Positions 1 to 64,000 of a stretch of 64,000 nucleotides of DNA are shown here, one piece after another (within the stretch, counting starts at the first letter, position 1; every line of letters begins with the position of its first letter). The notes beneath the pieces are model-generated. The model was not told where the DNA came from. It saw only the letters and a list, made by a program, of their open reading frames with translations, and searched no databases. Position numbers and translations under genes: made by a program. The DNA is from Candidatus Krumholzibacteriia bacterium (GTDB lineage: Bacteria; Krumholzibacteriota; Krumholzibacteriia; Krumholzibacteriales; Krumholzibacteriaceae). The stretch spans positions 1,065 through 65,064 of the forward strand of contig JAGLYV010000084.1 in NCBI GenBank assembly GCA_023131975.1. The letters are read 5' to 3'.

Positions 1-1
1 T

Positions 2-868
2 CCGGGAGTGGGAGCCAGAAACCTCAAAGAATCTCTTCTCATCCAGATGGAGATGAAGGGACTTGAAGACAGCATGGCCGCGCAGATCGTCCGTGACCAT
101 TTTGAGGAGTTCAAACAGAAGAAATACCTCGATCTGAGCAAGAAACTCAAGATATCGCTGAAAGAGATACAGAACCAGGCTTCCGTTATCGGTACTCTCA
201 ATCCGAAACCGGGGTTGGATATTCTGGCCGATGGTCCGAAGTATGTGATTCCCGATCTCGTCGTGGAAAGAGTGGGCGAGAAATATGTGATCTTCCTCAA
301 CGACCGTAACGTGCCCCGGCTTCGGATCAGCCAGTCGTACAAGGACGAGTTGAGGAGCAATCCGGATATCGACCCGAAGACCAGGGATTTCATCCAGGGC
401 AGGTTGAAGAATGCCAAGTGGCTTATCCAGACCATCGAGCAGCGTCGCAAGACTATGATCAAGGTGATGCAGAGTATCGTAGAAGAGCAGGCGGATTTCT
501 TTGAAAAGGGAACCGCCGCGCTCAGGCCCCTTACTCTGCAGCAGGTGGCCAGCAAGATCGGGATGCACGAATCCACGGTCAGCAGGGTGACGACTAACAA
601 ATATGTGCAGACTCCACGCGGGGTCTTCGAATTGAAGTTTTTCTTCAGCTCCGCTCTCAGTACGCGGTCGGGAGAAGAAGTGTCAGCCAAGAGTGCCAAG
701 CTGAGGATCAAGGATATCATTGCCGCGGAGGATACAAAGAAACCTCTGAGTGACCAGAAGATCGCCGACATACTGGAAAAGGACGGACTGATAATAGCTC
801 GCAGGACAGTCGCCAAGTACAGAGAACAGCTCGGTATACTTCCTGCAAGACACAGGAAAGAATATTGA
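2..868 (+). CDS. rpoN: RNA polymerase sigma-54 factor, C-terminal portion (5' end lies upstream of window)
   Basis: Open frame runs from window start; C-terminal RpoN-box ARRTVAKYRE and an HTH (HESTVSRV) are typical of the sigma-54 C-terminal domain. Confidence 0.9.
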   Translation, partial: PGVGARNLKESLLIQMEMKGLEDSMAAQIVRDHFEEFKQKKYLDLSKKLKISLKEIQNQASVIGTLNPKPGLDILADGPKYVIPDLVVERVGEKYVIFLNDRNVPRLRISQSYKDELRSNPDIDPKTRDFIQGRLKNAKWLIQTIEQRRKTMIKVMQSIVEEQADFFEKGTAALRPLTLQQVASKIGMHESTVSRVTTNKYVQTPRGVFELKFFFSSALSTRSGEEVSAKSAKLRIKDIIAAEDTKKPLSDQKIADILEKDGLIIARRTVAKYREQLGILPARHRKEY

Positions 869-895
869 TTTTATACCTGGAGAACTTTGCGATAA

Positions 896-1816
896 ATGAC
901 CTTACAACCTGAAGTTCACGGTGCGGGCCGGCTTCCAGCCTGGCTCAAGAGGAAGATACCTCTCCTTGGCGAATGCTCGCTTATAGAGAGTACCGTCAGG
1001 AAGAGAGGGCTGCACACTATCTGCAGGGAAGCACTCTGCCCGAACAGGGCCGAGTGCTATTCGAAGGGTAAAGTCACGTTTATGATGCTCGGTGATACAT
1101 GTACTCGCGACTGTGGTTTCTGCAGCGTGGAGCATGGAAGGCCTTTGCCCGTGGACTATGGTGAGCCTTCCCGTATAGCGGATGCCTCCAGGGAATTGAA
1201 ACTCGATCATGTGATAGTCACTTCCGTTACCAGGGACGATCTTTCTGACGGAGGGGCGGCTCAGTACGCGGATCTGATCAGGTGTCTGAAAGCGATAGAT
1301 CCGGCGCCTGTCGTCGAGGTTCTGGTTCCCGATTTTCGAGGGTGTATGGATGCGCTTCAGACGGTGCTTGATGCCCGTCCCGATATCTTCTCGCATAATA
1401 TCGAGACGGTCAGGCGACTATTTGGAGAAGTCAGAAAAGGAGCGGATTACGACGGGTCATTATCACTTCTGGCCGAGGCTGGAAAAAGGGACAGGAGGAT
1501 CAAACTGAAATCTTCGATGATGCTGGGGTTGGGAGAGACGAAGGAAGAGGTCATCGAGACGATGAAAGACCTGCTCAATGCCGGGTGCCATTTTGCTGCT
1601 CTTGGGCAGTATCTGCGTCCGGGTCTTGACCAGGTGCCGGTGAAAGCCTATATTCCGCCGGAAGATTTCGCGTTGCTGGAAAAGAAGGGTTACGAGATGG
1701 GATTTCTGGAGGTGACGGCGGGACCGCTCGTCAGGAGTTCGTACCAGGAAAACCGGCTCGATCGATACCTGCCGGATGCCCCCAAGCAGGGGCCAGGGCA
1801 AGGAGGAAGAATATGA
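896..1816 (+). CDS. lipA: lipoyl synthase (radical SAM)
   Basis: CPNRAEC ... GDTCTRDCGFC cysteine clusters of LipA; length 306 aa. Confidence 0.9.
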   Translation: MTLQPEVHGAGRLPAWLKRKIPLLGECSLIESTVRKRGLHTICREALCPNRAECYSKGKVTFMMLGDTCTRDCGFCSVEHGRPLPVDYGEPSRIADASRELKLDHVIVTSVTRDDLSDGGAAQYADLIRCLKAIDPAPVVEVLVPDFRGCMDALQTVLDARPDIFSHNIETVRRLFGEVRKGADYDGSLSLLAEAGKRDRRIKLKSSMMLGLGETKEEVIETMKDLLNAGCHFAALGQYLRPGLDQVPVKAYIPPEDFALLEKKGYEMGFLEVTAGPLVRSSYQENRLDRYLPDAPKQGPGQGGRI

Positions 1817-2361
1817 AACTGACTACGACAGCCAGACATTTTGAAGCTGAACCCGGTCTTCTTGAGCATATCGAGGAGAGGCTGCTGAAGCTCAAGCGCT
1901 ATTTCGATCACATCCTCAATGTCGATGTCATTATGTCAGTCGAAAAATTTCGTCATATCGCGGAGATCAATGTCCATGTAAACGGGCATGATTTCAATGC
2001 CAAGGAAGAGTCGGAGGATATGTATACCTCCATAGATAAGACCGCGAAGAGCCTTGAGCGGCAGATAAAGAAGTTCAAAGCCAAGCTCAAGTCGAGCCAT
2101 CAGAAGAACAAAAAACATATGAAGGACTACATTCCGCGTGAGATCGTCATCAAGGCTGACAGCGTGGGCAGTGAGAGTGGGATCGAGTTGCTCGAAAACA
2201 TCGATCACGAGCTTGTGACACTGAATGTAGAGGAAGCGATCCTGGCGATGAACAAGGCTTCTGAGGATTTTCTTCTTTTCAATAATCCCGAATCGGGTAA
2301 AATGAATTTTGTGTATAAACGTTCGGATGGACATTACGGTGTTATAGATATTTCAGAATAG
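1813..2361 (+). CDS. hpf: ribosome hibernation promoting factor (long HPF/RaiA, sigma-54 modulation protein family)
   Basis: N-terminal MKLTTTARHFE...INVHVNGH motif typical of HPF plus a C-terminal dimerisation extension; 4-bp ATGA overlap with lipA; downstream of rpoN as in many bacteria. Confidence 0.9.
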   Translation: MKLTTTARHFEAEPGLLEHIEERLLKLKRYFDHILNVDVIMSVEKFRHIAEINVHVNGHDFNAKEESEDMYTSIDKTAKSLERQIKKFKAKLKSSHQKNKKHMKDYIPREIVIKADSVGSESGIELLENIDHELVTLNVEEAILAMNKASEDFLLFNNPESGKMNFVYKRSDGHYGVIDISE

Positions 2362-2377
2362 GTTTCTGTCAGTAATT

Positions 2378-3364
2378 GTGCCGGAGGGAGAAGCTTTGGT
2401 AAAAGAACATTCAGTTCAGCTCTTTTTCGAGGAGAACGCCGAAGAATTCAAACTCGAGGCGCTGACGGATGGCCTGTCAAGTCCGATCCCGATCACGACG
2501 TCGGACGTGCATCGCCCCGCATTCGCGCTGGCCGGATTCATGGAAAATTATCTCCATGAGCGTATCCAGATACTTGGCGAGACAGAGATACTTTATATCC
2601 GCTCTCTTGACGCGAATGCCCAGAAAGATGCTGTCGGCCGACTTTTTGAGCGTAAGCTTTGCTGCATCATCGTCACGAAAGCGCTTGAAGTGTCGGAAGA
2701 CCTGCTTTCGCTCGCCAACGAGAACGGAGTTCCTGTTCTGAGGACCTCGATGCAGACCACCGACTTTATCCACATTCTTACAGCGGAGCTCGACTATGTC
2801 TTTGCTCCCCGGACGATGATCCACAGTTCTCTGGTCGACGTCTACGGAGTGGGGCTGTTGTTCACGGGAAGAAGCGCTATCGGTAAGAGCGAGATCGCTC
2901 TCGATCTGGTAGAACGGGGACATCGCCTCGTAGCTGACGATGTCGTCGAGATCGTGAGGCATGGTGATGTGCTTTTAGGTCGTGGACGTGATCACCTCAG
3001 ACACTATATGGAGATCAGGGGAATAGGGATCATCAATGTCATGGACCTTTTCGGTATCCGGGCCGTCAGGATCCAGAAGAGGATAGAGGTTGTCGTCCGC
3101 CTGGAAGATTATGATCCGGATAAGGACTGGGAAAGACTGGGACTGGATGACCAGGTGACCCAGATCCTGGGCGAGGATGTCAGGCAGCTTGTCATCCCGA
3201 TTTATCCTGGAAAGAATATTACGGTAATATCCGAAGTGATCGCTCTGAACCACATGCTCAAGGTCTACGGTATCGACGCGGCCCAGAGGCTGGATCAGCA
3301 GATCCTCAATATGATGGAAAGCGACAAGAAGACAAGACGGTATCTTAAGTATGATGTGGAGTGA
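2378..3364 (+). CDS. hprK: HPr kinase/phosphorylase
   Basis: P-loop GRSAIGKSE followed by LVADD motif; 328 aa. Confidence 0.9.
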   Translation: MPEGEALVKEHSVQLFFEENAEEFKLEALTDGLSSPIPITTSDVHRPAFALAGFMENYLHERIQILGETEILYIRSLDANAQKDAVGRLFERKLCCIIVTKALEVSEDLLSLANENGVPVLRTSMQTTDFIHILTAELDYVFAPRTMIHSSLVDVYGVGLLFTGRSAIGKSEIALDLVERGHRLVADDVVEIVRHGDVLLGRGRDHLRHYMEIRGIGIINVMDLFGIRAVRIQKRIEVVVRLEDYDPDKDWERLGLDDQVTQILGEDVRQLVIPIYPGKNITVISEVIALNHMLKVYGIDAAQRLDQQILNMMESDKKTRRYLKYDVE

Positions 3365-3426
3365 CGGCAGGAAAGAACCTGCTGGACGATGATGTTCATG
3401 CAGGCCGTGCGTCATGATGATCAGAG

Positions 3427-3822
3427 GTGATCGTGAACGAACAGACAGGAATCATAGTCACTCATGGAGGGCTTGCCAGGGAACTACTGGACACGGCCAA
3501 ACTGATCGTGGGCAAGATCCCTTTCTGCTACGCTATTTCCAATAAAGGCCTTGCCGACGAGGTCCTTGTATCAAAAATAAAAAAGATAATAGAGGAGACT
3601 GATCCTTCGTTCGCGTTTTTATTTGTCGACTATTTTGGCAGCTCCTGTTCGCTCAACTGCGTAAGGGCTGTCAGGGGCAGGGATAATACGGTGGTCATCA
3701 GTGGGATCAATCTGCCGATCCTTCTGGATTTTGTCACTAAACGGGGCACGATGGAGCCGGAAGAGATCATCAATAATCTCATCCACCGTGGCCAGGAAAG
3801 TGTCAAGATCGTCAATATCTGA
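3427..3822 (+). CDS. PTS mannose/fructose/sorbose-family EIIA component
   Basis: GIIVTHGGLARELLDTAKLIVG N-terminal signature of EIIA-Man; apparent GTG start. Confidence 0.7.
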   Translation: MIVNEQTGIIVTHGGLARELLDTAKLIVGKIPFCYAISNKGLADEVLVSKIKKIIEETDPSFAFLFVDYFGSSCSLNCVRAVRGRDNTVVISGINLPILLDFVTKRGTMEPEEIINNLIHRGQESVKIVNI

Positions 3823-3901
3823 ACAACCGTTCCAGCAACCGCGTAAGGGCAGTTCCGGGCAGGCGTCAATTAATCGCAAAGATCAGGTGGTGAGACAGCG
3901 G

Positions 3902-4372
3902 ATGATAATCGTTCTAAGGATAGATGACAGGTTGATACACGCACAGGTCGTGATCGGGTGGGGCAGAAGCGTCAAGCCCGACAGGATAGTCATAGCGGAC
4001 GACGATATAGCAGCCAACGACTGGGAAAAGCAGCTTTATGCCTCGGCTTCCCCCGATTTCAGGGTCTCGATCCTGTCTGTAGCAAGAGCCTTCGAGCAGA
4101 TAAATGGTGGAGTGTTCGATAAGGAGAAGATCATCCTTCTCGTACGAGGGCCAAAGGGTGCCATGCGGCTGCTGGAAATGGGACTTGATCTCGATGAAGT
4201 GAATGTCGGTGGGATGCATTTTTCAGAGGGCAAGGAAAAGCTGCTCGATAACATCTACCTGGACGAGGGCGAGCGCGATACGTTGAGAGAACTGGTAAAA
4301 AGAGGGATCACTCTCGAGGCAAGGGCTCTGCCGGACAGCGAGAGGATCATTCTCAATTCGATGGTCGTCTGA
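3902..4372 (+). CDS. PTS mannose-family EIIB component
   Basis: RIDDRLIHAQV...RIVIADDDIAAND signature of EIIB-Man; the long 3701-start ORF overlaps EIIA and is probably an N-terminal over-extension, so the start is placed at the in-frame ATG at 3902. Confidence 0.7.
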   Translation: MIIVLRIDDRLIHAQVVIGWGRSVKPDRIVIADDDIAANDWEKQLYASASPDFRVSILSVARAFEQINGGVFDKEKIILLVRGPKGAMRLLEMGLDLDEVNVGGMHFSEGKEKLLDNIYLDEGERDTLRELVKRGITLEARALPDSERIILNSMVV

Positions 4373-4390
4373 CAGGAGAAATGAAGAATA

Positions 4391-6565
4391 ATGGATAATA
4401 AAGTCGAATTTGTCCTGGGCATACACAATCATCAGCCTGTCGGTAATTTCGATCATGTGATAGAGGACGCGTACCAGAAAGCCTACCGGCCATTTATCGA
4501 GGTGATGGAGGAATATCCGGATATTCCCTTCGCGCTTCACAACAGTGGTATCCTCTGGGACTGGCTGGAAGAGAAACATCCCGATTACATCAAGAGAATA
4601 GCCAGGATGACCCGCGTCGGAGGGATCGAACTGATGTCCGCCGGGTATTTCGAACCAATTCTCACTGTGATTCCCGAAAGGGACAGACAGGGTCAACTGG
4701 CGATGATGAAGGATTATCTTGTGGACCGGTTCCAGGTCGAGCCGAGGGGCTGCTGGTTGACCGAAAGGATATGGGACCCCCACCTTCCGGACACACTTGC
4801 CGGTGCCGGGCTCGAGTATGTCATCGTAGATGATTCGCATTTTAAAAGTACCGGATTCCTGTCCAGCGAGATGCGTGGATATTTTATGACCGAGGAGAAC
4901 GGTTCCTATATAAGGGTCTTCCCGATCGATCGGGGCCTGCGCTATCTTGTTCCGTTTCACGATCCGGAAGAAGTCATCGGATATTTCAGGGAGATATATG
5001 AAAACGGCGGTGATCAGAGAAAGATAGCGGTCCTGGCTGACGACGGGGAAAAGTTCGGGTTATGGCCCGGCACAAACGACCTCTGCTACAGGCAGAACTG
5101 GCTCAGGCGTTTCTGCGATGCTTTGCGGGCCAACAGCGAGTGGCTCAGTGTGACGACGTTTTCCAGCGTGATAGATTCTGTCCGGCCTCTCGGCATGGTC
5201 TATCTGCCGACTGCTTCTTACAGTGAGATGATGGAGTGGGCGCTGCCGCTGAAAGCGCAGGTAGCCTATCACCAGGCAAAGGAGATCCTTGAGGCGAGTG
5301 GTTCTTTCTCCGACCCGTCTGAGGCGGTCAAAGGAGGGCTCTGGAGAAATTTTCTCGTAAAATACGAAGAGAGTAACTGGATGCACAAACGGATGCTTTC
5401 AGTGAGCGCGAAGATAGACACAGATCATTCTTTGAAGCGCGATAAGGCTCTTTCCCATCTCTACCAGGCCCAGTGCAATTGCGCGTACTGGCACGGGCTT
5501 TTCGGGGGGCTATATCTTCCGCACCTGAGAAGCGCGATATTCAAACATCTGATAGAGGCCGAGAATGTCATTTCGGATACAGAGATCGTCAGTTCGGACG
5601 ATGAGATCTCGGGCGAGTCTCCCTCATGGAAAATCGTCGATATGGACGGAGACGGGGTGGACGAGATACTGGTAGCCAACGATTCGATAAGGGCCTGGTT
5701 CAAGCGCAGGGGAGGTGCGCTGCGGGAACTGGACAGTGTTTCTCCAGCATTCAACCTCACCGACACTCTCACAAGGCGGGAAGAACTGTATCATGGTGAC
5801 GTCAAAAGGATAAGTGAAGAAGGAAAGGAAGACCTGGACTCCGCGGTGAGCATTCACGATATGGCTGTAGTCAGGGAAGAGGGTCTGGAGAAGAGACTTC
5901 ATTACGATCTGGATCCCCGACTGTCGCTGGTCGACCGGTTTCTGCCGGCCGGTGACGGGGCGAAAAGCCTCGATACAGGGCTATTTACCGAAATCGGAGA
6001 TTTTCATGATGCGTTCTACGATTTGGAGACCGAATCGGGCGACGGACTCCGCCTCGTGTTTACCAGAAAAGGGAAAGTGGCGCAGGACGATGAAGAGAGG
6101 ACTGTCGCCCTGAAGAAAGTCATCTCCATCGATGGGTCTTCTCCGGTGCTTGATGTGGAATATTCGATCACTCCCGAAGGTGGCGGGCTCAGCTGCCGTT
6201 TCGCGGTGGAGAATGTCTTCTCATTTCTCGCGGGAGATGCTCCCGACAGGTATTTTGAGTTCCCCGGCAAAGAGCTCGATGACAGAAAACTGGCTTCGAC
6301 CGGTGAGGTCGTCGGTGTAAAGGATATGTCGCTGGTCGATGAATGGCTCGGCCTCAGGGTGGACCTGGAGATGGAGCCAGCATCGCTTTTCTGGCGTTTT
6401 CCGATCGAGACGGTGTCGAACAGCGATTCGGGGTATGAGAGAGTGTATCAGGGTTCGGCTGTCACTCCGGCCTGGGATATCGAATCTGCTGATGGTGAGA
6501 CTGTTAATTTCAGACTCAGGATCATGGTGAGACCGGCTTCAGGCGGAGAGGGGACAGATCGATGA
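4391..6565 (+). CDS. glycoside hydrolase family 57 protein (alpha-glucan-active; amylase/4-alpha-glucanotransferase-like) with C-terminal DUF1926-type domain
   Basis: GIHNHQP motif, CWLTERIWDP nucleophile-Glu region and LADDGEKFG acid/base region characteristic of GH57; 724 aa, no signal peptide. Confidence 0.85.
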   Translation: MDNKVEFVLGIHNHQPVGNFDHVIEDAYQKAYRPFIEVMEEYPDIPFALHNSGILWDWLEEKHPDYIKRIARMTRVGGIELMSAGYFEPILTVIPERDRQGQLAMMKDYLVDRFQVEPRGCWLTERIWDPHLPDTLAGAGLEYVIVDDSHFKSTGFLSSEMRGYFMTEENGSYIRVFPIDRGLRYLVPFHDPEEVIGYFREIYENGGDQRKIAVLADDGEKFGLWPGTNDLCYRQNWLRRFCDALRANSEWLSVTTFSSVIDSVRPLGMVYLPTASYSEMMEWALPLKAQVAYHQAKEILEASGSFSDPSEAVKGGLWRNFLVKYEESNWMHKRMLSVSAKIDTDHSLKRDKALSHLYQAQCNCAYWHGLFGGLYLPHLRSAIFKHLIEAENVISDTEIVSSDDEISGESPSWKIVDMDGDGVDEILVANDSIRAWFKRRGGALRELDSVSPAFNLTDTLTRREELYHGDVKRISEEGKEDLDSAVSIHDMAVVREEGLEKRLHYDLDPRLSLVDRFLPAGDGAKSLDTGLFTEIGDFHDAFYDLETESGDGLRLVFTRKGKVAQDDEERTVALKKVISIDGSSPVLDVEYSITPEGGGLSCRFAVENVFSFLAGDAPDRYFEFPGKELDDRKLASTGEVVGVKDMSLVDEWLGLRVDLEMEPASLFWRFPIETVSNSDSGYERVYQGSAVTPAWDIESADGETVNFRLRIMVRPASGGEGTDR

Positions 6566-7260
6566 ACCCGGTTTTTGCCGTCGCCATAGTCGGAGGAGTC
6601 CTCGCGGTAGATTACAGGAGTTCTCTCAGGCTGATGATATCTCAGCCGATCTGTGGAGGACTGATCACGGGAATCGTTCTGCACGCGCCGGCAGAGGGGC
6701 TTCTCGTGGGGGCTTTGATGCAGATGATGTTTCTCGGCCTGGTAAATATAAGGGGCAGGACGACTCCTGATCTCCCCGTTGGTGGAGTTGTCGCGGCAGC
6801 ACTATATATTCTCATATCCGCCGAATCGGGTGGAGACCACCTGCTCAGGGGGAATGTTCTTTTCTGGTCGATCCTGACCGGTGTCCTGGTAGCGGGACTG
6901 GGTCAGTACGTATATACGGTATGGGAAAGGTCCTCAAGTGGGTTGACGAGGGCGGCTTTCGGATATGTCAGGGAGGGAAAACTCCGACGGGCTTCAATGA
7001 TCCATCTTTCGATCCTCCTGGTACATTTTATCTACGGAGCCCTGCTGATCATTCTGCTGGTCCCCATCGGCACGATCGCCCTTGCTGCCGTCGTTGAACT
7101 GACCTCGCCGGTCGTGGGAGGCTCCCTTGCCGCCCTCACGGTGATATTGCCGTTCATAGGCGTCGGTTCGCTCATGAGATTGTACAGGTCTCGATCACAG
7201 GTATTCTGGTTTACAGCGGGTTTTCTGGTGACGATTATGATCGTTTTGGTGCGAGGTTGA
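6562..7260 (+). CDS. PTS mannose-family EIIC component
   Basis: Multi-TM protein with G-rich N-terminus typical of ManY-like IIC; 4-bp overlap with GH57 gene. Confidence 0.7.
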   Translation: MNPVFAVAIVGGVLAVDYRSSLRLMISQPICGGLITGIVLHAPAEGLLVGALMQMMFLGLVNIRGRTTPDLPVGGVVAAALYILISAESGGDHLLRGNVLFWSILTGVLVAGLGQYVYTVWERSSSGLTRAAFGYVREGKLRRASMIHLSILLVHFIYGALLIILLVPIGTIALAAVVELTSPVVGGSLAALTVILPFIGVGSLMRLYRSRSQVFWFTAGFLVTIMIVLVRG

Positions 7261-7301
7261 TGTGGTAGCGGTTGAAATGCCGACTCTGAGAAGAGGACGA
7301 T

Positions 7302-8057
7302 ATGTTTAAAACACATCTCAATATGATGTGGAGGCTGTTTTTCATCAGGAACTCGAGAAATGACAGGACGATTGACGGCCTGGGGTTTTTCCATGTCCTC
7401 TCACCCCTTTTCAGGGATATTGCCGAAAACGAGGATGAACTGGCCGAGATGGCGGGCAGACATCTGGGCTATTTCAACGCCAATCCTATTCTCGCGTCCT
7501 ATATCGTCGGTGTTGTCATGAACCTCGAACTAAAGAAGAAGGCGGGGGAGGACATTAGCGCGGACAGGATTGACAGGGTCAAACAGACTCTGTCGGCGGT
7601 ACTTACGGCAAAGGGGGATTATTTCTTCGAAGTCATATTAATCCCGCTTGCGTTGACAATCGGCAGCATTTTTGCTATCTATAGCTCGTATATCGGCAGT
7701 TCGTATATCGGTCCGATTATCTTCCTGGTATCATATAACCTGTATCATCTTCATTCGAGGATCGGTGGTTATCGGACGGGCCTGCTACTGGGAGAAGATG
7801 TCGGGCGTGAACTTGCCGGTAATCTGTTCAGGGAACAGAAGTTCCTCGGCGGATTCGCCGTTTTCGTATCCGGGTGTTTCGCTGCCCTGATCTTTTTCAG
7901 GGGATGGAGCCTGGGTGGGTATCGGTTTGTCATATGGGGTGTCCTGGCACTGGTCGGTGTCTTTCTGCTTGGCAGGAAGATTTCCTTGATATGGGTGGTG
8001 CTTGTATTATTTTTAGCTTCGGCGATATTTCTGGTCGTTTTCAACGGCGGCCTGTAG
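7302..8057 (+). CDS. PTS mannose-family EIID component
   Basis: N-terminal WRLFFIRNSRNDRTIDGLGFFHVLSPL...HLGYFNANP resembles the ManZ/IID signature; C-terminal TM helices. Confidence 0.75.
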   Translation: MFKTHLNMMWRLFFIRNSRNDRTIDGLGFFHVLSPLFRDIAENEDELAEMAGRHLGYFNANPILASYIVGVVMNLELKKKAGEDISADRIDRVKQTLSAVLTAKGDYFFEVILIPLALTIGSIFAIYSSYIGSSYIGPIIFLVSYNLYHLHSRIGGYRTGLLLGEDVGRELAGNLFREQKFLGGFAVFVSGCFAALIFFRGWSLGGYRFVIWGVLALVGVFLLGRKISLIWVVLVLFLASAIFLVVFNGGL

Positions 8058-8089
8058 CAGGAGGAGAGGTCCCCGGCAGGGGCAGTAAA

Positions 8090-8359
8090 ATGGTCACTGG
8101 AAAAGTCAAGGTAGAGAACAAAAACGGAATACACCTAAGGCTGGCTGGTGAACTGGTCAAGACTGCTACCAGGTTTAAGGCAACGGTCATGATCGGTAGG
8201 GACGATGACCTGGTCAACGCCAAGAGCATGCTTGGTGTGGCGGGACTCGGCGCGCAATATGGCACTGAACTGCTGTTGAATATAGATGGCGAAGATGAGA
8301 AGGATGCTCTCGACACACTGGTCAATCTGATCAAAAACAGGTTTTACGTGGAAGAGTGA
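8090..8359 (+). CDS. ptsH: phosphocarrier protein HPr
   Basis: NGIHLRLAG (His15/Arg17) and VNAKSMLGV (Ser46) motifs; strong SD GGAGGAG upstream; the longer ORF from 7874 overlaps EIID and is rejected. Confidence 0.85.
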   Translation: MVTGKVKVENKNGIHLRLAGELVKTATRFKATVMIGRDDDLVNAKSMLGVAGLGAQYGTELLLNIDGEDEKDALDTLVNLIKNRFYVEE

Positions 8360-8363
8360 ACAG

Positions 8364-10154
8364 ATGGATATGAGCTCTAAAAAGGAAATGATCTTCACGG
8401 GGATCCCGGCGGCTCCAGGCATCGCTTTTGGACAGGCTTTTGTCGTTAATATCGATGATCTTCCGGTGACGGCCGAACCCGTCGAGAAAAATCGGGTCGA
8501 AGACGAGATCGCCCGCCTGGAATCGGCGTTGAAACAGACAGGGGAGGAGCTGTCCGGACTTCACAGCGCCCTGGCCGCCGAGATGGGTGAAGAACACGCA
8601 AAGATCCTGGATTCACATATAATGCTCATCGCCGACGAATTGATGAAAACCGATACGATCCAGATAATCAGGAGTGACAAGGTAAACGCCGCCTACGCGT
8701 TCTCGAGGGTCATCGACAAGACTCTCAGGGCCTTCGACCAGATGGAAGACCAGTATCTGAAGGAGAGGGCCGAAGATATTCGTGACGTCAAAAAAAGGGT
8801 CATAAGAAATCTGTTCGGACAAAAAGTGGAAGGGCTTGCCAACCTGAGGAGAGAGGCTGTTGTCGTAGCGCACAACCTCACGCCCGCCGATACGGTCGGG
8901 TTCAGGAAGAAATTCGTAAAGGCCTTTGTCTCGGATATGGGCGGGAGTACTTCCCATGCCGCTATCATAGCCCGTTCCATGGGTATTCCGGCTGTAGTCG
9001 GGCTTGATGAGATCAGTAGTCATGTCAAGCCGTACGATAAATTGATAGTGGACGGAATATCAGGTCAGGTGATCCTGCATCCGAAAGAAGATACTGTAGC
9101 TCTTTACCAGCAGGCCCAGGAAAGATTCCTGGAGATGGAAGAGGAACTGCTGACGATAAAGGATTATCCGGCGGTCACTCTTGACGGGCGGACGATCGAG
9201 TTGTCAGCCAATATCGAGACGATCGACGAGGTCGAGGATATAAAGAGCCATGGCGCGAAGGGAGTCGGCCTGTTCAGGACCGAGTATTTCTTCATCACCC
9301 GCGGGACTCTGCCGGGTGAGGAAGAGCAGTACCGCTATTATTCAGAGGTAGTCAAGAATGTAGCTCCGGACCCGGTGCTGTTCAGGACTCTGGATATTGG
9401 AGGAGACAAGATCGCGGCCTGGGTCGATGACACTCAGGAAGAAAACCCCTTCATGGGCTGGAGGGGTATAAGGTTTACCTTATCCCGCAAGGACATATTC
9501 CGGACGCAGCTTCGCGCGTTATACAGGGCCGCAGTTTTCGGCAAAGTGCGTATCATGTTTCCCATGGTCTCCGTTGTGGAAGAGGTCAGGCAGGCTATGG
9601 ATATCTGCAGGGAAGTCCAGGAAGATCTGGAAAGGGAAAAATACCAGTTCGATCATAATGTGGAGACAGGGATCATGATCGAGACTCCTTCGGCTGTCGC
9701 AATGGCCGATGTCCTGGCGAAGGAAGTCGACTTCTTCAGTATCGGTTCAAACGATCTGGTACAGTACGCCCTGGCTGTGGACAGGGGGAACAGCAGGATA
9801 TCCTATCTCTATAGTCCGATGCATCCAGCCATTCTGAGGTTTATTAACGATACGGCACGGGCGGCTCACGACAACAATATCTGGGTGGGACTCTGTGGAG
9901 AGATGGTGGCCGATGCCCGTGTGAGAGGCACTCTTCTCCTGATAGGTCTCGGGCTTGACGAGTTCAGCGCGAGTGCCTACCTGATACCAGAGATCAAGAA
10001 GATCATCCGTTCGGTCACATACGATGAGACAAAATTTATGGTAAAAATGGCGCTTAAGAAAGCTACGGCTACCGAAGTCGTGGAGTTGATAGATCGATTT
10101 ATCGAGGAAAAGAGGCCGGAGCTCAAGGAACTCATTCCTAAAGGTCCGGGATAG
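8364..10154 (+). CDS. ptsI: phosphoenolpyruvate-protein phosphotransferase (PTS Enzyme I)
   Basis: 596 aa; N-terminal GIPAAPGIAFG, phospho-His region GGSTSHAAIIARSMGIPAVVG, C-terminal PEP-utilising domain. Confidence 0.9.
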   Translation: MDMSSKKEMIFTGIPAAPGIAFGQAFVVNIDDLPVTAEPVEKNRVEDEIARLESALKQTGEELSGLHSALAAEMGEEHAKILDSHIMLIADELMKTDTIQIIRSDKVNAAYAFSRVIDKTLRAFDQMEDQYLKERAEDIRDVKKRVIRNLFGQKVEGLANLRREAVVVAHNLTPADTVGFRKKFVKAFVSDMGGSTSHAAIIARSMGIPAVVGLDEISSHVKPYDKLIVDGISGQVILHPKEDTVALYQQAQERFLEMEEELLTIKDYPAVTLDGRTIELSANIETIDEVEDIKSHGAKGVGLFRTEYFFITRGTLPGEEEQYRYYSEVVKNVAPDPVLFRTLDIGGDKIAAWVDDTQEENPFMGWRGIRFTLSRKDIFRTQLRALYRAAVFGKVRIMFPMVSVVEEVRQAMDICREVQEDLEREKYQFDHNVETGIMIETPSAVAMADVLAKEVDFFSIGSNDLVQYALAVDRGNSRISYLYSPMHPAILRFINDTARAAHDNNIWVGLCGEMVADARVRGTLLLIGLGLDEFSASAYLIPEIKKIIRSVTYDETKFMVKMALKKATATEVVELIDRFIEEKRPELKELIPKGPG

Positions 10155-10207
10155 GACCCTCCGATTAACAAACAGGTATTCGCGGGCAGGCCTGCCGGGA
10201 GAATCGA

Positions 10208-11281
10208 ATGGCTTCGGAAGCCGTGGAAAAACATTACAGCATCGACGTCGAGAGGATGATCGACCGGGTCCTGGAGATGCCTGCCCAGATGAGGCAGTCA
10301 TGGGAGTCGGCGGGCGCTTTTGCCGAAGAACAATCCCCGCCAGCATCGCAGATGGTCATATGTGGGATGGGTGGCTCGGCGATCGGCGGCAGATTGTTAA
10401 AGGACCTGATCGGCAGGGAAAAGGGCGCGTCGATCCACCTCGAGAGAGGTTATCTGCTGCCTTCCTTTTCTGGAACAGATACAAAAGTCATATGTGTCAG
10501 TTACAGCGGAAATACCGAAGAGGTCATCAGCACCTTCAGGGACGGATTGTCCAGGGGATGTGAAGTCTCTGTAATTACTTCAGGCGGCATTTTGATGGAC
10601 GAAGCCGTGAAGGCGGGAGTGCCCCTGCTGAAAGTCCCGGACGGTATTCCGCCAAGGGCCGCCATAGGACACCTGTTCACGCCGCTTCTCAGGATCGTGA
10701 CTGAATGGGGGATATTCTCTGTCGATGGGGGCGGTTTTTCTTCCGCGATGGAAAATATGGAAAGCCTGCTTGATGATTGCAGGCCGGATGCCGATCTTGC
10801 GGGAAATAGCGCTCTGCAGCTGGCACATCGTCTTTATGGCAAGGTGCCATTGATATACAGCGGGAACGGGTTGCTTTCCGGTATTTCGTACAGATGGAAA
10901 TGCCAGTTGAACGAAAACAGTAAATGTATGGCCTTTTCAAATACCTTTCCCGAACTCGGACATAATGAGGTCATGGCCTGGGAATGTCCCGAGAAGCTGA
11001 GGCAGGACATCTTTCTGATAATGCTTCGTGACAGGGATGATCATCCCAGAGTGCAGAAGAGAATCGATGCGACGATGTCGATACTCGAACCGCTTGCCGG
11101 CGGTTCGATAGGGTTGGATAGCGACGGTGGTGGCGGGGGAGTCGGTCGGCTGTCGAGACTTCTTTCGATGTTGGCCATGGCAGACCTTACGAGTGTCTAT
11201 CTTGCCGTAGAGTATGGAAGAGACCCCACGCCGATAGGCAAGATAGAAGAGATAAAGAAAAAGCTCGGATCGGAGGATTGA
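10208..11281 (+). CDS. bifunctional phosphoglucose/phosphomannose isomerase (SIS domain, archaeal-type PGI/PMI)
   Basis: SIS-domain motif ICGMGGSAIGG and overall PGI/PMI-family architecture, 357 aa. Confidence 0.75.
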   Translation: MASEAVEKHYSIDVERMIDRVLEMPAQMRQSWESAGAFAEEQSPPASQMVICGMGGSAIGGRLLKDLIGREKGASIHLERGYLLPSFSGTDTKVICVSYSGNTEEVISTFRDGLSRGCEVSVITSGGILMDEAVKAGVPLLKVPDGIPPRAAIGHLFTPLLRIVTEWGIFSVDGGGFSSAMENMESLLDDCRPDADLAGNSALQLAHRLYGKVPLIYSGNGLLSGISYRWKCQLNENSKCMAFSNTFPELGHNEVMAWECPEKLRQDIFLIMLRDRDDHPRVQKRIDATMSILEPLAGGSIGLDSDGGGGGVGRLSRLLSMLAMADLTSVYLAVEYGRDPTPIGKIEEIKKKLGSED

Positions 11282-12255
11282 TGAAAGCTGTTATTCCGGT
11301 TGCCGGAATTGGAAAGAGACTCAGGCCGCAGACATACACCAGCCCGAAGGCTCTGGTGACTGTAGCGGGAAAACCGATCCTCGGACATATCGTAGATGGG
11401 CTCATCAACATGGGTGTGACAGAACTCGTGCCTATCATCGGTTACAAGGGAGAGCAGATACGGGAATACCTGACCAGTGAATATGATATGAAGATGGATT
11501 TCGTCGTACAGACGGAGCAGAAGGGGATCGCTCATGCCGTGTCGCTGACCAGGGAATTCGCGGACAGTAGCGAATTGATAATAATCCTCGGTGATACGAT
11601 CATCGATACTGATTTCAGCAGGATTCCCGAGGCTGGAGATTACGTCCTTGGAGTAAGGGAAGTGGAGGACCCGAGGCGGTTCGGGATATGTGAGGTCTCC
11701 GGAGGAAAGATCACAAGCATCGTCGAGAAACCTGACGATCCGAAAGGCAACCTGGCGATTGTCGGGCTCTATTATTTCAAGGATTCTTCACCGCTCTACG
11801 AGGCGTGCGCCCATGTTATAGAAAATGATATAAAGACGAAGGGCGAGTATCAGATCACTGACGCGCTTTCCAGGATGATCGATACCGGAACAGGATTCAG
11901 CCCTTACGAGATAGGCGACTGGTTCGATTGCGGCAAGTTAGAGACCCTGCTTGAGACGAACCGGATCCTGCTTGAGGGCAGCAAATCCGTGAAGCATGGT
12001 GTGAACACGGTCATTACCGGACCCTGCTATATCGCGGAGGACAGTGTGATAGAGAATTCCGTTATAGGTCCCTATGTGACGGTCGCAAGCGGATGTTCTA
12101 TCAGGGATTCGGTCATCAGCAATTCAATATTGAATAGAGGCAGCTCCCTTTCAAACGTGATCCTGGAAGATAGCGTCATAGGAGCCGGAGCGGAAGTGAA
12201 AGGCAGAAAGGGAAGCTTGAATATAAGTGACGACTCGCAGGTAGACCTGGGTTGA
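11278..12255 (+). CDS. sugar-phosphate nucleotidyltransferase with C-terminal left-handed beta-helix
   Basis: N-terminal KAVIPVAGIGKRLRP nucleotidyltransferase motif; C-terminal hexapeptide-repeat region; 4-bp overlap with upstream gene. Confidence 0.7.
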   Translation: MMKAVIPVAGIGKRLRPQTYTSPKALVTVAGKPILGHIVDGLINMGVTELVPIIGYKGEQIREYLTSEYDMKMDFVVQTEQKGIAHAVSLTREFADSSELIIILGDTIIDTDFSRIPEAGDYVLGVREVEDPRRFGICEVSGGKITSIVEKPDDPKGNLAIVGLYYFKDSSPLYEACAHVIENDIKTKGEYQITDALSRMIDTGTGFSPYEIGDWFDCGKLETLLETNRILLEGSKSVKHGVNTVITGPCYIAEDSVIENSVIGPYVTVASGCSIRDSVISNSILNRGSSLSNVILEDSVIGAGAEVKGRKGSLNISDDSQVDLG

Positions 12256-12374
12256 TGAAGATTTTTTTCATGAGCCCTGGCTCTGTGAAGATCGATCGAT
12301 AAACTGATTTTCCAGAGAAACAGGAACTTTAATCGAATTGTAGACTAAATAGAGAATATTAAAGGAGGGCCCAG

Positions 12375-13517
12375 ATGTCGGAAAAACACCTATTTACATC
12401 GGAATCAGTCACGGAGGGACATCCTGACAAGGTCGCCGACCAGATATCGGACAGCATCGTCGATGCCATCCTGAACGAAGATCCAGGTGGCAGGGTCGCG
12501 TGCGAGACTCTTGTGACAACAGGTATGGCGTTCATCGCTGGCGAGATACATACGAATGCCTATGTTGATATTCCCACTATCGCGAGAAATGTGGTTCATG
12601 AGATCGGTTACGACGATCCGGCTCTGGGGTTTGCCGCGCAGACTTCGGCCGTTATCACATCGATAGACGAACAGTCCGGTGATATCGCGATGGGAGTCGA
12701 TACTGGCGGGGCCGGGGACCAGGGCATGATGTTCGGCTTTGCCTGCAGGCAGACCGACGTCCTTATGCCGATGCCGATTCATATGGCGCACAAACTGGTC
12801 AGGAAGATGTCGGAGATACGAAAAGGCAATATTCTCGATTATCTGAAACCCGACGGGAAATCCCAGGTAACGATAGAGTACATAGATAACCAGCCTCAGA
12901 GAATCGATACGGTCCTTCTTTCCACGCAGCACAGTGAGGATGTATCGATCGAAGAGATCAGGGAAGGCCTTACGGAAAACGTCATCAAGCCGGTGCTGTC
13001 GGAATTCGATGTGGACAAATCGGATTACCGGATACTGGTCAACCCTACGGGCCGGTTTGTCAAGGGCGGCCCGAGCGCGGATACCGGGCTCACCGGCAGA
13101 AAGATCATCGTCGATACCTATGGCGGTTTTGGCAGTCACGGTGGAGGAGCTTTTTCGGGCAAGGATCCCACAAAGGTAGACAGGTCAGCGTCGTACGCGG
13201 CAAGACATGTCGCCAAGAATATAGTAGGGGCCGGACTGGCCGAATCTTGTGAAGTGCAGCTCGCCTACGCTATCGGCGTGGTGGAGCCGGTCTCTGTCAT
13301 GGTCGACACTTTCGGTACGGGTACGCAGACTGACGAAAAGCTGACGGCAGTCGTCCGTGAAGTCTTTGACCTGACACCGAAGGGGATCATCGAGAGACTC
13401 GACCTGCGCAGGGGTATTTACAAACAGACGGCGGCCTTCGGGCATTTTGGCAGGGAAGAAGCAGATTTTACATGGGAGAAACTGGACTTTGTCGATCTGT
13501 TGAAGTCAAAGTTCTGA
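12375..13517 (+). CDS. metK: S-adenosylmethionine synthetase
   Basis: [18 protein letters not shown] motifs; 380 aa; strong SD AAGGAGG. Confidence 0.95.
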
Positions 13518-13568
13518 TAGAGATGCCGGATCGGGAATCCGAAGTCCGGATAAAGCTGGATTGATTAA

Positions 13569-14864
<1,296 letters not shown>

Positions 14865-14876
14865 CTGAAGACAGTT

Positions 14877-14950
14877 AAAAGGGGGGGCGTTATTGCGGAC
14901 GAAAGCCGGTTGGGAGAACGGCTTTCTTACCGCAAAAGCGCCCCCCTTTT
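14877..14950. terminator. long GC-rich hairpin flanked by A4/T4 tracts (bidirectional intrinsic terminator between convergent ahcY and GWxTD gene)
   Basis: AAAAGGGGGGGCG...CGCCCCCCTTTT with nested inner palindromes (TTGCGG/CCGCAA, AAGCCG/CGGCTT). Confidence 0.6.
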
Positions 14951-15050
14951 CTATCATGACAGCAAGGGAAAGTAGTGGAGAGAACAGTTTTCTTACCGCA
15001 AAGCGGGGCCCTTTTACTATCAGGCCGACTATAAAAAGTAGTTAAGAGAA
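14905..15050. repeat. three imperfect direct copies of a GAGAAC(G/A)G(C/T)TTTCTTACCGCAAA-type unit (terminator-associated intergenic repeat)
   Basis: gagaacggctttcttaccgcaaaagcgcccccctttt / gagaacagttttcttaccgcaaagcggggcccttttac / gagaacggctgctgtac seen in sequence. Confidence 0.5.
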
Positions 15051-15069
15051 CGGCTGCTGTACAACAGCA

Positions 15070-16716
15070 TTATTCCAGGATCGAGAAGTTCGATCGTTGC
15101 TCCACTATGTGTCGGGTACGGCGGTCCATCACCTCGACTATCAGGGTGAAGGAGCCTTCCCAGAGATTGTCAGTAGCTATCTCGAGGCGCTGAGTCTGGG
15201 TCGACCCGAATCCCGTGGTCTCGAACTGTGAGCTTATCACCGGGGGGGGGTCCTCGAGTACGGGGCCTTTACGGCGCTTGGTCATCGGAATGATCCTGTA
15301 GTCTATCGAATAGAGGCCCAGTCCCTCGCTGTCAGTGTCAAGCCCGTAGATCTCGAAGTAGAAGGTAAGCGGGTATGGGATCTTGTAGGCGTGCAGGGGA
15401 TGGGGTACGACCTGTAGCTCGCCCTTCTGGAACTTCACCAGGCCTGTAATTTCCCTTATGCTGCTGGCGAAGAGGATATCGCTGAGAGCGAGGCCCCTGT
15501 CCAGTGGTTTCAGGTCGATGTTGGTCCTGAAGACACCTTTCTTTCCGGAAGTGGTGTCGGTGGCCTCCAGGCCCAGCCTGTAGTAGCCCGGCTTGAGCGC
15601 GACGACAAGCTGCCCCGGAATGTGGCTCGGTCCCTGCCAGACATCTCCACCGGTCTGCGAGGCATTTACCATATCGCTCACTCTGGCAACTTCGTTCATG
15701 TCCATATCCCGTACGAGTACGTCGAGTCTGATATCGGCCGTCAGCAGATTGTCTTTCCGGGTGAACTTAAGCGCGCTGCTCGGGATCTCGAAATTGACCT
15801 CAGTTCTGATAACGTTTTCGCCGCCGCTGAAATTGGTGACATCGAAGAATAACGGAAGCTGGTTGTCCCTGAGTTCGACCGAGTATATGACGGGATTTTC
15901 TTTCATATATTTGTAGAAGTTGTTTTTGCTCTTCTGCTGTTTCTCGGCCTGTATCGCGGCTATCATGTCCCTGGGGATCTCGCCCCGGATATTCGGGTCG
16001 GCGATATAGTCTATTCTGTCCGGGTTAAAATTCATGATTCCCGCAAGTTCCTGGTCGGTGATCACCTGGTTGAGTTCGGCCGGCATGAATTCCATAAATT
16101 CGCCAAGCGCTTTCAGCTTGTCCAGCTGTTCCCGGCCTGTAAGTCCGTAGGTCTCGAAGGCGAATATGAATTCGCCATGGAGGCTGAAGTTCTGGAATGC
16201 GACGAGCATGTCTAGGGAATGGTAGTACCACAGCTCCCCCGGGGGGACCATACGGTAGAACCCGATATCGGCGGGTATACTTCTTCTCTCGGCAGGCAGG
16301 CCGTAGCGGATAAGCATTTCGCCTCTTTTGTCCCAGCCGGGAGGTTTTTTCATCGAGTAGAGTTTCCGGGCGAGTTCGACGCGGGCCTCGTGCTCGATCT
16401 TTCGTTCGTTATCAGGGGAGGCGGGTGTCGGGTCGAGTTCGATCCAGAAGCGTTTGACCCAGGCTCTCCGCTCGACCCTGGTCTCGAGAGAGAGAAACTG
16501 CTTCATCTGGTGCCTGTTCATCGAGTATCGCAGGCCGAAGTAGGTGACGAGCTCTTTCTGCGACAGCTTTCTGAGCATTTCGTTCTCACCCTTGAATTCC
16601 TCGGCGGAAACATTCAGGGGGGACAGGATGATCATGGCGGACAGTAAGATAAGGAAAACGAAGATCGGCAGGGTGCGATTTGTCAGGATATGCTTCGCGA
16701 AGAGTAGATTTTTCAA
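15070..16716 (-). CDS. GWxTD domain-containing secreted protein
   Basis: N-terminal signal peptide; PPGWDKRGEMLIRYGLP matches the GWxTD motif; 548 aa. Confidence 0.6.
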   Translation of the reverse strand: MKNLLFAKHILTNRTLPIFVFLILLSAMIILSPLNVSAEEFKGENEMLRKLSQKELVTYFGLRYSMNRHQMKQFLSLETRVERRAWVKRFWIELDPTPASPDNERKIEHEARVELARKLYSMKKPPGWDKRGEMLIRYGLPAERRSIPADIGFYRMVPPGELWYYHSLDMLVAFQNFSLHGEFIFAFETYGLTGREQLDKLKALGEFMEFMPAELNQVITDQELAGIMNFNPDRIDYIADPNIRGEIPRDMIAAIQAEKQQKSKNNFYKYMKENPVIYSVELRDNQLPLFFDVTNFSGGENVIRTEVNFEIPSSALKFTRKDNLLTADIRLDVLVRDMDMNEVARVSDMVNASQTGGDVWQGPSHIPGQLVVALKPGYYRLGLEATDTTSGKKGVFRTNIDLKPLDRGLALSDILFASSIREITGLVKFQKGELQVVPHPLHAYKIPYPLTFYFEIYGLDTDSEGLGLYSIDYRIIPMTKRRKGPVLEDPPPVISSQFETTGFGSTQTQRLEIATDNLWEGSFTLIVEVMDRRTRHIVEQRSNFSILE

Positions 16717-16750
16717 TTCATCCCATCCTTTTTTTCGATATTCCGGACCT

Positions 16751-17830
16751 TTACTTGTTCGCCCTGTACAGCAGTGTCACTCCCAGCAGAAAAAAGACAA
16801 TATTCCCCAGCCAGGCCGAAAGCATCGGTTCGAGTACCCCACTGTGACCCAGCGCCTGGCCTATACGGAGGATGCCGTAATAGGTGAAGCTTATCAGCAG
16901 TGTCATGCCGAACCCGGTCGCCATCGACGGCTTTCGCTTGGCGGACGACAGCGCTACCCCGATCAGCGCGAAGATCAGGGACGTGAACGGGAAGCTGAAT
17001 TTAAAATAAAGGTCGACCTTGTATTTGTCAATCGATCCGCCCCCTCTTCTCACCTTGTCGATGTGTTCCAGGAGTTCTGAGAACCTCATTTCTTCCGGTT
17101 CGATATCTTCTTTGGAGAAGTCTTCCGGTTTTTCCGGAAGTTCGGGCATCTCTCTCCGCCTGAAGTTTGTTATCGATTCTCCCGAATCATGGAACTCCCT
17201 GATGACGCCATCGACGAATACCCATTTGAGCCCGTCCCAGAACGCCTTTTTCGCGTCGATCCTCTTGGCGAGGGTCGCCCCATCGTACTCATTCACTATT
17301 ATATTGACCATCATCGACATCGATATGTCATAACGCTCGGCGTAATAGGTCCTTGAATTTTCTCCCTGGTAGTGCAGGTCGGTCTTGTACCTGAAAGAAC
17401 TGCGCTTCTTTCTCTTCTCGATCTGGACCAGCATGATCTCTTCGGATTTCCTTTTCGACATGGGGACCAGGATGTCGTTGAAGACTATAGAGGCACCGGT
17501 GATAAAAAATGCCGAGATGAAAAGAGGCATTGCCACGCGGACAAGGGATGTGCCGGATGCTATGAACGCGGTAAGTTCGTTGTTACGGGATAGTTTTCCA
17601 AGAGTGAAGATGGTAGAAAGAAGGACGGCTACGGGCGTGACAAGAAGGAGTATCCAGGGCAGTTCAAAGAGATAGTACGATGTTACCTGGAAGATCGTCG
17701 CATCGTGGTCGATGAAATTGTCTATCTCCTCATTGATATCGACCGTGACAAAGATAACGGCGAAAGCGATGAGTCCGAGGAAGACGTTTCGCCAGAATCC
17801 GGATAAAATATATCTATCATGAATACGCAA
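16751..17830 (-). CDS. LptF/LptG-family permease (YjgP/YjgQ)
   Basis: Six-TM architecture with a periplasmic insert; N-terminal IHDRYILSGFWRNVFLGL typical of the family. Confidence 0.8.
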   Translation of the reverse strand: MRIHDRYILSGFWRNVFLGLIAFAVIFVTVDINEEIDNFIDHDATIFQVTSYYLFELPWILLLVTPVAVLLSTIFTLGKLSRNNELTAFIASGTSLVRVAMPLFISAFFITGASIVFNDILVPMSKRKSEEIMLVQIEKRKKRSSFRYKTDLHYQGENSRTYYAERYDISMSMMVNIIVNEYDGATLAKRIDAKKAFWDGLKWVFVDGVIREFHDSGESITNFRRREMPELPEKPEDFSKEDIEPEEMRFSELLEHIDKVRRGGGSIDKYKVDLYFKFSFPFTSLIFALIGVALSSAKRKPSMATGFGMTLLISFTYYGILRIGQALGHSGVLEPMLSAWLGNIVFFLLGVTLLYRANK

Positions 17831-17865
17831 TGCCAGACTTCCCCTTTAACCGTACTGAATCCACC

Positions 17866-19248
17866 TTATCTGGAACGCCACTTTTTTACCAGATTGAACT
17901 TCGCCCAGTTGATGGTCTGCGATTCTCGGACGGTGCTCCATGTGAGTAGTCCGGCCGCGAGCAACAGGATGATGTTCGGTGCCCACATGGCCAGCCAGGC
18001 CGAGACAAACTGCCTGTCAGCGAGTTTTTCTCCGCTGATCAGAAACATGTAATATACCAGAAAGAAGAGGATACTGAACCCGATCGATATCGTCATCCCC
18101 TTTTTTCCCGAACGTATGGCCAGGGGCGCTCCAAGCAGCACGAAGATGATACAGCTGAACGGTATGGAGAACTTCTTGTGTATCTCCACCTGGTACCGGC
18201 TGATCATCCTTTTGGAGGAATCGATTATTCGAGCCGCGCTTTCGAGGTCGTGGATTATTTTCTTCTCCGGCCGGTCGGCCATGCGGGCTTTTACAGAGGC
18301 ACTGTGGTCGGGAATGATCCGTTCCTTTTCGCCACCGGGTCTTTCTTTGCTGAGCGAGGGGGCGGCTTTGGAGAGTTGCTCGATCATTCTGTCGGCCCCG
18401 CCGATATGCATCGTCTGTCTGTACCCTTCGATCTCCTGCTCTTTTTCTTTGACCCTGTCCAGCATCATCCTCACAGTCATCTCCCTGTCCCCCCTGTGGC
18501 TTCTTTCCGAACGTGCGAGGCTGCGATCGACATCTTTCATGTTAAGTGTGAAATGATTGAACAGGGTTTTTCTGTAGGTCGAAATATCTTTCGGGTCGGG
18601 CATCTCGTGGATCTCACCGTCTTCGAGTTCGAACCTGAGAGCGTTGTCCTCGTACACATAATACATCTTGCCGTGGTCGGCAATGATAGTCGTGGGGATG
18701 TTGCCCTTTGTCTTATGGAAGATCTGGACATCACGGATCTCGCCCGTCTTGTCGTTTTTCTGTTTGACCAGGATCGTGTAGCCCTGGATCGCGCTGGAAA
18801 AGATGTTTTCCTTTATCTCCAGCGTCGGTTTCATCTTGCGGATATCGAGGTAGAGATTGAGGAACCTGTGGTTGCTCTCAGGCAGGATGACGTTCTGGTA
18901 ATGTACCTGACCGAGGAAGAGCAGAAAAGACGCGACGAACACGGGGAAGATTATCCTGTAGAGTGAGATCCCGCTGGATTTCATGGCCGTGATCTCGTTG
19001 CCGGAGGTCAGTTGTCCGAAAGCCATGAGCGTAGAGGGCAGCACAGACATTGGAATGATTAATGCGAACATATGACCGAGGCTGAGGATGAAGAACTCGA
19101 GGACAACGAGGAACGCGACCCCCTTGCCGATGAAGAGATCGAGGTAACGGAAGAGAAAATCCATAACGAAAACGAAGGTGATTATAGATATACTGAAGAA
19201 GTATGGCTGGATATGCGCTTTGAAAATATATCTGTCAATTATATGCAT
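17866..19248 (-). CDS. LptF/LptG-family permease (YjgP/YjgQ), longer paralogue
   Basis: N-terminal IIDRYIFKAHIQPYFFS..., paired with the downstream paralogue as in lptFG operons. Confidence 0.8.
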   Translation of the reverse strand: MHIIDRYIFKAHIQPYFFSISIITFVFVMDFLFRYLDLFIGKGVAFLVVLEFFILSLGHMFALIIPMSVLPSTLMAFGQLTSGNEITAMKSSGISLYRIIFPVFVASFLLFLGQVHYQNVILPESNHRFLNLYLDIRKMKPTLEIKENIFSSAIQGYTILVKQKNDKTGEIRDVQIFHKTKGNIPTTIIADHGKMYYVYEDNALRFELEDGEIHEMPDPKDISTYRKTLFNHFTLNMKDVDRSLARSERSHRGDREMTVRMMLDRVKEKEQEIEGYRQTMHIGGADRMIEQLSKAAPSLSKERPGGEKERIIPDHSASVKARMADRPEKKIIHDLESAARIIDSSKRMISRYQVEIHKKFSIPFSCIIFVLLGAPLAIRSGKKGMTISIGFSILFFLVYYMFLISGEKLADRQFVSAWLAMWAPNIILLLAAGLLTWSTVRESQTINWAKFNLVKKWRSR

Positions 19249-19781
19249 AATTTGCAGTTACCATGTTAAATCGTAAGTCCAGAGCCTATGCTCCGGCCCA
19301 GTGAAAAAGATGCAATCTTTGTTCCGGGGCCGTCTGGACTTGTAGACGACAAATAGACCGTACACACGCTGACCCCCCCCCTGGTCCTCTGAAAAATCGA
19401 CCGGCAGGGGTGTGGTGTATTTGTACCCTTTTGTGGACAGGTGGGGGCTTTTCTGTATCTTTTCAAGGACAGAATGCCAGCCTCCTGGATCCCCGGGTAG
19501 AACGATGTAACACCGTTGTAGTTACATCAAGTAATTTAGCATATTATGGTTTGTGCTGGACAGTCAATTCTGGCATCTTCAATCGAGGGTGGATGAAGAA
19601 ACAGAACGGAAAAAGAAACTGTCACCGTGACAAATATCCCCGGCTGTCCATTTCGCCGGGTGTTTCTGCCTGTCGCACAGGGCCACTCTCCGACCGACCG
19701 GAATCCACGGTCGGCATCTCTCTGTCCTCCGCCTGCCAGGCAACGGGCATCGGGACTATCCGCCAGATCCTTTTCCTGCTC

Positions 19782-22700
19782 ATGTTTTTACCACTCGTAT
19801 TGTCTGCCGTACCTCTGAACGCGCAGATCGCCGATCCGGCGGAAGATATCTGGAAAATCGATCTTCTCGATATAGCGGAGCAGATCGAAGTGAGATATTA
19901 TATGGCGGAAAATGAGGGGCGTGTCCCTCCGAAGTACCTGCTGATCAACAACATCTGTTTCTATCCGAACTTTCTTCGGAGCGAATTCGATCTGAGAAGA
20001 CAATTTATCGAATACGATCCGATCACCGGTCGGATATTCAAATACAGGGTTCCCGGTGATTATTCGTTTTCGAGGACGGAAGAGCGCGATGGTGTCTATT
20101 ATGTCAGAAGCGCGAGGAATGTCGATATACCCGGGATGACAATACGATCGTATTCGATAGATGAACGAGCCGATGTGATAGGTGCCGTGGGATTTAAAAA
20201 ATCCTGGATCTCGGACATAAGGTACAACCTCCAGCGAGAGAGAGAAGCACGGCGCTCCGGTGGACTGATAGACCTTAATATACCGATCAAGTTGCCGAAG
20301 CAGATCGAGTGGCTGATCGGTGATGGGGAAGAGACGAGGCTGACCGTATCCGGCAAGGAGACGATCACGATAGGCGGGACGTCGAAATGGTGCGCCAACT
20401 GCCCGGTGACGGAGGGACGGCCGAAGCAGCAGAAATTCCCCGATCTCGACATGGAGCAGCAGCTCACAGTCAATCTTCACGGAAATATCGGCGAGAAGAT
20501 ACATGTGAATATCGATCATTCCAGCATGGGGTCCGGTATGGGGTCGACGAACAGGGTGAGTCTGAACTACGAGGGGCTGGATGACGAGATAATCAGGTCC
20601 ATTGAAATGGGCGACACGGATCTTACCCTCAGCGGAGCCCAGCTGATTAGCTACTCGGGCGCGGCGAAAGGGTTGTTCGGCGTGAAGGTCAAGGCGCAGC
20701 TCGGAGTCGCCGACATCACTTTGATCGCCAGCAAGGAAGAGGGTGAGAGTGCCTCAGGCAGCTACTCAGGGACGGGAGGGCAGAGCAGCGAGACGACTAT
20801 AGCCGACCATAATTACATCAAAAGGCAATATTTCTATTTCGAGACTCCAGGCGAGTCTTTCGAAACGCCTCAGCCGGGTTTTATAAATTCTTCGATCCGG
20901 TATTTCCCGGTGATCGGAGGGGGCGTTAACGATATGATCGAGGTCTTCATCTCCCTCGAACAGTATGAACTTCAGAATTACCAGGGAGGAGCGAAGCTGC
21001 AGCTGAAGGCCTGCGCCGACCCGGAAAACGACGGTGTGACCGGGGCCGAAACTGATAACATCGTTCAGTGGTACGGGATACTCAGGGAGAATGATGCCAC
21101 GGGTCAGGGAGATTACTCCCTCATTCAGCTGATCGGTGACGACAGTCAGGTCAGGTATCTCGGGATCAGGCTTAATTCACCTCTGAGGGAGACCAAGTCT
21201 CTTGCTGTCAGGTACAAGTCGGACGGGGGTTTTCCCGATGATCCCGCTCAGCATTTTGAAGTAGGCGATTATAATGTCTACCCCGACATTCCCGAAAACG
21301 ACACGCTCCTCGCCGAGTTGATATGTCCCGAGACGGACGATCAGAGTGACCCGGAAACGCAGGGGAGATTCTGGTCGACATGGAATATGATGTTCAGGAA
21401 TATCTATTCCCTTGGAAGCGCAGGCCTGGCCGATGGCGCGATAAATGTCCGTATAGACAGAGTCTCGACGATCATCGGTGCGAAGCATATCCAGAAGGAA
21501 ACCGGGGTCAATTTTATGCAGGTCTTCGGCCTCGACCAGGAGAACACCGAGGGTGTCAGGGTGCCTGACGACCTCATAGACGACAAGAAGGGCGTCGTTA
21601 ACTATTATTACGGATATATCCAGTTTCCCTGGTTCGAGCCTTTCAAGATACCGAGATCGCAACTTATTAACTACCTCGATCCGGATTACGTCCCCGACCC
21701 GTTCCACACACCTTCCCCTGGCGTTGAGGCGGATGCCGACTCAGTGCTTAAGTACCTCGAATTGAACGAGATGATCTATCTCGATTATGCCAAGGCGGGG
21801 CTGACCAATCCCCCCCACAACTTCAATATTGTCATCGAGACGAGCAGTGGTAGCCGGACCTTCCAGCTCAACGCCTTCGATATCATCGCGGGGACGGAAG
21901 TCGTCTCTGTCGATGGCGAGAAGCTGATCGCCGGTACGGACTACACGATCGACTATATGTCGGGGATGGTCACTCTCAAGGGAGACCGTCTGCTTACGAT
22001 GACTTCTGACAGCAGGGTGTCGATAGAGTATCAGCACAAGCCTCTTGTCGGGGGAGGCAAGACATCCCTGCTCGGTGTCGGGGCTAATTTCAATATATCC
22101 AGCAATGCGAGGATGAACGCCAGTTTCATCTACAATTCGGTAGGAACGCCGAGGTACAATCCGCGGCTTGGCGACGAACCGACGCGGACGATGGCGGCCG
22201 ACATAAACGGGACATTCCAGTTTTATCCGCGGTGGATGACATCCATGGCGAACCTGCTGCCGCGTGTGGATACCGACACGCAAAGCAGCCTGAACATCAG
22301 TGGTGAGGTGGCTGTATCCATTCCGAATCCAAACACCAAGGGAGAGGCCTTCATCGACGATATGGAAGGTGTCGAGGACAGCGATCAGGTGACAGTGGTG
22401 AGAAAGCTCTGGTACGAAGCAAGTCCTCCGGTCGACCCCCAGAATCCCGGGTCGACCCTCGACCCCGTAACGGACGGCGATTTCTTCTGGTACAATCCTG
22501 TTCGAGAAGAGACGAGTCCACTCTATAAATACACTTCCAGCAAAAGAGATCTCAATCCGAGACTTGATATGAGAGAAAACTCGGCCATCGCTTCCCTCTT
22601 TCTCAAGACTATCGATCCTGGTCCGGGCGACTGGTGTGGAGTGATGACCGGTTTTGCGGGCGGGCTCGATGTGCAGACCGCGCAGTATCTGGAGATCTGG

Positions 22701-25700
22701 GTGAACGATTTTACGCTCGATCCAGAGGACAGGGCCGGAGTGATCCATATCGACTTTGGAAGGATCGACGAGGATTTCCATCAGCCGGAACTGGATGCCT
22801 TCGACGATGAGAAACAGATCGACTGGACGAACGAGTATGATACCGGGTTCCCCGACGACGACCTTGGCGTATATCCGACGAATTTCGACAACACATGGAA
22901 CGACGCATGGAGGGTGTACAACGGTATCAACTCGCGCACGAACAATAACTACCATGACACCGAGGACCTCAACCGCAACAGCAGGCACGACCTGAGAAAC
23001 GAATATTATTCTCTCACGCTGGACCTTGCCGATACGGCGCTGATCGACATTCAGAGAGATTTTCCAAAGGACCAGTATTCCGATTACTGGAACGACGCGA
23101 CCAAGACAGAGGTGTATGGTCCCCAGTACCAGGTGAATAGAAAGAAATCCTGGAGGATGTACAGACTCGATCTTTCAAAAGTCGAGAACCCGTCGGGGAT
23201 ACCCCCGAGAATGGATGCTGTACAGCATATCAGGGTCTGGGTGGAAAATCCGGCCGAGCTGAGGGCCCAGGCCGAGTATGATGGTTCGATAGAGAATATG
23301 GTCGAGATCGCCGAGATGAAGTTCGTCGGCAGCAGGTGGGAATTCGACCATATAAGGGATCTGAACGATGAGACGCAGATCGTATCCACCCCCGACATGC
23401 AGGTGAAGATCGGGACGATCAACAACAAGGACAATCCTTCGCTCTACTATTCTCCCTACAATGTAAATATAGAGGAAGGCCTGGAGACTCGAGAGCAATC
23501 CCTCTTGATCGAAGTGGACAACTTCGAGCGTGAGAGGTCGTTCAGGCTGATGAAGCGTTTCATCGGCAGGGGGCAGGATTTTCAGCAATACAGGGAGATT
23601 CAGTTTTTTGTCCGTGGCGACAATGAACTCACCAGGCATGACGGGGACCGGGTTGACTTCTACCTGCAGCTTGCCTACGACAGTCTGAACTTCTACGAGA
23701 TCGCCATTCCTCTCACTCCAGAGCGGGCCGGGTTGTGGAACTGGGTGAATATCAGACTCAGCGACCTTACAGACATGAAACTCGACGCGCAGTCTGGAGA
23801 GGACGTTGTGCGCGAAATTATCGATGCGGTCGATCCTTCGAGAGCCTACATCGCCACACTTCGCGGTAATCCATCGCTTTTCCAGGTGAAGTATCTTTTT
23901 TCCGGATTGAGGAACCTTTCCGGAGTGATGATTCCGAGAGGCCAGGTATGGTTCAACGATCTCGCTCTCGGTAATGTCCGAAAGGATGTGGATCACGCGG
24001 AGCGAGTGAGTTTGTCAGCAAGCTTCGGCAACATCCTTACAGTGGGAGGAAGCTGGCAGCATTCGGGCCCGGAGTTCAGGTCTCTCGGTCAGAAAAACGG
24101 AAGTGGAGCAAATACAAACAGCTATAACCTGAACGTCAAAACCGAACTCAACCACATCATCCCGACAGCGGGATTCCAGCTGCCAGTCACTTTCCGTTAC
24201 AACCGTGCTGACAGCAAGCCGAAATACCTTCCTCAGAAAGATGTCGAGATCACTGACCCGGCGGTCCAGGACAGTCTGAAATCAGTAAAGAACAATTACA
24301 GCATGAGTGTGTCTCTGAGCCGGAGGGGATCGAAGAACCCAATTATGAAGAATATCTTCGACAACCTTAAGGCCGGGTTCAGCTATACGAAGAATGCCTC
24401 CTTCTCTCCGACCGCAAAGGATACTTCCTGGTCGATGAGCGGAAATGCCAACTATCAGATCCAGTTCAAAAGGGACAGGGACCTTGGTCTGTTCAAAGGA
24501 ATCAAATGGAAATACTGGTTGACCAGTATCTCCATGAAGGCAAATGGAGCCAGGTCGATCAAACGCGGATATTCGTTCGACGGTGATGGGTTTGTGGAGA
24601 GGCCCGAGGGATATTCATGCGCGTGGGACAATGAGATATCGACTATCTACGATCCTTTCGAATCGGTGAAGATCAGTTACCGGAGAGTGGAGAACCGCAA
24701 CCTGGCTATCGAGAACAAGATATACGGAGTCGACATGGGGAGGCTTACCAGTTTCCGCCAGAGTATGGATATGCGATATCAGCCCAGGAGCAACATCTTC
24801 ATTCTCTCGGAGTTCAATCCTGTTTTCGAATACAGGACCAGTTATGAAGAGGATCTTAAGCCGGGGGTCAGGCAGGGAGACGATCCCGAGGGGACGAGGG
24901 ATGTCTTTGGGAAGAGGGACATCGGTATCGATTTCGATGTTGATATTGGTAAATACGCCATTGGCCTCGGGAAACTCATTGGTGTTCTGGACAAGTCCGA
25001 GCAAAGGACCGCAACAAAGCTCAAGAGACAGAGATCGGCGCAGCAGGAGAGAAAAGCCGAGTTCCAGAAGATGATGGAAGAAAGAAAGCAGACGAGCACA
25101 GGCGGAGACAAGCCCGATGGGGCGCAGACTCTTCTCCCGGAGGGACAGACGCCGCAGCAGGCCAGCCCGCCGCCGATTCAGGCGGGTGGAGGAAGTACTA
25201 CGGATGCGACTGGAAGTGACAAGAATGAATCGACTGGCCTGGGGCTGAAACGGCCGCTGGTAAAGCCGGGCAGTGAGGAAGCGCCTGTGGACACCGCGGT
25301 GGTCGATACTTCATCAGCGAAAAGCGGAATGAAGAAGCCCGACCCCAAGCTGTTCTTCAAGCATCTGTTCAGGTTTATCGGCAGGTTTGATGCCATCAAG
25401 AGTTCGATAGATATCACGCGGAAGAATCAGTACGAGAGGTTGTTCGACAGGGCGGACTTTGCCTATCAGATGGGACTTTCTCCGGTCAGCGGTATGGGTG
25501 GCGCTTTCGGTGACGAAGAGGCATCTCCCCAGAAGCAGTCTTCACGATTGAATGTCGATTTCCGTTCCGGGGTGGCGTTGACCAGCAAGATATCGGCAAA
25601 TTTCAAGTTCCATATGTCGCAAAGGACCGAGGAATCTGATACGAGAGTCACAAAGATCGACGATTTGACATGGCCGGATGTCAACCTCAACTGGAAGGGC

Positions 25701-26234
25701 ATCGAAACCTGGCCGATGTTCAGTAAGTATATCAAGACCAGCGATATAAACATCAGTTATATCAGGCAGACGTCGAAGAGGCTGGGTGAGGAAACGGATG
25801 GGTTCAGACTTGTTCCCAACTGGAATCTGATGTGGAAGAACTCTCTGACTTCAAATCTCTCGGTGACTTATTTCAAAAAGACGACAATTGAGCGTAACCA
25901 GGAGATGTGGGAAAAGAACTGGTCAGCCAGCGCGGAATTCAAGTACGACATCAGGGGGTCGAGGGGATTCGGCCTGCCCCTTCCCTTCCTCAGCAAGAAG
26001 AAACTCACGTTTGAGAGCAACCTGACGATGACCCTGCATCTCGTGTATAGCAGGGCTGAAAAATACAATGTCCCGGCTGTAACTTCCCTGTCAGTTTCTC
26101 CCAGAATGGCCTATACTTTCAGCAAGAATATGTCAGGGAACCTGACCGCGACGTACAGGCGTTCGGCCGGGGGGATATACGGATATGTCAACCATGAGGT
26201 AGGTCTGCATGCGACTGCTGAATTCAAGTTTTAA
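19782..26234 (+). CDS. sprA: T9SS translocon / cell-surface protein SprA homologue
   Basis: About 2,150-2,270 aa giant protein with the SprA-like N-terminal region (LNYEGLDDEIIRSIEMGDTDLTLSGAQLISYSGAAKGLFGVKVKAQLG) and beta-rich repeats; open frame begins at 19410 but the probable start is the ATG at 19782, giving a short signal peptide (MFLPLVLSAVPLNA|Q); start uncertain. Confidence 0.8.
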   Translation: MFLPLVLSAVPLNAQIADPAEDIWKIDLLDIAEQIEVRYYMAENEGRVPPKYLLINNICFYPNFLRSEFDLRRQFIEYDPITGRIFKYRVPGDYSFSRTEERDGVYYVRSARNVDIPGMTIRSYSIDERADVIGAVGFKKSWISDIRYNLQREREARRSGGLIDLNIPIKLPKQIEWLIGDGEETRLTVSGKETITIGGTSKWCANCPVTEGRPKQQKFPDLDMEQQLTVNLHGNIGEKIHVNIDHSSMGSGMGSTNRVSLNYEGLDDEIIRSIEMGDTDLTLSGAQLISYSGAAKGLFGVKVKAQLGVADITLIASKEEGESASGSYSGTGGQSSETTIADHNYIKRQYFYFETPGESFETPQPGFINSSIRYFPVIGGGVNDMIEVFISLEQYELQNYQGGAKLQLKACADPENDGVTGAETDNIVQWYGILRENDATGQGDYSLIQLIGDDSQVRYLGIRLNSPLRETKSLAVRYKSDGGFPDDPAQHFEVGDYNVYPDIPENDTLLAELICPETDDQSDPETQGRFWSTWNMMFRNIYSLGSAGLADGAINVRIDRVSTIIGAKHIQKETGVNFMQVFGLDQENTEGVRVPDDLIDDKKGVVNYYYGYIQFPWFEPFKIPRSQLINYLDPDYVPDPFHTPSPGVEADADSVLKYLELNEMIYLDYAKAGLTNPPHNFNIVIETSSGSRTFQLNAFDIIAGTEVVSVDGEKLIAGTDYTIDYMSGMVTLKGDRLLTMTSDSRVSIEYQHKPLVGGGKTSLLGVGANFNISSNARMNASFIYNSVGTPRYNPRLGDEPTRTMAADINGTFQFYPRWMTSMANLLPRVDTDTQSSLNISGEVAVSIPNPNTKGEAFIDDMEGVEDSDQVTVVRKLWYEASPPVDPQNPGSTLDPVTDGDFFWYNPVREETSPLYKYTSSKRDLNPRLDMRENSAIASLFLKTIDPGPGDWCGVMTGFAGGLDVQTAQYLEIWVNDFTLDPEDRAGVIHIDFGRIDEDFHQPELDAFDDEKQIDWTNEYDTGFPDDDLGVYPTNFDNTWNDAWRVYNGINSRTNNNYHDTEDLNRNSRHDLRNEYYSLTLDLADTALIDIQRDFPKDQYSDYWNDATKTEVYGPQYQVNRKKSWRMYRLDLSKVENPSGIPPRMDAVQHIRVWVENPAELRAQAEYDGSIENMVEIAEMKFVGSRWEFDHIRDLNDETQIVSTPDMQVKIGTINNKDNPSLYYSPYNVNIEEGLETREQSLLIEVDNFERERSFRLMKRFIGRGQDFQQYREIQFFVRGDNELTRHDGDRVDFYLQLAYDSLNFYEIAIPLTPERAGLWNWVNIRLSDLTDMKLDAQSGEDVVREIIDAVDPSRAYIATLRGNPSLFQVKYLFSGLRNLSGVMIPRGQVWFNDLALGNVRKDVDHAERVSLSASFGNILTVGGSWQHSGPEFRSLGQKNGSGANTNSYNLNVKTELNHIIPTAGFQLPVTFRYNRADSKPKYLPQKDVEITDPAVQDSLKSVKNNYSMSVSLSRRGSKNPIMKNIFDNLKAGFSYTKNASFSPTAKDTSWSMSGNANYQIQFKRDRDLGLFKGIKWKYWLTSISMKANGARSIKRGYSFDGDGFVERPEGYSCAWDNEISTIYDPFESVKISYRRVENRNLAIENKIYGVDMGRLTSFRQSMDMRYQPRSNIFILSEFNPVFEYRTSYEEDLKPGVRQGDDPEGTRDVFGKRDIGIDFDVDIGKYAIGLGKLIGVLDKSEQRTATKLKRQRSAQQERKAEFQKMMEERKQTSTGGDKPDGAQTLLPEGQTPQQASPPPIQAGGGSTTDATGSDKNESTGLGLKRPLVKPGSEEAPVDTAVVDTSSAKSGMKKPDPKLFFKHLFRFIGRFDAIKSSIDITRKNQYERLFDRADFAYQMGLSPVSGMGGAFGDEEASPQKQSSRLNVDFRSGVALTSKISANFKFHMSQRTEESDTRVTKIDDLTWPDVNLNWKGIETWPMFSKYIKTSDINISYIRQTSKRLGEETDGFRLVPNWNLMWKNSLTSNLSVTYFKKTTIERNQEMWEKNWSASAEFKYDIRGSRGFGLPLPFLSKKKLTFESNLTMTLHLVYSRAEKYNVPAVTSLSVSPRMAYTFSKNMSGNLTATYRRSAGGIYGYVNHEVGLHATAEFKF

Positions 26235-27180
26235 AAAAGAGGTCTTTTCTGGAAGATGGGCCGTTTCTGGAGGAGGTGTCCTGCCGGCATTTCTTGCGAC
26301 GCTCGTGATCCTCGCGTTTACGACCGCGTCGTGCGGGAGTGGAGAGACGCCGGCATTCGATGGGGAGAAGGCTTTTTTCTTTCTCGAAGAGCAGTGTGAT
26401 ATCGGATATCGACATCCCGGCAGTCCGGGGCACAGGGAACTTCAGAGGTATCTGGCCGACCGGCTCGATGAATATGGAGCCAATCTGTCGCTGCAGCCTT
26501 TTACGGGAGTACTGACGACGGGTGATACTCTGCGGAATCTGGTCAATATCATCGGTAATTATAATATGGATTCCCACAGGAGGATCATGCTCGGGGCCCA
26601 TTTTGATACTCGCCCGGTTTCTGACATGGATCCAGATCCGGCGAACAGGACGACACCTGTGATGGGAGCAAACGATGGCGCCAGCGGTGTCGCCGTCCTG
26701 CTTGAGATCGCGAGAGTGCTGCAGATCCACAAACCTCCGGTCGGGGTCGATATTATCCTTTTTGACGGGGAAGATTACGGTGATGCCGGTGTTCCAGAGG
26801 ATTTCTGTCTCGGCTCCGCGTGGTTCGCCCGTAACCTTAAGGGATACAGGCCGATGGCGGTCATCATTATCGATATGATCGGGGATTCCGACCTGAGGAT
26901 CCCTGTAGAGGGCTATTCCCTGTCAGCATCTCCCCGGCTGATCGATGAGGTATATTCCATCGCTGAACGACTCGGGTACAAGCAGTTCACGAGGGACAGG
27001 GGCCCGACGATCGTCGACGATCACCTTCCTCTTATCCAGGCCGGGCTCAGGGCGATAGACCTGATCGATTTTGACTACAGGTACTGGCATACTATCGAGG
27101 ATACACCTGACAAGTGTTCGCCGGCCAGCCTTCAGGCCGTCGGGGATGTCCTGCTGGAATTTATCTGGCAGCAGGAGTAG
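26209..27180 (+). CDS. M28-family peptidase, glutaminyl-peptide cyclotransferase-like lipoprotein
   Basis: M28 zinc-ligand motifs (GAHFDTRP, IIIDMIGD); signal peptide with lipobox-like TASC; 26-bp overlap with end of sprA. Confidence 0.75.
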   Translation: MRLLNSSFKKEVFSGRWAVSGGGVLPAFLATLVILAFTTASCGSGETPAFDGEKAFFFLEEQCDIGYRHPGSPGHRELQRYLADRLDEYGANLSLQPFTGVLTTGDTLRNLVNIIGNYNMDSHRRIMLGAHFDTRPVSDMDPDPANRTTPVMGANDGASGVAVLLEIARVLQIHKPPVGVDIILFDGEDYGDAGVPEDFCLGSAWFARNLKGYRPMAVIIIDMIGDSDLRIPVEGYSLSASPRLIDEVYSIAERLGYKQFTRDRGPTIVDDHLPLIQAGLRAIDLIDFDYRYWHTIEDTPDKCSPASLQAVGDVLLEFIWQQE

Positions 27181-27374
27181 GTTCCCGGTCGGATCGGAAA
27201 GACCGATCATCCTTTACGCGGGTGATGTGGGGCGGGGTTTCGGTCGATAAGTCCCGAAATGGGAATGCGGTTGTTTTTGCTTGCTTTTTATACCTTATTG
27301 GACTACGTTCTTGTAAGTTATGGGGCTGATAGCCCCATTTGTCTTATTGAGAGTAATTTTCCGGGAGTTCCTGG

Positions 27375-27863
27375 ATGGATGGTAATCAGCAACTTAATTC
27401 CCTTATCGAGAAAGAGCTGGATGGGCTGGGGTTTGAGCTTGTCAGACTCGATATATCCTCGGGGGGAAGAAAAAAAATTCTCAGACTCTTCGTAGACCGC
27501 GAAGACGGAGGAGTCTCGATCGATGACTGTGTGAGACTGGCCAAGGCCCTCGGCCTGGTACTTGAAGCTGAAGAGATTTTCAGTAGCCCGTATAATCTCG
27601 AGGTCTCATCGCCTGGTATCAACAGACCCCTTTCGAAACCGGCTCATTTCAAACGTTTCGAGGGCAGGGAAGTGAGGGTCGAGTATTCGAGCGGTGAAAA
27701 GGGTAAGGCCATGGTCATAGGTATTTTGAAGGATGTTGAAGAAGATTCGATTATAGTCGATGACGGTGGGAATGAGACTGCCGTGGAGTTCAGGAGTATC
27801 CTGAAAGCCCGTCTGCATGGTGAGACGTGGGAGATCGGCAGGAAGAAAAAACAGGACAGATAG
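27375..27863 (+). CDS. rimP: ribosome maturation factor RimP
   Basis: RimP N-terminal region and SSPGINRPL motif; start of the conserved rimP-nusA-infB operon. Confidence 0.9.
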   Translation: MDGNQQLNSLIEKELDGLGFELVRLDISSGGRKKILRLFVDREDGGVSIDDCVRLAKALGLVLEAEEIFSSPYNLEVSSPGINRPLSKPAHFKRFEGREVRVEYSSGEKGKAMVIGILKDVEEDSIIVDDGGNETAVEFRSILKARLHGETWEIGRKKKQDR

Positions 27864-27960
27864 AACAGACCGGTCGGGCTGTCCGGGGCGAAAACATTTT
27901 GACAGATGTGTGCGCCTGTCTTAGAATTGCAGCCGGACATGGTCTGAGGGGAGTTAGAAG

Positions 27961-29607
27961 ATGAATTCGGGATTCATAGAAGCGTTTTCGCAGATTATCA
28001 GAGTCAAAAGGGTCGACAAGAATACCCTTATCGAGACGATCAAGATCAGCCTCATGTCGGCGGCCAGGCGAAAGCACGGCCAGGAGTCAGATATCCAGGT
28101 CCATATCGACGAGGCGAAGGGTCAGATCGAGATATTTCGTATCTTCCAGGTAGTCAAGGAAGTCGAGGATGAAGCGACGGAACTTCTGCTCGAGGACGCC
28201 AGGGAGATCGATCCCGATGCCAAGGTCGGGGAAGAGGTAAGAGAGGAACTCTCGGTTGAGGAATTCGGCCGGAACGCCGTTCAGACCGCCAAACAGGTCC
28301 TCACGCAAAAGGTACGCGAGGCCGAGAGAGACAGGATATACGAGGATTATAAGGACAAGATCGGGGTCATAGTAAATGGCACGGTCCGTCAGATAGACCG
28401 GGGCAGCATTCTTGTCAATCTGGGCCGGGCCGAAGCATACCTGCCCTTACGCGAGCAGATCCGGAAGGAAAGATATAACCAGGGAGATACCCTTCGTGCA
28501 TGTGTCATGGAAGCCGACAGGGAAGCGAGGGGCCCGCAGATCATCCTTTCCAGGACGAGCAACCAGTTCCTTCTGAAGCTGTTCGAACAGGAAGTCCCGG
28601 AGATATTCGACGGCGATGTGGAAATCAAGAAAATAGCCAGGGAACCGGGCGGACGTTCGAAGATAGCAGTTCATTCACGAAGCGACAAGGTCGACGCGGT
28701 CGGATCCTGTGTAGGAATGAAAGGATCGAGAGTACAGGCAGTCGTCAACGAACTTCATGGAGAGAAAATAGATATAGTAAACTGGAGTGATAACTCTTCG
28801 GAATTCGTGTCGAGAGCTCTGGCGCCGGCGAAAGTGTCGTCCCTCAGGTTCAACGAGTTCGAGAATGTGGCTCTTGCCATCGTCGATGAGGACCAGCTTT
28901 CCCTTGCAATCGGGAGGGAAGGACAGAATGTCCGGTTGGCGTCGAAGCTGACAGGATGGAAGATCAATCTTACTACGGTCAAGGAAGTCGAACGAAGAGA
29001 CAGGCTTGAGCAGAAACTCCAGATGGATATCTCCGATATGTACGGAGTCAGCGATAAGCTGGCTGTCAAACTGAAGAGTATCGGTATTTTGACAGTGCAG
29101 AAACTTCACAAGACTTCCCTTGATGAACTTCTGGAGCTCGAAGGGATCGGAGCCAAGACAGCTGAGAGGCTCAAAGCGATGTCTTCTGAGACTATGGAAG
29201 AGCTCAACAGTGCTCTTGAGACACTTCTCGCAAAAGAGAAAGAAGAAGAAGCTGCTGCCGAAGAGGTCGAGCTCTTCGATGAAGAGGCTCTCGCGCCCGA
29301 GATCGAGAAGGCAGAAGAGGAAGTCAAGCTTACAGAAGAAGATATTTTCGGGGATAGTTCTGATGACGATTCCCCGCAGGAGGAAGACGTCGCTGACGAG
29401 TCGACGGAAGAAGATGGTGATGTTTCGATCACCTTCGATGAGACGGATGACTCTGATGATGAGGATGATTCCGATGATGAGGATGATTCCGATGATGAGG
29501 ATGACTCCGGCGATGAGGATGATTCCAGTGATGAAGATATAAAGAAAACTGATACCGGCATCTCAGGTGATGGCGCGACTGACGGGGATGACGAGCCGGA
29601 AGATTGA
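27961..29607 (+). CDS. nusA: transcription termination/antitermination factor NusA with long acidic C-terminal tail
   Basis: S1 and KH domains (GSCVGMKGSRVQAV, IGREGQNVRLAS) followed by an approximately 110-aa Asp/Glu/Ser-rich tail. Confidence 0.9.
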   Translation: MNSGFIEAFSQIIRVKRVDKNTLIETIKISLMSAARRKHGQESDIQVHIDEAKGQIEIFRIFQVVKEVEDEATELLLEDAREIDPDAKVGEEVREELSVEEFGRNAVQTAKQVLTQKVREAERDRIYEDYKDKIGVIVNGTVRQIDRGSILVNLGRAEAYLPLREQIRKERYNQGDTLRACVMEADREARGPQIILSRTSNQFLLKLFEQEVPEIFDGDVEIKKIAREPGGRSKIAVHSRSDKVDAVGSCVGMKGSRVQAVVNELHGEKIDIVNWSDNSSEFVSRALAPAKVSSLRFNEFENVALAIVDEDQLSLAIGREGQNVRLASKLTGWKINLTTVKEVERRDRLEQKLQMDISDMYGVSDKLAVKLKSIGILTVQKLHKTSLDELLELEGIGAKTAERLKAMSSETMEELNSALETLLAKEKEEEAAAEEVELFDEEALAPEIEKAEEEVKLTEEDIFGDSSDDDSPQEEDVADESTEEDGDVSITFDETDDSDDEDDSDDEDDSDDEDDSGDEDDSSDEDIKKTDTGISGDGATDGDDEPED

Positions 29608-29643
29608 GTCGGCAAAGAAATGGATGAAGGGAGTTGAGTTCCT

Positions 29644-31782
29644 TTGGCAAAGGTCCGTGTTTACGAGCTTGCTAAAAAGTATGAGATCTCCAGTGAGGCT
29701 CTGAGGAAGATCCTCGTCAAGGAAGGTATTACTGTAAAGAGTCATATGAGTACGGTCGAGGACCGTGTGGAGATTCTTATTCAGCAGCACCTGAACCGGA
29801 TAAAGAACAAGGCTTCGGCCAAGGTCAAGAGGAAGGAACGACCGCAGAGGCCGGTAAAGACCGAGAAGAAGCATCGCTCCAGGAAGCCCAGAAAGGTGGA
29901 AAGGAAAGAAGCGGATCAGAAAGCGGTCAAGGAGAGTGTGAAGAGGACACTGGCCAGGCTCGAAGTCACTCGTAAGTCGAAGAGACGCAAACGCAAGGAC
30001 GAGGTCGTCGAGGTTCCAAAAGAGGAAGAGACTCTTATCAAGCTTCCCGAGTTCTCGACCGTTGCCGACATCGCGCAGCAACTCGATGAGGACCCTACCG
30101 GGATCCTTCAGAAGTGTGTCGAGATGGAGATGATGGTATCGATCAACCAGAGGCTCGACTCGGATGCCATCGAAATGATCGCCGACGAATATGGTTACAA
30201 GGTCAAGTTCGTCACCTCTTATGGCCAGGATATCCTGGTGGAGACGAAGGAAGTAAAGCCTGAAAGACTCGAGGGTCGTCCGCCGGTCGTCACGATAATG
30301 GGCCATGTCGACCACGGCAAGACTTCCCTTCTCGATAACATTCGCCATACTAATGTCATAGCTGGTGAAAAGGGCGGGATCACGCAGCACATCGGAGCCT
30401 ATTCGGCCGAGGTGCGCGGTCGTGTGATCACTTTTGTCGATACCCCGGGTCATGAGGCCTTTACGGCGATGAGGGCGAGGGGTGCCCAGTCGACTGACAT
30501 AGTCATTCTTATTGTAGCGGCGGATGATGGAGTGATGCCGCAGACCAAGGAAGCGATAAACCACGCGAGGGCGGCCGATGTACCGATCATCATAGCGATC
30601 AACAAGATCGATCTGCCGAACGCCGACATGGAAAAGGTCAAAAGTGGACTGATGCAGCAGAACATAGTCCTTGAGGAGTACGGCGGTAATGTCATGTGCG
30701 CCGAGATATCGGCCAAGAACGATGTCGGAATAGAAAAACTGCTCGAGATGATCCTTCTTCAGGCCGAGATGATGGAATTGAAAGCCGATCCGGAATCACA
30801 GTGCAGGGGGGTCGTGCTCGAATCGAAAAAAGAGGAAGGGCGGGGTGTCGTCTGTACAGTCCTCATCCAGCAGGGCACTCTTAATGTGGGAGATATTTTT
30901 ATTGCCGGCGATCATTTCGGCCGGGTAAGGGCTCTCCTTAACGAACGCGGTAACAGGATCGAGAACGCGCCACCGTCGACGCCGGCCGTAGTACTCGGAT
31001 GTTCCGGCGTGCCCCAGGCGGGTGACTCCTTCATCCAGGTGGAAGAGGAGAGGACCGCAAAGGAGATCGCAACGAAGCGGCAGCAGTTCTCCCGTGAAAA
31101 GGACCGGAGGGCCTCGCAGGTAATGTCCCTGGAAGAGCTTTACACGCAGATACAGGAAGGTGTCGCGGCGGAGCTCAACCTGATCATCAGGGCGGATACT
31201 GACGGTTCTATTGAGGCTCTCAGTGCCAGCCTCATAGATCTGAGTACCGATGAAGTAAAGGTGAACGTGATCCTCAAGGGTGTAGGCATCGTAAGTGAGA
31301 GCGATATTCTTCTCGCCTCAGCCAGTAATGCCGTTGTCCTGGGATTCCATATAAATGCCACTCCTGAAGCGGCCAGGCTTGCCGGTGTAGAGAAAGTCGA
31401 TATTCGTTTCTATGACGTGATATATCAGGCTATCGACGATGTCAAGGCAGCCATGTCGGGGCTTCTTGAACCCGATATCGTGGAGGTCGAACTCGGCGAA
31501 GTCGAGGTACGCCAGGTATTCAGGGTCTCCAAGATCGGGACTATCGCGGGTTCATATGTAAAGTCTGGAATGGTCAAGCGCGGAGCCCTGGTCAGGGTCC
31601 GTCGCGAGGGAGAGATCATCTATAAGGGTTCGGTAAATTCGCTCAAGCGTTTCAAGGATGACGCGAAGGAAGTCCAGGCGGGCTTCGAGTGCGGCATCGG
31701 GGTGAGCGGCTTCGAGGACCTTGTAGAGGGAGATCTCCTGGAGATATACCTGGAAGAGAAGCATATCAGGACCATCGATTAA
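29644..31782 (+). CDS. infB: translation initiation factor IF-2
   Basis: GTP-binding motifs GHVDHGKTSLLD, DTPGHEAF, NKIDL; apparent TTG start with SD GAAGGGAG. Confidence 0.9.
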   Translation: MAKVRVYELAKKYEISSEALRKILVKEGITVKSHMSTVEDRVEILIQQHLNRIKNKASAKVKRKERPQRPVKTEKKHRSRKPRKVERKEADQKAVKESVKRTLARLEVTRKSKRRKRKDEVVEVPKEEETLIKLPEFSTVADIAQQLDEDPTGILQKCVEMEMMVSINQRLDSDAIEMIADEYGYKVKFVTSYGQDILVETKEVKPERLEGRPPVVTIMGHVDHGKTSLLDNIRHTNVIAGEKGGITQHIGAYSAEVRGRVITFVDTPGHEAFTAMRARGAQSTDIVILIVAADDGVMPQTKEAINHARAADVPIIIAINKIDLPNADMEKVKSGLMQQNIVLEEYGGNVMCAEISAKNDVGIEKLLEMILLQAEMMELKADPESQCRGVVLESKKEEGRGVVCTVLIQQGTLNVGDIFIAGDHFGRVRALLNERGNRIENAPPSTPAVVLGCSGVPQAGDSFIQVEEERTAKEIATKRQQFSREKDRRASQVMSLEELYTQIQEGVAAELNLIIRADTDGSIEALSASLIDLSTDEVKVNVILKGVGIVSESDILLASASNAVVLGFHINATPEAARLAGVEKVDIRFYDVIYQAIDDVKAAMSGLLEPDIVEVELGEVEVRQVFRVSKIGTIAGSYVKSGMVKRGALVRVRREGEIIYKGSVNSLKRFKDDAKEVQAGFECGIGVSGFEDLVEGDLLEIYLEEKHIRTID

Positions 31783-31795
31783 GCGAGGGCTTTCC

Positions 31796-32077
31796 ATGCT
31801 CGTCGCATGCCTTAGGATCCAGTTGCACCTGCCGGGTTGTAAATCCCTGAAGGAAAAGAGATTTGTTTTAAACAGTCTCAAGGACAGGCTCCGTTCCAGG
31901 TTCAATCTTGCCCTGTGCGAGACGGATTACCAGGACAAGTGGCAGAGAAGCGCTCTCGCCATTGTGACTATAGCCGGGAGCAGAAAAGGGGTCGACAAGT
32001 CGGTACAGGCGATAGTGACATTCCTGGAACGCCAGGAGAGGGCCGTATTGATCGAGTGTGACAAAGAGTTCTATTGA
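31796..32077 (+). CDS. DUF503-family protein (YlxP-like) between infB and rbfA
   Basis: 93 aa; position and sequence (LRIQLHLPGCKSLKEKR) typical of DUF503. Confidence 0.75.
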   Translation: MLVACLRIQLHLPGCKSLKEKRFVLNSLKDRLRSRFNLALCETDYQDKWQRSALAIVTIAGSRKGVDKSVQAIVTFLERQERAVLIECDKEFY

Positions 32078-32511
32078 CGGTTGGAGCAGTTATGGATGGA
32101 AAATACAAGGCAAGGATCGAAGAGACTATTCATCAGCTTGTCGCCGAAATGTTGTTCAAACGCGTAAAGGATCCCAGGGTGGAGAATGTGTCGGTCCTGC
32201 GCGTCGAGGCTGCCCGGGATTATTCCGTGGCGAAGATATACTACAATATCATCGGTGGAAGCGAAGATCTCGAGAATGTGAGCCGCGGGCTGGAGAGCTG
32301 CCGTGGTTTCATGCGGGGGATCATAAAGAAGCATATCCGACTCAGAGTGATTCCGGAACTGGTATTCATCTATGATTCATCGCTCGATAGAGCGATGGCG
32401 CTGGAAAAGATTATCGACAAGATCCATGATGAGGATGAAGTCGGAGATACTGATCCGGATATTGATAAAGAAGAGTCAGTTGAAGAGGCTGATGGAGAGG
32501 ATAGGGGATGA
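32074..32511 (+). CDS. rbfA: ribosome-binding factor A
   Basis: RbfA KH-like core with acidic C-terminal tail; conserved operon position. Confidence 0.85.
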   Translation: MTVGAVMDGKYKARIEETIHQLVAEMLFKRVKDPRVENVSVLRVEAARDYSVAKIYYNIIGGSEDLENVSRGLESCRGFMRGIIKKHIRLRVIPELVFIYDSSLDRAMALEKIIDKIHDEDEVGDTDPDIDKEESVEEADGEDRG

Positions 32512-33497
32512 CAGGGGAGACCTATAGATCCGAATTCGGACGGATACTCGAACTGATAGACAATAACGACAGGTTTTTGATGATAGGCCATATCGACCCT
32601 GACGGGGATTGTCTCGGTTCGATGTTTGCCATGACGCTCTTTGTGCGGGCCCGTGGCAAGGATGTCGTCTGCTACGCGCCCGGAGACGTACCGGAAAGGC
32701 TTCTTGGGCTTCCCGGTGCCGACAGTCTTACAGACAGGGATATGATAGCATCGTTTGCTCCACAGGTCGTCATCGCCCTCGATTCACCGACTCATGGCAG
32801 GACAGAGAACGTAATGGATATAGTGGGAGACGTTCCTGTAGTCAATATGGACCATCATCCTTCCAACGAGATGTACGGAGAGGTAAATATAGTCGATGAG
32901 AGCGCGGCGGCCGCGGCGCTTCTCGTTTTTCGGTTTCTCGAGTCAGTAGACCCGGAAAGCATCACTCCGGATATTGCCAGCTGCCTCTACCTCGGGATAT
33001 TGATGGATACCGGCTCGTTCAGGTTTCAGAATACCGATGAGGATGCCTTGTCCGCGGCGGGCAGATTAATAGGATATGGGGCCCGGGCGTATGAGCTTAC
33101 CCATGAATTCGTATACATGAAGAAATTCAGGACGCTTAAACTGCTTGTTCCGGTCCTCGATTCGCTCGAGCTTTCCTGTGAGGGCAGGATAGCTACGATG
33201 CAGATCAAACGGGAGATGCTGGAGAGTTCGGGCGCTGAATTCAAGGATTCGGAAGGGTTTATAGATTATGGTGCCGCAATAGACGACGTCGAGCTTGTCG
33301 CCCTGTTCAGAGAGGTCGGACCGGACAAGACAAAGGTCAGTCTCAGGTCGAGGAATCATCACGATGTCTCTCTGCTCGCGGGCAGGTACGGCGGTGGCGG
33401 ACATGCCAAGGCGGCGGGGCTTACTATCAATGACAGTATCGATAATGTCACGAAAACGATTCTCAGGGACCTCGAGGGACTCGTCTCGGGGCGATGA
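32508..33497 (+). CDS. DHH-family phosphoesterase (NrnA-like bifunctional oligoribonuclease/pAp phosphatase)
   Basis: DHH motifs GHIDPDGDCLGS and DHH; DHHA1 C-terminal GGGGH. Confidence 0.8.
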   Translation: MTGETYRSEFGRILELIDNNDRFLMIGHIDPDGDCLGSMFAMTLFVRARGKDVVCYAPGDVPERLLGLPGADSLTDRDMIASFAPQVVIALDSPTHGRTENVMDIVGDVPVVNMDHHPSNEMYGEVNIVDESAAAAALLVFRFLESVDPESITPDIASCLYLGILMDTGSFRFQNTDEDALSAAGRLIGYGARAYELTHEFVYMKKFRTLKLLVPVLDSLELSCEGRIATMQIKREMLESSGAEFKDSEGFIDYGAAIDDVELVALFREVGPDKTKVSLRSRNHHDVSLLAGRYGGGGHAKAAGLTINDSIDNVTKTILRDLEGLVSGR

Positions 33498-33510
33498 GGG
33501 AAGCCGGACT

Positions 33511-34440
33511 ATGGAAGAGCTCGGATCAGACTGGAGCAGATTTAACAATAGGGTCATTGCAGTAAACAAATCCGCCGGGCTGTCGACGTTTGACGTCATC
33601 CGCAAGTTCAGGAAAATAATCAGAGTAAAAAAAATCGGTCATTCCGGAACGCTGGATCCTCTTGCGACCGGGTTGGTCCTTCTTCTGACCGGGGCGGCGA
33701 CGAAGCTCTCCGGATATCTCATAGAACTGCCAAAAAAATATATCGCGGATATCAAGCTCGGTGAGGCGACCGATACACAGGACGCTGAAGGTGCTGTCAT
33801 TCGTGCCGGTGACTGGGAGAATACGAAAGAAGAGAATATTACCGCGGCCCTGGCAGGACTCACCGGCCTGAGAAAACAGACCCCCCCGATGTTCTCGGCC
33901 CTCAAGCACAGGGGGATCCCGCTTTATGCCCTTGCCCGGGAGGGAAAGGAAGTGGATCGTGAGCCGAGAGATGTCAATACCTATTCCCTCAGACTTGTCG
34001 AGTGTGATCTGCCCGTATTCAGGATAGAGATCCATTGCTCAAGGGGGATGTATGTGAGGGTACTGGCGGAGGAGATCGGTGACGCGCTGGGTGTCCCTGC
34101 CCATCTGCACCGTCTCGTCAGGACCGAGATCGGACATTTCAATCTGGACGATGCGATAGATGATGGTTCCTTTGAGCAGCTGCTCGAAATGGAGAAGCCC
34201 GGCACGGGACTTTCCGAGGCTTTGCGGCATCTTCCGCTGGTGGAACTTGACGATGCTCAGAAAAAAGGCCTGATGAACGGCGTAGCTCCCCGAATCGCTT
34301 CGGGGCTGCCTGCGGCGGGAAGCCTTGTACGCCTGATCCTGCCTGGCGGGCGGCTCGGAGCGATCGCTGAGGCCGAACCGGCCGGACTGGTCCAGTTGAA
34401 AAAGGTGTTTGCCGCGGTAGAATCGGATGGCGGCGCTTAG
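33511..34440 (+). CDS. truB: tRNA pseudouridine(55) synthase
   Basis: GHSGTLDPLATGLL catalytic motif; start placed at internal ATG 33511 because the longer 33295 ORF overlaps the upstream gene. Confidence 0.9.
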   Translation: MEELGSDWSRFNNRVIAVNKSAGLSTFDVIRKFRKIIRVKKIGHSGTLDPLATGLVLLLTGAATKLSGYLIELPKKYIADIKLGEATDTQDAEGAVIRAGDWENTKEENITAALAGLTGLRKQTPPMFSALKHRGIPLYALAREGKEVDREPRDVNTYSLRLVECDLPVFRIEIHCSRGMYVRVLAEEIGDALGVPAHLHRLVRTEIGHFNLDDAIDDGSFEQLLEMEKPGTGLSEALRHLPLVELDDAQKKGLMNGVAPRIASGLPAAGSLVRLILPGGRLGAIAEAEPAGLVQLKKVFAAVESDGGA

Positions 34441-34483
34441 CGAAGAACGAACAGATCGTGACCGGTCTGTCTGGAGAAGCAAA

Positions 34484-35428
34484 ATGGTCGAGATATTGAC
34501 AAGCGCCGAGATCGGTGATCGAAGATTCGATGATTCGGCAGTTTCCATAGGTGTCTTCGATGGTGTCCATATCGGGCATCAGAAAGTGATCGAATCGCTG
34601 CAAAACGCAAAGGCAGAGTCCGGGGCGAGTATCTCCGTGCTGATGACCTTCGACAGGCACCCACTGAGTGTCACACATCCGGAGATGCAGCCGAGGCTCC
34701 TGACAACGCTGAAGGAGAAACTGTCCATTCTTTCGGAGTTCGATGTCGACGTCATCCTGGTAGAGGAGTTTACTTCTGATCTTGCAGCGATCGATTACAG
34801 GGATTTCATAGAAGAACGGCTCGTACGGCGCCTCGGAATGAAACACCTGGTGATCGGGTATGATTTTCATCTCGGCAGGGGCAGGGAGGGAAATCAACAG
34901 AATATCGCGGTCGAAGGGAAGAAGGCAGGGTATGGATTTTCAGTGGTATCGCCCGTAGTCGTGCGCGGGCGGGCTGTCTCAAGCACAAGAATAAGAAAGA
35001 ATATCGAGGACAGGAAGCTTCATGCGGCTGCCAGGCTGCTTACCAGGCCGTATTTCTTCGACGCGGATGTTGTCCATGGTGAGGGGGTAGGCAGGGAACT
35101 GAAGTTTCCCACTGCCAACGCCACGGTCTCGCATCCCGAGAAACTTCTGCCGCCGACGGGTGTCTATGCCGTAAATGTCGAGACTCCGGTGGGTATCTCG
35201 GGAGGGATGATGAATGTCGGGGCCGCTCCCACGATCAGGCATGACGGAGTGGAGAGGATAGAAGTGCATCTCTTTGATTTCGACGGCGATCTGTACGGCA
35301 AGAGAATCAGGATATGTTGTCTCGACTATCTCAGAGAAGAAAAAGAGTTTGATGGAAGGGAAGAGCTTCGCGCCCAGCTCGAACGGGACAGGGACTGCGT
35401 CAGGTCAATACTGGAAAAGAAATATTGA
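34484..35428 (+). CDS. ribF: bifunctional riboflavin kinase / FMN adenylyltransferase
   Basis: GVFDGVHIGHQ nucleotidyltransferase motif and C-terminal riboflavin kinase domain. Confidence 0.85.
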   Translation: MVEILTSAEIGDRRFDDSAVSIGVFDGVHIGHQKVIESLQNAKAESGASISVLMTFDRHPLSVTHPEMQPRLLTTLKEKLSILSEFDVDVILVEEFTSDLAAIDYRDFIEERLVRRLGMKHLVIGYDFHLGRGREGNQQNIAVEGKKAGYGFSVVSPVVVRGRAVSSTRIRKNIEDRKLHAAARLLTRPYFFDADVVHGEGVGRELKFPTANATVSHPEKLLPPTGVYAVNVETPVGISGGMMNVGAAPTIRHDGVERIEVHLFDFDGDLYGKRIRICCLDYLREEKEFDGREELRAQLERDRDCVRSILEKKY

Positions 35429-35564
35429 CAAAAAAGTATCCTGATGTATGTTAGTACATTACCCATAGAGTGAATGGGAGCAGGCAGTTGTAATGCGGAT
35501 CGGGCATGGGGCCCGTTCTGCTGCCATCGCGTTGTAAAGTACGTGATACGAAGGAGGTATGACG

Positions 35565-35834
35565 ATGGCACTGCAGAAGGATATGAAGAAGGAAGTTATT
35601 GAGAAGCATCGGATGCATAATCTGGACTCGGGTTCACCGGAAGTCCAGATCGCACTTCTCACCGAACGCATCAATGTCCTCACCGGACATTTCAGAGTCC
35701 ACAAGAAAGATTTCGCTTCAAGGCGGGGACTTCTCAAGATGGTAGGTCGTCGCCGTAAGCTTCTGGATTATCTCAAGAAGAACAGGATTGAGAAATATCG
35801 CAGTCTTATCAAGGAATTGAATCTCAGGAAATAG
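35565..35834 (+). CDS. rpsO: 30S ribosomal protein S15
   Basis: 89 aa; [15 protein letters not shown]...[19 protein letters not shown]. Confidence 0.9.
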
Positions 35835-35919
35835 CATGATATCTGCCTTGATATTTTGAATTATCGGTATCGCGGTTATCTTTTTCTGCAGATATCGATG
35901 AACGGAGGATAGTACAGGA

Positions 35920-37992
35920 ATGATTAGCAAGAAAATGACAGTCGAAGGAAAAGAGTTCTTTTTCGAGACTGGAAGAATGGCCAGGCAGGCGGACGGTTCC
36001 GTCCTTCTTGGTGAGGAAGGAACGACGGTTCTCGTTACCGCGGTCGCTTCCAAAGGTGCGGAGAGTGACAGGGGATTCTTCCCCCTCTTCGTCGAGTACA
36101 GAGAAAAATTCTACGCGGCCGGGAAGATCCCCGGTGGTTTCTTCAAGAGGGAAGGACGCCCGAGCGAGAGGGAGACTCTCAGCTGCAGGCTGATCGACAG
36201 GCCGATAAGGCCCCTTTTCCCCGACGGGTTCATGTACGAAGTGCAGGTAGCCTGTACCGTACTGAGCAGTGACACGGAGCATCAGGCGGACGTGCTCGGG
36301 ATCATCGGCGCGTCGATCGCGCTCAATCTTTCAGACATACCTTTCGACGGCGTGATCAGCGGTGTCCGTGTTGGTATGAAGGATGGCGCCTTCACGCTCA
36401 ACCCGACTTTCGAAGAAGTCGAAGAGGCTGGGTTCGAACTGGTGATAGCCGGTTCCGACGATGCCATAATCATGGTAGAGGGTGAGTCCGGTGAAGTGTC
36501 CGAAGCGAAGATAATGGAAGCGCTTGACTACGGGCACGAGCATATCAGGAAATTCAACGCTTTTCAGCGTGAGTTCCTCGCCGAGTGTGAGATTCCCGCC
36601 AAGAGGGAATTCAGCAAAAAAGAAGTGAATGAGGAACTGAAGGCGAAAGTATTCGAGCAGTATAAGTCCAAAATGGACAGCGCCTGCAGGCTCCTGGGCA
36701 AGCATGTCAGGGATAGCGCGATCGGAGCGCTCGTCACCGAAGCTATCGAAGCCCATGCGGAGGAATATCCCGAATCCGGGAAAGAGATCAAGAATTTCAT
36801 GCACGATATCGAGAAGGAACTCGTTAGAGGCATGATCCTCAATGAGGGCGTCAGGACAGATGGAAGGAAAAAGGACGAAGTCAGGGACATCACCTGCGAG
36901 ATCGGCATTCTTCCCAGGACCCACGGCAGCGCCCTGTTTACCAGGGGAGAGACCCAGAGTCTGGTCGTGACCACGCTCGGGACTTCCCAGGATGAGCAGA
37001 GGATAGACGGTCTCATCGGAGAGTCGTGGAAGAAATATATGCTCCATTACAACTTCCCTCCATACAGTGTGGGAGAAGTCGGGTTTTTCCGCGGCCCCGG
37101 TCGCAGGGAGATCGGACACGGACATCTGGCCGAGAGGGCTATCACGCCGGTTCTGCCGACCGATGAGGTCTTCCCCTATACCATCAGGGTCGTCTCCGAC
37201 ATCATGGAATCGAACGGTTCGAGTTCGATGGCCACGGTATGCGGCGGCAGTCTCTCGCTGATGGACGCGGGAGTGCCCATAATCAAGCCGGTCGCCGGAG
37301 TGGCGATGGGTATGGTAATGGAAGGCGAGAAGTTTGCTGTTCTTACCGATATCCTCGGTCTCGAGGATCACCTCGGTGATATGGACTTCAAGGTGACCGG
37401 CACCAGAGATGGGATCACCGGTTTCCAGATGGATGTCAAGATATCCGGTATTTCCAGGGCTGTGATGGAAGAAGCTCTCGAGCAGGCTCGCAAGGCGAGG
37501 CTCCATATTCTCGACATCATGGGTCAGACGATCTCCGAACCGAAGAGCGAGATATCACCCTTCGCACCGAAGATAGTCCAGATAAAGATCCCGGTCGACA
37601 AGATCAGGGAGATCATCGGCCCGGGAGGCAAGATGATCAGACATATTCAGGACACTACAGGCGCGAAGATCGATATCGATGATGATGGCACTGTTGCTAT
37701 CGCCGCTGTCGATCAGGCCTCTGGAGACGCGGCTCTCGAGATGATCAACAATATCACGGCCGAGGCTGAGCTCGACAAGGTATACAAGGGAACGGTAAAG
37801 AGTATCGTTACTTTCGGCGCCTTTGTCGAGATCCTTCCAGGTAAGGACGGTCTGCTGCATATTTCAGAGATCGACAGAAAACGTATCGACAGGGTCGAGG
37901 ACGTTCTGGAGCTCGGACAGGAACTCGAGGTCAAGGTCATCGGGATCGACAGGGAAGGCAAGATCAGGCTGAGCCGAAAGGTTCTTCTCTAG
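35920..37992 (+). CDS. pnp: polyribonucleotide nucleotidyltransferase (PNPase)
   Basis: 690 aa; two RNase PH domains, KH and S1 domains. Confidence 0.95.
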   Translation: MISKKMTVEGKEFFFETGRMARQADGSVLLGEEGTTVLVTAVASKGAESDRGFFPLFVEYREKFYAAGKIPGGFFKREGRPSERETLSCRLIDRPIRPLFPDGFMYEVQVACTVLSSDTEHQADVLGIIGASIALNLSDIPFDGVISGVRVGMKDGAFTLNPTFEEVEEAGFELVIAGSDDAIIMVEGESGEVSEAKIMEALDYGHEHIRKFNAFQREFLAECEIPAKREFSKKEVNEELKAKVFEQYKSKMDSACRLLGKHVRDSAIGALVTEAIEAHAEEYPESGKEIKNFMHDIEKELVRGMILNEGVRTDGRKKDEVRDITCEIGILPRTHGSALFTRGETQSLVVTTLGTSQDEQRIDGLIGESWKKYMLHYNFPPYSVGEVGFFRGPGRREIGHGHLAERAITPVLPTDEVFPYTIRVVSDIMESNGSSSMATVCGGSLSLMDAGVPIIKPVAGVAMGMVMEGEKFAVLTDILGLEDHLGDMDFKVTGTRDGITGFQMDVKISGISRAVMEEALEQARKARLHILDIMGQTISEPKSEISPFAPKIVQIKIPVDKIREIIGPGGKMIRHIQDTTGAKIDIDDDGTVAIAAVDQASGDAALEMINNITAEAELDKVYKGTVKSIVTFGAFVEILPGKDGLLHISEIDRKRIDRVEDVLELGQELEVKVIGIDREGKIRLSRKVLL

Positions 37993-38000
37993 AGAATGAT

Positions 38001-39275
38001 ATGCTGAAGCTCCCCCGCCCGAAGAAGGTCATACTGGATTGCGGTGCTACATTGCTGTACCAGCGCAATCCTGTGTCTCCCACTGTCGCTTTCGGTGTCT
38101 GGATCTCCCGGGGATCGAGAGACGAGAAGGAATCGGAGCGGGGGTATTCGCATCTCCTTGAGCATATGGTATTCAGGGGGACGAAGAGCAGGTCCGCCCT
38201 CGAGATCGCGTTCGATCTCGAATCTATCGGTGGCCAGTGGGACGCCTTTACGAGCAAGGAATCGACCTGCTACCATGGAAAGGTGCTGGAAGAGCATTTC
38301 GGGTTTTTCGCTGAGATCCTTTCCGATATCGTCCTGTCCCCCTCCATCCCGACTGATGCTCTCGTACTGGAGAAAAAGGTCGTTCAGGAAGAGATCCGTT
38401 CGGTGAACGATTCGCCGGAGGAATCGACATACGAGCTTTTCTTCAAGAGTCTTTTCGGAGACGATCAGCTGGGATACCCGGTGGCTGGAAGACTCAAGGA
38501 CATCCCGTCCTGTGACCGTCGCAGGCTTCTCGCTTTCCACAAAAAGACCTACACTCCTTCGAACACGATCTTCGCGTTCATCGGCAATATTCCACTTGGC
38601 AAGGTCATATCGACTATAGAGGGTAACTTTGTCTTTAAGGGAAAATACTCTGCCGCTCGACCCCGGAAGATCTCGAAATTTTCAAGTAAAAGGATCGTGT
38701 CAGGCAGGAGACCGGATTGGGGACAGTCACATGTCTGTATCGGGACGCGGACCGGCTCCGCTTCGGACCCGGACAGATATCCGTTGGTGGTCCTGTCCAA
38801 TATTCTCGGCGGTGGAGTGTCGTCAAGGTTGTTTCAAAATCTCAGGGAAAAGAACGGCCTGGCCTATGCTGTCTTTTCACACGCGAATTTCTGGAGTGAT
38901 ACGGGTGCTTTTGCCAGCTATTTCTCGGTCGATCCGAAGAATCTTGAAAAAGCGATGGATATCTTTATGGGATGCATGGAGGATCTGCGGACGGGAGGCG
39001 CGCTGGATGAGGAACTGGCCAGCGCCAAGTCCCAGTTGAAGGCATCGGTCGTATTCGGTGTGGAAAGCGTAGACAGTAGATTGTTCAGACTCATTCACGC
39101 CGAATGTTATCACAGGCGGCACAGGACTCTGGACTCCATTATCAGGAATATTGAAAAAGTGGGACCGGATGACGTCGCCAGGGTGATGGAGACATTCATG
39201 CCGGAAAAAAGACACACTTACGTGACCTGCGGCAAGCGCTCGCTACGCGGGCTGGTGAAGAGAGGTCCCCAATGA
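38001..39275 (+). CDS. M16-family (pitrilysin/insulinase) zinc peptidase
   Basis: Inverted zinc-binding motif HLLEH...E; 424 aa. Confidence 0.8.
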   Translation: MLKLPRPKKVILDCGATLLYQRNPVSPTVAFGVWISRGSRDEKESERGYSHLLEHMVFRGTKSRSALEIAFDLESIGGQWDAFTSKESTCYHGKVLEEHFGFFAEILSDIVLSPSIPTDALVLEKKVVQEEIRSVNDSPEESTYELFFKSLFGDDQLGYPVAGRLKDIPSCDRRRLLAFHKKTYTPSNTIFAFIGNIPLGKVISTIEGNFVFKGKYSAARPRKISKFSSKRIVSGRRPDWGQSHVCIGTRTGSASDPDRYPLVVLSNILGGGVSSRLFQNLREKNGLAYAVFSHANFWSDTGAFASYFSVDPKNLEKAMDIFMGCMEDLRTGGALDEELASAKSQLKASVVFGVESVDSRLFRLIHAECYHRRHRTLDSIIRNIEKVGPDDVARVMETFMPEKRHTYVTCGKRSLRGLVKRGPQ

Positions 39276-39715
39276 AAGTATCGATCAGATATCTTGCCCA
39301 TCACGAGGGGTTGCCTCTTCTCGGAAGGATGACAGACGGAGCAAGCGGATATGATATCAGAGCGGCTTGTGACGAGGATATCATCATCGAACCTGGAGAG
39401 ACGATACTGGTTCCTTCGGGAATCGAGATTTCAATACCTCCAGGATACGAGGGGCAGGTCCGTCCACGGAGCGGCCTGGCGTTGAAAAACAGTGTGGGAG
39501 TCCTCAACAGTCCCGGCACTATCGACAGCGATTACCGTGGCGAGCTCGGGGTGATCCTCACTAATTTCGGCAAAGAGGTCTTTCCCGTCAGTCGCGGCGA
39601 CAGGATAGCCCAGATTATTTTTGTCGAGCTTCCCCATGTCGAGCTGGTGGAAATGGAAACGCTCGATGCCACTGGCAGGGGAGACGGGGGATACGGGTCT
39701 ACCGGCAAGGGTTAG
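39272..39715 (+). CDS. dut: dUTP diphosphatase
   Basis: dUTPase motifs (AGYDIRA, RSGLALK, GTIDSDYRGE). Confidence 0.9.
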   Translation: MKVSIRYLAHHEGLPLLGRMTDGASGYDIRAACDEDIIIEPGETILVPSGIEISIPPGYEGQVRPRSGLALKNSVGVLNSPGTIDSDYRGELGVILTNFGKEVFPVSRGDRIAQIIFVELPHVELVEMETLDATGRGDGGYGSTGKG

Positions 39716-39719
39716 TGTA

Positions 39720-40595
39720 ATGTCCCTTCTAATAATACCAGTTCTTATCGTTGCAGCCGCAACAGGTCTTTTCCTCTTATGGAAGTTCAGATGGGGCCCG
39801 CCCGACAGGACTCTGCCGGGAGTACTCACATATCACAAGATAACCGGATTCGAATTCGGCGGTACCTGGATGACTCCAGCGAGATTCGCGTCGGGACTCG
39901 ATCACCTTGCCGATTCCGGGTATTCCTTCATCGGTGAAGATCAATTCATCGATACCCTGGACGGCAAGAGGGAAAGCCCGGGCAAAGAAATCCTTATCAC
40001 CTTCGACGATGGATACAGGATGCTTATGGACCATGCTCTGCCCTCGCTGGAAACCAGGAATATTCCCGCCCTGATATTTCTCGTCACTTCATATGCCGGT
40101 AGAGAGAACGCCTGGGAGCTGCCTCTCCCAGGAAGAAGGACCCGGCACCTCGGCTGGGATGAAGTCTCGGATATTTCCGCGAATCCTCTTTTTACCTTCG
40201 GATCCCATTCCAGGACCCACAGGGATCTGACGGGGCTTTCCGATGACGTGCTGGCCGACGAGCTGATCATATCGAGAGAAGTGATCGGTCATCAGACGGG
40301 AAGGATGGCAAGGAGTGTCTCGTATCCTTTCGGCCTGGTCGACCGGAGGGTCGCCGGATCGGCCCGCTCAGCGGGATATGAAGCGGGGTTTACCCTTTTC
40401 CCCACGGGGCGGGGTGAGGGGGTGGACAGGTTTTGTCTGAGAAGAGAGGGAGTCTGGATCATTGACACAAAAAGTTCTGTCGATCTGAAACTGTCGGGTG
40501 GAAGATTGTTCTGGTTCGAGGATATCAAGGGAAGGACGATAAACAGGCTCGCGTCGATAACACCGTTTTTTATGAAAAAAGGACCGTTCGATTGA
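39720..40595 (+). CDS. polysaccharide deacetylase family protein (membrane-anchored)
   Basis: N-terminal TM helix then NodB-like ITFDDGY motif; start placed at ATG 39720 just after the dut stop (the 39621 extension overlaps dut). Confidence 0.75.
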   Translation: MSLLIIPVLIVAAATGLFLLWKFRWGPPDRTLPGVLTYHKITGFEFGGTWMTPARFASGLDHLADSGYSFIGEDQFIDTLDGKRESPGKEILITFDDGYRMLMDHALPSLETRNIPALIFLVTSYAGRENAWELPLPGRRTRHLGWDEVSDISANPLFTFGSHSRTHRDLTGLSDDVLADELIISREVIGHQTGRMARSVSYPFGLVDRRVAGSARSAGYEAGFTLFPTGRGEGVDRFCLRREGVWIIDTKSSVDLKLSGGRLFWFEDIKGRTINRLASITPFFMKKGPFD

Positions 40596-40616
40596 CACCG
40601 AGTTCGATCAAACCCG

Positions 40617-41750
40617 CTATTGTAGAGAATAGGCCCCGCCGTTGTCATTCATCCTGTACCTGATACCGGCCTGCTGGACGAGTTCGAGAGTGGGCCCGCT
40701 TATGAAATTCCTTATCGCGAGGACTTCCAGCGTGAAGGGGTAGGACCCCATCGAACCGTAATATTCGTCGAGTCCCTGACTGATAGTAGCTTTGAGGCTT
40801 CTGATACGAAGCTCATCCGGGTTTACGGTGAGTCCGGCAGTTTCCGGTACGGATGCGGTCAGCGTGCCGCTGGTCCGGGCTTTCCAGCCGGGAGGCATAA
40901 GCCACGGGACGAGATATTCTCCGACGGCGAACGAAGCGACCAGGATGATCATGATCGCAAAAGTGGGGACAAACCGTTTTCTTTTGTCTTTCCTCGTCTT
41001 GACGGTCTTTTCCGGGATCTTTTCAGGTTCGGCCTTTTCCGCTTCCCTGAATTCGAGCAATCCGGTCTCCAGAAGCCGTTTCAGCGATTCATACGTACAG
41101 AACCTCGCCATCCTCGAGTGCGAGACAAGATACTCGAGGGTCCTCTCGTGCTGGAGAAGATCATAGATGACCTCTTCGTTTCCACTGAGATCGGGTTCCT
41201 TGTCGGTGGATGACGACGGGTTTTTCTGAAAGATCATATCTTCACTGGGGAAGATCCTCCGCATCTCGGGGAACTCATCTATCCTGCGCATACTTTCCAT
41301 CAGCACGCCCTCTACCTTGAGAGAAGCGTACGATTTGATTCCGGACAGGACGTTCTTGCCGATGACGAACTTGTACTGGCTCTTCGGACAGCTCAGGACC
41401 TCATGGATCGATTCATATATCTGCTCGGCGAAGATGGCCGTCAATTCGTCTTCGGAAAAGTATTTTTCGGACAGAAGGATCTCGGTGAGATCCATGTTTG
41501 ATCCAGATTGTATCTGCTGAAGGTTGTTCATCTCGTCGCGGTCGATGAAACCGTATCGAAGCAAGTAATCCTTGAGAGGGTCTTTCGATTTGTTACGCCT
41601 GTCCCTTGTGGACATGATCATCCCGTCCTGGAAGAAGATCGCGATGTTTTCTTCCGCGACGATCGAGAGCATCCCCGATTTCTTCTGGATAGAGATCAGC
41701 TGGAAAATCTCGCTCAATCCAAAATCTTTTGCGTTTCCTTCCAGCGCCAT
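40617..41750 (-). CDS. DUF4388 domain-containing protein
   Basis: N-terminal GNAKDFGLSEIFQLISIQKKSGML matches the DUF4388 signature; a hydrophobic segment lies about two-thirds of the way in. Confidence 0.6.
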   Translation of the reverse strand: MALEGNAKDFGLSEIFQLISIQKKSGMLSIVAEENIAIFFQDGMIMSTRDRRNKSKDPLKDYLLRYGFIDRDEMNNLQQIQSGSNMDLTEILLSEKYFSEDELTAIFAEQIYESIHEVLSCPKSQYKFVIGKNVLSGIKSYASLKVEGVLMESMRRIDEFPEMRRIFPSEDMIFQKNPSSSTDKEPDLSGNEEVIYDLLQHERTLEYLVSHSRMARFCTYESLKRLLETGLLEFREAEKAEPEKIPEKTVKTRKDKRKRFVPTFAIMIILVASFAVGEYLVPWLMPPGWKARTSGTLTASVPETAGLTVNPDELRIRSLKATISQGLDEYYGSMGSYPFTLEVLAIRNFISGPTLELVQQAGIRYRMNDNGGAYSLQ

Positions 41751-41779
41751 CGGATGTCCTTTCCGGCGTGCGATGAGAC

Positions 41780-43726
41780 CTATAGCGAATCGAGGAATGT
41801 CTCGAATCTCTGGTCGTTCGTTTTTGGTTCGACCGAAGCGGGTCGTTCGGTCGCTGTTTCTTTTTCAACAACAGGGTCGATCCTGAAATCAGGAGGAAGG
41901 ACCCTGAAATTCTTCTGTTCCCTCGCGGGCCTGACTCTCAGCGAGATCAGATGTACGACCAGGATCACAGATATCAGGAAAATGACTCTGAAAAACGGGT
42001 CGGTGAGAGGGAGTCCCCTCGGGTCAGGGAAATACATCCCGGCCCATATAAGCGAGAGAGCGGCCGAGACCTCGACATAGATCGCGATGATACCGCGGTG
42101 AGTCTTTCCAGACATCAGCCAGGTGGAACCGGGCACAAATGCGGTTTTCAGTCTTTTCCGGGAGGATCTGCTGCCCGAGACTTTCTGCCTGCGATGTCTC
42201 AGAAGAGCTTCCATTACCTTTACCGAAGAGAGGCCTCTGATCGTTTTTGAGCAGTCAGCGCAGAGTCTGAGACCGGTCGTGTCCTCTGAACATTCAGGGC
42301 AGGTCGCCGATCCACAATTTTCGCAGTTGAAGGCAGTGAACAAAGCCAGGGTCTTTCGCGAGAGGACCATAGCTGTCATCAACGCGGCCGCCAGGACATA
42401 CCCCAGCCATCCAAACGGGATCAGGAGGTAGGGCCTGAGTAGCTTGTCGAATAGAATGTCGTTCTGTCCGCGGCTTTCGCGCCAGGCGATCGACCACAGT
42501 TCGGTTGTGGGGAATCCTTCGTCGTACACGGTGAGGTCCCTGAGCATTACGGCCGGATGTCCGGCTCTGTATTTTTCTATACCCTCAACGCTCGCTTTCT
42601 TAAGAGCCCGACTCGACTGGGCGAAAAGCATCTTGTTTATATATGCCTGGCCTATATTGAAATGAGCCAGGGCGCTGGTCGAATCAATAGCTATGACGCT
42701 CTGGTAACCGGCAAGGGCCTTGTTGTAATCGGCCTGCATGAAATAGACGTTTCCCAGGTTCAGATAGGCCTGGGGGAAGTCAGACCTTCTGGAAACGGAT
42801 GAGAGCAGGGCCTGTCTTGCCATATCGTACCGGCCAAGTCTGTAGTTCAATGTCCCCAGCGCAAAATCTTTCTCGGCAATAAAATCTCTGTTATCGATCG
42901 TTCTTATGGAATTGTACAGTTCTCCGTCGACTCCAGACATGTTCATCATCGAGAATCTCCGGGTTATGCTGCCCTCGTCCACTGCCGGTATGAGAACGTT
43001 ACTGAACGGCGCCGACAGGGAAAAAGCGATGACCAGTACCGTCAGGAAAGACAGGGCTGTCCTTTCCCTCTTGTTAATAACAGGCCACAGGCTGAGGATC
43101 AGTAGCGAGGCGTAGATGGCGATGCCCAGCCGCATGAACAGAAGCGAGATGATTATCAGGCTGCCGATAAATCTTCCCGGAGGGAAGGCGAATCTTTTCG
43201 AATACGATTCGTTGATACGATGCTCTATCAATCGCCAGTACTTCCAGAGCAGGATCACCATAGCCATGAGGAGAGTCACGGTGGTAGCGCATACGATCAA
43301 GAAGAGAAGATTGATGGCAAGTAATGACTGACGGTGGTAATTACCGGCAGTCCGCTTGATACCTTCGATGAGATGGTAGAGGAAATCGGGATGAGCGTGC
43401 ATGAGTTCGACTCGTGCCAGAGTGAACATCGGATCGGCGTAATCGCCTGATATCGTGGCGCAGAGGGTCAGTTTTTCTCTCGCCTTTTCCCAGTCTCCGC
43501 TTTCGAGAGTTTCGATAGCCTCACGGTAGAGGACCCTCGAAGTGGTGTATAGTGACGGAGCTCCTCTACGGAGTTCGTTGCTCGTGAATTCTTTGAGATT
43601 CGGATTGGATATATTATCCAACGAGTTAGCAACGGCGGGCATGCAGAATGCGACCGATACGATGACACTCAGCAGCGCCGTATACAGATGGCTCGCCTTA
43701 ACTTCTTGAAAAAATAGCCGGTTCAC
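41780..43726 (-). CDS. tetratricopeptide-repeat integral membrane protein
   Basis: Multiple TM helices plus TPR-like repeats and a CxxC..CxxC cluster; 648 aa. Confidence 0.65.
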   Translation of the reverse strand: MNRLFFQEVKASHLYTALLSVIVSVAFCMPAVANSLDNISNPNLKEFTSNELRRGAPSLYTTSRVLYREAIETLESGDWEKAREKLTLCATISGDYADPMFTLARVELMHAHPDFLYHLIEGIKRTAGNYHRQSLLAINLLFLIVCATTVTLLMAMVILLWKYWRLIEHRINESYSKRFAFPPGRFIGSLIIISLLFMRLGIAIYASLLILSLWPVINKRERTALSFLTVLVIAFSLSAPFSNVLIPAVDEGSITRRFSMMNMSGVDGELYNSIRTIDNRDFIAEKDFALGTLNYRLGRYDMARQALLSSVSRRSDFPQAYLNLGNVYFMQADYNKALAGYQSVIAIDSTSALAHFNIGQAYINKMLFAQSSRALKKASVEGIEKYRAGHPAVMLRDLTVYDEGFPTTELWSIAWRESRGQNDILFDKLLRPYLLIPFGWLGYVLAAALMTAMVLSRKTLALFTAFNCENCGSATCPECSEDTTGLRLCADCSKTIRGLSSVKVMEALLRHRRQKVSGSRSSRKRLKTAFVPGSTWLMSGKTHRGIIAIYVEVSAALSLIWAGMYFPDPRGLPLTDPFFRVIFLISVILVVHLISLRVRPAREQKNFRVLPPDFRIDPVVEKETATERPASVEPKTNDQRFETFLDSL

Positions 43727-43921
43727 GGAATTTCGCGATCCCCTCTCGGAATTTTTGGTTCAAAATGTTCCTTCAGATGTTCCATTCGGCAATAATCGTG
43801 CCGTGTAGTGTAAAGGAAGGACCGATTTCAATTCTCTTTACAATAGACGGTAAGGATGTTAAATAGATATAGGTTCCGGGTGGTCCGGGACGTTTTTCAA
43901 CAGAATGGAAAGGAGAGCGCT

Positions 43922-45232
43922 ATGCAGCCGGCGGAAATAAGTGGAATCGGTCAGTACACCGGGCAGGAAGTCTTGTTGAAAGGCTGGTTGGAGAATATGC
44001 GCTCCAGTGGAAAGATCCTTTTCATCCAGATGAGGGACGGTACCGGCCTGATCCAGTGTATAGTAGAGAAATCGGTCCTCGGGGACGAACTTTTCGAGCA
44101 GGCAAAAATGCTTACTCAGGAATCATCGTTCGAGATCACCGGTACGGTCCGTGAGGACGCGCGGGCTCCAGGCGGATATGAGCTGGGAGCGACAGGGATA
44201 AAGGTGATCCAGGTAGCGGAGCCTTATCCGATAACACATACAGGGATCGGTGACAGGGAACACAGTGACTCATTCCTTATGGACCACAGGCACCTTGCCC
44301 TGAGAGTCCCGAGACAGAATGCCATCCTCAGGATCAGGGCCAGCCTGATCAGATATATTCGTGATTTTTTCGACAACAGGGGATTCATCCTCTGCGATAC
44401 GCCGATATTCACACCGAGCGCCTGCGAGGGGACGACCACTCTCTTTGAGACCGAATACTTCGGCGACAAGGCATATCTCACGCAGAGCGGGCAGCTCTAC
44501 AACGAGGCGACCGCGGCCGCGTTCAGGAAGGTCTATTGTTTCGGCCCTACTTTCAGGGCGGAAAAATCGAAGACGAGAAGACATCTGATAGAGTTCTGGA
44601 TGGTGGAGCCCGAAGTTGCTTTCGCTCTTCTCGACGACATCATGCAGCTTGCCGAGGATTTCATTGTCGAGATCGTCGGGCGCACCCTCGAGGATCACAG
44701 GGACCTTCTGACGGGAGTCCTTGAGAGGGATATCGCTTCACTCGAAAAGGTGCAGTCTCCCTTCCCGAGAGTAAGTTATATGGAAGCCGCGGCGATCCTG
44801 AAGAAAAAGGGGATCGATTTTGAGGTCGGTGGCGATTTCGGGGCGAAAGACGAGACGGTCCTGACCGAAGATTTCGACAGGCCTTTCTTTGTCCACAGAT
44901 TCCCGGCAGCGATCAAGGCCTTTTATATGGAACCTGATCCTGTGGACCCGACTCTCAGTCTCTCGGTCGACCTTCTGGCGAACGAGGGGTATGGCGAGAT
45001 CATCGGCGGCGGACAGAGAGCTTATGACCTCGATTTTCTCAAAAAGAGGATCGCGGAGCACGGGCTACCCGAAAAAGCCTTCGACTGGTATCTCGATCTG
45101 AGACGCTACGGCGGATTTCCCCATTCTGGATTTGGCCTGGGTGTAGAGAGGACACTTACGTGGATATGCGGTATTAACCACGTGAGGGACACGATCCCCT
45201 TCCCGAGGCTTCTCAACCGGTTGTCTCCCTGA
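43922..45232 (+). CDS. asnS: asparagine--tRNA ligase
   Basis: Class II aaRS motifs ([18 protein letters not shown]); start chosen at ATG 43922 preceded by SD AAAGGAGAG rather than the upstream 43856 ATG. Confidence 0.9.
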
Positions 45233-45344
45233 TCGACTTATCTCGCAGGATCGTCCGATCATCCGGCGGGATTCCACGATTATAATCTGAAGAATGACCG
45301 GGAACCGGTAGTCAATCAGCATTCAAAACTATTGTCAATTTTTC

Positions 45345-45373
45345 TTGACAGGTGTGCCTGGTGGGTGTATGAT
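45345..45373 (+). promoter_or_regulatory. sigma-70-like promoter (TTGACA-17 bp-TATGAT)
   Basis: Near-consensus -35 and -10 hexamers with 17-bp spacer seen in sequence. Confidence 0.4.
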
Positions 45374-45379
45374 TATCCC

Positions 45380-45510
45380 TAGGTAGAAATACCTATGCAG
45401 GGATCGATCAAGCAGCTTCATAACTGAGAGCACCGGGGGGGCATAGACCGGGCTGATGATCGCCCGGGATGAAATCGGGGGGAAGGCTTTGCGGCCTTTC
45501 CCCCCTTTTT
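45380..45510 (+). ncRNA. candidate small RNA of about 130 nt (promoter-to-terminator unit, unknown family)
   Basis: Bounded by the promoter above and a strong intrinsic terminator; contains a GAAA-tetraloop hairpin (AGGTA-GAAA-TACCT) and no ORF. Confidence 0.3.
45476..45510 (+). terminator. rho-independent terminator
   Basis: CGGGGGGAAGGC-TTTGC-GGCCTTTCCCCCC followed by TTTTT. Confidence 0.65.
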
Positions 45511-45700
45511 ATGGAATGTCTTTGACTATGTTTCTCGGGAGGAGTATAAATGGCGCGCAGGCTTGGTTTGATGAGTTGCATGTCAGAGAGGTAAGTGAAA
45601 CGGATCAGTAAGAAATCGCGAAGGTGAATTCATGAATGCGTTTTCACTGGATACGTTTCACGATGTCAGCAGCGGCATGGATTACAGAAGGGCTTGATCG

Positions 45701-45931
45701 ATGAGTAGACAAAAAGGTAATAATCCACTGCATGGCATTACACTTGAGCAGATAGTGAGTAGCCTGGTCGAACATTATGGCTGGAGCGAGTTGGGCAAGC
45801 ACATTAAGATCCGATGTTTCAACAGTGACCCCTCAGTCAAATCCAGCCTGAAATTCCTGCGAAAGACCCCCTGGGCAAGGAAAAAAGTCGAGGACCTGTA
45901 CATCATCACACAGAAAAAGAGCAGATCATGA
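45701..45931 (+). CDS. small VF530/DUF2132-like protein
   Basis: 76 aa; [24 protein letters not shown] resembles the VF530 family. Confidence 0.5.
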
Positions 45932-46018
45932 GAATTGTCGATCTGCAAGGATTCCTGCCGCTAGCGCTGGCGGTGGCGCGGATCGTATATTAATTGTCGG
46001 GCCGATCTGGGGGTAAAG

Positions 46019-46315
46019 TTGAAGATTATCAAAGAAAACCGACTTGATAGTATTCCCGGTATAGGGAAGAGCCTGGCTCAAGACCTGATGGATCTTGGGT
46101 ACAGGAGAGTTTCCGATCTCAGAGGTTCGGATGCTGCAGAGATGTATCAGAGACTCCAGGATTTACATGGCACATATATTGATAGGTGCGTGTTGTATGC
46201 GTTTCGTTGTGCAATTTATTGTGCCAGTACTGAAAGTCCACATCCGGATTTGCAGAAGTGGTGGAATTGGAAGGATAAGGAATCTCACAGCGATGGAATC
46301 AGATCTGGACAATAA
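46019..46315 (+). CDS. helix-hairpin-helix DNA-binding protein ('pathogenicity locus'/Cdd1-like)
   Basis: IPGIGKSLAQDLMDLGYRRVSDL HhH motif; apparent TTG start. Confidence 0.5.
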   Translation: MKIIKENRLDSIPGIGKSLAQDLMDLGYRRVSDLRGSDAAEMYQRLQDLHGTYIDRCVLYAFRCAIYCASTESPHPDLQKWWNWKDKESHSDGIRSGQ

Positions 46316-46326
46316 GGAGTCGAGGT

Positions 46327-47154
46327 ATGAAGATCAGGACCCGATCGACATTAATCGTGGCAGTGCTGTTTTTCGCCGTTACCACATTCTGGCTGCTTGT
46401 CGGTTGCAGCGATAGTACCGAACCGAAAGCTTCGACCACCGGCAGCGCTATGATTACCTGCAATCCGGCGGGGATCGATCCGTCATGGAATCTGTCCGGC
46501 CCCGGCAGTTACAATTACGATGCCACTGGCGACATCACTCTGGATCGCCTTGCGGAAGGCGACTATACTATCACCTGGGGCGATGTCAGCGGCTATGTCA
46601 CACCGGCGTCGGAAACACTCAGCCTGACAGCCGGTAATACAGTGGAATTTACAGCTACATACACTGAGGCGATCGGGACAATAGTAATCGAAAACGATCC
46701 GGACGAACTCTATGTAAGATGGAATCTGACTGGACCGGATGGGTTCAATATGGATCTTTGGGAAGAGACCACTATCCCCAACCGTCCGATCGGTGATTAC
46801 ACCATCACCTGGGGAGAGCAAAGTGACTGGATCACTCCCTCCCCGGAGACCCAGGCGCTCGCCGCTGGAGATACGATCGTTTTCGAAGCCATCTATGTTC
46901 CGGGCCCCAATACGATCCTGGTCACCAGCGAGCCTGATGGTGTCTGCGACGGCTGGAATATGCATGGCCCCAACAGCTTCAGCGCCGGCAGTACGGGAGG
47001 ATTTGCCCTGCTGAGTCACTATGTCGTTCCCGGCGAATACAGCATAACCTGGAATTCTGTCGATGGATGGAACACTCCGGCTCCCGAAACCCTGACCTTG
47101 GCCGAGGACGGCACGATTAATTTTCACGGAGTCTATACTGCCATCAGCAGGTAA
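46327..47154 (+). CDS. lipoprotein with three tandem ~70-aa repeat domains
   Basis: Signal peptide with lipobox LLVGC; three repeats sharing W.L.GP...GDYTITWG..SG..TP..ET..L.AG.T..F...Y. Confidence 0.6.
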   Translation: MKIRTRSTLIVAVLFFAVTTFWLLVGCSDSTEPKASTTGSAMITCNPAGIDPSWNLSGPGSYNYDATGDITLDRLAEGDYTITWGDVSGYVTPASETLSLTAGNTVEFTATYTEAIGTIVIENDPDELYVRWNLTGPDGFNMDLWEETTIPNRPIGDYTITWGEQSDWITPSPETQALAAGDTIVFEAIYVPGPNTILVTSEPDGVCDGWNMHGPNSFSAGSTGGFALLSHYVVPGEYSITWNSVDGWNTPAPETLTLAEDGTINFHGVYTAISR

Positions 47155-47257
47155 TCAGTAGTGCCAGGCTATCTGACTTTGGAATAGCATACGCCTTTGC
47201 GGTAGCCGTTAAGCCTGGTCCACTCCAGACCTGTATCATTTCCCGGACTCTTAAAAA

Positions 47258-47294
47258 GGGATGGCGTTCGACCCTGTCCGCGCCATCCCTTTTC
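47258..47294 (+). terminator. rho-independent terminator
   Basis: GGGATGGCG-loop-CGCCATCCC followed by TTTT. Confidence 0.6.
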
Positions 47295-47747
47295 TGTTGC
47301 ATTTTGAATGTTCCCATTTGTCCCTGCTTGTACCGCATGCTTCCGTGAAGTTGAAGATTATGCCCTGACATTGATTATATTCCTTCGATGTCCTTCCTGA
47401 ATATGCAACAGCCAGGGTCCCCCGAAACGTGATAAAGAGCGATATCCACCGGCTCAGAGGAATGTTTTTTAAGATCTTTTCACCGATTCAACTTCCTTGA
47501 ATATCAGAGAGTTGGCTGAATGCGGCCGGGCCCGCGTGTGTCCCGTTTTTTCGCTCGTGGCTTGTTTCTTGAAGTGGGTGTGGGCAGAAGTATACGAGGA
47601 TATCTAAAGCATGACGGAAACATCACGACCTGCGGGGAAAGAATCGGATCGTATGATCCACGATAAAACATCTGGCGATATCTAAAATAAGAACCCCGTG
47701 GGCGCACAGACAATAAATCCAGAACTAGAACACAGTATCGAGAGAGG

Positions 47748-50700
47748 GTGAAGATCGTGTGTGACGCAACGATAAGATTCCTGCATGCGGCTATTGCCGT
47801 ATCGGTGGTGTGCATCATGTCCGCGGCGCTGTTGAGCGGACCTGCACATGCACAGACATATACCAGATTACAGGTGCTTCTGCCCGGTGAAGTCGAGGCC
47901 CCCGGCACGCCTCAGGGCAAGGCGGGCTCTCCGGCGGCCCAGGCCGCGGGAGTACCCTTTACCGTCCGGATAAGGGCATGCGACGACCAGTGGAATACGG
48001 TTTCGATTACCCACGCGGTTTCCATAACCTGCTCTGATGAGAGCGCCACATATCCGGACCAGGCGACACTCAGCGGCGGCGAGGTTCAATTCAGTGCCAC
48101 GCTCAACGCCGGAGGGTCGTTCACATTTACTACGGGTGACCTCACAGATCCGACCGTCCCCGACGCAGTGTCCGCATCGGTCGATGTGATGGTGCTGCAG
48201 GGTTTCCTCTTCAACGACATCAGTCAGAAGCACTGCTACGCAGGCGTACCGGAGAACTATACGCTGACCGCGGTGGATGCCGGCGGCAATACGGTCACGG
48301 GTTTTACCGGCACCGTCAGACTCCGCCAGATCACCAGTTACGGAGAGGGGCGTATATCCCCGGAGCAGATCACTCTGACCGCTGGAACGTGGAGCGGACA
48401 GTTAACGATGTATCGTGCCGACGAGAGCAGCATCAACCGGGGCAACGTCAACATATACGCCTACCTTGAGGCGAACTCCGCGAAGAACGGGACGAGCGAT
48501 CCGTTTATCGTTCATCCCGGCTCGTTTTCCCAGCTGCAGATCGTAGTACCGGGGCAGGGTCCTCTGCCCGGGAGCGTCTCCGGCCTGACCGGTTCGCCCG
48601 CTACGCAGGCGGCCGGCACGGGATTCGTAGTCGACGTCTTCGCAACCGACCAGTACTGGAACCTTGTTCCCAGCGCTGACGTGGTGAGAATAGTTTCCAG
48701 CGATCCGGCCGCGAACACGCCCGTATCGGGACCGCTCACCGGTGGGCTCGGACAGTTTGCCGTGTCGCTCGGGACGGTCGGTGCGCAGACGCTCAGCGTG
48801 AGCGACCAGACAAACGGTTCGATATCGGGGATGACCAGCGAGCCGATCACCGTCATACCAAGCGCGCCGGACCATTTCGAGATCAGCGCGATATCCTCGC
48901 CAGTTACAGCCGGTGTACCGGTCAGCGTTACGATAACGGCCGCCGACATCGGTGGAAACACCATACCGGACTACCAGGGTGATGCGATCCTTGCCGCCAA
49001 TACGGGACCGGGAAGCATATCGCCCGAGGCGATCACTTTTTCCGGTGGTGAGTGGACCGGCGACATGGTCTTCAGGGGCGCCGGAGCGGCGGTCTCGTTC
49101 ACATGTTCCGACTACTCGACTCCCCCGAACACGGGTACGAGCGGGAATTTCCAGGTACTCCCCGGCCCGTTCGAGGGACTCCAGGTTCTGCTGGCGGGAC
49201 AAATGGCCCGCGGCGGCACCGTATCGGGGTACAGCGGTGAGCCGACTGCCCAGAACGCCGGTTCCCAGTTCACGATCAGGGTACGTGCCGTGGACTATTA
49301 CTGGAACCTTGTACCGGACGTAAACGACCGCGTCTCACTCGGATCGACCGATCTATTTGCCGATATGCCGGTCGAGACGACCCTGACCGGAGGAGAAATA
49401 TCCCTGCCCGTCACACTCTATTCGTGCGGGATGCAGACTATAAACACATCGGACCTCGACACGCCGGGCATCTCGCCTCACACGTCGAGGCCGGTCGAGA
49501 TAATCCCGGGATCGTACGCGAGGATACTACTACTCGCTCCGGGCGAGGAGCCCGCGCCGGGCACCGAGTCGGGAAGGACCGGGACAGCTACAGACCAGTC
49601 GATAAGCTATTCGTTCACCGTGACGGTCTATGCCACAGATCAGTGGTGGAACCCCGTGACCGGTGTGAGCGACGTCATACATCTGACGTCCAACGATCCG
49701 CTTGCCGAGCTTCCCGCCGACGCTCCGATGTCGAACGGGCGGGCCGACATGTCCATGAGGCTCTCCACGGGAGGGTACCAGCAGATCACTGCGTCGAACG
49801 TGACCCAACCGGTGATGCCGGTAAGCACGACCCAGGTCAGGGCGATCTCGAGCGGTTTTCATCTCGAGGCCGAACTGACGCCTCCGATGGTAAAGGCCGG
49901 GGAGGAGTTCCAGTTGACAGTGAAGGTCACCAACGACGCGGGGAGCGTCATCCAGGAGATAAACTCCATCGTCAACCTGACCGTGATGAACGCGTCGACA
50001 CAGGACCCCGGCAGGGGCGACCTTCTCGTGACGAGTTTTCAGCTGCTCCAGGGGCAGAGAATCGTCACCGAGACGTACACCTTTGTCGAACCGATAGTCA
50101 TAGTGGCGACCGACGACATGGGTAACGATCCGGCTGCTACCGGCGTCCTCGTCGTCAACCCGGGCGATCCCGATGCGGTCGATCTCTCGTGCAGCCCCTC
50201 GTGGGTCGGAGGAAACAAACACGCGGCGGTCAGCGCCGCAGTGGTAGACGCCTTCGGCAACGGTATTCCCGATCTGGAGGTCGTGTTCGACCTCATAGCG
50301 GGAGAGGGCGAGTTGACTCAGCTCGATACGTTGACCGGCGACGATGGCGTCGCAGAGGCGGACTTCTACAGTTCGCGTGTACCGGGGGTCAGCAGGGTAC
50401 GCGCAGAGTGTGGTCTTCTCATCGCCGAGCTCGACATCGAGACGGCGCTGGTAAACCCCAACCTGCCAGGCGGGACGATAACGAACTATCCGAACCCGTT
50501 CCATCCAGGAGAGGGTTCGACGACGATCGCATACAAACTTTCCGACAATGCCAATGTGAAGCTGGAGATCTACACGCTCAGCGGTACATTCGTGCTGCGC
50601 GAGGATTTCTCCGCAGGCTCGCAGGGTGGAATGTCGGGACTTAACGAATTCGCATGGGACGGCCGCAACGGAAACGGTGCATACGTCTCCAGCGGAGGCT

Positions 50701-50777
50701 ATATCGTACTTGTCGAGGCGGAGGGCCACGGCGAGACACTACATGTAATGCGCCGCAGAGTCGGCGTAGTGCGCTAA
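47748..50777 (+). CDS. large secreted Ig-like-repeat protein with T9SS C-terminal sorting domain (T9SS cargo)
   Basis: Signal peptide ending AHA|Q; many about 100-aa beta-rich repeats; C-terminal NYPNPFHPGEGSTTIAYKL...VKLEIYTLSGTFV...FAWDGRNGNG..VSSGGYIVLVEA matches the Por/T9SS type-A CTD. Confidence 0.75.
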   Translation: MKIVCDATIRFLHAAIAVSVVCIMSAALLSGPAHAQTYTRLQVLLPGEVEAPGTPQGKAGSPAAQAAGVPFTVRIRACDDQWNTVSITHAVSITCSDESATYPDQATLSGGEVQFSATLNAGGSFTFTTGDLTDPTVPDAVSASVDVMVLQGFLFNDISQKHCYAGVPENYTLTAVDAGGNTVTGFTGTVRLRQITSYGEGRISPEQITLTAGTWSGQLTMYRADESSINRGNVNIYAYLEANSAKNGTSDPFIVHPGSFSQLQIVVPGQGPLPGSVSGLTGSPATQAAGTGFVVDVFATDQYWNLVPSADVVRIVSSDPAANTPVSGPLTGGLGQFAVSLGTVGAQTLSVSDQTNGSISGMTSEPITVIPSAPDHFEISAISSPVTAGVPVSVTITAADIGGNTIPDYQGDAILAANTGPGSISPEAITFSGGEWTGDMVFRGAGAAVSFTCSDYSTPPNTGTSGNFQVLPGPFEGLQVLLAGQMARGGTVSGYSGEPTAQNAGSQFTIRVRAVDYYWNLVPDVNDRVSLGSTDLFADMPVETTLTGGEISLPVTLYSCGMQTINTSDLDTPGISPHTSRPVEIIPGSYARILLLAPGEEPAPGTESGRTGTATDQSISYSFTVTVYATDQWWNPVTGVSDVIHLTSNDPLAELPADAPMSNGRADMSMRLSTGGYQQITASNVTQPVMPVSTTQVRAISSGFHLEAELTPPMVKAGEEFQLTVKVTNDAGSVIQEINSIVNLTVMNASTQDPGRGDLLVTSFQLLQGQRIVTETYTFVEPIVIVATDDMGNDPAATGVLVVNPGDPDAVDLSCSPSWVGGNKHAAVSAAVVDAFGNGIPDLEVVFDLIAGEGELTQLDTLTGDDGVAEADFYSSRVPGVSRVRAECGLLIAELDIETALVNPNLPGGTITNYPNPFHPGEGSTTIAYKLSDNANVKLEIYTLSGTFVLREDFSAGSQGGMSGLNEFAWDGRNGNGAYVSSGGYIVLVEAEGHGETLHVMRRRVGVVR

Positions 50778-50791
50778 GGCGGGAGGAGCCC

Positions 50792-52072
50792 ATGAAACGC
50801 TTACATAAATACGTAAATACGAGGCGTGCGGCGTCCCTCGCTCTCGGTCTCTGCATTCTCGCAGTCACCGGGACAGGCGCCCTTGCCCAGGACGAACGGG
50901 GCGGCGCCCCTGGCGACTGGCTGTCAAATTACGCCACCGCGCGTACCGTCGGAATCGGCGGCGCGTTCGTCTCAGTCGCCAACGAGCCGGTGGGCGCGAT
51001 CTGGAACCCCGCCGCGCTTACCCAGGTATTCCAGAACGTGATCTTTGTAGAGACGACCCGTCTTTTCGAGGAGACGACGATCAACACATTCAGTTTCGGG
51101 ACTCCGGAGCGGTCGCTGCTCCCCGGATTCGGGTTGACCGTCATATCCCTCAGTTCGGGCGCATTTGAAAAGACGAACGAACTCAACGATGTGATCGGCG
51201 AGTTTGAGGAGGGCGAGACAGCCTTCCTGCTCTCCGCATCAAAGAGCATAAGCAGGCGTGTCGCGTTCGGTGCCAACCTCAAGGTCATACGACAGAGCAT
51301 CGACGAGTTCAGCGCCTCGGGCGCTGGTGCCGATTTCGGTGTCCTGTTCCACGCTATGCCATCGGTGACGATCGGGGCCTCGGTCCTGAACATCGGTGGT
51401 CCCGGACTGAAGCTGAGGGAGATCGAGGAGACTTATCCCGCTGATTACCGCGGCGGAGCGACCCTGCGATTTCTCGGCGGCCGGGCGATGCTGACTACCG
51501 AGATCGCTGGCAGGGCTGGCTATGGGGCCAAGCTCCACGCCGGCACAGAGTTTCAGGTCCACCCGATGCTGGCGCTGAGGATGGGCTACAACGACAGTTA
51601 TTTTTCCGGTGGCGCGAGTTTCGATCTCGCAGGCGGGATGAGGTTCGACTACGGCATGTCCGACCACTTGCTCGGCACGGTCCACCGGATCGGACTCTCC
51701 TACAGCTTCGGCGGTTTCTACGCCAGGGCGCAGGCAGATCCGCCGGTCTTTTCCCCGATAGGGGTGCAGTCGGTCACAAGGTTCGATCTCGAGGCGAGGA
51801 CAAAGGCCGACGCGGTCAGATGGAGTCTCGATATCGTCGATAAATCCGATCAGGTCGTTCGCAGGTTCAGAGGCGCGGGCAAGCCTCCCGCGCACGTCAT
51901 GTGGGACGGAAAGAACGAGAAAGGCATGCCTCTGGCCGACGGTGTCTACAGGTACCAGCTCGTGGTCATAGACGCTGAGGGCAGGGAGACCGATGGGAGG
52001 CAGCAGACTGTCGAGATCATGACGGCTGGCCCCCAGGGTAGCGTACCGATCATAGTAGGTAAGGAAAGCTAG
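50792..52072 (+). CDS. PorV/PorQ-family (FadL-like) outer-membrane beta-barrel protein with C-terminal FlgD-Ig-like domain
   Basis: Signal peptide ending ALA|Q; ARTVGIGGAFVSVANEPVGAIWNPAAL motif typical of the PorV/PorQ/FadL family; C-terminal WDGKNEKGMPLADGVYRYQLVV Ig-like module; start at ATG 50792 with SD GGGAGGAG. Confidence 0.5.
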   Translation: MKRLHKYVNTRRAASLALGLCILAVTGTGALAQDERGGAPGDWLSNYATARTVGIGGAFVSVANEPVGAIWNPAALTQVFQNVIFVETTRLFEETTINTFSFGTPERSLLPGFGLTVISLSSGAFEKTNELNDVIGEFEEGETAFLLSASKSISRRVAFGANLKVIRQSIDEFSASGAGADFGVLFHAMPSVTIGASVLNIGGPGLKLREIEETYPADYRGGATLRFLGGRAMLTTEIAGRAGYGAKLHAGTEFQVHPMLALRMGYNDSYFSGGASFDLAGGMRFDYGMSDHLLGTVHRIGLSYSFGGFYARAQADPPVFSPIGVQSVTRFDLEARTKADAVRWSLDIVDKSDQVVRRFRGAGKPPAHVMWDGKNEKGMPLADGVYRYQLVVIDAEGRETDGRQQTVEIMTAGPQGSVPIIVGKES

Positions 52073-52089
52073 GAAAGCCACCCGGGAGG

Positions 52090-55000
52090 GTGATAATCAT
52101 GATTCGTATGAGGCATATGATGATAAATACGGTGGTGATGGCCCTGGTGCTCTGCGCGATGCTCGTGCCTGGCTTCACCTCCGCCCGCTGCGAAGGTGGG
52201 GAGAAGGGCACACCGACCCTTACCGGCGCAGGCATGGCGCTCGAAAAAGCCAGACTGCTGCCGCACGAGGCGAAGAACAAGGCCCTTCACAGTGCCGCTG
52301 CCTCTGTCGCGTCGATCCTTGACGCCGGTCTTCCCAAGGAGAGGCAGAGCGCCGCGTGGTTCCTCTCGGCAGAGATAAATTTCGCCCTGGGGCATTACGA
52401 AGATGCAGTCAGGGAGTATGGAAAGGCCGGGGACAAGGACAGGGAGAAGATCTACCGGGACGATGCTGCCGCTGCCCATATAATGGCGCTCGAAGCGTCC
52501 GGAAAGGACGAAGAGGCGGCCAGGGCCTGGAAGAAATGGTTCGACAGGTATTACGACAGTCCCCTGGTTCCCGAGGCGATGCTGGCCTGCGCGTGGAACG
52601 CGCTGAGGCGCGGCGATATCTCTGGAGCCTCGAAGGAACTCGACGATCTGGAATCGCGACATCAATGGATGGAGAGTGACCGACGCACCGTACTGGCACG
52701 GTCGCTGATACGCTACGGGGGTGGGGATCACGCCGGGGCGTTCACCGCACTTGAATCGCTTGAAGATTCGCCGGAGGTCATTTACCTGCGGGCCCTCTGC
52801 CGCGAGGCGGCAGGGGAGACCCTCAGGGCCGCAGCTGGATACCAGGAAGTGAGCGAGCGGTGGCCGCACTCACCCCTGCGGGATTCAGCGATGATCGCGA
52901 AGGCCGACATCTTTCTTCACGCCAGAGCTTATACGAGCGCGGCGGAGGAGATGGCCCGCGTCGTCAGAGAATCGCGTCGTGGGGACATTCGGCGTGAGGC
53001 ATCACTGCGCCAGGCCGTCGCGGTATTTCTCGATGGCGGGACCGAACGCGCGGTCGAGCTTCTTAAAGAAGTGACCGTTGCCTGTGCCGGCACCGAGGTC
53101 GCTGCCCGGGCCCAGTTCCTTCTGGGCGAGTCGCTCTTCGGAACGGGCGCCTACCAGGAGGCGATAGTAGAGTTTAACGGAGTGCTGTCCGAGTACTTCG
53201 AACACGATCTGGCCGCCCGTGCCCAGTACAGGATCGGCCAGTCCCTCGACGCCCTCGGTCGAGGTGCCGAGGCGACGAGCTCCTATCAGGCTGCGGTGGC
53301 GGGGTATCCGCTTTCGCCAGAATCCCCGGCGGCGGCATACCTTGCCGGAGTCGGGCTTCTCGACATGGGCAGTCCCCTGGTCGCCGCGCCGTATTTCCAG
53401 CTGGTGATCGACAGGTATGCACGTTCGGACAGCTCGGGCATGTTTATCTTCGCGACCGACGAGCACCAGGAACTTGTTGAGGCCTCGCTCTGTCTTCTCG
53501 AGTATTCGTACCACCGTGCCGGCGACCTTGGACAGTTGTCCGGGGCTCCGCACCTGATGCTTCAGAGGATGCCTCCGAGCGATTCGCCGTGGCGCGCTTA
53601 CTCGGTGCTGATCGACGCCGACGCACTTGCCTCGCAGGCCCGATATGACGAGGCCGAGGCGATGCTTACCGGGCTGATAGAGAAATTTTCATCGCACGCG
53701 GCAGTTGTCCCCGCGAGCAGGCTGCTCGCCTGGACGTATGCGCGCCAGGGCAGGGACGAACTGGCAATGAAGACCGAGGAGAGGATGCTGGCGCGTTACG
53801 CCTCAAGTGGCGACGACGAGTACCTCGGCTCGGCTTATTTCAACAAGGCGAACATACTGTTCAACAGGAAGGAATACGGGGAAGCGGCCGAGTCTTACGA
53901 CGATTTTCTCAGGCGGTTCCCCGAGAACGATAAACATTTCCAGGCGCTGTACAGGGCAGGACTCTGCTACCAGCGGCTCGATCACAATGGCGACGCAGTC
54001 GACCGCTGGGAGGCGCTCGTTGCTGAGGACTCGACCAGTACGCTGGCCGAGAAGGCACTGGTACGCGCCGGCGACATGTATTTCCGGGCCGGCCACTACG
54101 AGGATGCCAGGCGCTGCTACGGCGCGCTTCTTCAGCGTTTCATCTCGAGCGACAAGGCTCCTCTGGCGATGCTCCGGCTCGCGCAGAGCGAATACAACTC
54201 GGGCGGAGACGAAGAGGCGCTGACCCTCTATTCAAAGGTCATAGAGCGTTTCCCCGACAGTTACGCGGAGCGTGAGGCGGAACGCGGGATAGAGCAGGCG
54301 CTCTACCGCCTCGGCCAGCGGGACGACGGGACCGAGGTCCTCGTCAGGCTCGTCGAGCAGCATGGGACGAGCCCATTCGCCGCCGATGCCCAGTTCGAGA
54401 TCGCCATGCGCAGTTACAAGGTCGAAGATTATGAGGAGTCGGCCGAACAGTTCAGGAGGGTGACGAGCCAGTTCCCCGCATATTCAGCTGCCGACAGGGC
54501 TCATTACCTGATGGCCGAGTCGTACCGCAAGGCGGGAAAGACGAGGGAATCGAGGCTCGCATGCGAGCAGTTCGTCAACTTCTTTCCTCATAGCGAGTTC
54601 AGGCCGACCGTCCATTTCCGCCTCGGTTCTCTTAGGTTCGAGGAAGGCAAGTATATGCAGGCCGCCGTGGATTTCACCGGCGTTCTCGACGAGGGAGCAC
54701 CAGACGAGATCATGGCTGCCGCGCTGTACAACCTTGCCCTCTGCAGGAGAATGCTCGGCGAGACCGCGGCCGCTACGGAGAACCTCGAGAAGTACCGCGA
54801 GACCTATCCGTCTGGCAACGGCCGTACTGCGGACGTCGCCTACCAGTTAGGAGACATCCACGAGGAGCAGGGCAGGCCGGAGAAAGCGATCAAGGAGTTC
54901 GAGCGTGCCCTCTCGGCAAAACCGCCAAAACCGATGTCGATAGAACTTCGCTACCACATAGGTGTGTGCAGGGAGGAACTGGGCGAGGACGCTGCCGCGA

Positions 55001-55212
55001 TCGCTGTCTACGAGAAGGCGATCAGTCGGGGCGGGAAGAACGACCCGTTCAGGCTTCTCGCGCTGGCCAGATGCGCCGGCCTCTACGAGGATAAAGAATC
55101 GTGGGACAGGGCGATAACAATATACAAGGATCTTATAAGGAATTCGCAGGACGAAGAGCTGGTGCTGGCCGCAGGCGAGCGTGTCGCCCAGCTCGAAGCC
55201 ATCGCCAGGTGA
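52090..55212 (+). CDS. large tetratricopeptide-repeat protein (secreted/periplasmic)
   Basis: N-terminal hydrophobic signal region, then about 1,000 aa of TPR-like helical repeats. Confidence 0.75.
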   Translation: MIIMIRMRHMMINTVVMALVLCAMLVPGFTSARCEGGEKGTPTLTGAGMALEKARLLPHEAKNKALHSAAASVASILDAGLPKERQSAAWFLSAEINFALGHYEDAVREYGKAGDKDREKIYRDDAAAAHIMALEASGKDEEAARAWKKWFDRYYDSPLVPEAMLACAWNALRRGDISGASKELDDLESRHQWMESDRRTVLARSLIRYGGGDHAGAFTALESLEDSPEVIYLRALCREAAGETLRAAAGYQEVSERWPHSPLRDSAMIAKADIFLHARAYTSAAEEMARVVRESRRGDIRREASLRQAVAVFLDGGTERAVELLKEVTVACAGTEVAARAQFLLGESLFGTGAYQEAIVEFNGVLSEYFEHDLAARAQYRIGQSLDALGRGAEATSSYQAAVAGYPLSPESPAAAYLAGVGLLDMGSPLVAAPYFQLVIDRYARSDSSGMFIFATDEHQELVEASLCLLEYSYHRAGDLGQLSGAPHLMLQRMPPSDSPWRAYSVLIDADALASQARYDEAEAMLTGLIEKFSSHAAVVPASRLLAWTYARQGRDELAMKTEERMLARYASSGDDEYLGSAYFNKANILFNRKEYGEAAESYDDFLRRFPENDKHFQALYRAGLCYQRLDHNGDAVDRWEALVAEDSTSTLAEKALVRAGDMYFRAGHYEDARRCYGALLQRFISSDKAPLAMLRLAQSEYNSGGDEEALTLYSKVIERFPDSYAEREAERGIEQALYRLGQRDDGTEVLVRLVEQHGTSPFAADAQFEIAMRSYKVEDYEESAEQFRRVTSQFPAYSAADRAHYLMAESYRKAGKTRESRLACEQFVNFFPHSEFRPTVHFRLGSLRFEEGKYMQAAVDFTGVLDEGAPDEIMAAALYNLALCRRMLGETAAATENLEKYRETYPSGNGRTADVAYQLGDIHEEQGRPEKAIKEFERALSAKPPKPMSIELRYHIGVCREELGEDAAAIAVYEKAISRGGKNDPFRLLALARCAGLYEDKESWDRAITIYKDLIRNSQDEELVLAAGERVAQLEAIAR

Positions 55213-55246
55213 CTCACCGGCGATCACGTAGAAGGAGAGTGTGAAG

Positions 55247-55969
55247 ATGAATGTAGATATCAACTGGCTGGGAGTCATAACCAGCAGCCCGATCTTCCTC
55301 GTACTCATAGGTATGAGCGTGGTTACGCTTGCGGTGGCCATCGAGAGGGTCTACTACTTCTCGAGGCGGAAGGACCGGGCTGACGAGACCCTCGACCGCG
55401 CAGTGCGAGAGATAAGACGCGGAGACCGCGACGAGGCGAGACGGATATGCCGATCGTGCAAGCATCCTGTCGGAGCCGTTGCCTGTTCGATCATCGACAG
55501 CGAGGGGCTTGATGGCGAGAAGGCCGAGGAACAGTTGCAGATTTCGCTGAGCCAGCAGAGTCTGTTGCTGGAGAATAATCTCGGGCTACTCGGAACAATG
55601 GCCGCCGTGGCCCCTCTTATCGGGCTACTTGGAACGGTATGGGGGATCATGCGGGCTTTCCGCGACATGTCGGCCATCGGGTCGGCCGCGCCTTCGATCG
55701 TGGCGGCCGGCGTCGCCGAGGCCCTGACCACAACGGCGGCGGGACTGATAATCGCCGTGCCCGCACTGATGTTGTACAACCACCTGACGAGGAAGATCCA
55801 CGTCATGCTGACGGTCGCCGAGAACAACACCCGTTCGCTCCGTCTTGAGCTGGAGAAGGCGCCGTCGAAAAAGGTCGGCGCGGACAACCGGGATAAGATC
55901 TACGGAGAGCCCGACAGCGCGGTCATTGGACGTATCGCCGAAGAACTGGAGACGGTAACTGCCGAATAA
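55247..55969 (+). CDS. exbB: MotA/TolQ/ExbB proton-channel family protein
   Basis: Three TM helices and the conserved C-terminal channel region; SD GAAGGAGAG; an alternative GTG at 55241. Confidence 0.8.
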   Translation: MNVDINWLGVITSSPIFLVLIGMSVVTLAVAIERVYYFSRRKDRADETLDRAVREIRRGDRDEARRICRSCKHPVGAVACSIIDSEGLDGEKAEEQLQISLSQQSLLLENNLGLLGTMAAVAPLIGLLGTVWGIMRAFRDMSAIGSAAPSIVAAGVAEALTTTAAGLIIAVPALMLYNHLTRKIHVMLTVAENNTRSLRLELEKAPSKKVGADNRDKIYGEPDSAVIGRIAEELETVTAE

Positions 55970-55979
55970 GGAGAATGCC

Positions 55980-56390
55980 ATGTTGTCGAGCAAATCGCCG
56001 AAAAGTAGCGGCGGAATACACGAGATAAATATGACGCCACTGATCGACGTCTCTCTCGTGCTGGTCGTCATGCTTCTCCTGCTCACTCCTCTCGCCTTCG
56101 AGTCGAGTATAGCGATACGCAAGGCCGCCGCCAGCGCGAAGGCTTCGGAGAAGAAACTGAAGGAGGAGCGCATCGAGTTGAGTGTCGTATCGGAGGACAG
56201 CCTCCTCGTGAACCGGGTCATGGTGCCGAGGCGCGGGTTGTCCGTGATGCTCGGGCCGATGCTCGAGGGAAGAACCGATCGCCGGGTCGTCATAGAATGT
56301 CGTAACGGGGTCACGCACGGGGTATTTGTAGACGTCCTTGACCAGGTAAAAATATGCGGGGCCGGCGAGATAGCCGTGCTGGGGAGGTAG
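55980..56390 (+). CDS. exbD: biopolymer transport protein ExbD/TolR
   Basis: INMTPLIDVSLVLVVMLLL single TM ExbD signature. Confidence 0.8.
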   Translation: MLSSKSPKSSGGIHEINMTPLIDVSLVLVVMLLLLTPLAFESSIAIRKAAASAKASEKKLKEERIELSVVSEDSLLVNRVMVPRRGLSVMLGPMLEGRTDRRVVIECRNGVTHGVFVDVLDQVKICGAGEIAVLGR

Positions 56391-56397
56391 AAGAGTC

Positions 56398-56826
56398 ATG
56401 AAACGAACGAGACGCGGCAGTAGAATGCCGCCTAGAGCGACGATAAACGTCACGCCGATAATAGATGTGGCGCTCGTACTCGTGATCATACTGCTGATTA
56501 CCGCGCCCATGCTGGCCCTGGCTGACATTGACGTCACCCTGCCGGCCGCGGTGTCGCGGGGGAGCGAAGATGATGTAAAAATCAATATCACGCTGAGCAA
56601 AGCGGGAGAACTGGCGATAAACGAGAATACAATCCGGAGAGGCGACTTTGGCTCGTTGCTACGGTCGCTGCTGTCGGATTCCGACAACAAGGATGTTCTC
56701 GTAGTGCTCCGCGCCGACATGGAAGTGCCATACTCGTCGATCAAGTCGATACTTGGCGAGGCGCGGGCCGCCGGAGCGAACAGACTGGCTATCGCGACAC
56801 TCCAGAAAGGCGGGTGCGGGAGATGA
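56398..56826 (+). CDS. exbD: biopolymer transport protein ExbD/TolR (second copy)
   Basis: INVTPIIDVALVLVIILLI signature. Confidence 0.8.
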   Translation: MKRTRRGSRMPPRATINVTPIIDVALVLVIILLITAPMLALADIDVTLPAAVSRGSEDDVKINITLSKAGELAINENTIRRGDFGSLLRSLLSDSDNKDVLVVLRADMEVPYSSIKSILGEARAAGANRLAIATLQKGGCGR

Positions 56827-57749
56827 ATGCTTACGCACTGAGCATCGAACTGGAGAAACAGCAGTCGAGGACGAGGAAGATCGCTGGTATCAGTCTGTTG
56901 ATACACGCCCTGCTTGCTCTACTCCTGTTGCTTCACCGGGCGATTGTGCCGGAGGCGATGGCCTTGACTGAGATAAGCTGGATAGAGCCCGAACCAGTCG
57001 TTCCCGTTGCGGCCGCTGCCGTAGTGAAGACGCGGCGCCCGGTCCGGCGGACTCTTCCGTTCCCGAAGCAGCAGGCCGAGCACTTCGTCAGAAAGACGGA
57101 GAAGAGCGATTTCGCGCCGCAGCCTCAGAGGGACAGGGCTGTCAAGGACCGTCTGGATCGCAAGTTTGCGTCGCTTGAGCAGACCACGCAGCGTGACCGC
57201 CCGAAGATAGCCTCGCTCGCGGCCTCGAACATATCACACAGGCCGGCGCTTGCTGCCGTGCCGGATAGAACGGAGAACAGGAGTGGGGCAATAGACCTGG
57301 AGCGCACCGACAGGCCCGTCGCGAGTCCCGTTCAACTGGCCAGGAGCGAGAAGCGCCCATCTACGGCTCCGATGAAACTCAGTACGATCCCGGAGAAGAC
57401 CGTCAAACCGGCGACCGTGGCGAGGGCCGATTCGACGGCGCGCAGAATGATAGACGGGATGAGTCTTGTCGGACCGGTCGCCGACAGGATGCTGGTAAAA
57501 TACGGCAGGCCCGGATATCCCGACTGGGCCAAGCGCGAGGGCATAGAGGGTTCTGTGGACCTGTACTTCATCGTCCTGCCCAGCGGCAGGGTGAAGGAGA
57601 ATGTACTCGTTCAGAAGACATCGGGGTTCGAGGATTTTGATAAAAACGCGATCGACGCTCTTCTTGCCTGGGAGTTCGAGCTGCTGGGAGGCGGCAGGAC
57701 CGGCGAGCAGTGGGGAGCGATCACCTTCGATTATCGGCTCAGTGATTGA
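56814..57749 (+). CDS. tonB: energy transducer TonB-family protein
   Basis: N-terminal TM anchor, Pro/Ala-rich linker, C-terminal TonB domain (YPDWAKREGIEGSVDLYFIVLPSGRV). Confidence 0.75.
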   Translation: MREMNAYALSIELEKQQSRTRKIAGISLLIHALLALLLLLHRAIVPEAMALTEISWIEPEPVVPVAAAAVVKTRRPVRRTLPFPKQQAEHFVRKTEKSDFAPQPQRDRAVKDRLDRKFASLEQTTQRDRPKIASLAASNISHRPALAAVPDRTENRSGAIDLERTDRPVASPVQLARSEKRPSTAPMKLSTIPEKTVKPATVARADSTARRMIDGMSLVGPVADRMLVKYGRPGYPDWAKREGIEGSVDLYFIVLPSGRVKENVLVQKTSGFEDFDKNAIDALLAWEFELLGGGRTGEQWGAITFDYRLSD

Positions 57750-57782
57750 TGGGCCGACGAAGAAACGAGGGAGTGGACCGAA

Positions 57783-58742
57783 ATGAGATACTTGAAGAAG
57801 AAGTTTGTCGTACTGTCGGCGTTCATCGCCACTTCGGCGGTCCTTCTTGCCGTTCCGGGCGCCGGGGTGGTGGGGGCCGAGCCGGACAGTGCCATGGTCA
57901 TCGAAGGTGGAAGCGAAGGAAAGGTCTTCAGAAAGATGACGATCGAGGGCGAGGACAGGTTCAGGATAGATTTCGAGCGCCCCGTCCTGCGGATCCACCT
58001 CGACCCCGCCGAAGCGTCGGGCCTCGACTGGGACAATACATGGGATGTGCTCGCCGAGGGCGATATCGACCTTCGTATTCCCCTCGCGGTGCTTTCTGCC
58101 GCCTGGTCTTCGCCGTACCTGCCGTGTCCCTGGCTCGACGAGTACGCGAGTGGGGAGATCGTGCGGTTTCAACCTTCGCTGACCGGTGTCGAGCGCTGGA
58201 AACTGATCATAGCCGATTCGAGAAGCGGAGAAGTCAGATCTTTCGATGGTAAAGGCAACCCTCCCGACAGGATCGGATGGGACGGTCTTTCGGAAGACGG
58301 AACGCCGATGCCGCCGGGGTATACTTATTCCTATGTCGTAGAAGCCTGGGACCGGGCGGGAAACAAGCGTAATTTTGTCGGTAAGGGGTTCAGCCTTCCC
58401 GCGTACCGGGTGACAACCGGCGAAGGGATGGTCTTTCTCTTTACCGGGGGTGAGCTGGATCTCCGCACCGCGTCGCGCGGTTCCGCCATCAGGACGCCGG
58501 TCTCCGTGCTGCTCGAGGCGGCGAGCAGGATCAACCAGGAAAGCGTATCGGACAGGAAGGTCCGGGTGGTGGTGACGGCGAGGACATACGATCAGGCCGG
58601 CGGAATGGCTGAGGAGGTCGTGCGGTCGCTGGCCACCCTGTTGATCGGCAGCCCGGCACGCATACAGCATGTCGCCGACGTCAGGGCCGATGCTCCCGAA
58701 GAGGGAACGGTCGTGGTCATTCTCGAGAAGCCGGAGAAGTAG
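57783..58742 (+). CDS. secreted hypothetical protein with FlgD-Ig-like module
   Basis: Signal peptide; WDGLSEDGTPMPPGYTYSYVVEAWDRAGN Ig-like motif; no other recognisable domain. Confidence 0.5.
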   Translation: MRYLKKKFVVLSAFIATSAVLLAVPGAGVVGAEPDSAMVIEGGSEGKVFRKMTIEGEDRFRIDFERPVLRIHLDPAEASGLDWDNTWDVLAEGDIDLRIPLAVLSAAWSSPYLPCPWLDEYASGEIVRFQPSLTGVERWKLIIADSRSGEVRSFDGKGNPPDRIGWDGLSEDGTPMPPGYTYSYVVEAWDRAGNKRNFVGKGFSLPAYRVTTGEGMVFLFTGGELDLRTASRGSAIRTPVSVLLEAASRINQESVSDRKVRVVVTARTYDQAGGMAEEVVRSLATLLIGSPARIQHVADVRADAPEEGTVVVILEKPEK

Positions 58743-58821
58743 ATACAGGCCCCGTTCACGGGTCGGAGAGCGGAGAGTCTTCCGAGTCGTTTGTTTCAAC
58801 GGGATGATATTCATTGACAAA

Positions 58822-58848
58822 GGGCCGTCTCGAGAGATCGGCCCTTTT
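58822..58848 (+). terminator. rho-independent terminator closing the tonB cluster
   Basis: GGGCCG-TCTCGAGAGAT-CGGCCC followed by TTTT. Confidence 0.6.
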
Positions 58849-59306
58849 ACAACAATGCTCATTAATATTGAGCCAAACATGGATACATATGTACCCGGGG
58901 AAGCGCAAGCCCTTCCTTGTCGCCGCTCTACCGTAGCAAAAACGCTACTATACAGGGCCTGTACCGTAGCACTTTTGCTGCGGTATCCGATCGTGCGGGT
59001 GAGAGGCCTGGTTGAAGAAAGCGGCAAACACCGTTGTTACTCGAAGACCGCGTTCGCAAATGCAGCATTATGCTGACTTATCACGAACCGACTGCAAGGA
59101 TTCTTGCCGCCAACGGTGGTGGTAACTTTATTTGACACTTCACATTAAGTCAAAAGTAAGTAGTGAAAAAACGCTATTGTTGTGTTACAATCCTCCTTCC
59201 AGGAATCTAGGGGACCACATCAAGGGCATACAATCGGATTCTTAGAATGAAATGTTTGAATGTTATAAAGCTTCAGGTAGGCTAATTGTATGTTAGGCAT
59301 TTAGTT

Positions 59307-59945
59307 ATGGAAAATCTAGTAATACGAAAAGTGAAGGCATTAGATGGTCTGCATTATTCATTCGGGCTTATTGACCATTATTATGAGGAGTTATATCCAC
59401 TATGTTCTAAAATCAACACTGATAATAAGAAGGTTATCCCTACACTAGCAAGATGCTGGGGATTTGTGGATGCTCTCCACCGCGCCAGAGAGATCTCCCA
59501 AGCAATTCCTGGTCTTGGAGGCAAGAATCCTCACCTCAAATCTTTTCTGAAATCAACTGTTCTCGCGAAAGAATATCGTCATTATATTCAACACTTACGA
59601 AGAGAACTCAACAAGCAGCCTACAAATACTTTCCCAGTATGGGGTGTATTGTCTTGGATAGATGAATACGATGAAACGAAGAGCCACACAGCCTGGATTG
59701 GAGCAAGATTACCCGGAACAACTTATTCGGGGCATGTTTTCGACACAGTTAACAAAAAATGGGTATCCCGTGTAAGTCTCAGCATTGCTGAAAAGAGTTT
59801 TAATTTTGATCCTATTTATGAAGCAGTCCAACAATTTGAAGCCTTTGTTATTCCTTGGATTATTGAGAAAGCTGGAATAAAGATTAAGGTAACAAACGAA
59901 CTTCCCATTATAAGTATGAAGGCTGTTATAAATAAGGATTCCTAG
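59307..59945 (+). CDS. hypothetical protein (low-GC orphan, no recognisable domain)
   Basis: ORF about 212 aa; about 38% GC versus about 58% in flanking core genes; start uncertain (the track ORF begins at TTG 59286). Confidence 0.45.
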   Translation: MENLVIRKVKALDGLHYSFGLIDHYYEELYPLCSKINTDNKKVIPTLARCWGFVDALHRAREISQAIPGLGGKNPHLKSFLKSTVLAKEYRHYIQHLRRELNKQPTNTFPVWGVLSWIDEYDETKSHTAWIGARLPGTTYSGHVFDTVNKKWVSRVSLSIAEKSFNFDPIYEAVQQFEAFVIPWIIEKAGIKIKVTNELPIISMKAVINKDS

Positions 59946-59954
59946 CTGTCGATT

Positions 59955-60040
59955 GCAACCGTCGGAGTCTTGCCTGTTACGTTGGCTTCGGGGTAGCAGT
60001 CGCGCCAGGAAAGCCCGCGGCTGAATCGAAGATTGTTGGT
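59955..60040 (+). repeat. copy A of an ~86-bp conserved intergenic leader element
   Basis: About 75% identical to 62730-62816; shares the core ...GCAGTCGCGCCA(A)GG...TGAA.CGAAG.TTGTT.GGT. Confidence 0.5.
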
Positions 60041-60084
60041 AGCACTATCACCGCACGGTTGTTATCTAGAGGGGGGTTGGTACC

Positions 60085-61056
60085 ATGAGCGATTTTGGAG
60101 ATCTCGAACGGGTTGACCTTAGAGAGGCATGGGCGAATGAAGCTACCCAATTCACTCCGTGGGTCGCTGAGAACCTTGCTCTCCTTGGTGATGCGATCGG
60201 AATCTCTCTTGAGCTCGAGCAGACGGAAAAGCCCGTGGGGAGCTTTTCTGCAGACGTGCTTTGCAGGGACACCCTCACCTCGCGTCCGGTGCTGATCGAG
60301 AATCAGATCGAACGGACTGATCACACGCATTTGGGGCAGACGATTACCTACGCTGCTGGTATCGGCGCCTCGACGGTTGTATGGGTCGCTGCGCAATTCC
60401 GTGAAGAACATCGGGCTGCGCTTGACTGGCTGAACGAACACACTGACGAGGATCTAGCCTTCTTTGGACTTGAGATAGAGGTGTGGCGGATTGGTGCCTC
60501 GGCAATGGCACCGAAGTTTAACGTTGTGTGCAAGCCGAATGACTGGGCACGGCAGGTTCACGCCGCAGCGATAAACCCCGCTGCTTTCACGGAAACACAG
60601 AGTGCGCAGGTTGAGTTCTGGACAAAGTTCGTCGAGTTTACACATCAAAGGCAAAGCCCTCTCCGCTCGGGAACGCCCGGACCCTACAACTGGGTTGGTC
60701 ATCCTGTGGGGCGGAGTGGCTTCGTCCTCAACTCGGTCTGGTCTACGTACAACTCGGCGACAAATTCTTTCTGCGGCGAGATTCGGGAAGATCTTGTGCT
60801 CTCCACAACCAGTGCGAAGGAGAACTATGCAAGGCTTCTTGAGCGGAAGGATGAGGTCGAGACAGCCTTGCGTGAGCATGGTGTGACGGAGGAGATTCAC
60901 TGGTACAATCCAGAGAACGCACAGTTGTGCAGGGTGTATGTGCGGAGAGATGCCAATATCGAGAACCGCGACGACTGGGCGAATCAGGAGCGCTGGCTGC
61001 TTGACCGTGCCGAAGCTTTCCTAGCGGTCTTCGGTCCCGTCATTCGCAAACTTTGA
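60085..61056 (+). CDS. hypothetical protein, probable PD-(D/E)xK-like nuclease N-terminal domain with DUF4268-like C-terminal domain
   Basis: N-terminal SADVLC...VLIENQ...Y pattern compatible with a restriction-endonuclease-like fold; overall family assignment from memory, not verified; SD GAGGGGGG; GC about 55%. Confidence 0.55.
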   Translation: MSDFGDLERVDLREAWANEATQFTPWVAENLALLGDAIGISLELEQTEKPVGSFSADVLCRDTLTSRPVLIENQIERTDHTHLGQTITYAAGIGASTVVWVAAQFREEHRAALDWLNEHTDEDLAFFGLEIEVWRIGASAMAPKFNVVCKPNDWARQVHAAAINPAAFTETQSAQVEFWTKFVEFTHQRQSPLRSGTPGPYNWVGHPVGRSGFVLNSVWSTYNSATNSFCGEIREDLVLSTTSAKENYARLLERKDEVETALREHGVTEEIHWYNPENAQLCRVYVRRDANIENRDDWANQERWLLDRAEAFLAVFGPVIRKL

Positions 61057-61150
61057 GGCTGGCAGGGGAAGGTTCTAGCCCCGGCATCCAGCGGACTACG
61101 CTATGCTAGCCGCGAGGTACTACACTGAAGAAGCAAAAAAGGAAAAATCC

Positions 61151-61636
61151 ATGTACCAGGCAGGAACAACACTGAAGTTAAATTTTGGTTCATACTTTCA
61201 TTATGGAATAGCTGATGGAAATGGAAATGTCATTCATAATTCAAAGAAACGTGGAATGGTTACATCTGAGCCAGAGGCGGATTTTGCAGAAGGAGAAGTA
61301 ATACAAGTCAGCGATATTACCAGTGATAACCCGAACTTAGCAGTAATGATGGCAGAACGCTATTTAGGCATGCCCTATAACCTGATAAAAAGCAATTGTG
61401 AGCATTTTGTTCGTCTTGCACATGGGCTGGAAATTGAAAGTACGCAAATTCAACAGTACTTATTGATAGTTTTAGGAGCAGGGGCAGCCATTAAAAGTGA
61501 TGATGTGTTTGTTAAGTCAATTGGAGGAGCAGTTGTCTTGGCATCATTGCTCACCCCATCAGAAGAATGTCCTTTTAAGAATGCTACAATAGCCGGTCTT
61601 ATTGCGGCTGGTTTGGTGGTTTTTGCAAGAAACTAA
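61151..61636 (+). CDS. LRAT/PLAAT (H-rev107)-like NlpC/P60-superfamily acyltransferase/phospholipase with C-terminal membrane anchor
   Basis: YFHYGIADGNGNVIH (His-box, compare PLAAT YRHWAIYVGDGYVVH) and SNCEHFV catalytic Cys motif (compare NCEHFV); C-terminal hydrophobic helix; low GC about 40%; the track ORF starts at 61103 but the ATG at 61151 is preceded by an A/G-rich SD. Confidence 0.75.
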   Translation: MYQAGTTLKLNFGSYFHYGIADGNGNVIHNSKKRGMVTSEPEADFAEGEVIQVSDITSDNPNLAVMMAERYLGMPYNLIKSNCEHFVRLAHGLEIESTQIQQYLLIVLGAGAAIKSDDVFVKSIGGAVVLASLLTPSEECPFKNATIAGLIAAGLVVFARN

Positions 61637-61689
61637 AGCTTCAAACAATTCAAATGCACACAGATTTAGAAATGTGAGGACAATAGAAA

Positions 61690-62724
61690 GTGATTGAGCA
61701 ATCTTGGATTCAAGAAATACTTCGAACGAAAACTGATGGCCGTCTTTACCATCGTGAAGGTCAGGAGCTTGAATTTAAGGAACAGTTTAACTTAGCTGGA
61801 TTAGCTGAATACTTTCGTGACTTCGCAGCTTTTGCAAATAACAGGGGTGGGTACCTAGTATTTGGAGTAACGGATAAACCAAGGCGTCCGGCAGGTTTGT
61901 CAAGTAGAGCGCTTGAACAATTTGAGAAAATAGATCCAGAAAAGATTAGTGGGTTCTTACTAAAGTTGTTCTCACGATCTATTGACTGGGAGCAGTCTTC
62001 TCATGAAATTGGCGATACTTCATTTGGTGTAATACGAGTTTATGAAGCTCGTGAAAAACCTGTTATTGCAAAGATGGATGAAGGAAAGCAACAAATAATA
62101 AAAAATGGTGAAGTATATTATCGTTACGCAGGTAGAACCCAGAAAATTCAGTCTGCTGAATTGGAAAGTATTATAAATAGACGGGTTCAGCAAAATAATA
62201 AGCAGTGGCTCGACCTAGTCCAAAAAATCGGAGTCGCGGGACCAAATAACGCTGCAATTCTTGACACAGAACGTTCTATTATTGAAAAGGATGAGGCAAA
62301 GATTCTTGTTATTGACAACGAACTTGCAAAAAAGATGAGTTTTATCAAAGAGGGTCAATTCAAAGAAAAATATGGCACTCCTACTCTCAAACTAGTTGGT
62401 GATGTTGTTCCTGTTGATAGAGTAGAAGTTGTCAAACGTGTTCGCGAGAATTTAGTAAAAGCATATCCATATTCTGCGGCTGAACTTGCGCAGGCAGTTG
62501 AAGTTATTGTACCAAGTGCAAAAAGGAATAAGATATGGGAAACTATACGTGATAACGATTTAAAGAATAATGTTGATTATTCAGCTTTCAACTTTCGGAA
62601 CAAAAAACAGGAAGACAACTACAAAGAAACAGGAATACTTGCTTTAAATACACCATCGATCTACAATCAAAAAGCTGTAGATTATCTTGTAAATGTCCTA
62701 AGGACAGAAAATGGAGACGTCTGA
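61690..62724 (+). CDS. Schlafen-like AlbA_2 domain protein (putative nucleic-acid-binding regulator/sensor)
   Basis: EGQELEFKEQF...FANNRGGYLVFGVTD matches the AlbA_2 (divergent AAA/Schlafen) signature; C-terminal ~200 aa unassigned; GTG start; low GC about 38%. Confidence 0.65.
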   Translation: MIEQSWIQEILRTKTDGRLYHREGQELEFKEQFNLAGLAEYFRDFAAFANNRGGYLVFGVTDKPRRPAGLSSRALEQFEKIDPEKISGFLLKLFSRSIDWEQSSHEIGDTSFGVIRVYEAREKPVIAKMDEGKQQIIKNGEVYYRYAGRTQKIQSAELESIINRRVQQNNKQWLDLVQKIGVAGPNNAAILDTERSIIEKDEAKILVIDNELAKKMSFIKEGQFKEKYGTPTLKLVGDVVPVDRVEVVKRVRENLVKAYPYSAAELAQAVEVIVPSAKRNKIWETIRDNDLKNNVDYSAFNFRNKKQEDNYKETGILALNTPSIYNQKAVDYLVNVLRTENGDV

Positions 62725-62729
62725 CACTT

Positions 62730-62816
62730 GCAGCCGTAGGAGCCTTCCCTATCACGTCGGTCGTAAGGCAGCAGTCGCGCCAAGGTCGTTCGCAGTTGAA
62801 GCGAAGGTTGTTCGGT
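62730..62816 (+). repeat. copy B of the ~86-bp conserved intergenic leader element
   Basis: See copy A; lies 40 bp upstream of the type IIG gene start. Confidence 0.5.
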
Positions 62817-62855
62817 CTTGGAAAAATTAAAGTCAATTCTAAGAGGGATACATCT

Positions 62856-64000
62856 ATGCCAGCTCCGGAATCAGTAAAGAAGTTAATTGAAACATTCGGC
62901 AACAATATAGATTTCTATAAATCCGACCAATACAAGGAAGATCAACTACGGCAGGAATTCCTGAACCCGTTCTTCAAGGCGTTGGGTTGGGATATGGACA
63001 ACACCGCCGGGCTGGCGCCGCAATACCGCGATGTTATCCATGAAGTATCCATTAAGATCGGTAGCTCCACCAAGGCGCCAGACTACGCCTTTTCCATCCA
63101 CGGACAATATAAGTTTTTTCTCGAAGCCAAAAAGCCTGCCGTCAATGTGCAGAAAGATTTTGACCCGGCCTACCAGCTCCGACGCTATGGTTGGTCAGCT
63201 AAACTGCCCATCTCGATCCTGACCGACTTCGAGGAATTTGCAATATACGACTGTCGTAAGCGTCCTAAGCGTGGAGAGCGTGCATCCACATCACGGCTCG
63301 CCTATTTTAAGTACACCGACTATATTGAGAAGTGGGATGAACTTAGCGCAACCTTCTCCAAGGACGCCATCCTCAATGGCTCGTTCGACAAATATACGGT
63401 CGATGCCAAGCGCCATCGTGGATCTGATACTGTTGACGACGCCTTCCTGAAGGAAATCGAAAACTGGCGAATCCTGCTGGCGCGCAATTTTGCCCTGCGC
63501 AATCCAACATTGTCCGTCCGCGATCTCAACTTTGCCGTCCAGAAAACCATTGACCGCCTCATCTTTCTGCGCATCTGCGAAGACCGCGGCACAGAGGACT
63601 ACAAGCGGCTGGCCACATTGCTCAGCAGCGGGCGCATATATCCTCGTCTGCTCGACCTGTTCAAACAGGCGGATACGCGCTACAACTCTGGCCTATTCCA
63701 CTTTTCCGCCGAACGCAGGCGCGGCGCGCCCGATAACGTTACGCCGAAGCTGGAACTTGATGATCGAGTACTCAAGGAGATTATTTCCAAACTCTATTAT
63801 CCTGAATCGCCCTACGAATTTTCTGTTTTGCCTGCTGACATCCTCGGCCAAGTCTACGAGCAGTTTCTCGGCAAGACTATCCGTCTCACCTCTGGGCACC
63901 AGGCAAAGATCGAGGAAAAGCCCGAGGTCCGCAAGGCTGGTGGTGTTTACTATACGCCAAGCTATATCGTTGACTATATTGTGAAGAATACTTTAGGTAG
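62856..64000 (+). CDS. type IIG restriction-modification enzyme (HsdR_N-like N-terminal domain + N6-adenine methyltransferase), 3' end beyond window
   Basis: Open frame to window end (not in ORF track because no stop); N-terminal EDQLRQEFLNPFFKALGWD type-I-R N-terminal-like motif; GVYYTPSYIVDYIV methyltransferase motif near residue 370. Confidence 0.75.
   Translation, partial: MPAPESVKKLIETFGNNIDFYKSDQYKEDQLRQEFLNPFFKALGWDMDNTAGLAPQYRDVIHEVSIKIGSSTKAPDYAFSIHGQYKFFLEAKKPAVNVQKDFDPAYQLRRYGWSAKLPISILTDFEEFAIYDCRKRPKRGERASTSRLAYFKYTDYIEKWDELSATFSKDAILNGSFDKYTVDAKRHRGSDTVDDAFLKEIENWRILLARNFALRNPTLSVRDLNFAVQKTIDRLIFLRICEDRGTEDYKRLATLLSSGRIYPRLLDLFKQADTRYNSGLFHFSAERRRGAPDNVTPKLELDDRVLKEIISKLYYPESPYEFSVLPADILGQVYEQFLGKTIRLTSGHQAKIEEKPEVRKAGGVYYTPSYIVDYIVKNTLG

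Follow-up and report, generated by a model that had tools for sequence, protein, structure and literature searches.

A probable integron-type gene cassette array with predicted defence genes in an uncultured Krumholzibacteria genome

In integrons the integrase IntI recombines the attC site in a single-stranded form, as a folded bottom strand. Such a site is recognised as an imperfect palindrome of 57-141 nt in which L'' and L' form a stem, the spacers are unpaired and the '' arm has extrahelical bases. A complete integron has intI beside its first cassette, and an attI site and a Pc promoter ahead of that cassette, whereas IntegronFinder speaks of a CALIN when two or more attC sites less than 4 kb from one another share a strand and no intI is near. 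Integron cassettes are enriched in defence functions. In the integron defence-cassette arrays published so far, same-strand cassettes are each followed by an attC site, the genes are varied yet their attC sites are related, the cargo is enriched in defence genes, with restriction-modification (RM) and single-gene systems, no integrase is nearby and insertion sequences (IS) are associated. All of this applies to the array described here as well, which lies in a Candidatus Krumholzibacteria MAG. It differs from them in that several of its attC sites are probably decayed, in that a 73-nt direct repeat brackets it, and in that the host is an uncultured Krumholzibacteria MAG. Whereas the published defence cassettes are described as streamlined, the blocks here are 1-5 kb long, hold up to three genes, one of them coding for a type IIG enzyme of 987 aa, and are much bigger than those so far described. 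No paper on integrons in the phylum Krumholzibacteriota was found in the searchable literature, and with this array both the attC-targeting IS1111 group and cassette arrays of the integron type would reach into an uncultured phylum. Generic defence islands also resemble the locus, since RM, PDC-S11, PDC-S15, SIR2-like and nuclease-like genes cluster in them as they do here; however, in those islands co-localisation is left unspecified, whereas here attC-mediated stacking would be an identifiable cause.

The window, by which we mean the whole 64,000-nt stretch of DNA that was analysed and to which coordinates refer unless contig L001 is named, ends within the array. As had been predicted from the sequence alone, the island runs on past the window end, for about 7.7 kb in L001, a contig from the same species that is 99.85% identical to the window, and the whole array measures 12.7 kb. 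We consider it very probable (about 0.85) that the island is a CALIN, an array of integron-type gene cassettes with no integron integrase beside it.

attC sites between the gene blocks

Sites were detected with a covariance model (R1) built from 13 related attC sites, all of which lie outside the island, and not with IntegronFinder's attC model. When R1 was run with the filters off on both strands of the window and L001 (85 kb), five matches were found, all within the island and all on the + strand, the best match elsewhere having an E value of 0.67; control loci without arrays, about 37 kb in all, gave no match. A home-made attC finder, based on AAC...GTT and fold energy, was unspecific and was dropped. 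Site 1 (59938-60043, + strand) matches R1 over its full length with 54.2 bits (E 7e-14) and is a direct repeat, over 92 nt, of site 2 (62713-62815, + strand; 28.9 bits, E 5.8e-6), which overlaps the stop codon of the AlbA_2 gene. Past the window end there are three more sites on the + strand, at L001 16243-16307, 17522-17594 and 19769-19832 (E 3e-4, 1e-3 and 1.7e-3). The island sites are 64-106 nt long and align to R1 along its full length; those of the orf1, FRG and 385-aa cassettes are preserved best.

Homologous elements in other metagenome contigs follow the canonical attC pattern, reading (R)YCTAAC, 5 nt, CTT-G-CAGCTG ... CAGCTG-AAG, 6 nt, GTTAGGC, and they sit between the small same-strand ORFs of long arrays. 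RNAalifold, applied to the 13 sites from outside the island, gave an R box, an L box in which bases bulge out, spacers that stay unpaired and a variable stem. In this alignment 92.4% of the cells were paired and 12 pairs had compensatory changes, which was matched by none of 500 shuffles, while control alignments that had been slid were 24-42% paired. The structural features by which attC sites are recognised are present both in the structure of this family and in the island sites, and the geometry (7 / 5 / L'' / L' / 6 / 7) is the same as that of the aac(6')-Ib attC of the class 1 integron, the difference being that the coding strand carries a G as its extrahelical base in this family and a C in the class 1 control. 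At site 1 the layout is TCCTAGC (R''-like and placed over the orf1 stop), a 5-nt spacer, L'' ATT-G-CAACCG, L' CGGCTG-AAT and R' GTTGGTA.

The boxes are degenerate to different degrees. The conserved AAC of R'' is kept in the FRG site (CTCTAAC) and in the DUF4365 site (ACATAAC), neither of which is exactly RYYYAAC, while elsewhere R'' is degenerate, being TCCTAGC at site 1 and not clear at site 2. R' always starts with GT(T) and its RRRY portion is often imperfect when compared with GTTRRRY, as in GTTGGTA at site 1 and GTAGAAG at the DUF4365 site. The sequence of site 2 is conserved and about one third of the base pairs of the model are broken in it; this site is probably decayed. Single-strand folds of the two repeat copies in the window were no better than those of shuffles, and R1 supported no attC at the DUF4268/LRAT, LRAT/AlbA_2 and 181-aa/DUF4365 boundaries. 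In exact-pattern scans, genome contigs yielded a single genuine relative, in MAG AUK263 (L006), where a half-site stands alone, and metagenomes and viruses yielded nothing for the 3' half of the attC.

Sites 1 and 2 lie on one strand, 2.8 kb apart and with no intI nearby, so that when R1 is used in place of IntegronFinder's model they form a CALIN by the definition given above. The gap of about 5.1 kb between sites 2 and 3 exceeds the 4-kb clustering rule of IntegronFinder, by which the array would split into two clusters. Overall, the model-supported sites are spaced 1.3-5.2 kb apart, which is above the size of typical cassettes. Where a complete integron would have intI, the genes upstream of the first cassette are those of the tonB cluster. 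No integron integrase or recognisable attI was found in the 59 kb upstream of the array or in the stretch of the other flank that L001 covers, about 1 kb of a TPR gene, and the gene table of L001, which reaches about 8.7 kb past the window end, lists no integrase. By eye, what may be left of the 3' end of an attC or attI can be made out at 59005..59050 on the + strand (GGTTGAAG...CCGTTGTTAC); it has no match to R1.

A probable sequence of events is that blocks of one to three + strand genes, each closing with an attC site, were stacked head to tail in one orientation as cassettes of varied origin and GC. An IntI acting in trans, or one since lost, may have assembled the array, and several of the attC sites would by now be decayed and immobile. 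IntI-mediated recombination of the island attC sites is a prediction from their sequence and structure. Such stacking would account for the mosaic GC, would explain why all the genes lie on one strand and why there is no tRNA or phage-type integrase, and would give a concrete mechanism for a compositional mosaic that otherwise resembles an unexplained defence island. The sequence-only reading had proposed an island and had left its mode of insertion open; the observation stands, but a mechanism can be named, as attC sites separate the gene blocks, and the region is probably a cassette array rather than a generic island.

The insertion sequence in the last attC site

Among IS1111 members, ISKpn4, ISPst6 and ISPa25 are known to target attC sites, and the group to which they belong is recognised by a long non-coding region downstream of tnp and by subterminal inverted repeats (PMC11187229). 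The last attC site of the array is split by an IS of this group. Its transposase is of the DEDD type (PF01548 and PF02371; NCBIfam NF033542, IS110 RNA-guided transposase, E 2.8e-92), about 240 nt downstream and about 76 nt upstream of tnp are non-coding, and the subterminal inverted repeats, GGACTTCTCC and GGAGGAGTCC, are 10 bp long with one mismatch. In the DEDD transposase, the downstream non-coding region and the subterminal repeats it is like ISPa25, ISKpn4 and ISPst6. This copy is frameshifted in L001 and intact in L002. The closest relatives of its transposase have 72-88% identity and come without exception from environmental metagenome contigs, and the best plasmid relative is ISPa25, which sits after blaOXA-17 in a class 1 integron of the P. 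aeruginosa plasmid pHPA0698-3 (NZ_CP137509.1). The two transposases are only 46.8% identical, but ISPa25 and the island IS have near-identical ends, both lie 5-6 nt after the AAC of R'', both have the transposase opposite to the cassettes and both occupy the last attC of their array. The junctions of the island IS are CTCTAAC TCTCG|TATCTGGACTTCTCC ... GGAGGAGTCCATTCCATCA|ATTGCAG and those of ISPa25 are GGCTAAC AAGTCG|TATATGGACTCCTCC ... GGAGGAGTCCATTCCATCA|CTCAAGG.

When 15 further homologous IS copies with a preserved flank were examined, all 15 adjoined YCTAAC plus 4-5 nt. One end reads YCTAAC plus 4-6 nt | TAT(C/A)TGGAC... in the island copy, the 15 homologues and ISPa25, and the other end reads ...CCATTCCATCA | L'' in the island copy, seven homologues and ISPa25. 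The IS has a predicted guide-RNA (seekRNA) region downstream of the gene; in the non-coding region of the island IS there is TCGTATCT and in that of ISPa25 TCGTATAT, and each matches its own junction, which only hints at a putative role of this region in guiding the IS to its target. A novel IS110-based cassette system, suggested by a repeat-like segment at L001 18480-18582, was rejected as R1 finds no match there; the segment lies in the non-coding (guide RNA) region of the IS and the nhmmer matches to it arose because it had been included in the profile.

Composition, flanks and alternative explanations

The mosaic composition that had been noted downstream of the tonB cluster was borne out by GC and GC3, which switch from gene to gene. 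In windowed GC the value is about 0.60 over 48-58.8 kb, drops to 0.39-0.46 over 58.85-59.9 kb, is 0.56 over 60.0-61.1 kb and 0.37-0.40 over 61.2-62.8 kb, and is 0.47-0.55 from there to the window end. The baseline, which had been taken as about 0.60, is in fact about 0.53, since the housekeeping genes at 1-47 kb have a GC of 0.528 +/- 0.016. Therefore it is the tonB cluster that is the high-GC outlier, and the island genes that had seemed to be of high GC are core-like in this respect. The cluster ends, as had been stated, in a terminator-like inverted repeat, a hairpin followed by T's (AAAGGGCCG...CGGCCCTTTT; 58814..58852, + strand), which is the left edge of the normal flank. The spacer that follows (58853-59285) had been called AT-rich; its GC is 0.46 and it includes a 73-nt palindromic repeat. 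A sigma70-like site is present at 59163-59191, and such sites are no commoner in this region than in shuffled sequence. On one side of the array is the tonB/TPR cluster and on the other a TPR gene of core-like composition (GC 0.545, GC3 0.633). That the window contains no tRNA or integrase was confirmed by ARAGORN, which found no tRNA, and by a Pfam scan in which none of 20 ORFs from the window, 275-1009 aa long, had a tyrosine recombinase or Phage_integrase domain. In three relatives, in which the orthologue of the flanking 319-aa gene is 65-72% identical, none of the island genes is found downstream, and hence the same genes at the same locus with core-like composition, the finding named beforehand as speaking against an island, were not seen in them. 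The region is, as had been noted, accessory and rich in predicted defence genes. An exact empty site is not definable as the orthologues of the 319-aa gene are each followed by different genes.

Unrelated insertions that built up an ordinary defence island, with the 92-nt repeats being REP-like or regulatory intergenic elements that are favoured targets of an IS110-family element and with no integron involved, would fit the lack of an integrase in view and the non-canonical sequence of some R boxes, and a scan of 58.5-64 kb found no Rfam family for the repeat. REP sequences are indeed the targets of some IS1111 members (PMC11187229), but the IS here belongs to the attC-targeting and not to the REP-targeting group. 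Moreover, orf1 and the AlbA_2 gene each have a repeat that begins at the stop codon, the orientation is always that of the gene, the repeats have the exact class 1 attC geometry, and homologous sites with canonical CTAAC/GTTAG boxes lie in classical cassette arrays. Copies of the repeat are confined to the island, for which reason a REP nature was rejected, and we regard this explanation as very unlikely. It is hardly credible that the mosaic arose during assembly, through a chimeric metagenomic contig that joins reads from different organisms. The source is a MAG, the GC jumps at gene boundaries are sharp and the tonB cluster, too, is unlike the core; against this, the window shares its junctions with a Logan contig, an ENA scaffold and a MAG contig from NCBI, and one variant is 0.9% diverged and carries the IS intact rather than frameshifted. 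The GC changes at 59.95 and at 62.75 kb fall on attC sites, whereas the one at about 61.1 kb does not.

What integron biology does not explain is the 73-nt palindrome (D2) that flanks the array as a direct repeat. A repeat search on L001 places the left copy at 58919..58991 (no strand assigned), and the right copy at L001 19961-20033 (window-equivalent 71650-71722); the two are 92% identical in L001 and 89% when the right copy is compared with that of the window, and between them they bracket the entire 12.7-kb array. It is possible, though rather unlikely, that this block came as one integrative unit, with the D2 copies being attL and attR from a site-specific recombination event, or else anchors of homologous replacement. 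The copies enclose exactly the compositionally odd block, their central 50 nt or so are identical except for one base with the differences gathered at the edges, the left copy is the only one in the 64-kb window, and ordinary genes lie on both flanks. However, the block has no integrase or excisionase; the sole recombinase in it is the transposase of the IS1111 element, and neither the ends nor the target of that element are related to D2. D2 is also absent from the orthologous intergenic regions of the relatives, a partial match of 24 nt was all that JGI metagenomes yielded in a 20-mer scan, and an insertion that had parted two old tandem palindromes of the REP/BIME type would give the same picture. 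This explanation is compatible with a cassette array, as it concerns only how an array assembled elsewhere arrived at the locus. We consider it improbable that the array moves as a whole between D2 sites through a putative recombinase and that the attC family, with its coding-strand G, serves a divergent integrase clade of Krumholzibacteria and their neighbours that copes with defence cassettes of several genes and several kb.

Cassette genes

The sequence-only reading had listed five same-strand genes, and five + strand ORFs are present, with the DUF4268, LRAT, SLFN_AlbA_2 and REase_MTase_IIG assignments agreeing with the family matches. Cassette 1 carries orf1 (59286(59307)-59945, 212 aa, GC 0.39, GC3 0.33), which is not an orphan as had been thought, since 519 homologous clusters were found at E<=1e-3; the family is uncharacterised and has a conserved R-x4-H motif by which it may be HEPN-like, HEPN proteins being recognised by a helical bundle with a conserved R-x4-6-H motif and by a HEPN profile match. 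A single-sequence AF2 prediction of orf1 had a pLDDT of 40, and a model from 50 homologues had no significant Foldseek match in the PDB. The DUF4268 protein (60085-61056, GC 0.557, GC3 0.61) matches PDC-S11 of PADLOC, a candidate defence system of one gene, at E 1.5e-109. At its junction with the LRAT gene (61057..61150, + strand) GC3 goes from 0.61 to 0.30, and this stretch is probably a decayed cassette boundary. The Schlafen/AlbA_2-domain protein is encoded at 61690-62724 (SLFN_AlbA_2, E 2e-17; GC 0.38, GC3 0.27). The type IIG RM gene (62856->64000), with HSDR_N nuclease, N6_Mtase/Eco57I and TaqI_C domains, has the N-terminal 381 of its 987 aa in the window and ends at window-equivalent 65819 in L001; the complete gene has a GC of 0.48 and a GC3 of 0.53, and its matches to REase_MTase_IIG of PADLOC have E values of 4e-118 and 7e-191. 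Beyond it, L001 holds genes for a 181-aa protein, a DUF4365 nuclease-like protein, a SIR2-like protein and FRG/PDC-S15. PADLOC also gave matches to PDC-S15 (1e-33), an Aga_REase-like protein (3e-19) and, weakly, SIR2 (1e-5), and none for orf1, LRAT, AlbA_2 or the 181-aa protein. PDC systems are candidate defence systems and not validated ones. The cargo of the array is predicted to be mostly anti-phage, and because integron cassettes are enriched in defence functions the orf1, LRAT-like, AlbA_2 and 181-aa proteins become candidate anti-phage genes as well.

The LRAT / NlpC-P60-like papain-fold protein (61103(61151)-61636, + strand; Pfam LRAT, E 1e-9; GC 0.40, GC3 0.30) has a hydrophobic C-terminal tail, and its start codon was placed at 61151 because its homologues are 161 aa long. 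That LRAT and AlbA_2 form a conserved two-gene system was rejected, as LRAT homologues elsewhere are solitary or have other neighbours. A homologue that is 72% identical, in a Gammaproteobacteria MAG (loci L035/L036), is a single-gene cassette between two matches to R1, at 5921-5984 and 6490-6564.

Cassette sites in the accessory island

Judged from its sequence, the island of + strand accessory genes 3' of the tonB cluster, which runs from about 59 kb past the window end, is an integron-type cassette array that carries an IS1111-attC insertion. It is a CALIN by the IntegronFinder definition (PMC4889954) because there is no adjacent integrase. The accessory island described in the sequence-only reading stands as an observation and its interpretation is sharpened. 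The kind of element is known; the host lineage is new.

A repeat search found a direct repeat of 92 nt with two copies, 59946-60037 and 62721-62812, that are 71% identical. Both start at the stop codon of the gene 5' to them, and a profile search with the copies detects the repeat within the island only. Metagenomes are rich in homologues of the island transposase, and in every fetched homologue copy the 5' side of the tnp gene adjoins a relative of the 92-nt repeat. Read along the strand of the adjacent genes, the element in these contigs is (R)YCTAAC, 5 nt, CTT-G-CAGCTG and a variable stem, with a 3' half of CAGCTG-AAG, 6 nt and GTTAGGC, which on its sequence is the textbook layout of attC, the cassette recombination site. 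Its geometry is like that of the class 1 integron aac(6')-Ib attC (GCCTAAC, 5 nt, CAT-C-GAGGGG ... CCCCTC-ATG, 6 nt, GTTAGCC). The longer metagenome contigs are classical cassette arrays with numerous small ORFs on one strand, including a PIN/MazE pair, an HNH protein and methyltransferases.

A covariance model, R1, was built from 13 attC sites, none of them from the island. RNAalifold on these sites gave an R box, an L box in which two bases bulge out and a terminal stem, with the spacers unpaired; 92.4% of pairs were standard and 12 pairs had compensatory changes, counts equalled in none of 500 shuffles, and slid controls were 24-42% paired. The first bulged (extrahelical) L'' base is G on the coding strand in 12 of the 13 seeds and likewise at the island sites (alignment column 19; window 59955 and 62730), whereas C stands at this position in the class 1 aac(6')-Ib attC, a difference that could reflect different integrase specificity. 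When the window and L001, a public contig of the same species that extends it (window = L001 + 51689), were searched on both strands with filters off, R1 gave five matches, every one within the island and on the + strand: window 59938-60043 (E 7e-14) and 62713-62815 (E 5.8e-6), and L001 19769-19832 (E 3e-4), 17522-17594 (E 1e-3) and 16243-16307 (E 1.7e-3). The next best match there had an E of 0.67. On other loci R1 found additional sites within arrays, on the strand of the genes, while control loci without arrays (about 37 kb) gave none. A solitary 3' half of this attC family (…GCAGCAGTCGCGCCAGGAAAGTGCGCGGCTGAATCGAAGATTGTTAGAA), which R1 does not call, lies at 3972-4026 of a locus from the unrelated 46% GC MAG AUK263 (JAGHBT010000236.1) between two convergent ordinary genes, and its sequence is like that of an isolated cassette scar or SALIN.

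Gene content and composition

The AlbA_2 protein is present on three public contigs with identical gene order, and one of these, L001 (GCA_030629965.1), matches the window at 99.85% identity and reaches further, so that the island does continue past the window end as had been proposed. Five cassettes can be read, given here in window-equivalent coordinates: orf1 with the first attC; DUF4268, LRAT and AlbA_2 genes with the second; a type IIG RM, a 181-aa ORF and a DUF4365 gene with the site at 67932-67996; a weakly SIR2-like protein of 385 aa and the site at 69211-69283; and an FRG gene whose attC, ending at 71521, is split by an insertion sequence. The window holds five of these ORFs, all on the + strand, and L001 supplies the remainder of the type IIG enzyme (987 aa in full), the later genes, a TPR gene and, on the opposite strand, a transposase gene of the IS110 family. 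This TPR gene has core-like composition, unlike the tonB-cluster flank. Between L001 and L002, a variant 0.9% diverged, divergence is greatest in the distal cassettes (L001 15000-19800), where called genes differ in length (408 versus 401, 385 versus 400 and 286 versus 272 aa).

The domain calls made earlier hold with Pfam and PADLOC: PADLOC identifies the DUF4268 protein as candidate system PDC-S11 (E 1.5e-109), and the others are LRAT/NlpC-P60-like, Schlafen AlbA_2 and the N-terminal part of a type IIG restriction-modification enzyme. Candidate defence genes continue in L001, where FRG is PDC-S15 and the DUF4365 protein matches a pAgo-associated REase model. Anti-phage systems are known to be abundant in integron cassettes (10.1101/2024.07.02.601686, 10.1101/2024.07.02.601719) and therefore this cargo matches a known pattern, but the cassettes here are far larger than the published 'streamlined' ones. 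The first gene, orf1, is not the orphan it was taken for, having 519 homologous clusters at E ≤ 1e-3. In a 50-member alignment W51, D55, Q95, H96, G113 and W117 are invariant and R91 is near-invariant, which gives an R-x4-H motif; the AlphaFold2 model from this alignment has a pLDDT of 96.8, and a putative HEPN-like RNase is a reasonable guess.

In a 400-nt sliding profile GC is about 0.60 across 48-58.8 kb, 0.39-0.46 at 58.9-59.9 kb, 0.56 at 60.0-61.1 kb, 0.37-0.40 at 61.2-62.8 kb and 0.47-0.55 up to the window end, and GC3 of the island genes spans 0.27 to 0.61. The gene-by-gene mosaic noted before is therefore real against a baseline GC of about 0.53, given by 14 upstream housekeeping genes (GC 0.528 ± 0.016, GC3 0.637). 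On this baseline, however, the island genes described as 'high-GC' have core-like GC, and it is the tonB cluster (GC 0.60, GC3 0.73), the supposedly normal flank, that is the outlier. This FlgD_ig/TPR/ExbB-ExbD-ExbD-TonB cluster (47748-58742) is set off by a composition step at about 47.2-47.7 kb. The first 47 kb is housekeeping (rpoN, hprK, metK, ahcY, lptF/G, truB, ribF and an aminoacyl-tRNA synthetase; Pfam, 20 ORFs), and amid it lies a 2274-aa ORF (19410-26234, + strand).

Probable decay, borders and origin of the array

The multi-gene blocks are probably cassettes fused after decay of their attC sites, because GC3 changes abruptly at the DUF4268/LRAT junction (0.61 to 0.30) and because in a Gammaproteobacteria MAG an LRAT homologue forms a single-gene cassette between two R1 matches. 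That homologue (WLWT01000003.1, locus 5921-6564) is 72% identical, has a canonical attC on either side and adjoins transposase genes; the same gene thus moves between phyla in cassette form. Visual inspection picks out weak attC-like remnants, to which R1 gives no support, at 59005-59050, at the DUF4268/LRAT junction and 3' of the 181-aa gene. About one third of the pairs in the second site are broken and R boxes are degenerate at several sites, so that much of the array is probably no longer mobile.

In keeping with what was stated earlier, there is no tRNA in the window (ARAGORN) and no tyrosine recombinase among the 20 ORFs scanned with Pfam. Published origins of CALINs are loss of intI, rearrangements that split an integron, and cassette insertion by IntI at genomic sites (10.1101/2022.09.11.507474). 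The array is bracketed exactly by D2, a 73-nt palindromic element at 58919-58991 and L001 19961-20033 (the two L001 copies are 92% identical; the window copy is 89% identical to the right-hand one). This pair may be an att-like duplication left by integration of the whole block. D2 consists of two GTAGC-type hairpins, with the central 50 nt or so of the copies differing by one base, and the pair may instead be old REP-like palindromes between which the array lies. The 64-kb window has no further copy and D2 was not found in relatives; in JGI metagenomes a 20-mer scan turned up no more than a partial match of 24 nt. The flanking 319-aa gene, whose source record is Candidatus Krumholzibacteria, has orthologues of 65-72% identity followed by unrelated genes (LVIVD protein, Por_Secre_tail protein, amidohydrolase) and by none of the island genes, in keeping with the accessory nature proposed for them; a 78% identical orthologue is on a contig that ends 232 nt past the gene, a stretch in which D2 is absent. 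An exact empty site is not definable because downstream synteny is not conserved.

The insertion sequence in the last attC

The transposase matches the NCBIfam model 'IS110 family RNA-guided transposase' (E 2.8e-92); its gene is intact in L002 but carries a frameshift in L001. The element extends over about L001 18437-19783, with the remaining attC directly after it, and the R'' box (CTCTAAC) overlaps the stop codon of the FRG gene. The element's long non-coding region 3' of tnp and its subterminal inverted repeats of 10 bp are IS1111 family traits (PMC11187229). Among 72,556 plasmids the closest relative is ISPa25 (46.8% identity), which lies in a class 1 integron 3' of the blaOXA-17 cassette with tnp antiparallel to the cassettes. 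The island junctions, CTCTAAC TCTCG|TATCTGGACTTCTCC ... GGAGGAGTCCATTCCATCA|ATTGCAG, are almost the same as those of ISPa25, GGCTAAC AAGTCG|TATATGGACTCCTCC ... GGAGGAGTCCATTCCATCA|CTCAAGG, and a left flank of YCTAAC plus 4-5 nt is also seen in fifteen more homologous copies with a preserved flank. ISKpn4, ISPst6 and ISPa25 are reported to target one end of attC via a seekRNA (PMC11187229). In the non-coding region (L001 18437-18676) the island element has CAGTCGTATCTTCGG where ISPa25 has CATTCGTATATTCGG, and each segment agrees with its own junction, TCG|TATCT and TCG|TATAT, respectively. A segment that co-varies in this way with the end of the element fits a candidate seekRNA guide.

Follow-up and report, generated by a model that had tools for sequence, protein, structure and literature searches.

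What are two diverged copies of a short sequence doing in front of two apparently unrelated genes? The copies lie in the 64-kb window analyzed here (the whole stretch of DNA under study), one upstream of a DUF4268 gene and the other upstream of a type IIG RM gene. They had been read in an earlier note either as an RNA leader or cis-regulatory element common to the two genes or as recombination scars marking the boundary of a cassette. The explanation that best fits the evidence presented below, to which we assign a probability of roughly 0.85, is that the two repeats are attC sites bounding integron cassettes and that they belong to an integrase-less anti-phage array in Candidatus Krumholzibacteria.

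Two palindromes that begin at a stop codon

The repeat itself is real, although its identity is slightly lower than the ~75% over ~86 bp originally given. A repeat finder applied to the 64-kb window paired 59946-60037 with 62721-62812 (92 nt, ungapped, 71% identity), BLASTN of the pair against the window returned 73.6% identity over 87 nt (E = 1.7e-8), and a MAFFT alignment of 59955-60040 with 62730-62816 contained 61 invariant columns out of 87 (~70%). The window contains these two copies only. The core that had been described as invariant, GCAGTCGCGCCA, matches exactly at 59996 and 62771 and nowhere else in the window. In the tail that had been described alongside it, TGAA.CGAAG.TTGTT is common to both copies, but the final.GGT requires a 1-nt gap in copy A. 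The start codons reported at 40 to 45 bp downstream are found 43 nt beyond copy A (60041 to 60085) and 39 nt beyond copy B (62816 to 62856), and Pfam annotation agrees that the copies flank DUF4268, LRAT/PLAAT-like, and AlbA_2 genes.

Two properties of these elements had been missed. Both are imperfect palindromes, and both reach in the 5' direction as far as the stop codon of the upstream open reading frame (TAG at 59943-59945 for A and TGA at 62722-62724 for B). Their true extents, ~59940-60041 for A and ~62719-62816 for B, are wider than the segments first delimited.

An attC site was defined here as an imperfect inverted repeat of ~57-141 bp, able to form a single-strand hairpin, with a 5' R'' box (RYYYAAC) and a 3' R' box (GTTRRRY) in which AAC and GTT are conserved. 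Copy A (attC-A, 59940..60041, + strand, 102 bp) scores 104.7 bits with covariance model R1 and forms 11/12 pairs in an architecture scanner. Its R'' box, TCCTAGC (59940-59946), contains the upstream stop codon TAG and is followed on the 5' arm by a 2-nt spacer, TCGATT, a bulged G at 59955 (position 16), CAACCG, a bulged T at 59962 (position 23), and the stem. Beyond the variable tip, the 3' arm reads CCG-CGGCTG-AATCGA and leads through the spacer AGATT to the R' box, GTTGGTA (60035-60041). According to Nivina et al. 2016 (PMC5027507), attC sites have extrahelical bases at positions 16 and 23/24 on the AAC-bearing top-strand arm, separated by a 6-bp stem; in A, the bulges fall at 16 and 23, six bp apart, on the AAC-bearing ORF-sense arm. 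With RNA parameters, the minus strand of A forms a single long hairpin (z = −3.6), which is also the minimum-free-energy structure under DNA parameters, at a z score of only −1.55.

Copy B (attC-B, 62719..62816, + strand, 98 bp), which is 71% identical to A, is decayed and scores 67.5 bits with the same model. Its R''-like box, GTCTGAC (62719-62725), contains the AlbA_2 stop codon TGA and lies 4 nt too near the L box; its bulges are G 62730 and T 62737, and its R' box is GTTCGGT (62810-62816). It has suffered a 4-nt deletion and pairs weakly, keeping both bulges but with the R'' spacing off. Neither strand of B folds significantly with RNA or DNA parameters, and B fails the sequence-blind architecture scanner. 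The terminal GTT is intact in both copies, but the AAC of R'' is mutated: A has AGC, and B has GAC, shifted by 4 nt. Copy A appears nearly functional, and the decay of copy B joins what were probably once separate cassettes. Of the proposal that the repeats are scars at a cassette boundary, the recombination and the boundary survive; the scars are better described as attC sites, A being largely intact and B decayed.

A structured family found in arrays and beside an integrase

The elements belong to a family whose structure is conserved. In 12 members of the family, pairing extends to 80.5% of cells, and sliding the partners lowers this to 33-39%. Compensatory changes occur in 13 pairs, and the covariation score of 0.151 was reached by 0 of 500 shuffles. 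The 5' arm has a 2-nt spacer and the 3' arm one of 5 nt (AGRTT). The tip differs among members in both sequence and length, with covariation across metagenome homologues (e.g., CCTGC/GCAGG versus CTTGC/GCAAG); in copy C, a further copy beyond the window, it is no more than a 13-nt loop. The 16/23 bulge geometry is common to all family members and to two further sites in the array (Y and Z, below), and likeness among the members ends directly after GTT. Intact boxes are present in L006 (ACCTAAC/GTTAGAC), and intact R'' boxes in L008 (ACCCAAC), L021 (GCCTAAC), and copy C (CTCTAAC). Pattern-scan matches at L005, L007, L009, L010, L012, L013, and L016 were rejected as chance or coding matches and are not family members.

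Within cassette arrays, the genes that precede the family element are unrelated to one another. The L006 member, in which R'' and R' are perfect, sits between canonical attC sites (GTCTAAC...GTTAGGC) in an array with one open reading frame per cassette. The complete genome CP070727.1 (L020) contains a complete integron in which the second cassette downstream of the integron integrase has a family member (54.8 bits) as its attC. That integrase (UCF07116.1) scores 455.9 bits with TIGR02249, whose cutoff is 265. The integrase associated with the family is co-oriented with the cassettes. One solitary copy, after a CsgG-like gene, occurs in a non-array setting (L004).

These observations bear on the proposal that the repeats are RNA leaders, that is, a 5' UTR or riboswitch-like element controlling the DUF4268 and RM genes. 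The start codon ~40 nt downstream of both copies and the ability of the + strand to form G-U-containing pairings would suit a leader, and attC hairpins in polycistronic mRNA could secondarily influence the expression of downstream genes. However, the + strand RNA folds no better than shuffled sequences (z = −0.2 and +0.4), and both strands fold equally, as expected of a DNA palindrome. Its position is fixed relative to the stop codon upstream and not to the start codon downstream, which across the family is ~20 to 44 nt away. It also trails unrelated genes and is found beside intI. Rfam, which does not include an attC family, had 0 matches at the gathering score in the whole window and, at E <= 10 across 59800-63000, yielded only a chance match to SAM-V inside the AlbA_2 gene; ARAGORN returned nothing relevant. 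We consider an RNA leader a most improbable explanation of the pair.

The likeness of the family to known attC sites (59-base elements such as those of aadA1/aadA7 and the Vibrio cholerae repeats, VCR) extends to a location 3' of an open reading frame, RYYYAAC...GTTRRRY boxes, an imperfect hairpin with bulges 16/23, a variable tip, a length of ~70-120 bp, resemblance within an array, and linkage to IntI. The aadA1 attC of R100 has the same 16/23 numbering as the family. The usual attC central spacer is 5-6 nt. Compared with classical sites, the family has a spacer of 2 nt/5 nt, as the adjoining 6 bp are paired, the AAC of R'' is mutated in the window copies, and the bottom-strand bulges are C16/A23 in place of the usual G16/T23. 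The bottom-strand bases are usually G16 and a conserved T23/24 (PMC5027507), a preference that is not absolute, whereas those of A, which has G16/T23 on the ORF-sense strand and hence C16/A23 on the bottom strand, are the complement of that pattern. All attC sites examined in L006, L020, L021, and the window carry a G at position 16 of the ORF-sense strand.

Copy C lies 7 kb beyond the window, on the + strand, and is interrupted by an insertion sequence (IS) (L001/L002). As in A and B, the stop codon lies inside R'', and the + strand carries every one of the attC sites. Copy C begins at its 5' end with CTCTAAC-TC-TCG, immediately left of the IS; another candidate for this half, at L001 18487-18512 (GATTGCAGTCGTATC...), was discarded as part of the IS non-coding region, since it is kept in the IS of L020 and L021. 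In each of five loci (C, L020, L021, L011, and L014), a related IS1111-type IS adjoins the element at an identical point. The insertion point is 12 nt after the start of R'' where both junctions are known (C, L020, and L021), and L011 and L014 have the same right IS junction. The transposase matches NF033542 (309.5 bits) and the Pfam families DEDD_Tnp_IS110 and Transposase_20, and the IS has ~240 nt of non-coding sequence 3' of tnp, subterminal inverted repeats GGACTCCTCC / GGAGGAGTCC, and the ends TATCTGGACTYCTCC...GGAGGAGTCCATTCCATCA. Targeting of one attC end is known for members of IS1111 (PMC11187229). With the attC-targeting group (ISPa21, ISKpn4, and ISPst6), the IS at copy C shares a DEDD transposase, a long non-coding region after tnp, subterminal repeats, a single orientation, and one fixed position near one attC end; it differs in representing another, environmental lineage that targets this attC family, and it is found at neither A nor B.

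IS110/IS1111-family elements also target REP sequences (PMC11187229), and the targeting would also suit a REP/MITE-like dispersed palindrome or terminator family of the genome with no connection to integrons. The elements are indeed palindromic, intergenic, and placed after stop codons, and the copy that follows the CsgG-like gene (L004) stands outside any array. Against this, 72.7 kb of chromosome contains copies of the element only within the island described below, and no T-tract lies 3' of the hairpin. The RYYYAAC/GTTRRRY boxes and bulges 16/23 are specific to attC sites, and family members stand beside IntI and canonical attC sites. We consider a dispersed genomic palindrome very unlikely.

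A putative defense array and its boundaries

Three sites in the 72.7 kb, namely A, Y, and Z, matched a scanner restricted to attC geometry. Each of them is on the + strand, intergenic, and within the island, whereas shuffled sequence gave a mean of 0.25 matches. The interval between A and B (60036..62810, + strand) spans 2.7 kb with three genes and that between B and C spans 8.7 kb, both exceeding typical cassettes, although the second is broken up by three weaker attC-like sites (X, Y, and Z).

The first cassette contains an open reading frame at 59286..59945 (+ strand; 219 aa from a TTG, 212 aa as called from 59307; ~41% GC) that ends inside the R'' box of attC-A and for which no family match was obtained. 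Upstream of it, a consensus scan alone gave weak evidence of a promoter-like site at 59163..59191 (+ strand; GTGAAA-17-TACAAT with TG) that could drive the array; the consensus scan placed no such site between attC-A or attC-B and the next start codon. The cargo is a mosaic in GC content. The DUF4268 gene (60085-61056, + strand; Pfam; PADLOC PDC-S11, E = 1.5e-109) has 56% GC, and the LRAT/NlpC-like (PLAAT-like) gene (61103-61636, + strand; Pfam) and the AlbA_2 gene (61690-62724, + strand; Pfam) each have ~40%. The GC-rich junction between the DUF4268 and LRAT genes (61057-61130) may be a further degraded boundary; considered as an attC site, it was rejected, having neither AAC/GTT boxes nor a significant fold. 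The first gene of the cassette after attC-B is the type IIG RM gene (987 aa; Pfam; PADLOC REase_MTase_IIG, E = 7e-191), of which the 5' part (62856..64000, + strand) lies in the window and the rest runs past it.

Taken together, the cassettes of the array carry PDC-S11/DUF4268, type IIG RM, DUF4365 (REase domain), SIR2-like, and PDC-S15/FRG genes. Integron cassettes are known to carry defense genes (bioRxiv 10.1101/2024.07.02.601719; 10.1101/2024.07.02.601686). Those of mobile and sedentary chromosomal integrons resemble the present ones in being compact and mostly single-gene, with PDC-S11, PDC-S15, SIR2-like, REase-domain, and RM cargo. The array described here differs in its uncultivated Krumholzibacteria host, in having no integrase at the locus, and in the unusually large size of the 3-kb type IIG RM gene.

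Neither an integron integrase nor an intI remnant was detected in the window and the 8.7 kb downstream of it; Pfam scans of the large open reading frames revealed no Phage_integrase or IntI, and tblastn with an IntI query produced nothing at E < 0.6 across the 72.7 kb. A search for an IntI of the same metagenome-assembled genome matched many environmental IntIs, none of them attributable to it, and the contigs with close homologues end at the integrase. Since the 72.7 kb lacks an integrase, the locus would be a CALIN-type array, an assignment that depends on A and B being attC sites. In common with CALIN (PMC4889954), it has at least two attC sites on the same strand, with A and B separated by 2.7 kb and thus within the 4-kb limit, no intI or intI pseudogene nearby, non-resistance cargo, and an IS. 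It departs from them in that some intervals are long or contain several genes, and the CALIN model does not explain a repeat of ~60 bp that brackets the island.

That direct repeat, which is unrelated to the attC elements, has its left copy at 58921..58985 (+ strand; CTACCGTAGCAAAAACGCTACTATA.AGGGCCTGTACCGTAGCACTTTTGCT) and its right copy after the last attC (L001 19967-20025, window coordinate ~71656-71714), and the two copies enclose the entire 12.7-kb island. A possible leftmost attC remnant at 59015-59047 (GGTTGAAGAAAGC...GTTGTTAC) was dismissed because it aligns with the sequence following the right-hand repeat, and it probably belongs to the flanking-repeat duplication. An unoccupied site for the island was sought through orthologues of the FlgD_ig protein, where synteny was not conserved and the flanking-repeat motif was absent. 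Given the bracketing repeat, a second mobility mechanism may be involved. It could also be argued that A and B themselves are att duplicates left by the successive integration of islets through a conventional tyrosine or serine recombinase. The direct repeats do part blocks of differing GC, and a separate direct repeat does bracket the island. However, the island has no integrase gene, the repeats are 71% identical and do not have the identical cores of such duplicates, and the hairpin architecture and the homologues point specifically to substrates of IntI. Tandem accretion of this kind is, in our judgment, highly unlikely.

Possible recombination and its implications

Each site is an imperfect palindrome, bounded on one side by the stop codon of the cassette gene before it and on the other by the GTT core. 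As a single strand it folds into a hairpin made up of R (R''/R') and L boxes with a short unpaired spacer, two extrahelical bases at positions 16 and 23, and a variable tip. Under the attC reading, IntI would bind the folded bottom strand and cut at the AAC that is the complement of the final GTT, so that DNA between two sites would be excised or inserted as a circle. The resulting array would comprise at least six cassettes, made up of single-gene anti-phage candidates and the type IIG RM gene. The data show the sequence, structure, covariation, genomic setting, and IS targeting of the family; from these we infer recombination of its sites by IntI, as well as past or present activity of A, B, and C at this locus.

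A more speculative proposal, which we think unlikely, is that this family and its neighbors in L006, L020, and L021 constitute a distinct subclass of attC sites in Krumholzibacteria-like (FCB-group) bacteria and that, separately, the array was moved as a whole via the ~60-bp repeats by a second recombination system. Such a subclass may be marked by a first bulge that is always C on the bottom strand, a second that is A (in this family), a central spacer that is largely paired, and a co-oriented integrase. If its integrase reads the bulged bases or selects strands differently, integron recombination would here follow a variant mechanism.

What had been taken for a leader motif would thus become a defined mobile-genetic structure, with the defense genes at this locus being integron cassettes. 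The stockpiling of anti-phage systems by integrons would be extended to the uncultivated phylum Krumholzibacteriota and to an array that lacks an integrase. The complementary bulged bases provide a test case for the dependence of IntI on the identity of extrahelical bases. The taxon-specific attC family, together with its covariance model and the matching IS1111-type element, would be usable for mining metagenomes for cassettes.

A diverged repeat pair in a defence island

The existence of two diverged repeat copies, proposed in the earlier note, is borne out by three methods. Copies A and B are identical at 61 of 87 columns in a MAFFT alignment; with a repeat finder, the pair reaches 92 nt (59946-60037 and 62721-62812; 71% identity, gap-free) and ranks second-longest among the direct repeat families of the window; and BLASTN against the window matches them with E = 1.7e-8. 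Exact matches to GCAGTCGCGCCA occur in the window only at A and B, and no further copy was found within the 64 kb by the repeat finder, BLASTN, or the family model. Each copy starts at the stop codon of the upstream open reading frame (ORF; TAG at 59943-59945 for A and TGA at 62722-62724 for B), and about 40 nt separate its end from the next start codon.

The window is matched by contig DAOVNZ010000010.1 of the metagenome-assembled genome GCA_030629965.1, the proteins of which are assigned to Candidatus Krumholzibacteria in NCBI. Upstream of the island lie core genes at ~60% GC (TPR, ExbB, two ExbD, TonB, and a FlgD_ig-domain protein), and a mosaic GC content of 39-56% starts at ~59000. The gene order in the window is an ORF of 219 aa encoding an unknown protein, copy A, DUF4268, LRAT-like, AlbA_2, copy B, and a 987-aa type IIG restriction-modification (RM) gene; beyond the window, in the extended locus L001, follow a 181-aa ORF, DUF4365, SIR2-like, FRG, an IS110-family transposase on the opposite strand, and a core TPR gene. 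PADLOC identified DUF4268 as PDC-S11 (E = 1.5e-109), FRG as PDC-S15, the RM gene as REase_MTase_IIG, and an Argonaute-associated REase domain in DUF4365. Judged by these annotations, the locus is a defence island. It sits at the downstream edge of a ~60% GC block (47748-59000; ~52% in the rest of the window) containing FlgD_ig/Big_1 surface proteins, a large TPR protein, and the ExbB-ExbD-ExbD-TonB set.

Other repeats were also observed in the window. A 32-nt repeat (CTGCAAGGATTCYTGCCGC...GGT) occurs at 59092-59123 and 45943-45974 with 84% identity, and a terminator-like hairpin with a T-rich tail (59104-59125) lies just upstream of the promoter-like site of the array. At 14909-15040, a tandem pair of 66-bp units (71% identity) falls between the AdoHcyase gene and an ORF on the minus strand, and an 18-nt-periodic GATGAT/GAGGAT repeat (29418-29538) encodes an acidic D/E/S-rich tract within a large plus-strand ORF.

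attC-like architecture of the repeat family

The search for more copies, suggested in the earlier note, yielded a third copy, C, adjoining an insertion sequence (IS) at L001 19769-19836, and genuine homologues were recovered by exact-pattern scans from a single GTDB genome, L004, and from five contigs of metagenomes (L006, L008, L011, L014, and L015); the remaining pattern matches were due to chance. Aligned members have a conserved 5' arm (TTGCAGCCGTCGGAGTCTTCCCTGTCACGG), a variable central hairpin, and a conserved 3' arm (CCGCGCCAGGAAAGCCCGCGGCTGAAGCGAAGGTTGTT), the two arms being imperfect inverted repeats, and similarity stops directly 3' of GTT. The L004 copy (3927-4030; MAG AUK263, JAGHBT010000236.1) is solitary, with a diverged 5' arm, and sits in a non-array setting 3' of a CsgG-like gene with a GC content higher than that of its flanks; it may be a single cassette at a secondary insertion site.

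As described by Nivina et al. 2016 (PMC5027507), integron attC sites have the boxes RYYYAAC and GTTRRRY; their extrahelical bases, at position 16 and at 23/24, are separated by an obligatory 6-bp stem and bulge from the top-strand arm that bears AAC; the central spacer is unpaired, and the terminal structure is variable. The layout of the family can be given in the same terms. Numbered from its first base, the R'' box occupies positions 1-7 (ACCTAAC in L006, ACCCAAC in L008, GCCTAAC in L021, CTCTAAC in C), followed by 2 unpaired nt, 6 bp, a bulge at 16, 6 bp, a bulge at 23, a stem, and a variable tip; the opposite arm has a 5-nt spacer and then the R' box (GTTAGAC in L006). The numbering was checked on the attC directly 3' of aadA1 in plasmid R100 (GTCTAAC AATTC GTT[C]AAGCCG[A]CGCCGC). 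All attCs of L006, L020, L021, and the window carry G at position 16 of the ORF-sense strand, and the family carries T at position 23, so that the bottom strand has C16/A23, whereas the published sites have "usually a G" and "a conserved T" (PMC5027507). Pairing of the 6 bp beside the central spacer leaves this spacer shorter than usual.

Structure and covariation, the second check raised by the earlier note, agree with this fold. In a 12-member alignment (an 8-member version was also run), 80.5% of cells were paired, compared with 33-39% when partners were slid; 13 pairs showed compensatory changes; and the covariation score of 0.151 was equalled by none of 500 shuffles.

Members of the family also occur in integrons. 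In L006, a 3.6-kb array with one ORF per cassette, a family member (1873-1978) fills one attC slot among canonical sites that include GTCTAAC...GTTAGGC (1160-1282) and GCCTAAC...GTTAGGA (3268-3385), with others in between. Immediately 5' of this member, at L006 1855-1870 and 13 nt before the next R'', the sequence GACGAAGTTGTTAGGT looks like the 3' terminus (L'-spacer-R') of a further attC of the family; it may have been left by an attC x attC event or represent an "empty" cassette. In L020 (CP070727.1, a complete 4.1-Mb genome of a relative, with a FlgD_ig orthologue 54% identical), a 311-aa protein at 12678-13613 is an integron integrase, as it is named in NCBI (TIGR02249, 455.9 bits; cutoff, 265). 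Two cassettes follow on the same strand, an orientation known as the "inverted integrase" arrangement (PMC4889954), and the second has a family member as its attC (54.8 bits with the covariance model R1). A long array of small ORFs (L021-L023) contains three R1 matches.

Array order, probable site decay, and the IS at copy C

A scanner using attC geometry alone was run on both strands of the 72.7 kb formed by the window and its extension. Its requirements were at least 2 of the 3 bases of AAC, stems of 3+6+3 bp flanking the bulges at 16 and 23 (11 or more of the 12 positions paired), a 4- to 11-nt spacer, an R' starting with GT, and matches at 10 or more of the 14 box positions. Three matches were returned, all on the plus strand and intergenic within the island: A (59940-60041), Y (L001 16245-16305, between DUF4365 and the SIR2-like gene), and Z (L001 17524-17596, between the SIR2-like gene and FRG). 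In each of twelve block-shuffled controls the scanner made no match or a single one (mean, 0.25), and in L006 it recovered four attCs. A weaker candidate, X (GTATAAC...GTTAGGT; L001 14704-14772), lies 3' of the 181-aa ORF. Together these give the array orf219, A, DUF4268-LRAT-AlbA_2, B, RM-orf181, X?, DUF4365, Y, SIR2-like, Z, FRG, C. X, Y, and Z are further attC-like sites whose sequence types differ from those of A, B, and C; they divide the long B-C interval into cassettes of one or two genes.

A is defective only in the AAC of R'' (TCCTAGC), where the change retains a stop codon, and at a single mismatched pair of the second 6-bp block. With GTTGGTA as R', its bottom strand reads TACCAAC, so that the AAC cleavage triplet is intact. 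The R'' of B (GTCTGAC) is one transition away from GTCTAAC, again with the stop codon retained, but lies 4 nt too near the L box; the second block is paired at 4 of 6 positions, and no significant fold was obtained for B. B is probably a decayed site, which would explain the presence of three genes of unlike GC within one interval.

The transposase encoded by the IS at C is RNA-guided and belongs to the IS110 family (NF033542, 309 bits). Downstream of tnp the IS has a long noncoding region, and its inverted repeats are subterminal, both of which are IS1111 traits (PMC11187229). It spans L001 18436-19786 (L002 9263-10613), beyond the window end, and its ends are TATCTGGACTYCTCC... and ...GGAGGAGTCCATTCCATCA. 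Insertion occurred exactly 12 nt after the R'' start in C (CTCTAAC-TC-TCG^ATT), L020 (ATCTAAC-CG-TCT^CTT), and L021 (GCCTAAC-TA-GCG^CAT), and L011 and L014 have an identical right junction. Without the IS, C is a compact ~68-bp attC in which AAC is intact, the 6+6+2-bp stems are perfect, and positions 16 and 23 are bulged. The noncoding region contains GATTGCAG-TCG-TATCT, corresponding to the 7 nt right of the insertion point, the 3 nt left of it, and the IS left end; for this attC family, the segment is a candidate guide of the seekRNA/bridge-RNA kind. In L001 the IS appears to be inactivated, judging from its 225-aa ORF (343 aa in L002).

A probable cassette array without an integrase

Scans of the larger window ORFs and of the island genes revealed no tyrosine recombinase, and tblastn with the L020 integrase detected no intI remnant in the 72.7 kb. 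With A and B taken as attC sites, the locus is a CALIN (an attC cluster without an integron integrase) as defined in Cury et al. 2016 (PMC4889954), where intI loss, rearrangement, and secondary-site insertion are listed as origins. Cassette insertion outside att sites is among the experimental results of a preprint (bioRxiv 10.1101/2022.09.11.507474).

A ~60-bp direct repeat (CTACCGTAGCAAAAACGCTACTATA.AGGGCCTGTACCGTAGCACTTTTGCT; about 58/60 identical) flanks the whole 12.7-kb cassette island and is present at the two island borders only (window 58921-58985 and L001 19967-20025, which would be window ~71656-71714). It contains two GTAGC...GCTAC hairpins, weaker similarity runs ~100 nt past it, and it had no Rfam match. 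This repeat is not explained by the integron model and may be an att-like duplication made by a second mobility mechanism.

The reading of the A/B element as an RNA leader or cis-regulatory sequence is rejected in favour of attC sites, and the alternative offered with it in the earlier note, a cassette boundary, is upheld in a sharper form. Integron cassettes for phage defence have already been described (bioRxiv 10.1101/2024.07.02.601719; 10.1101/2024.07.02.601686), and we consider it very likely, with a probability of roughly 85%, that A and B belong, as attC sites, to a cassette array that lacks an integrase and carries defence genes.
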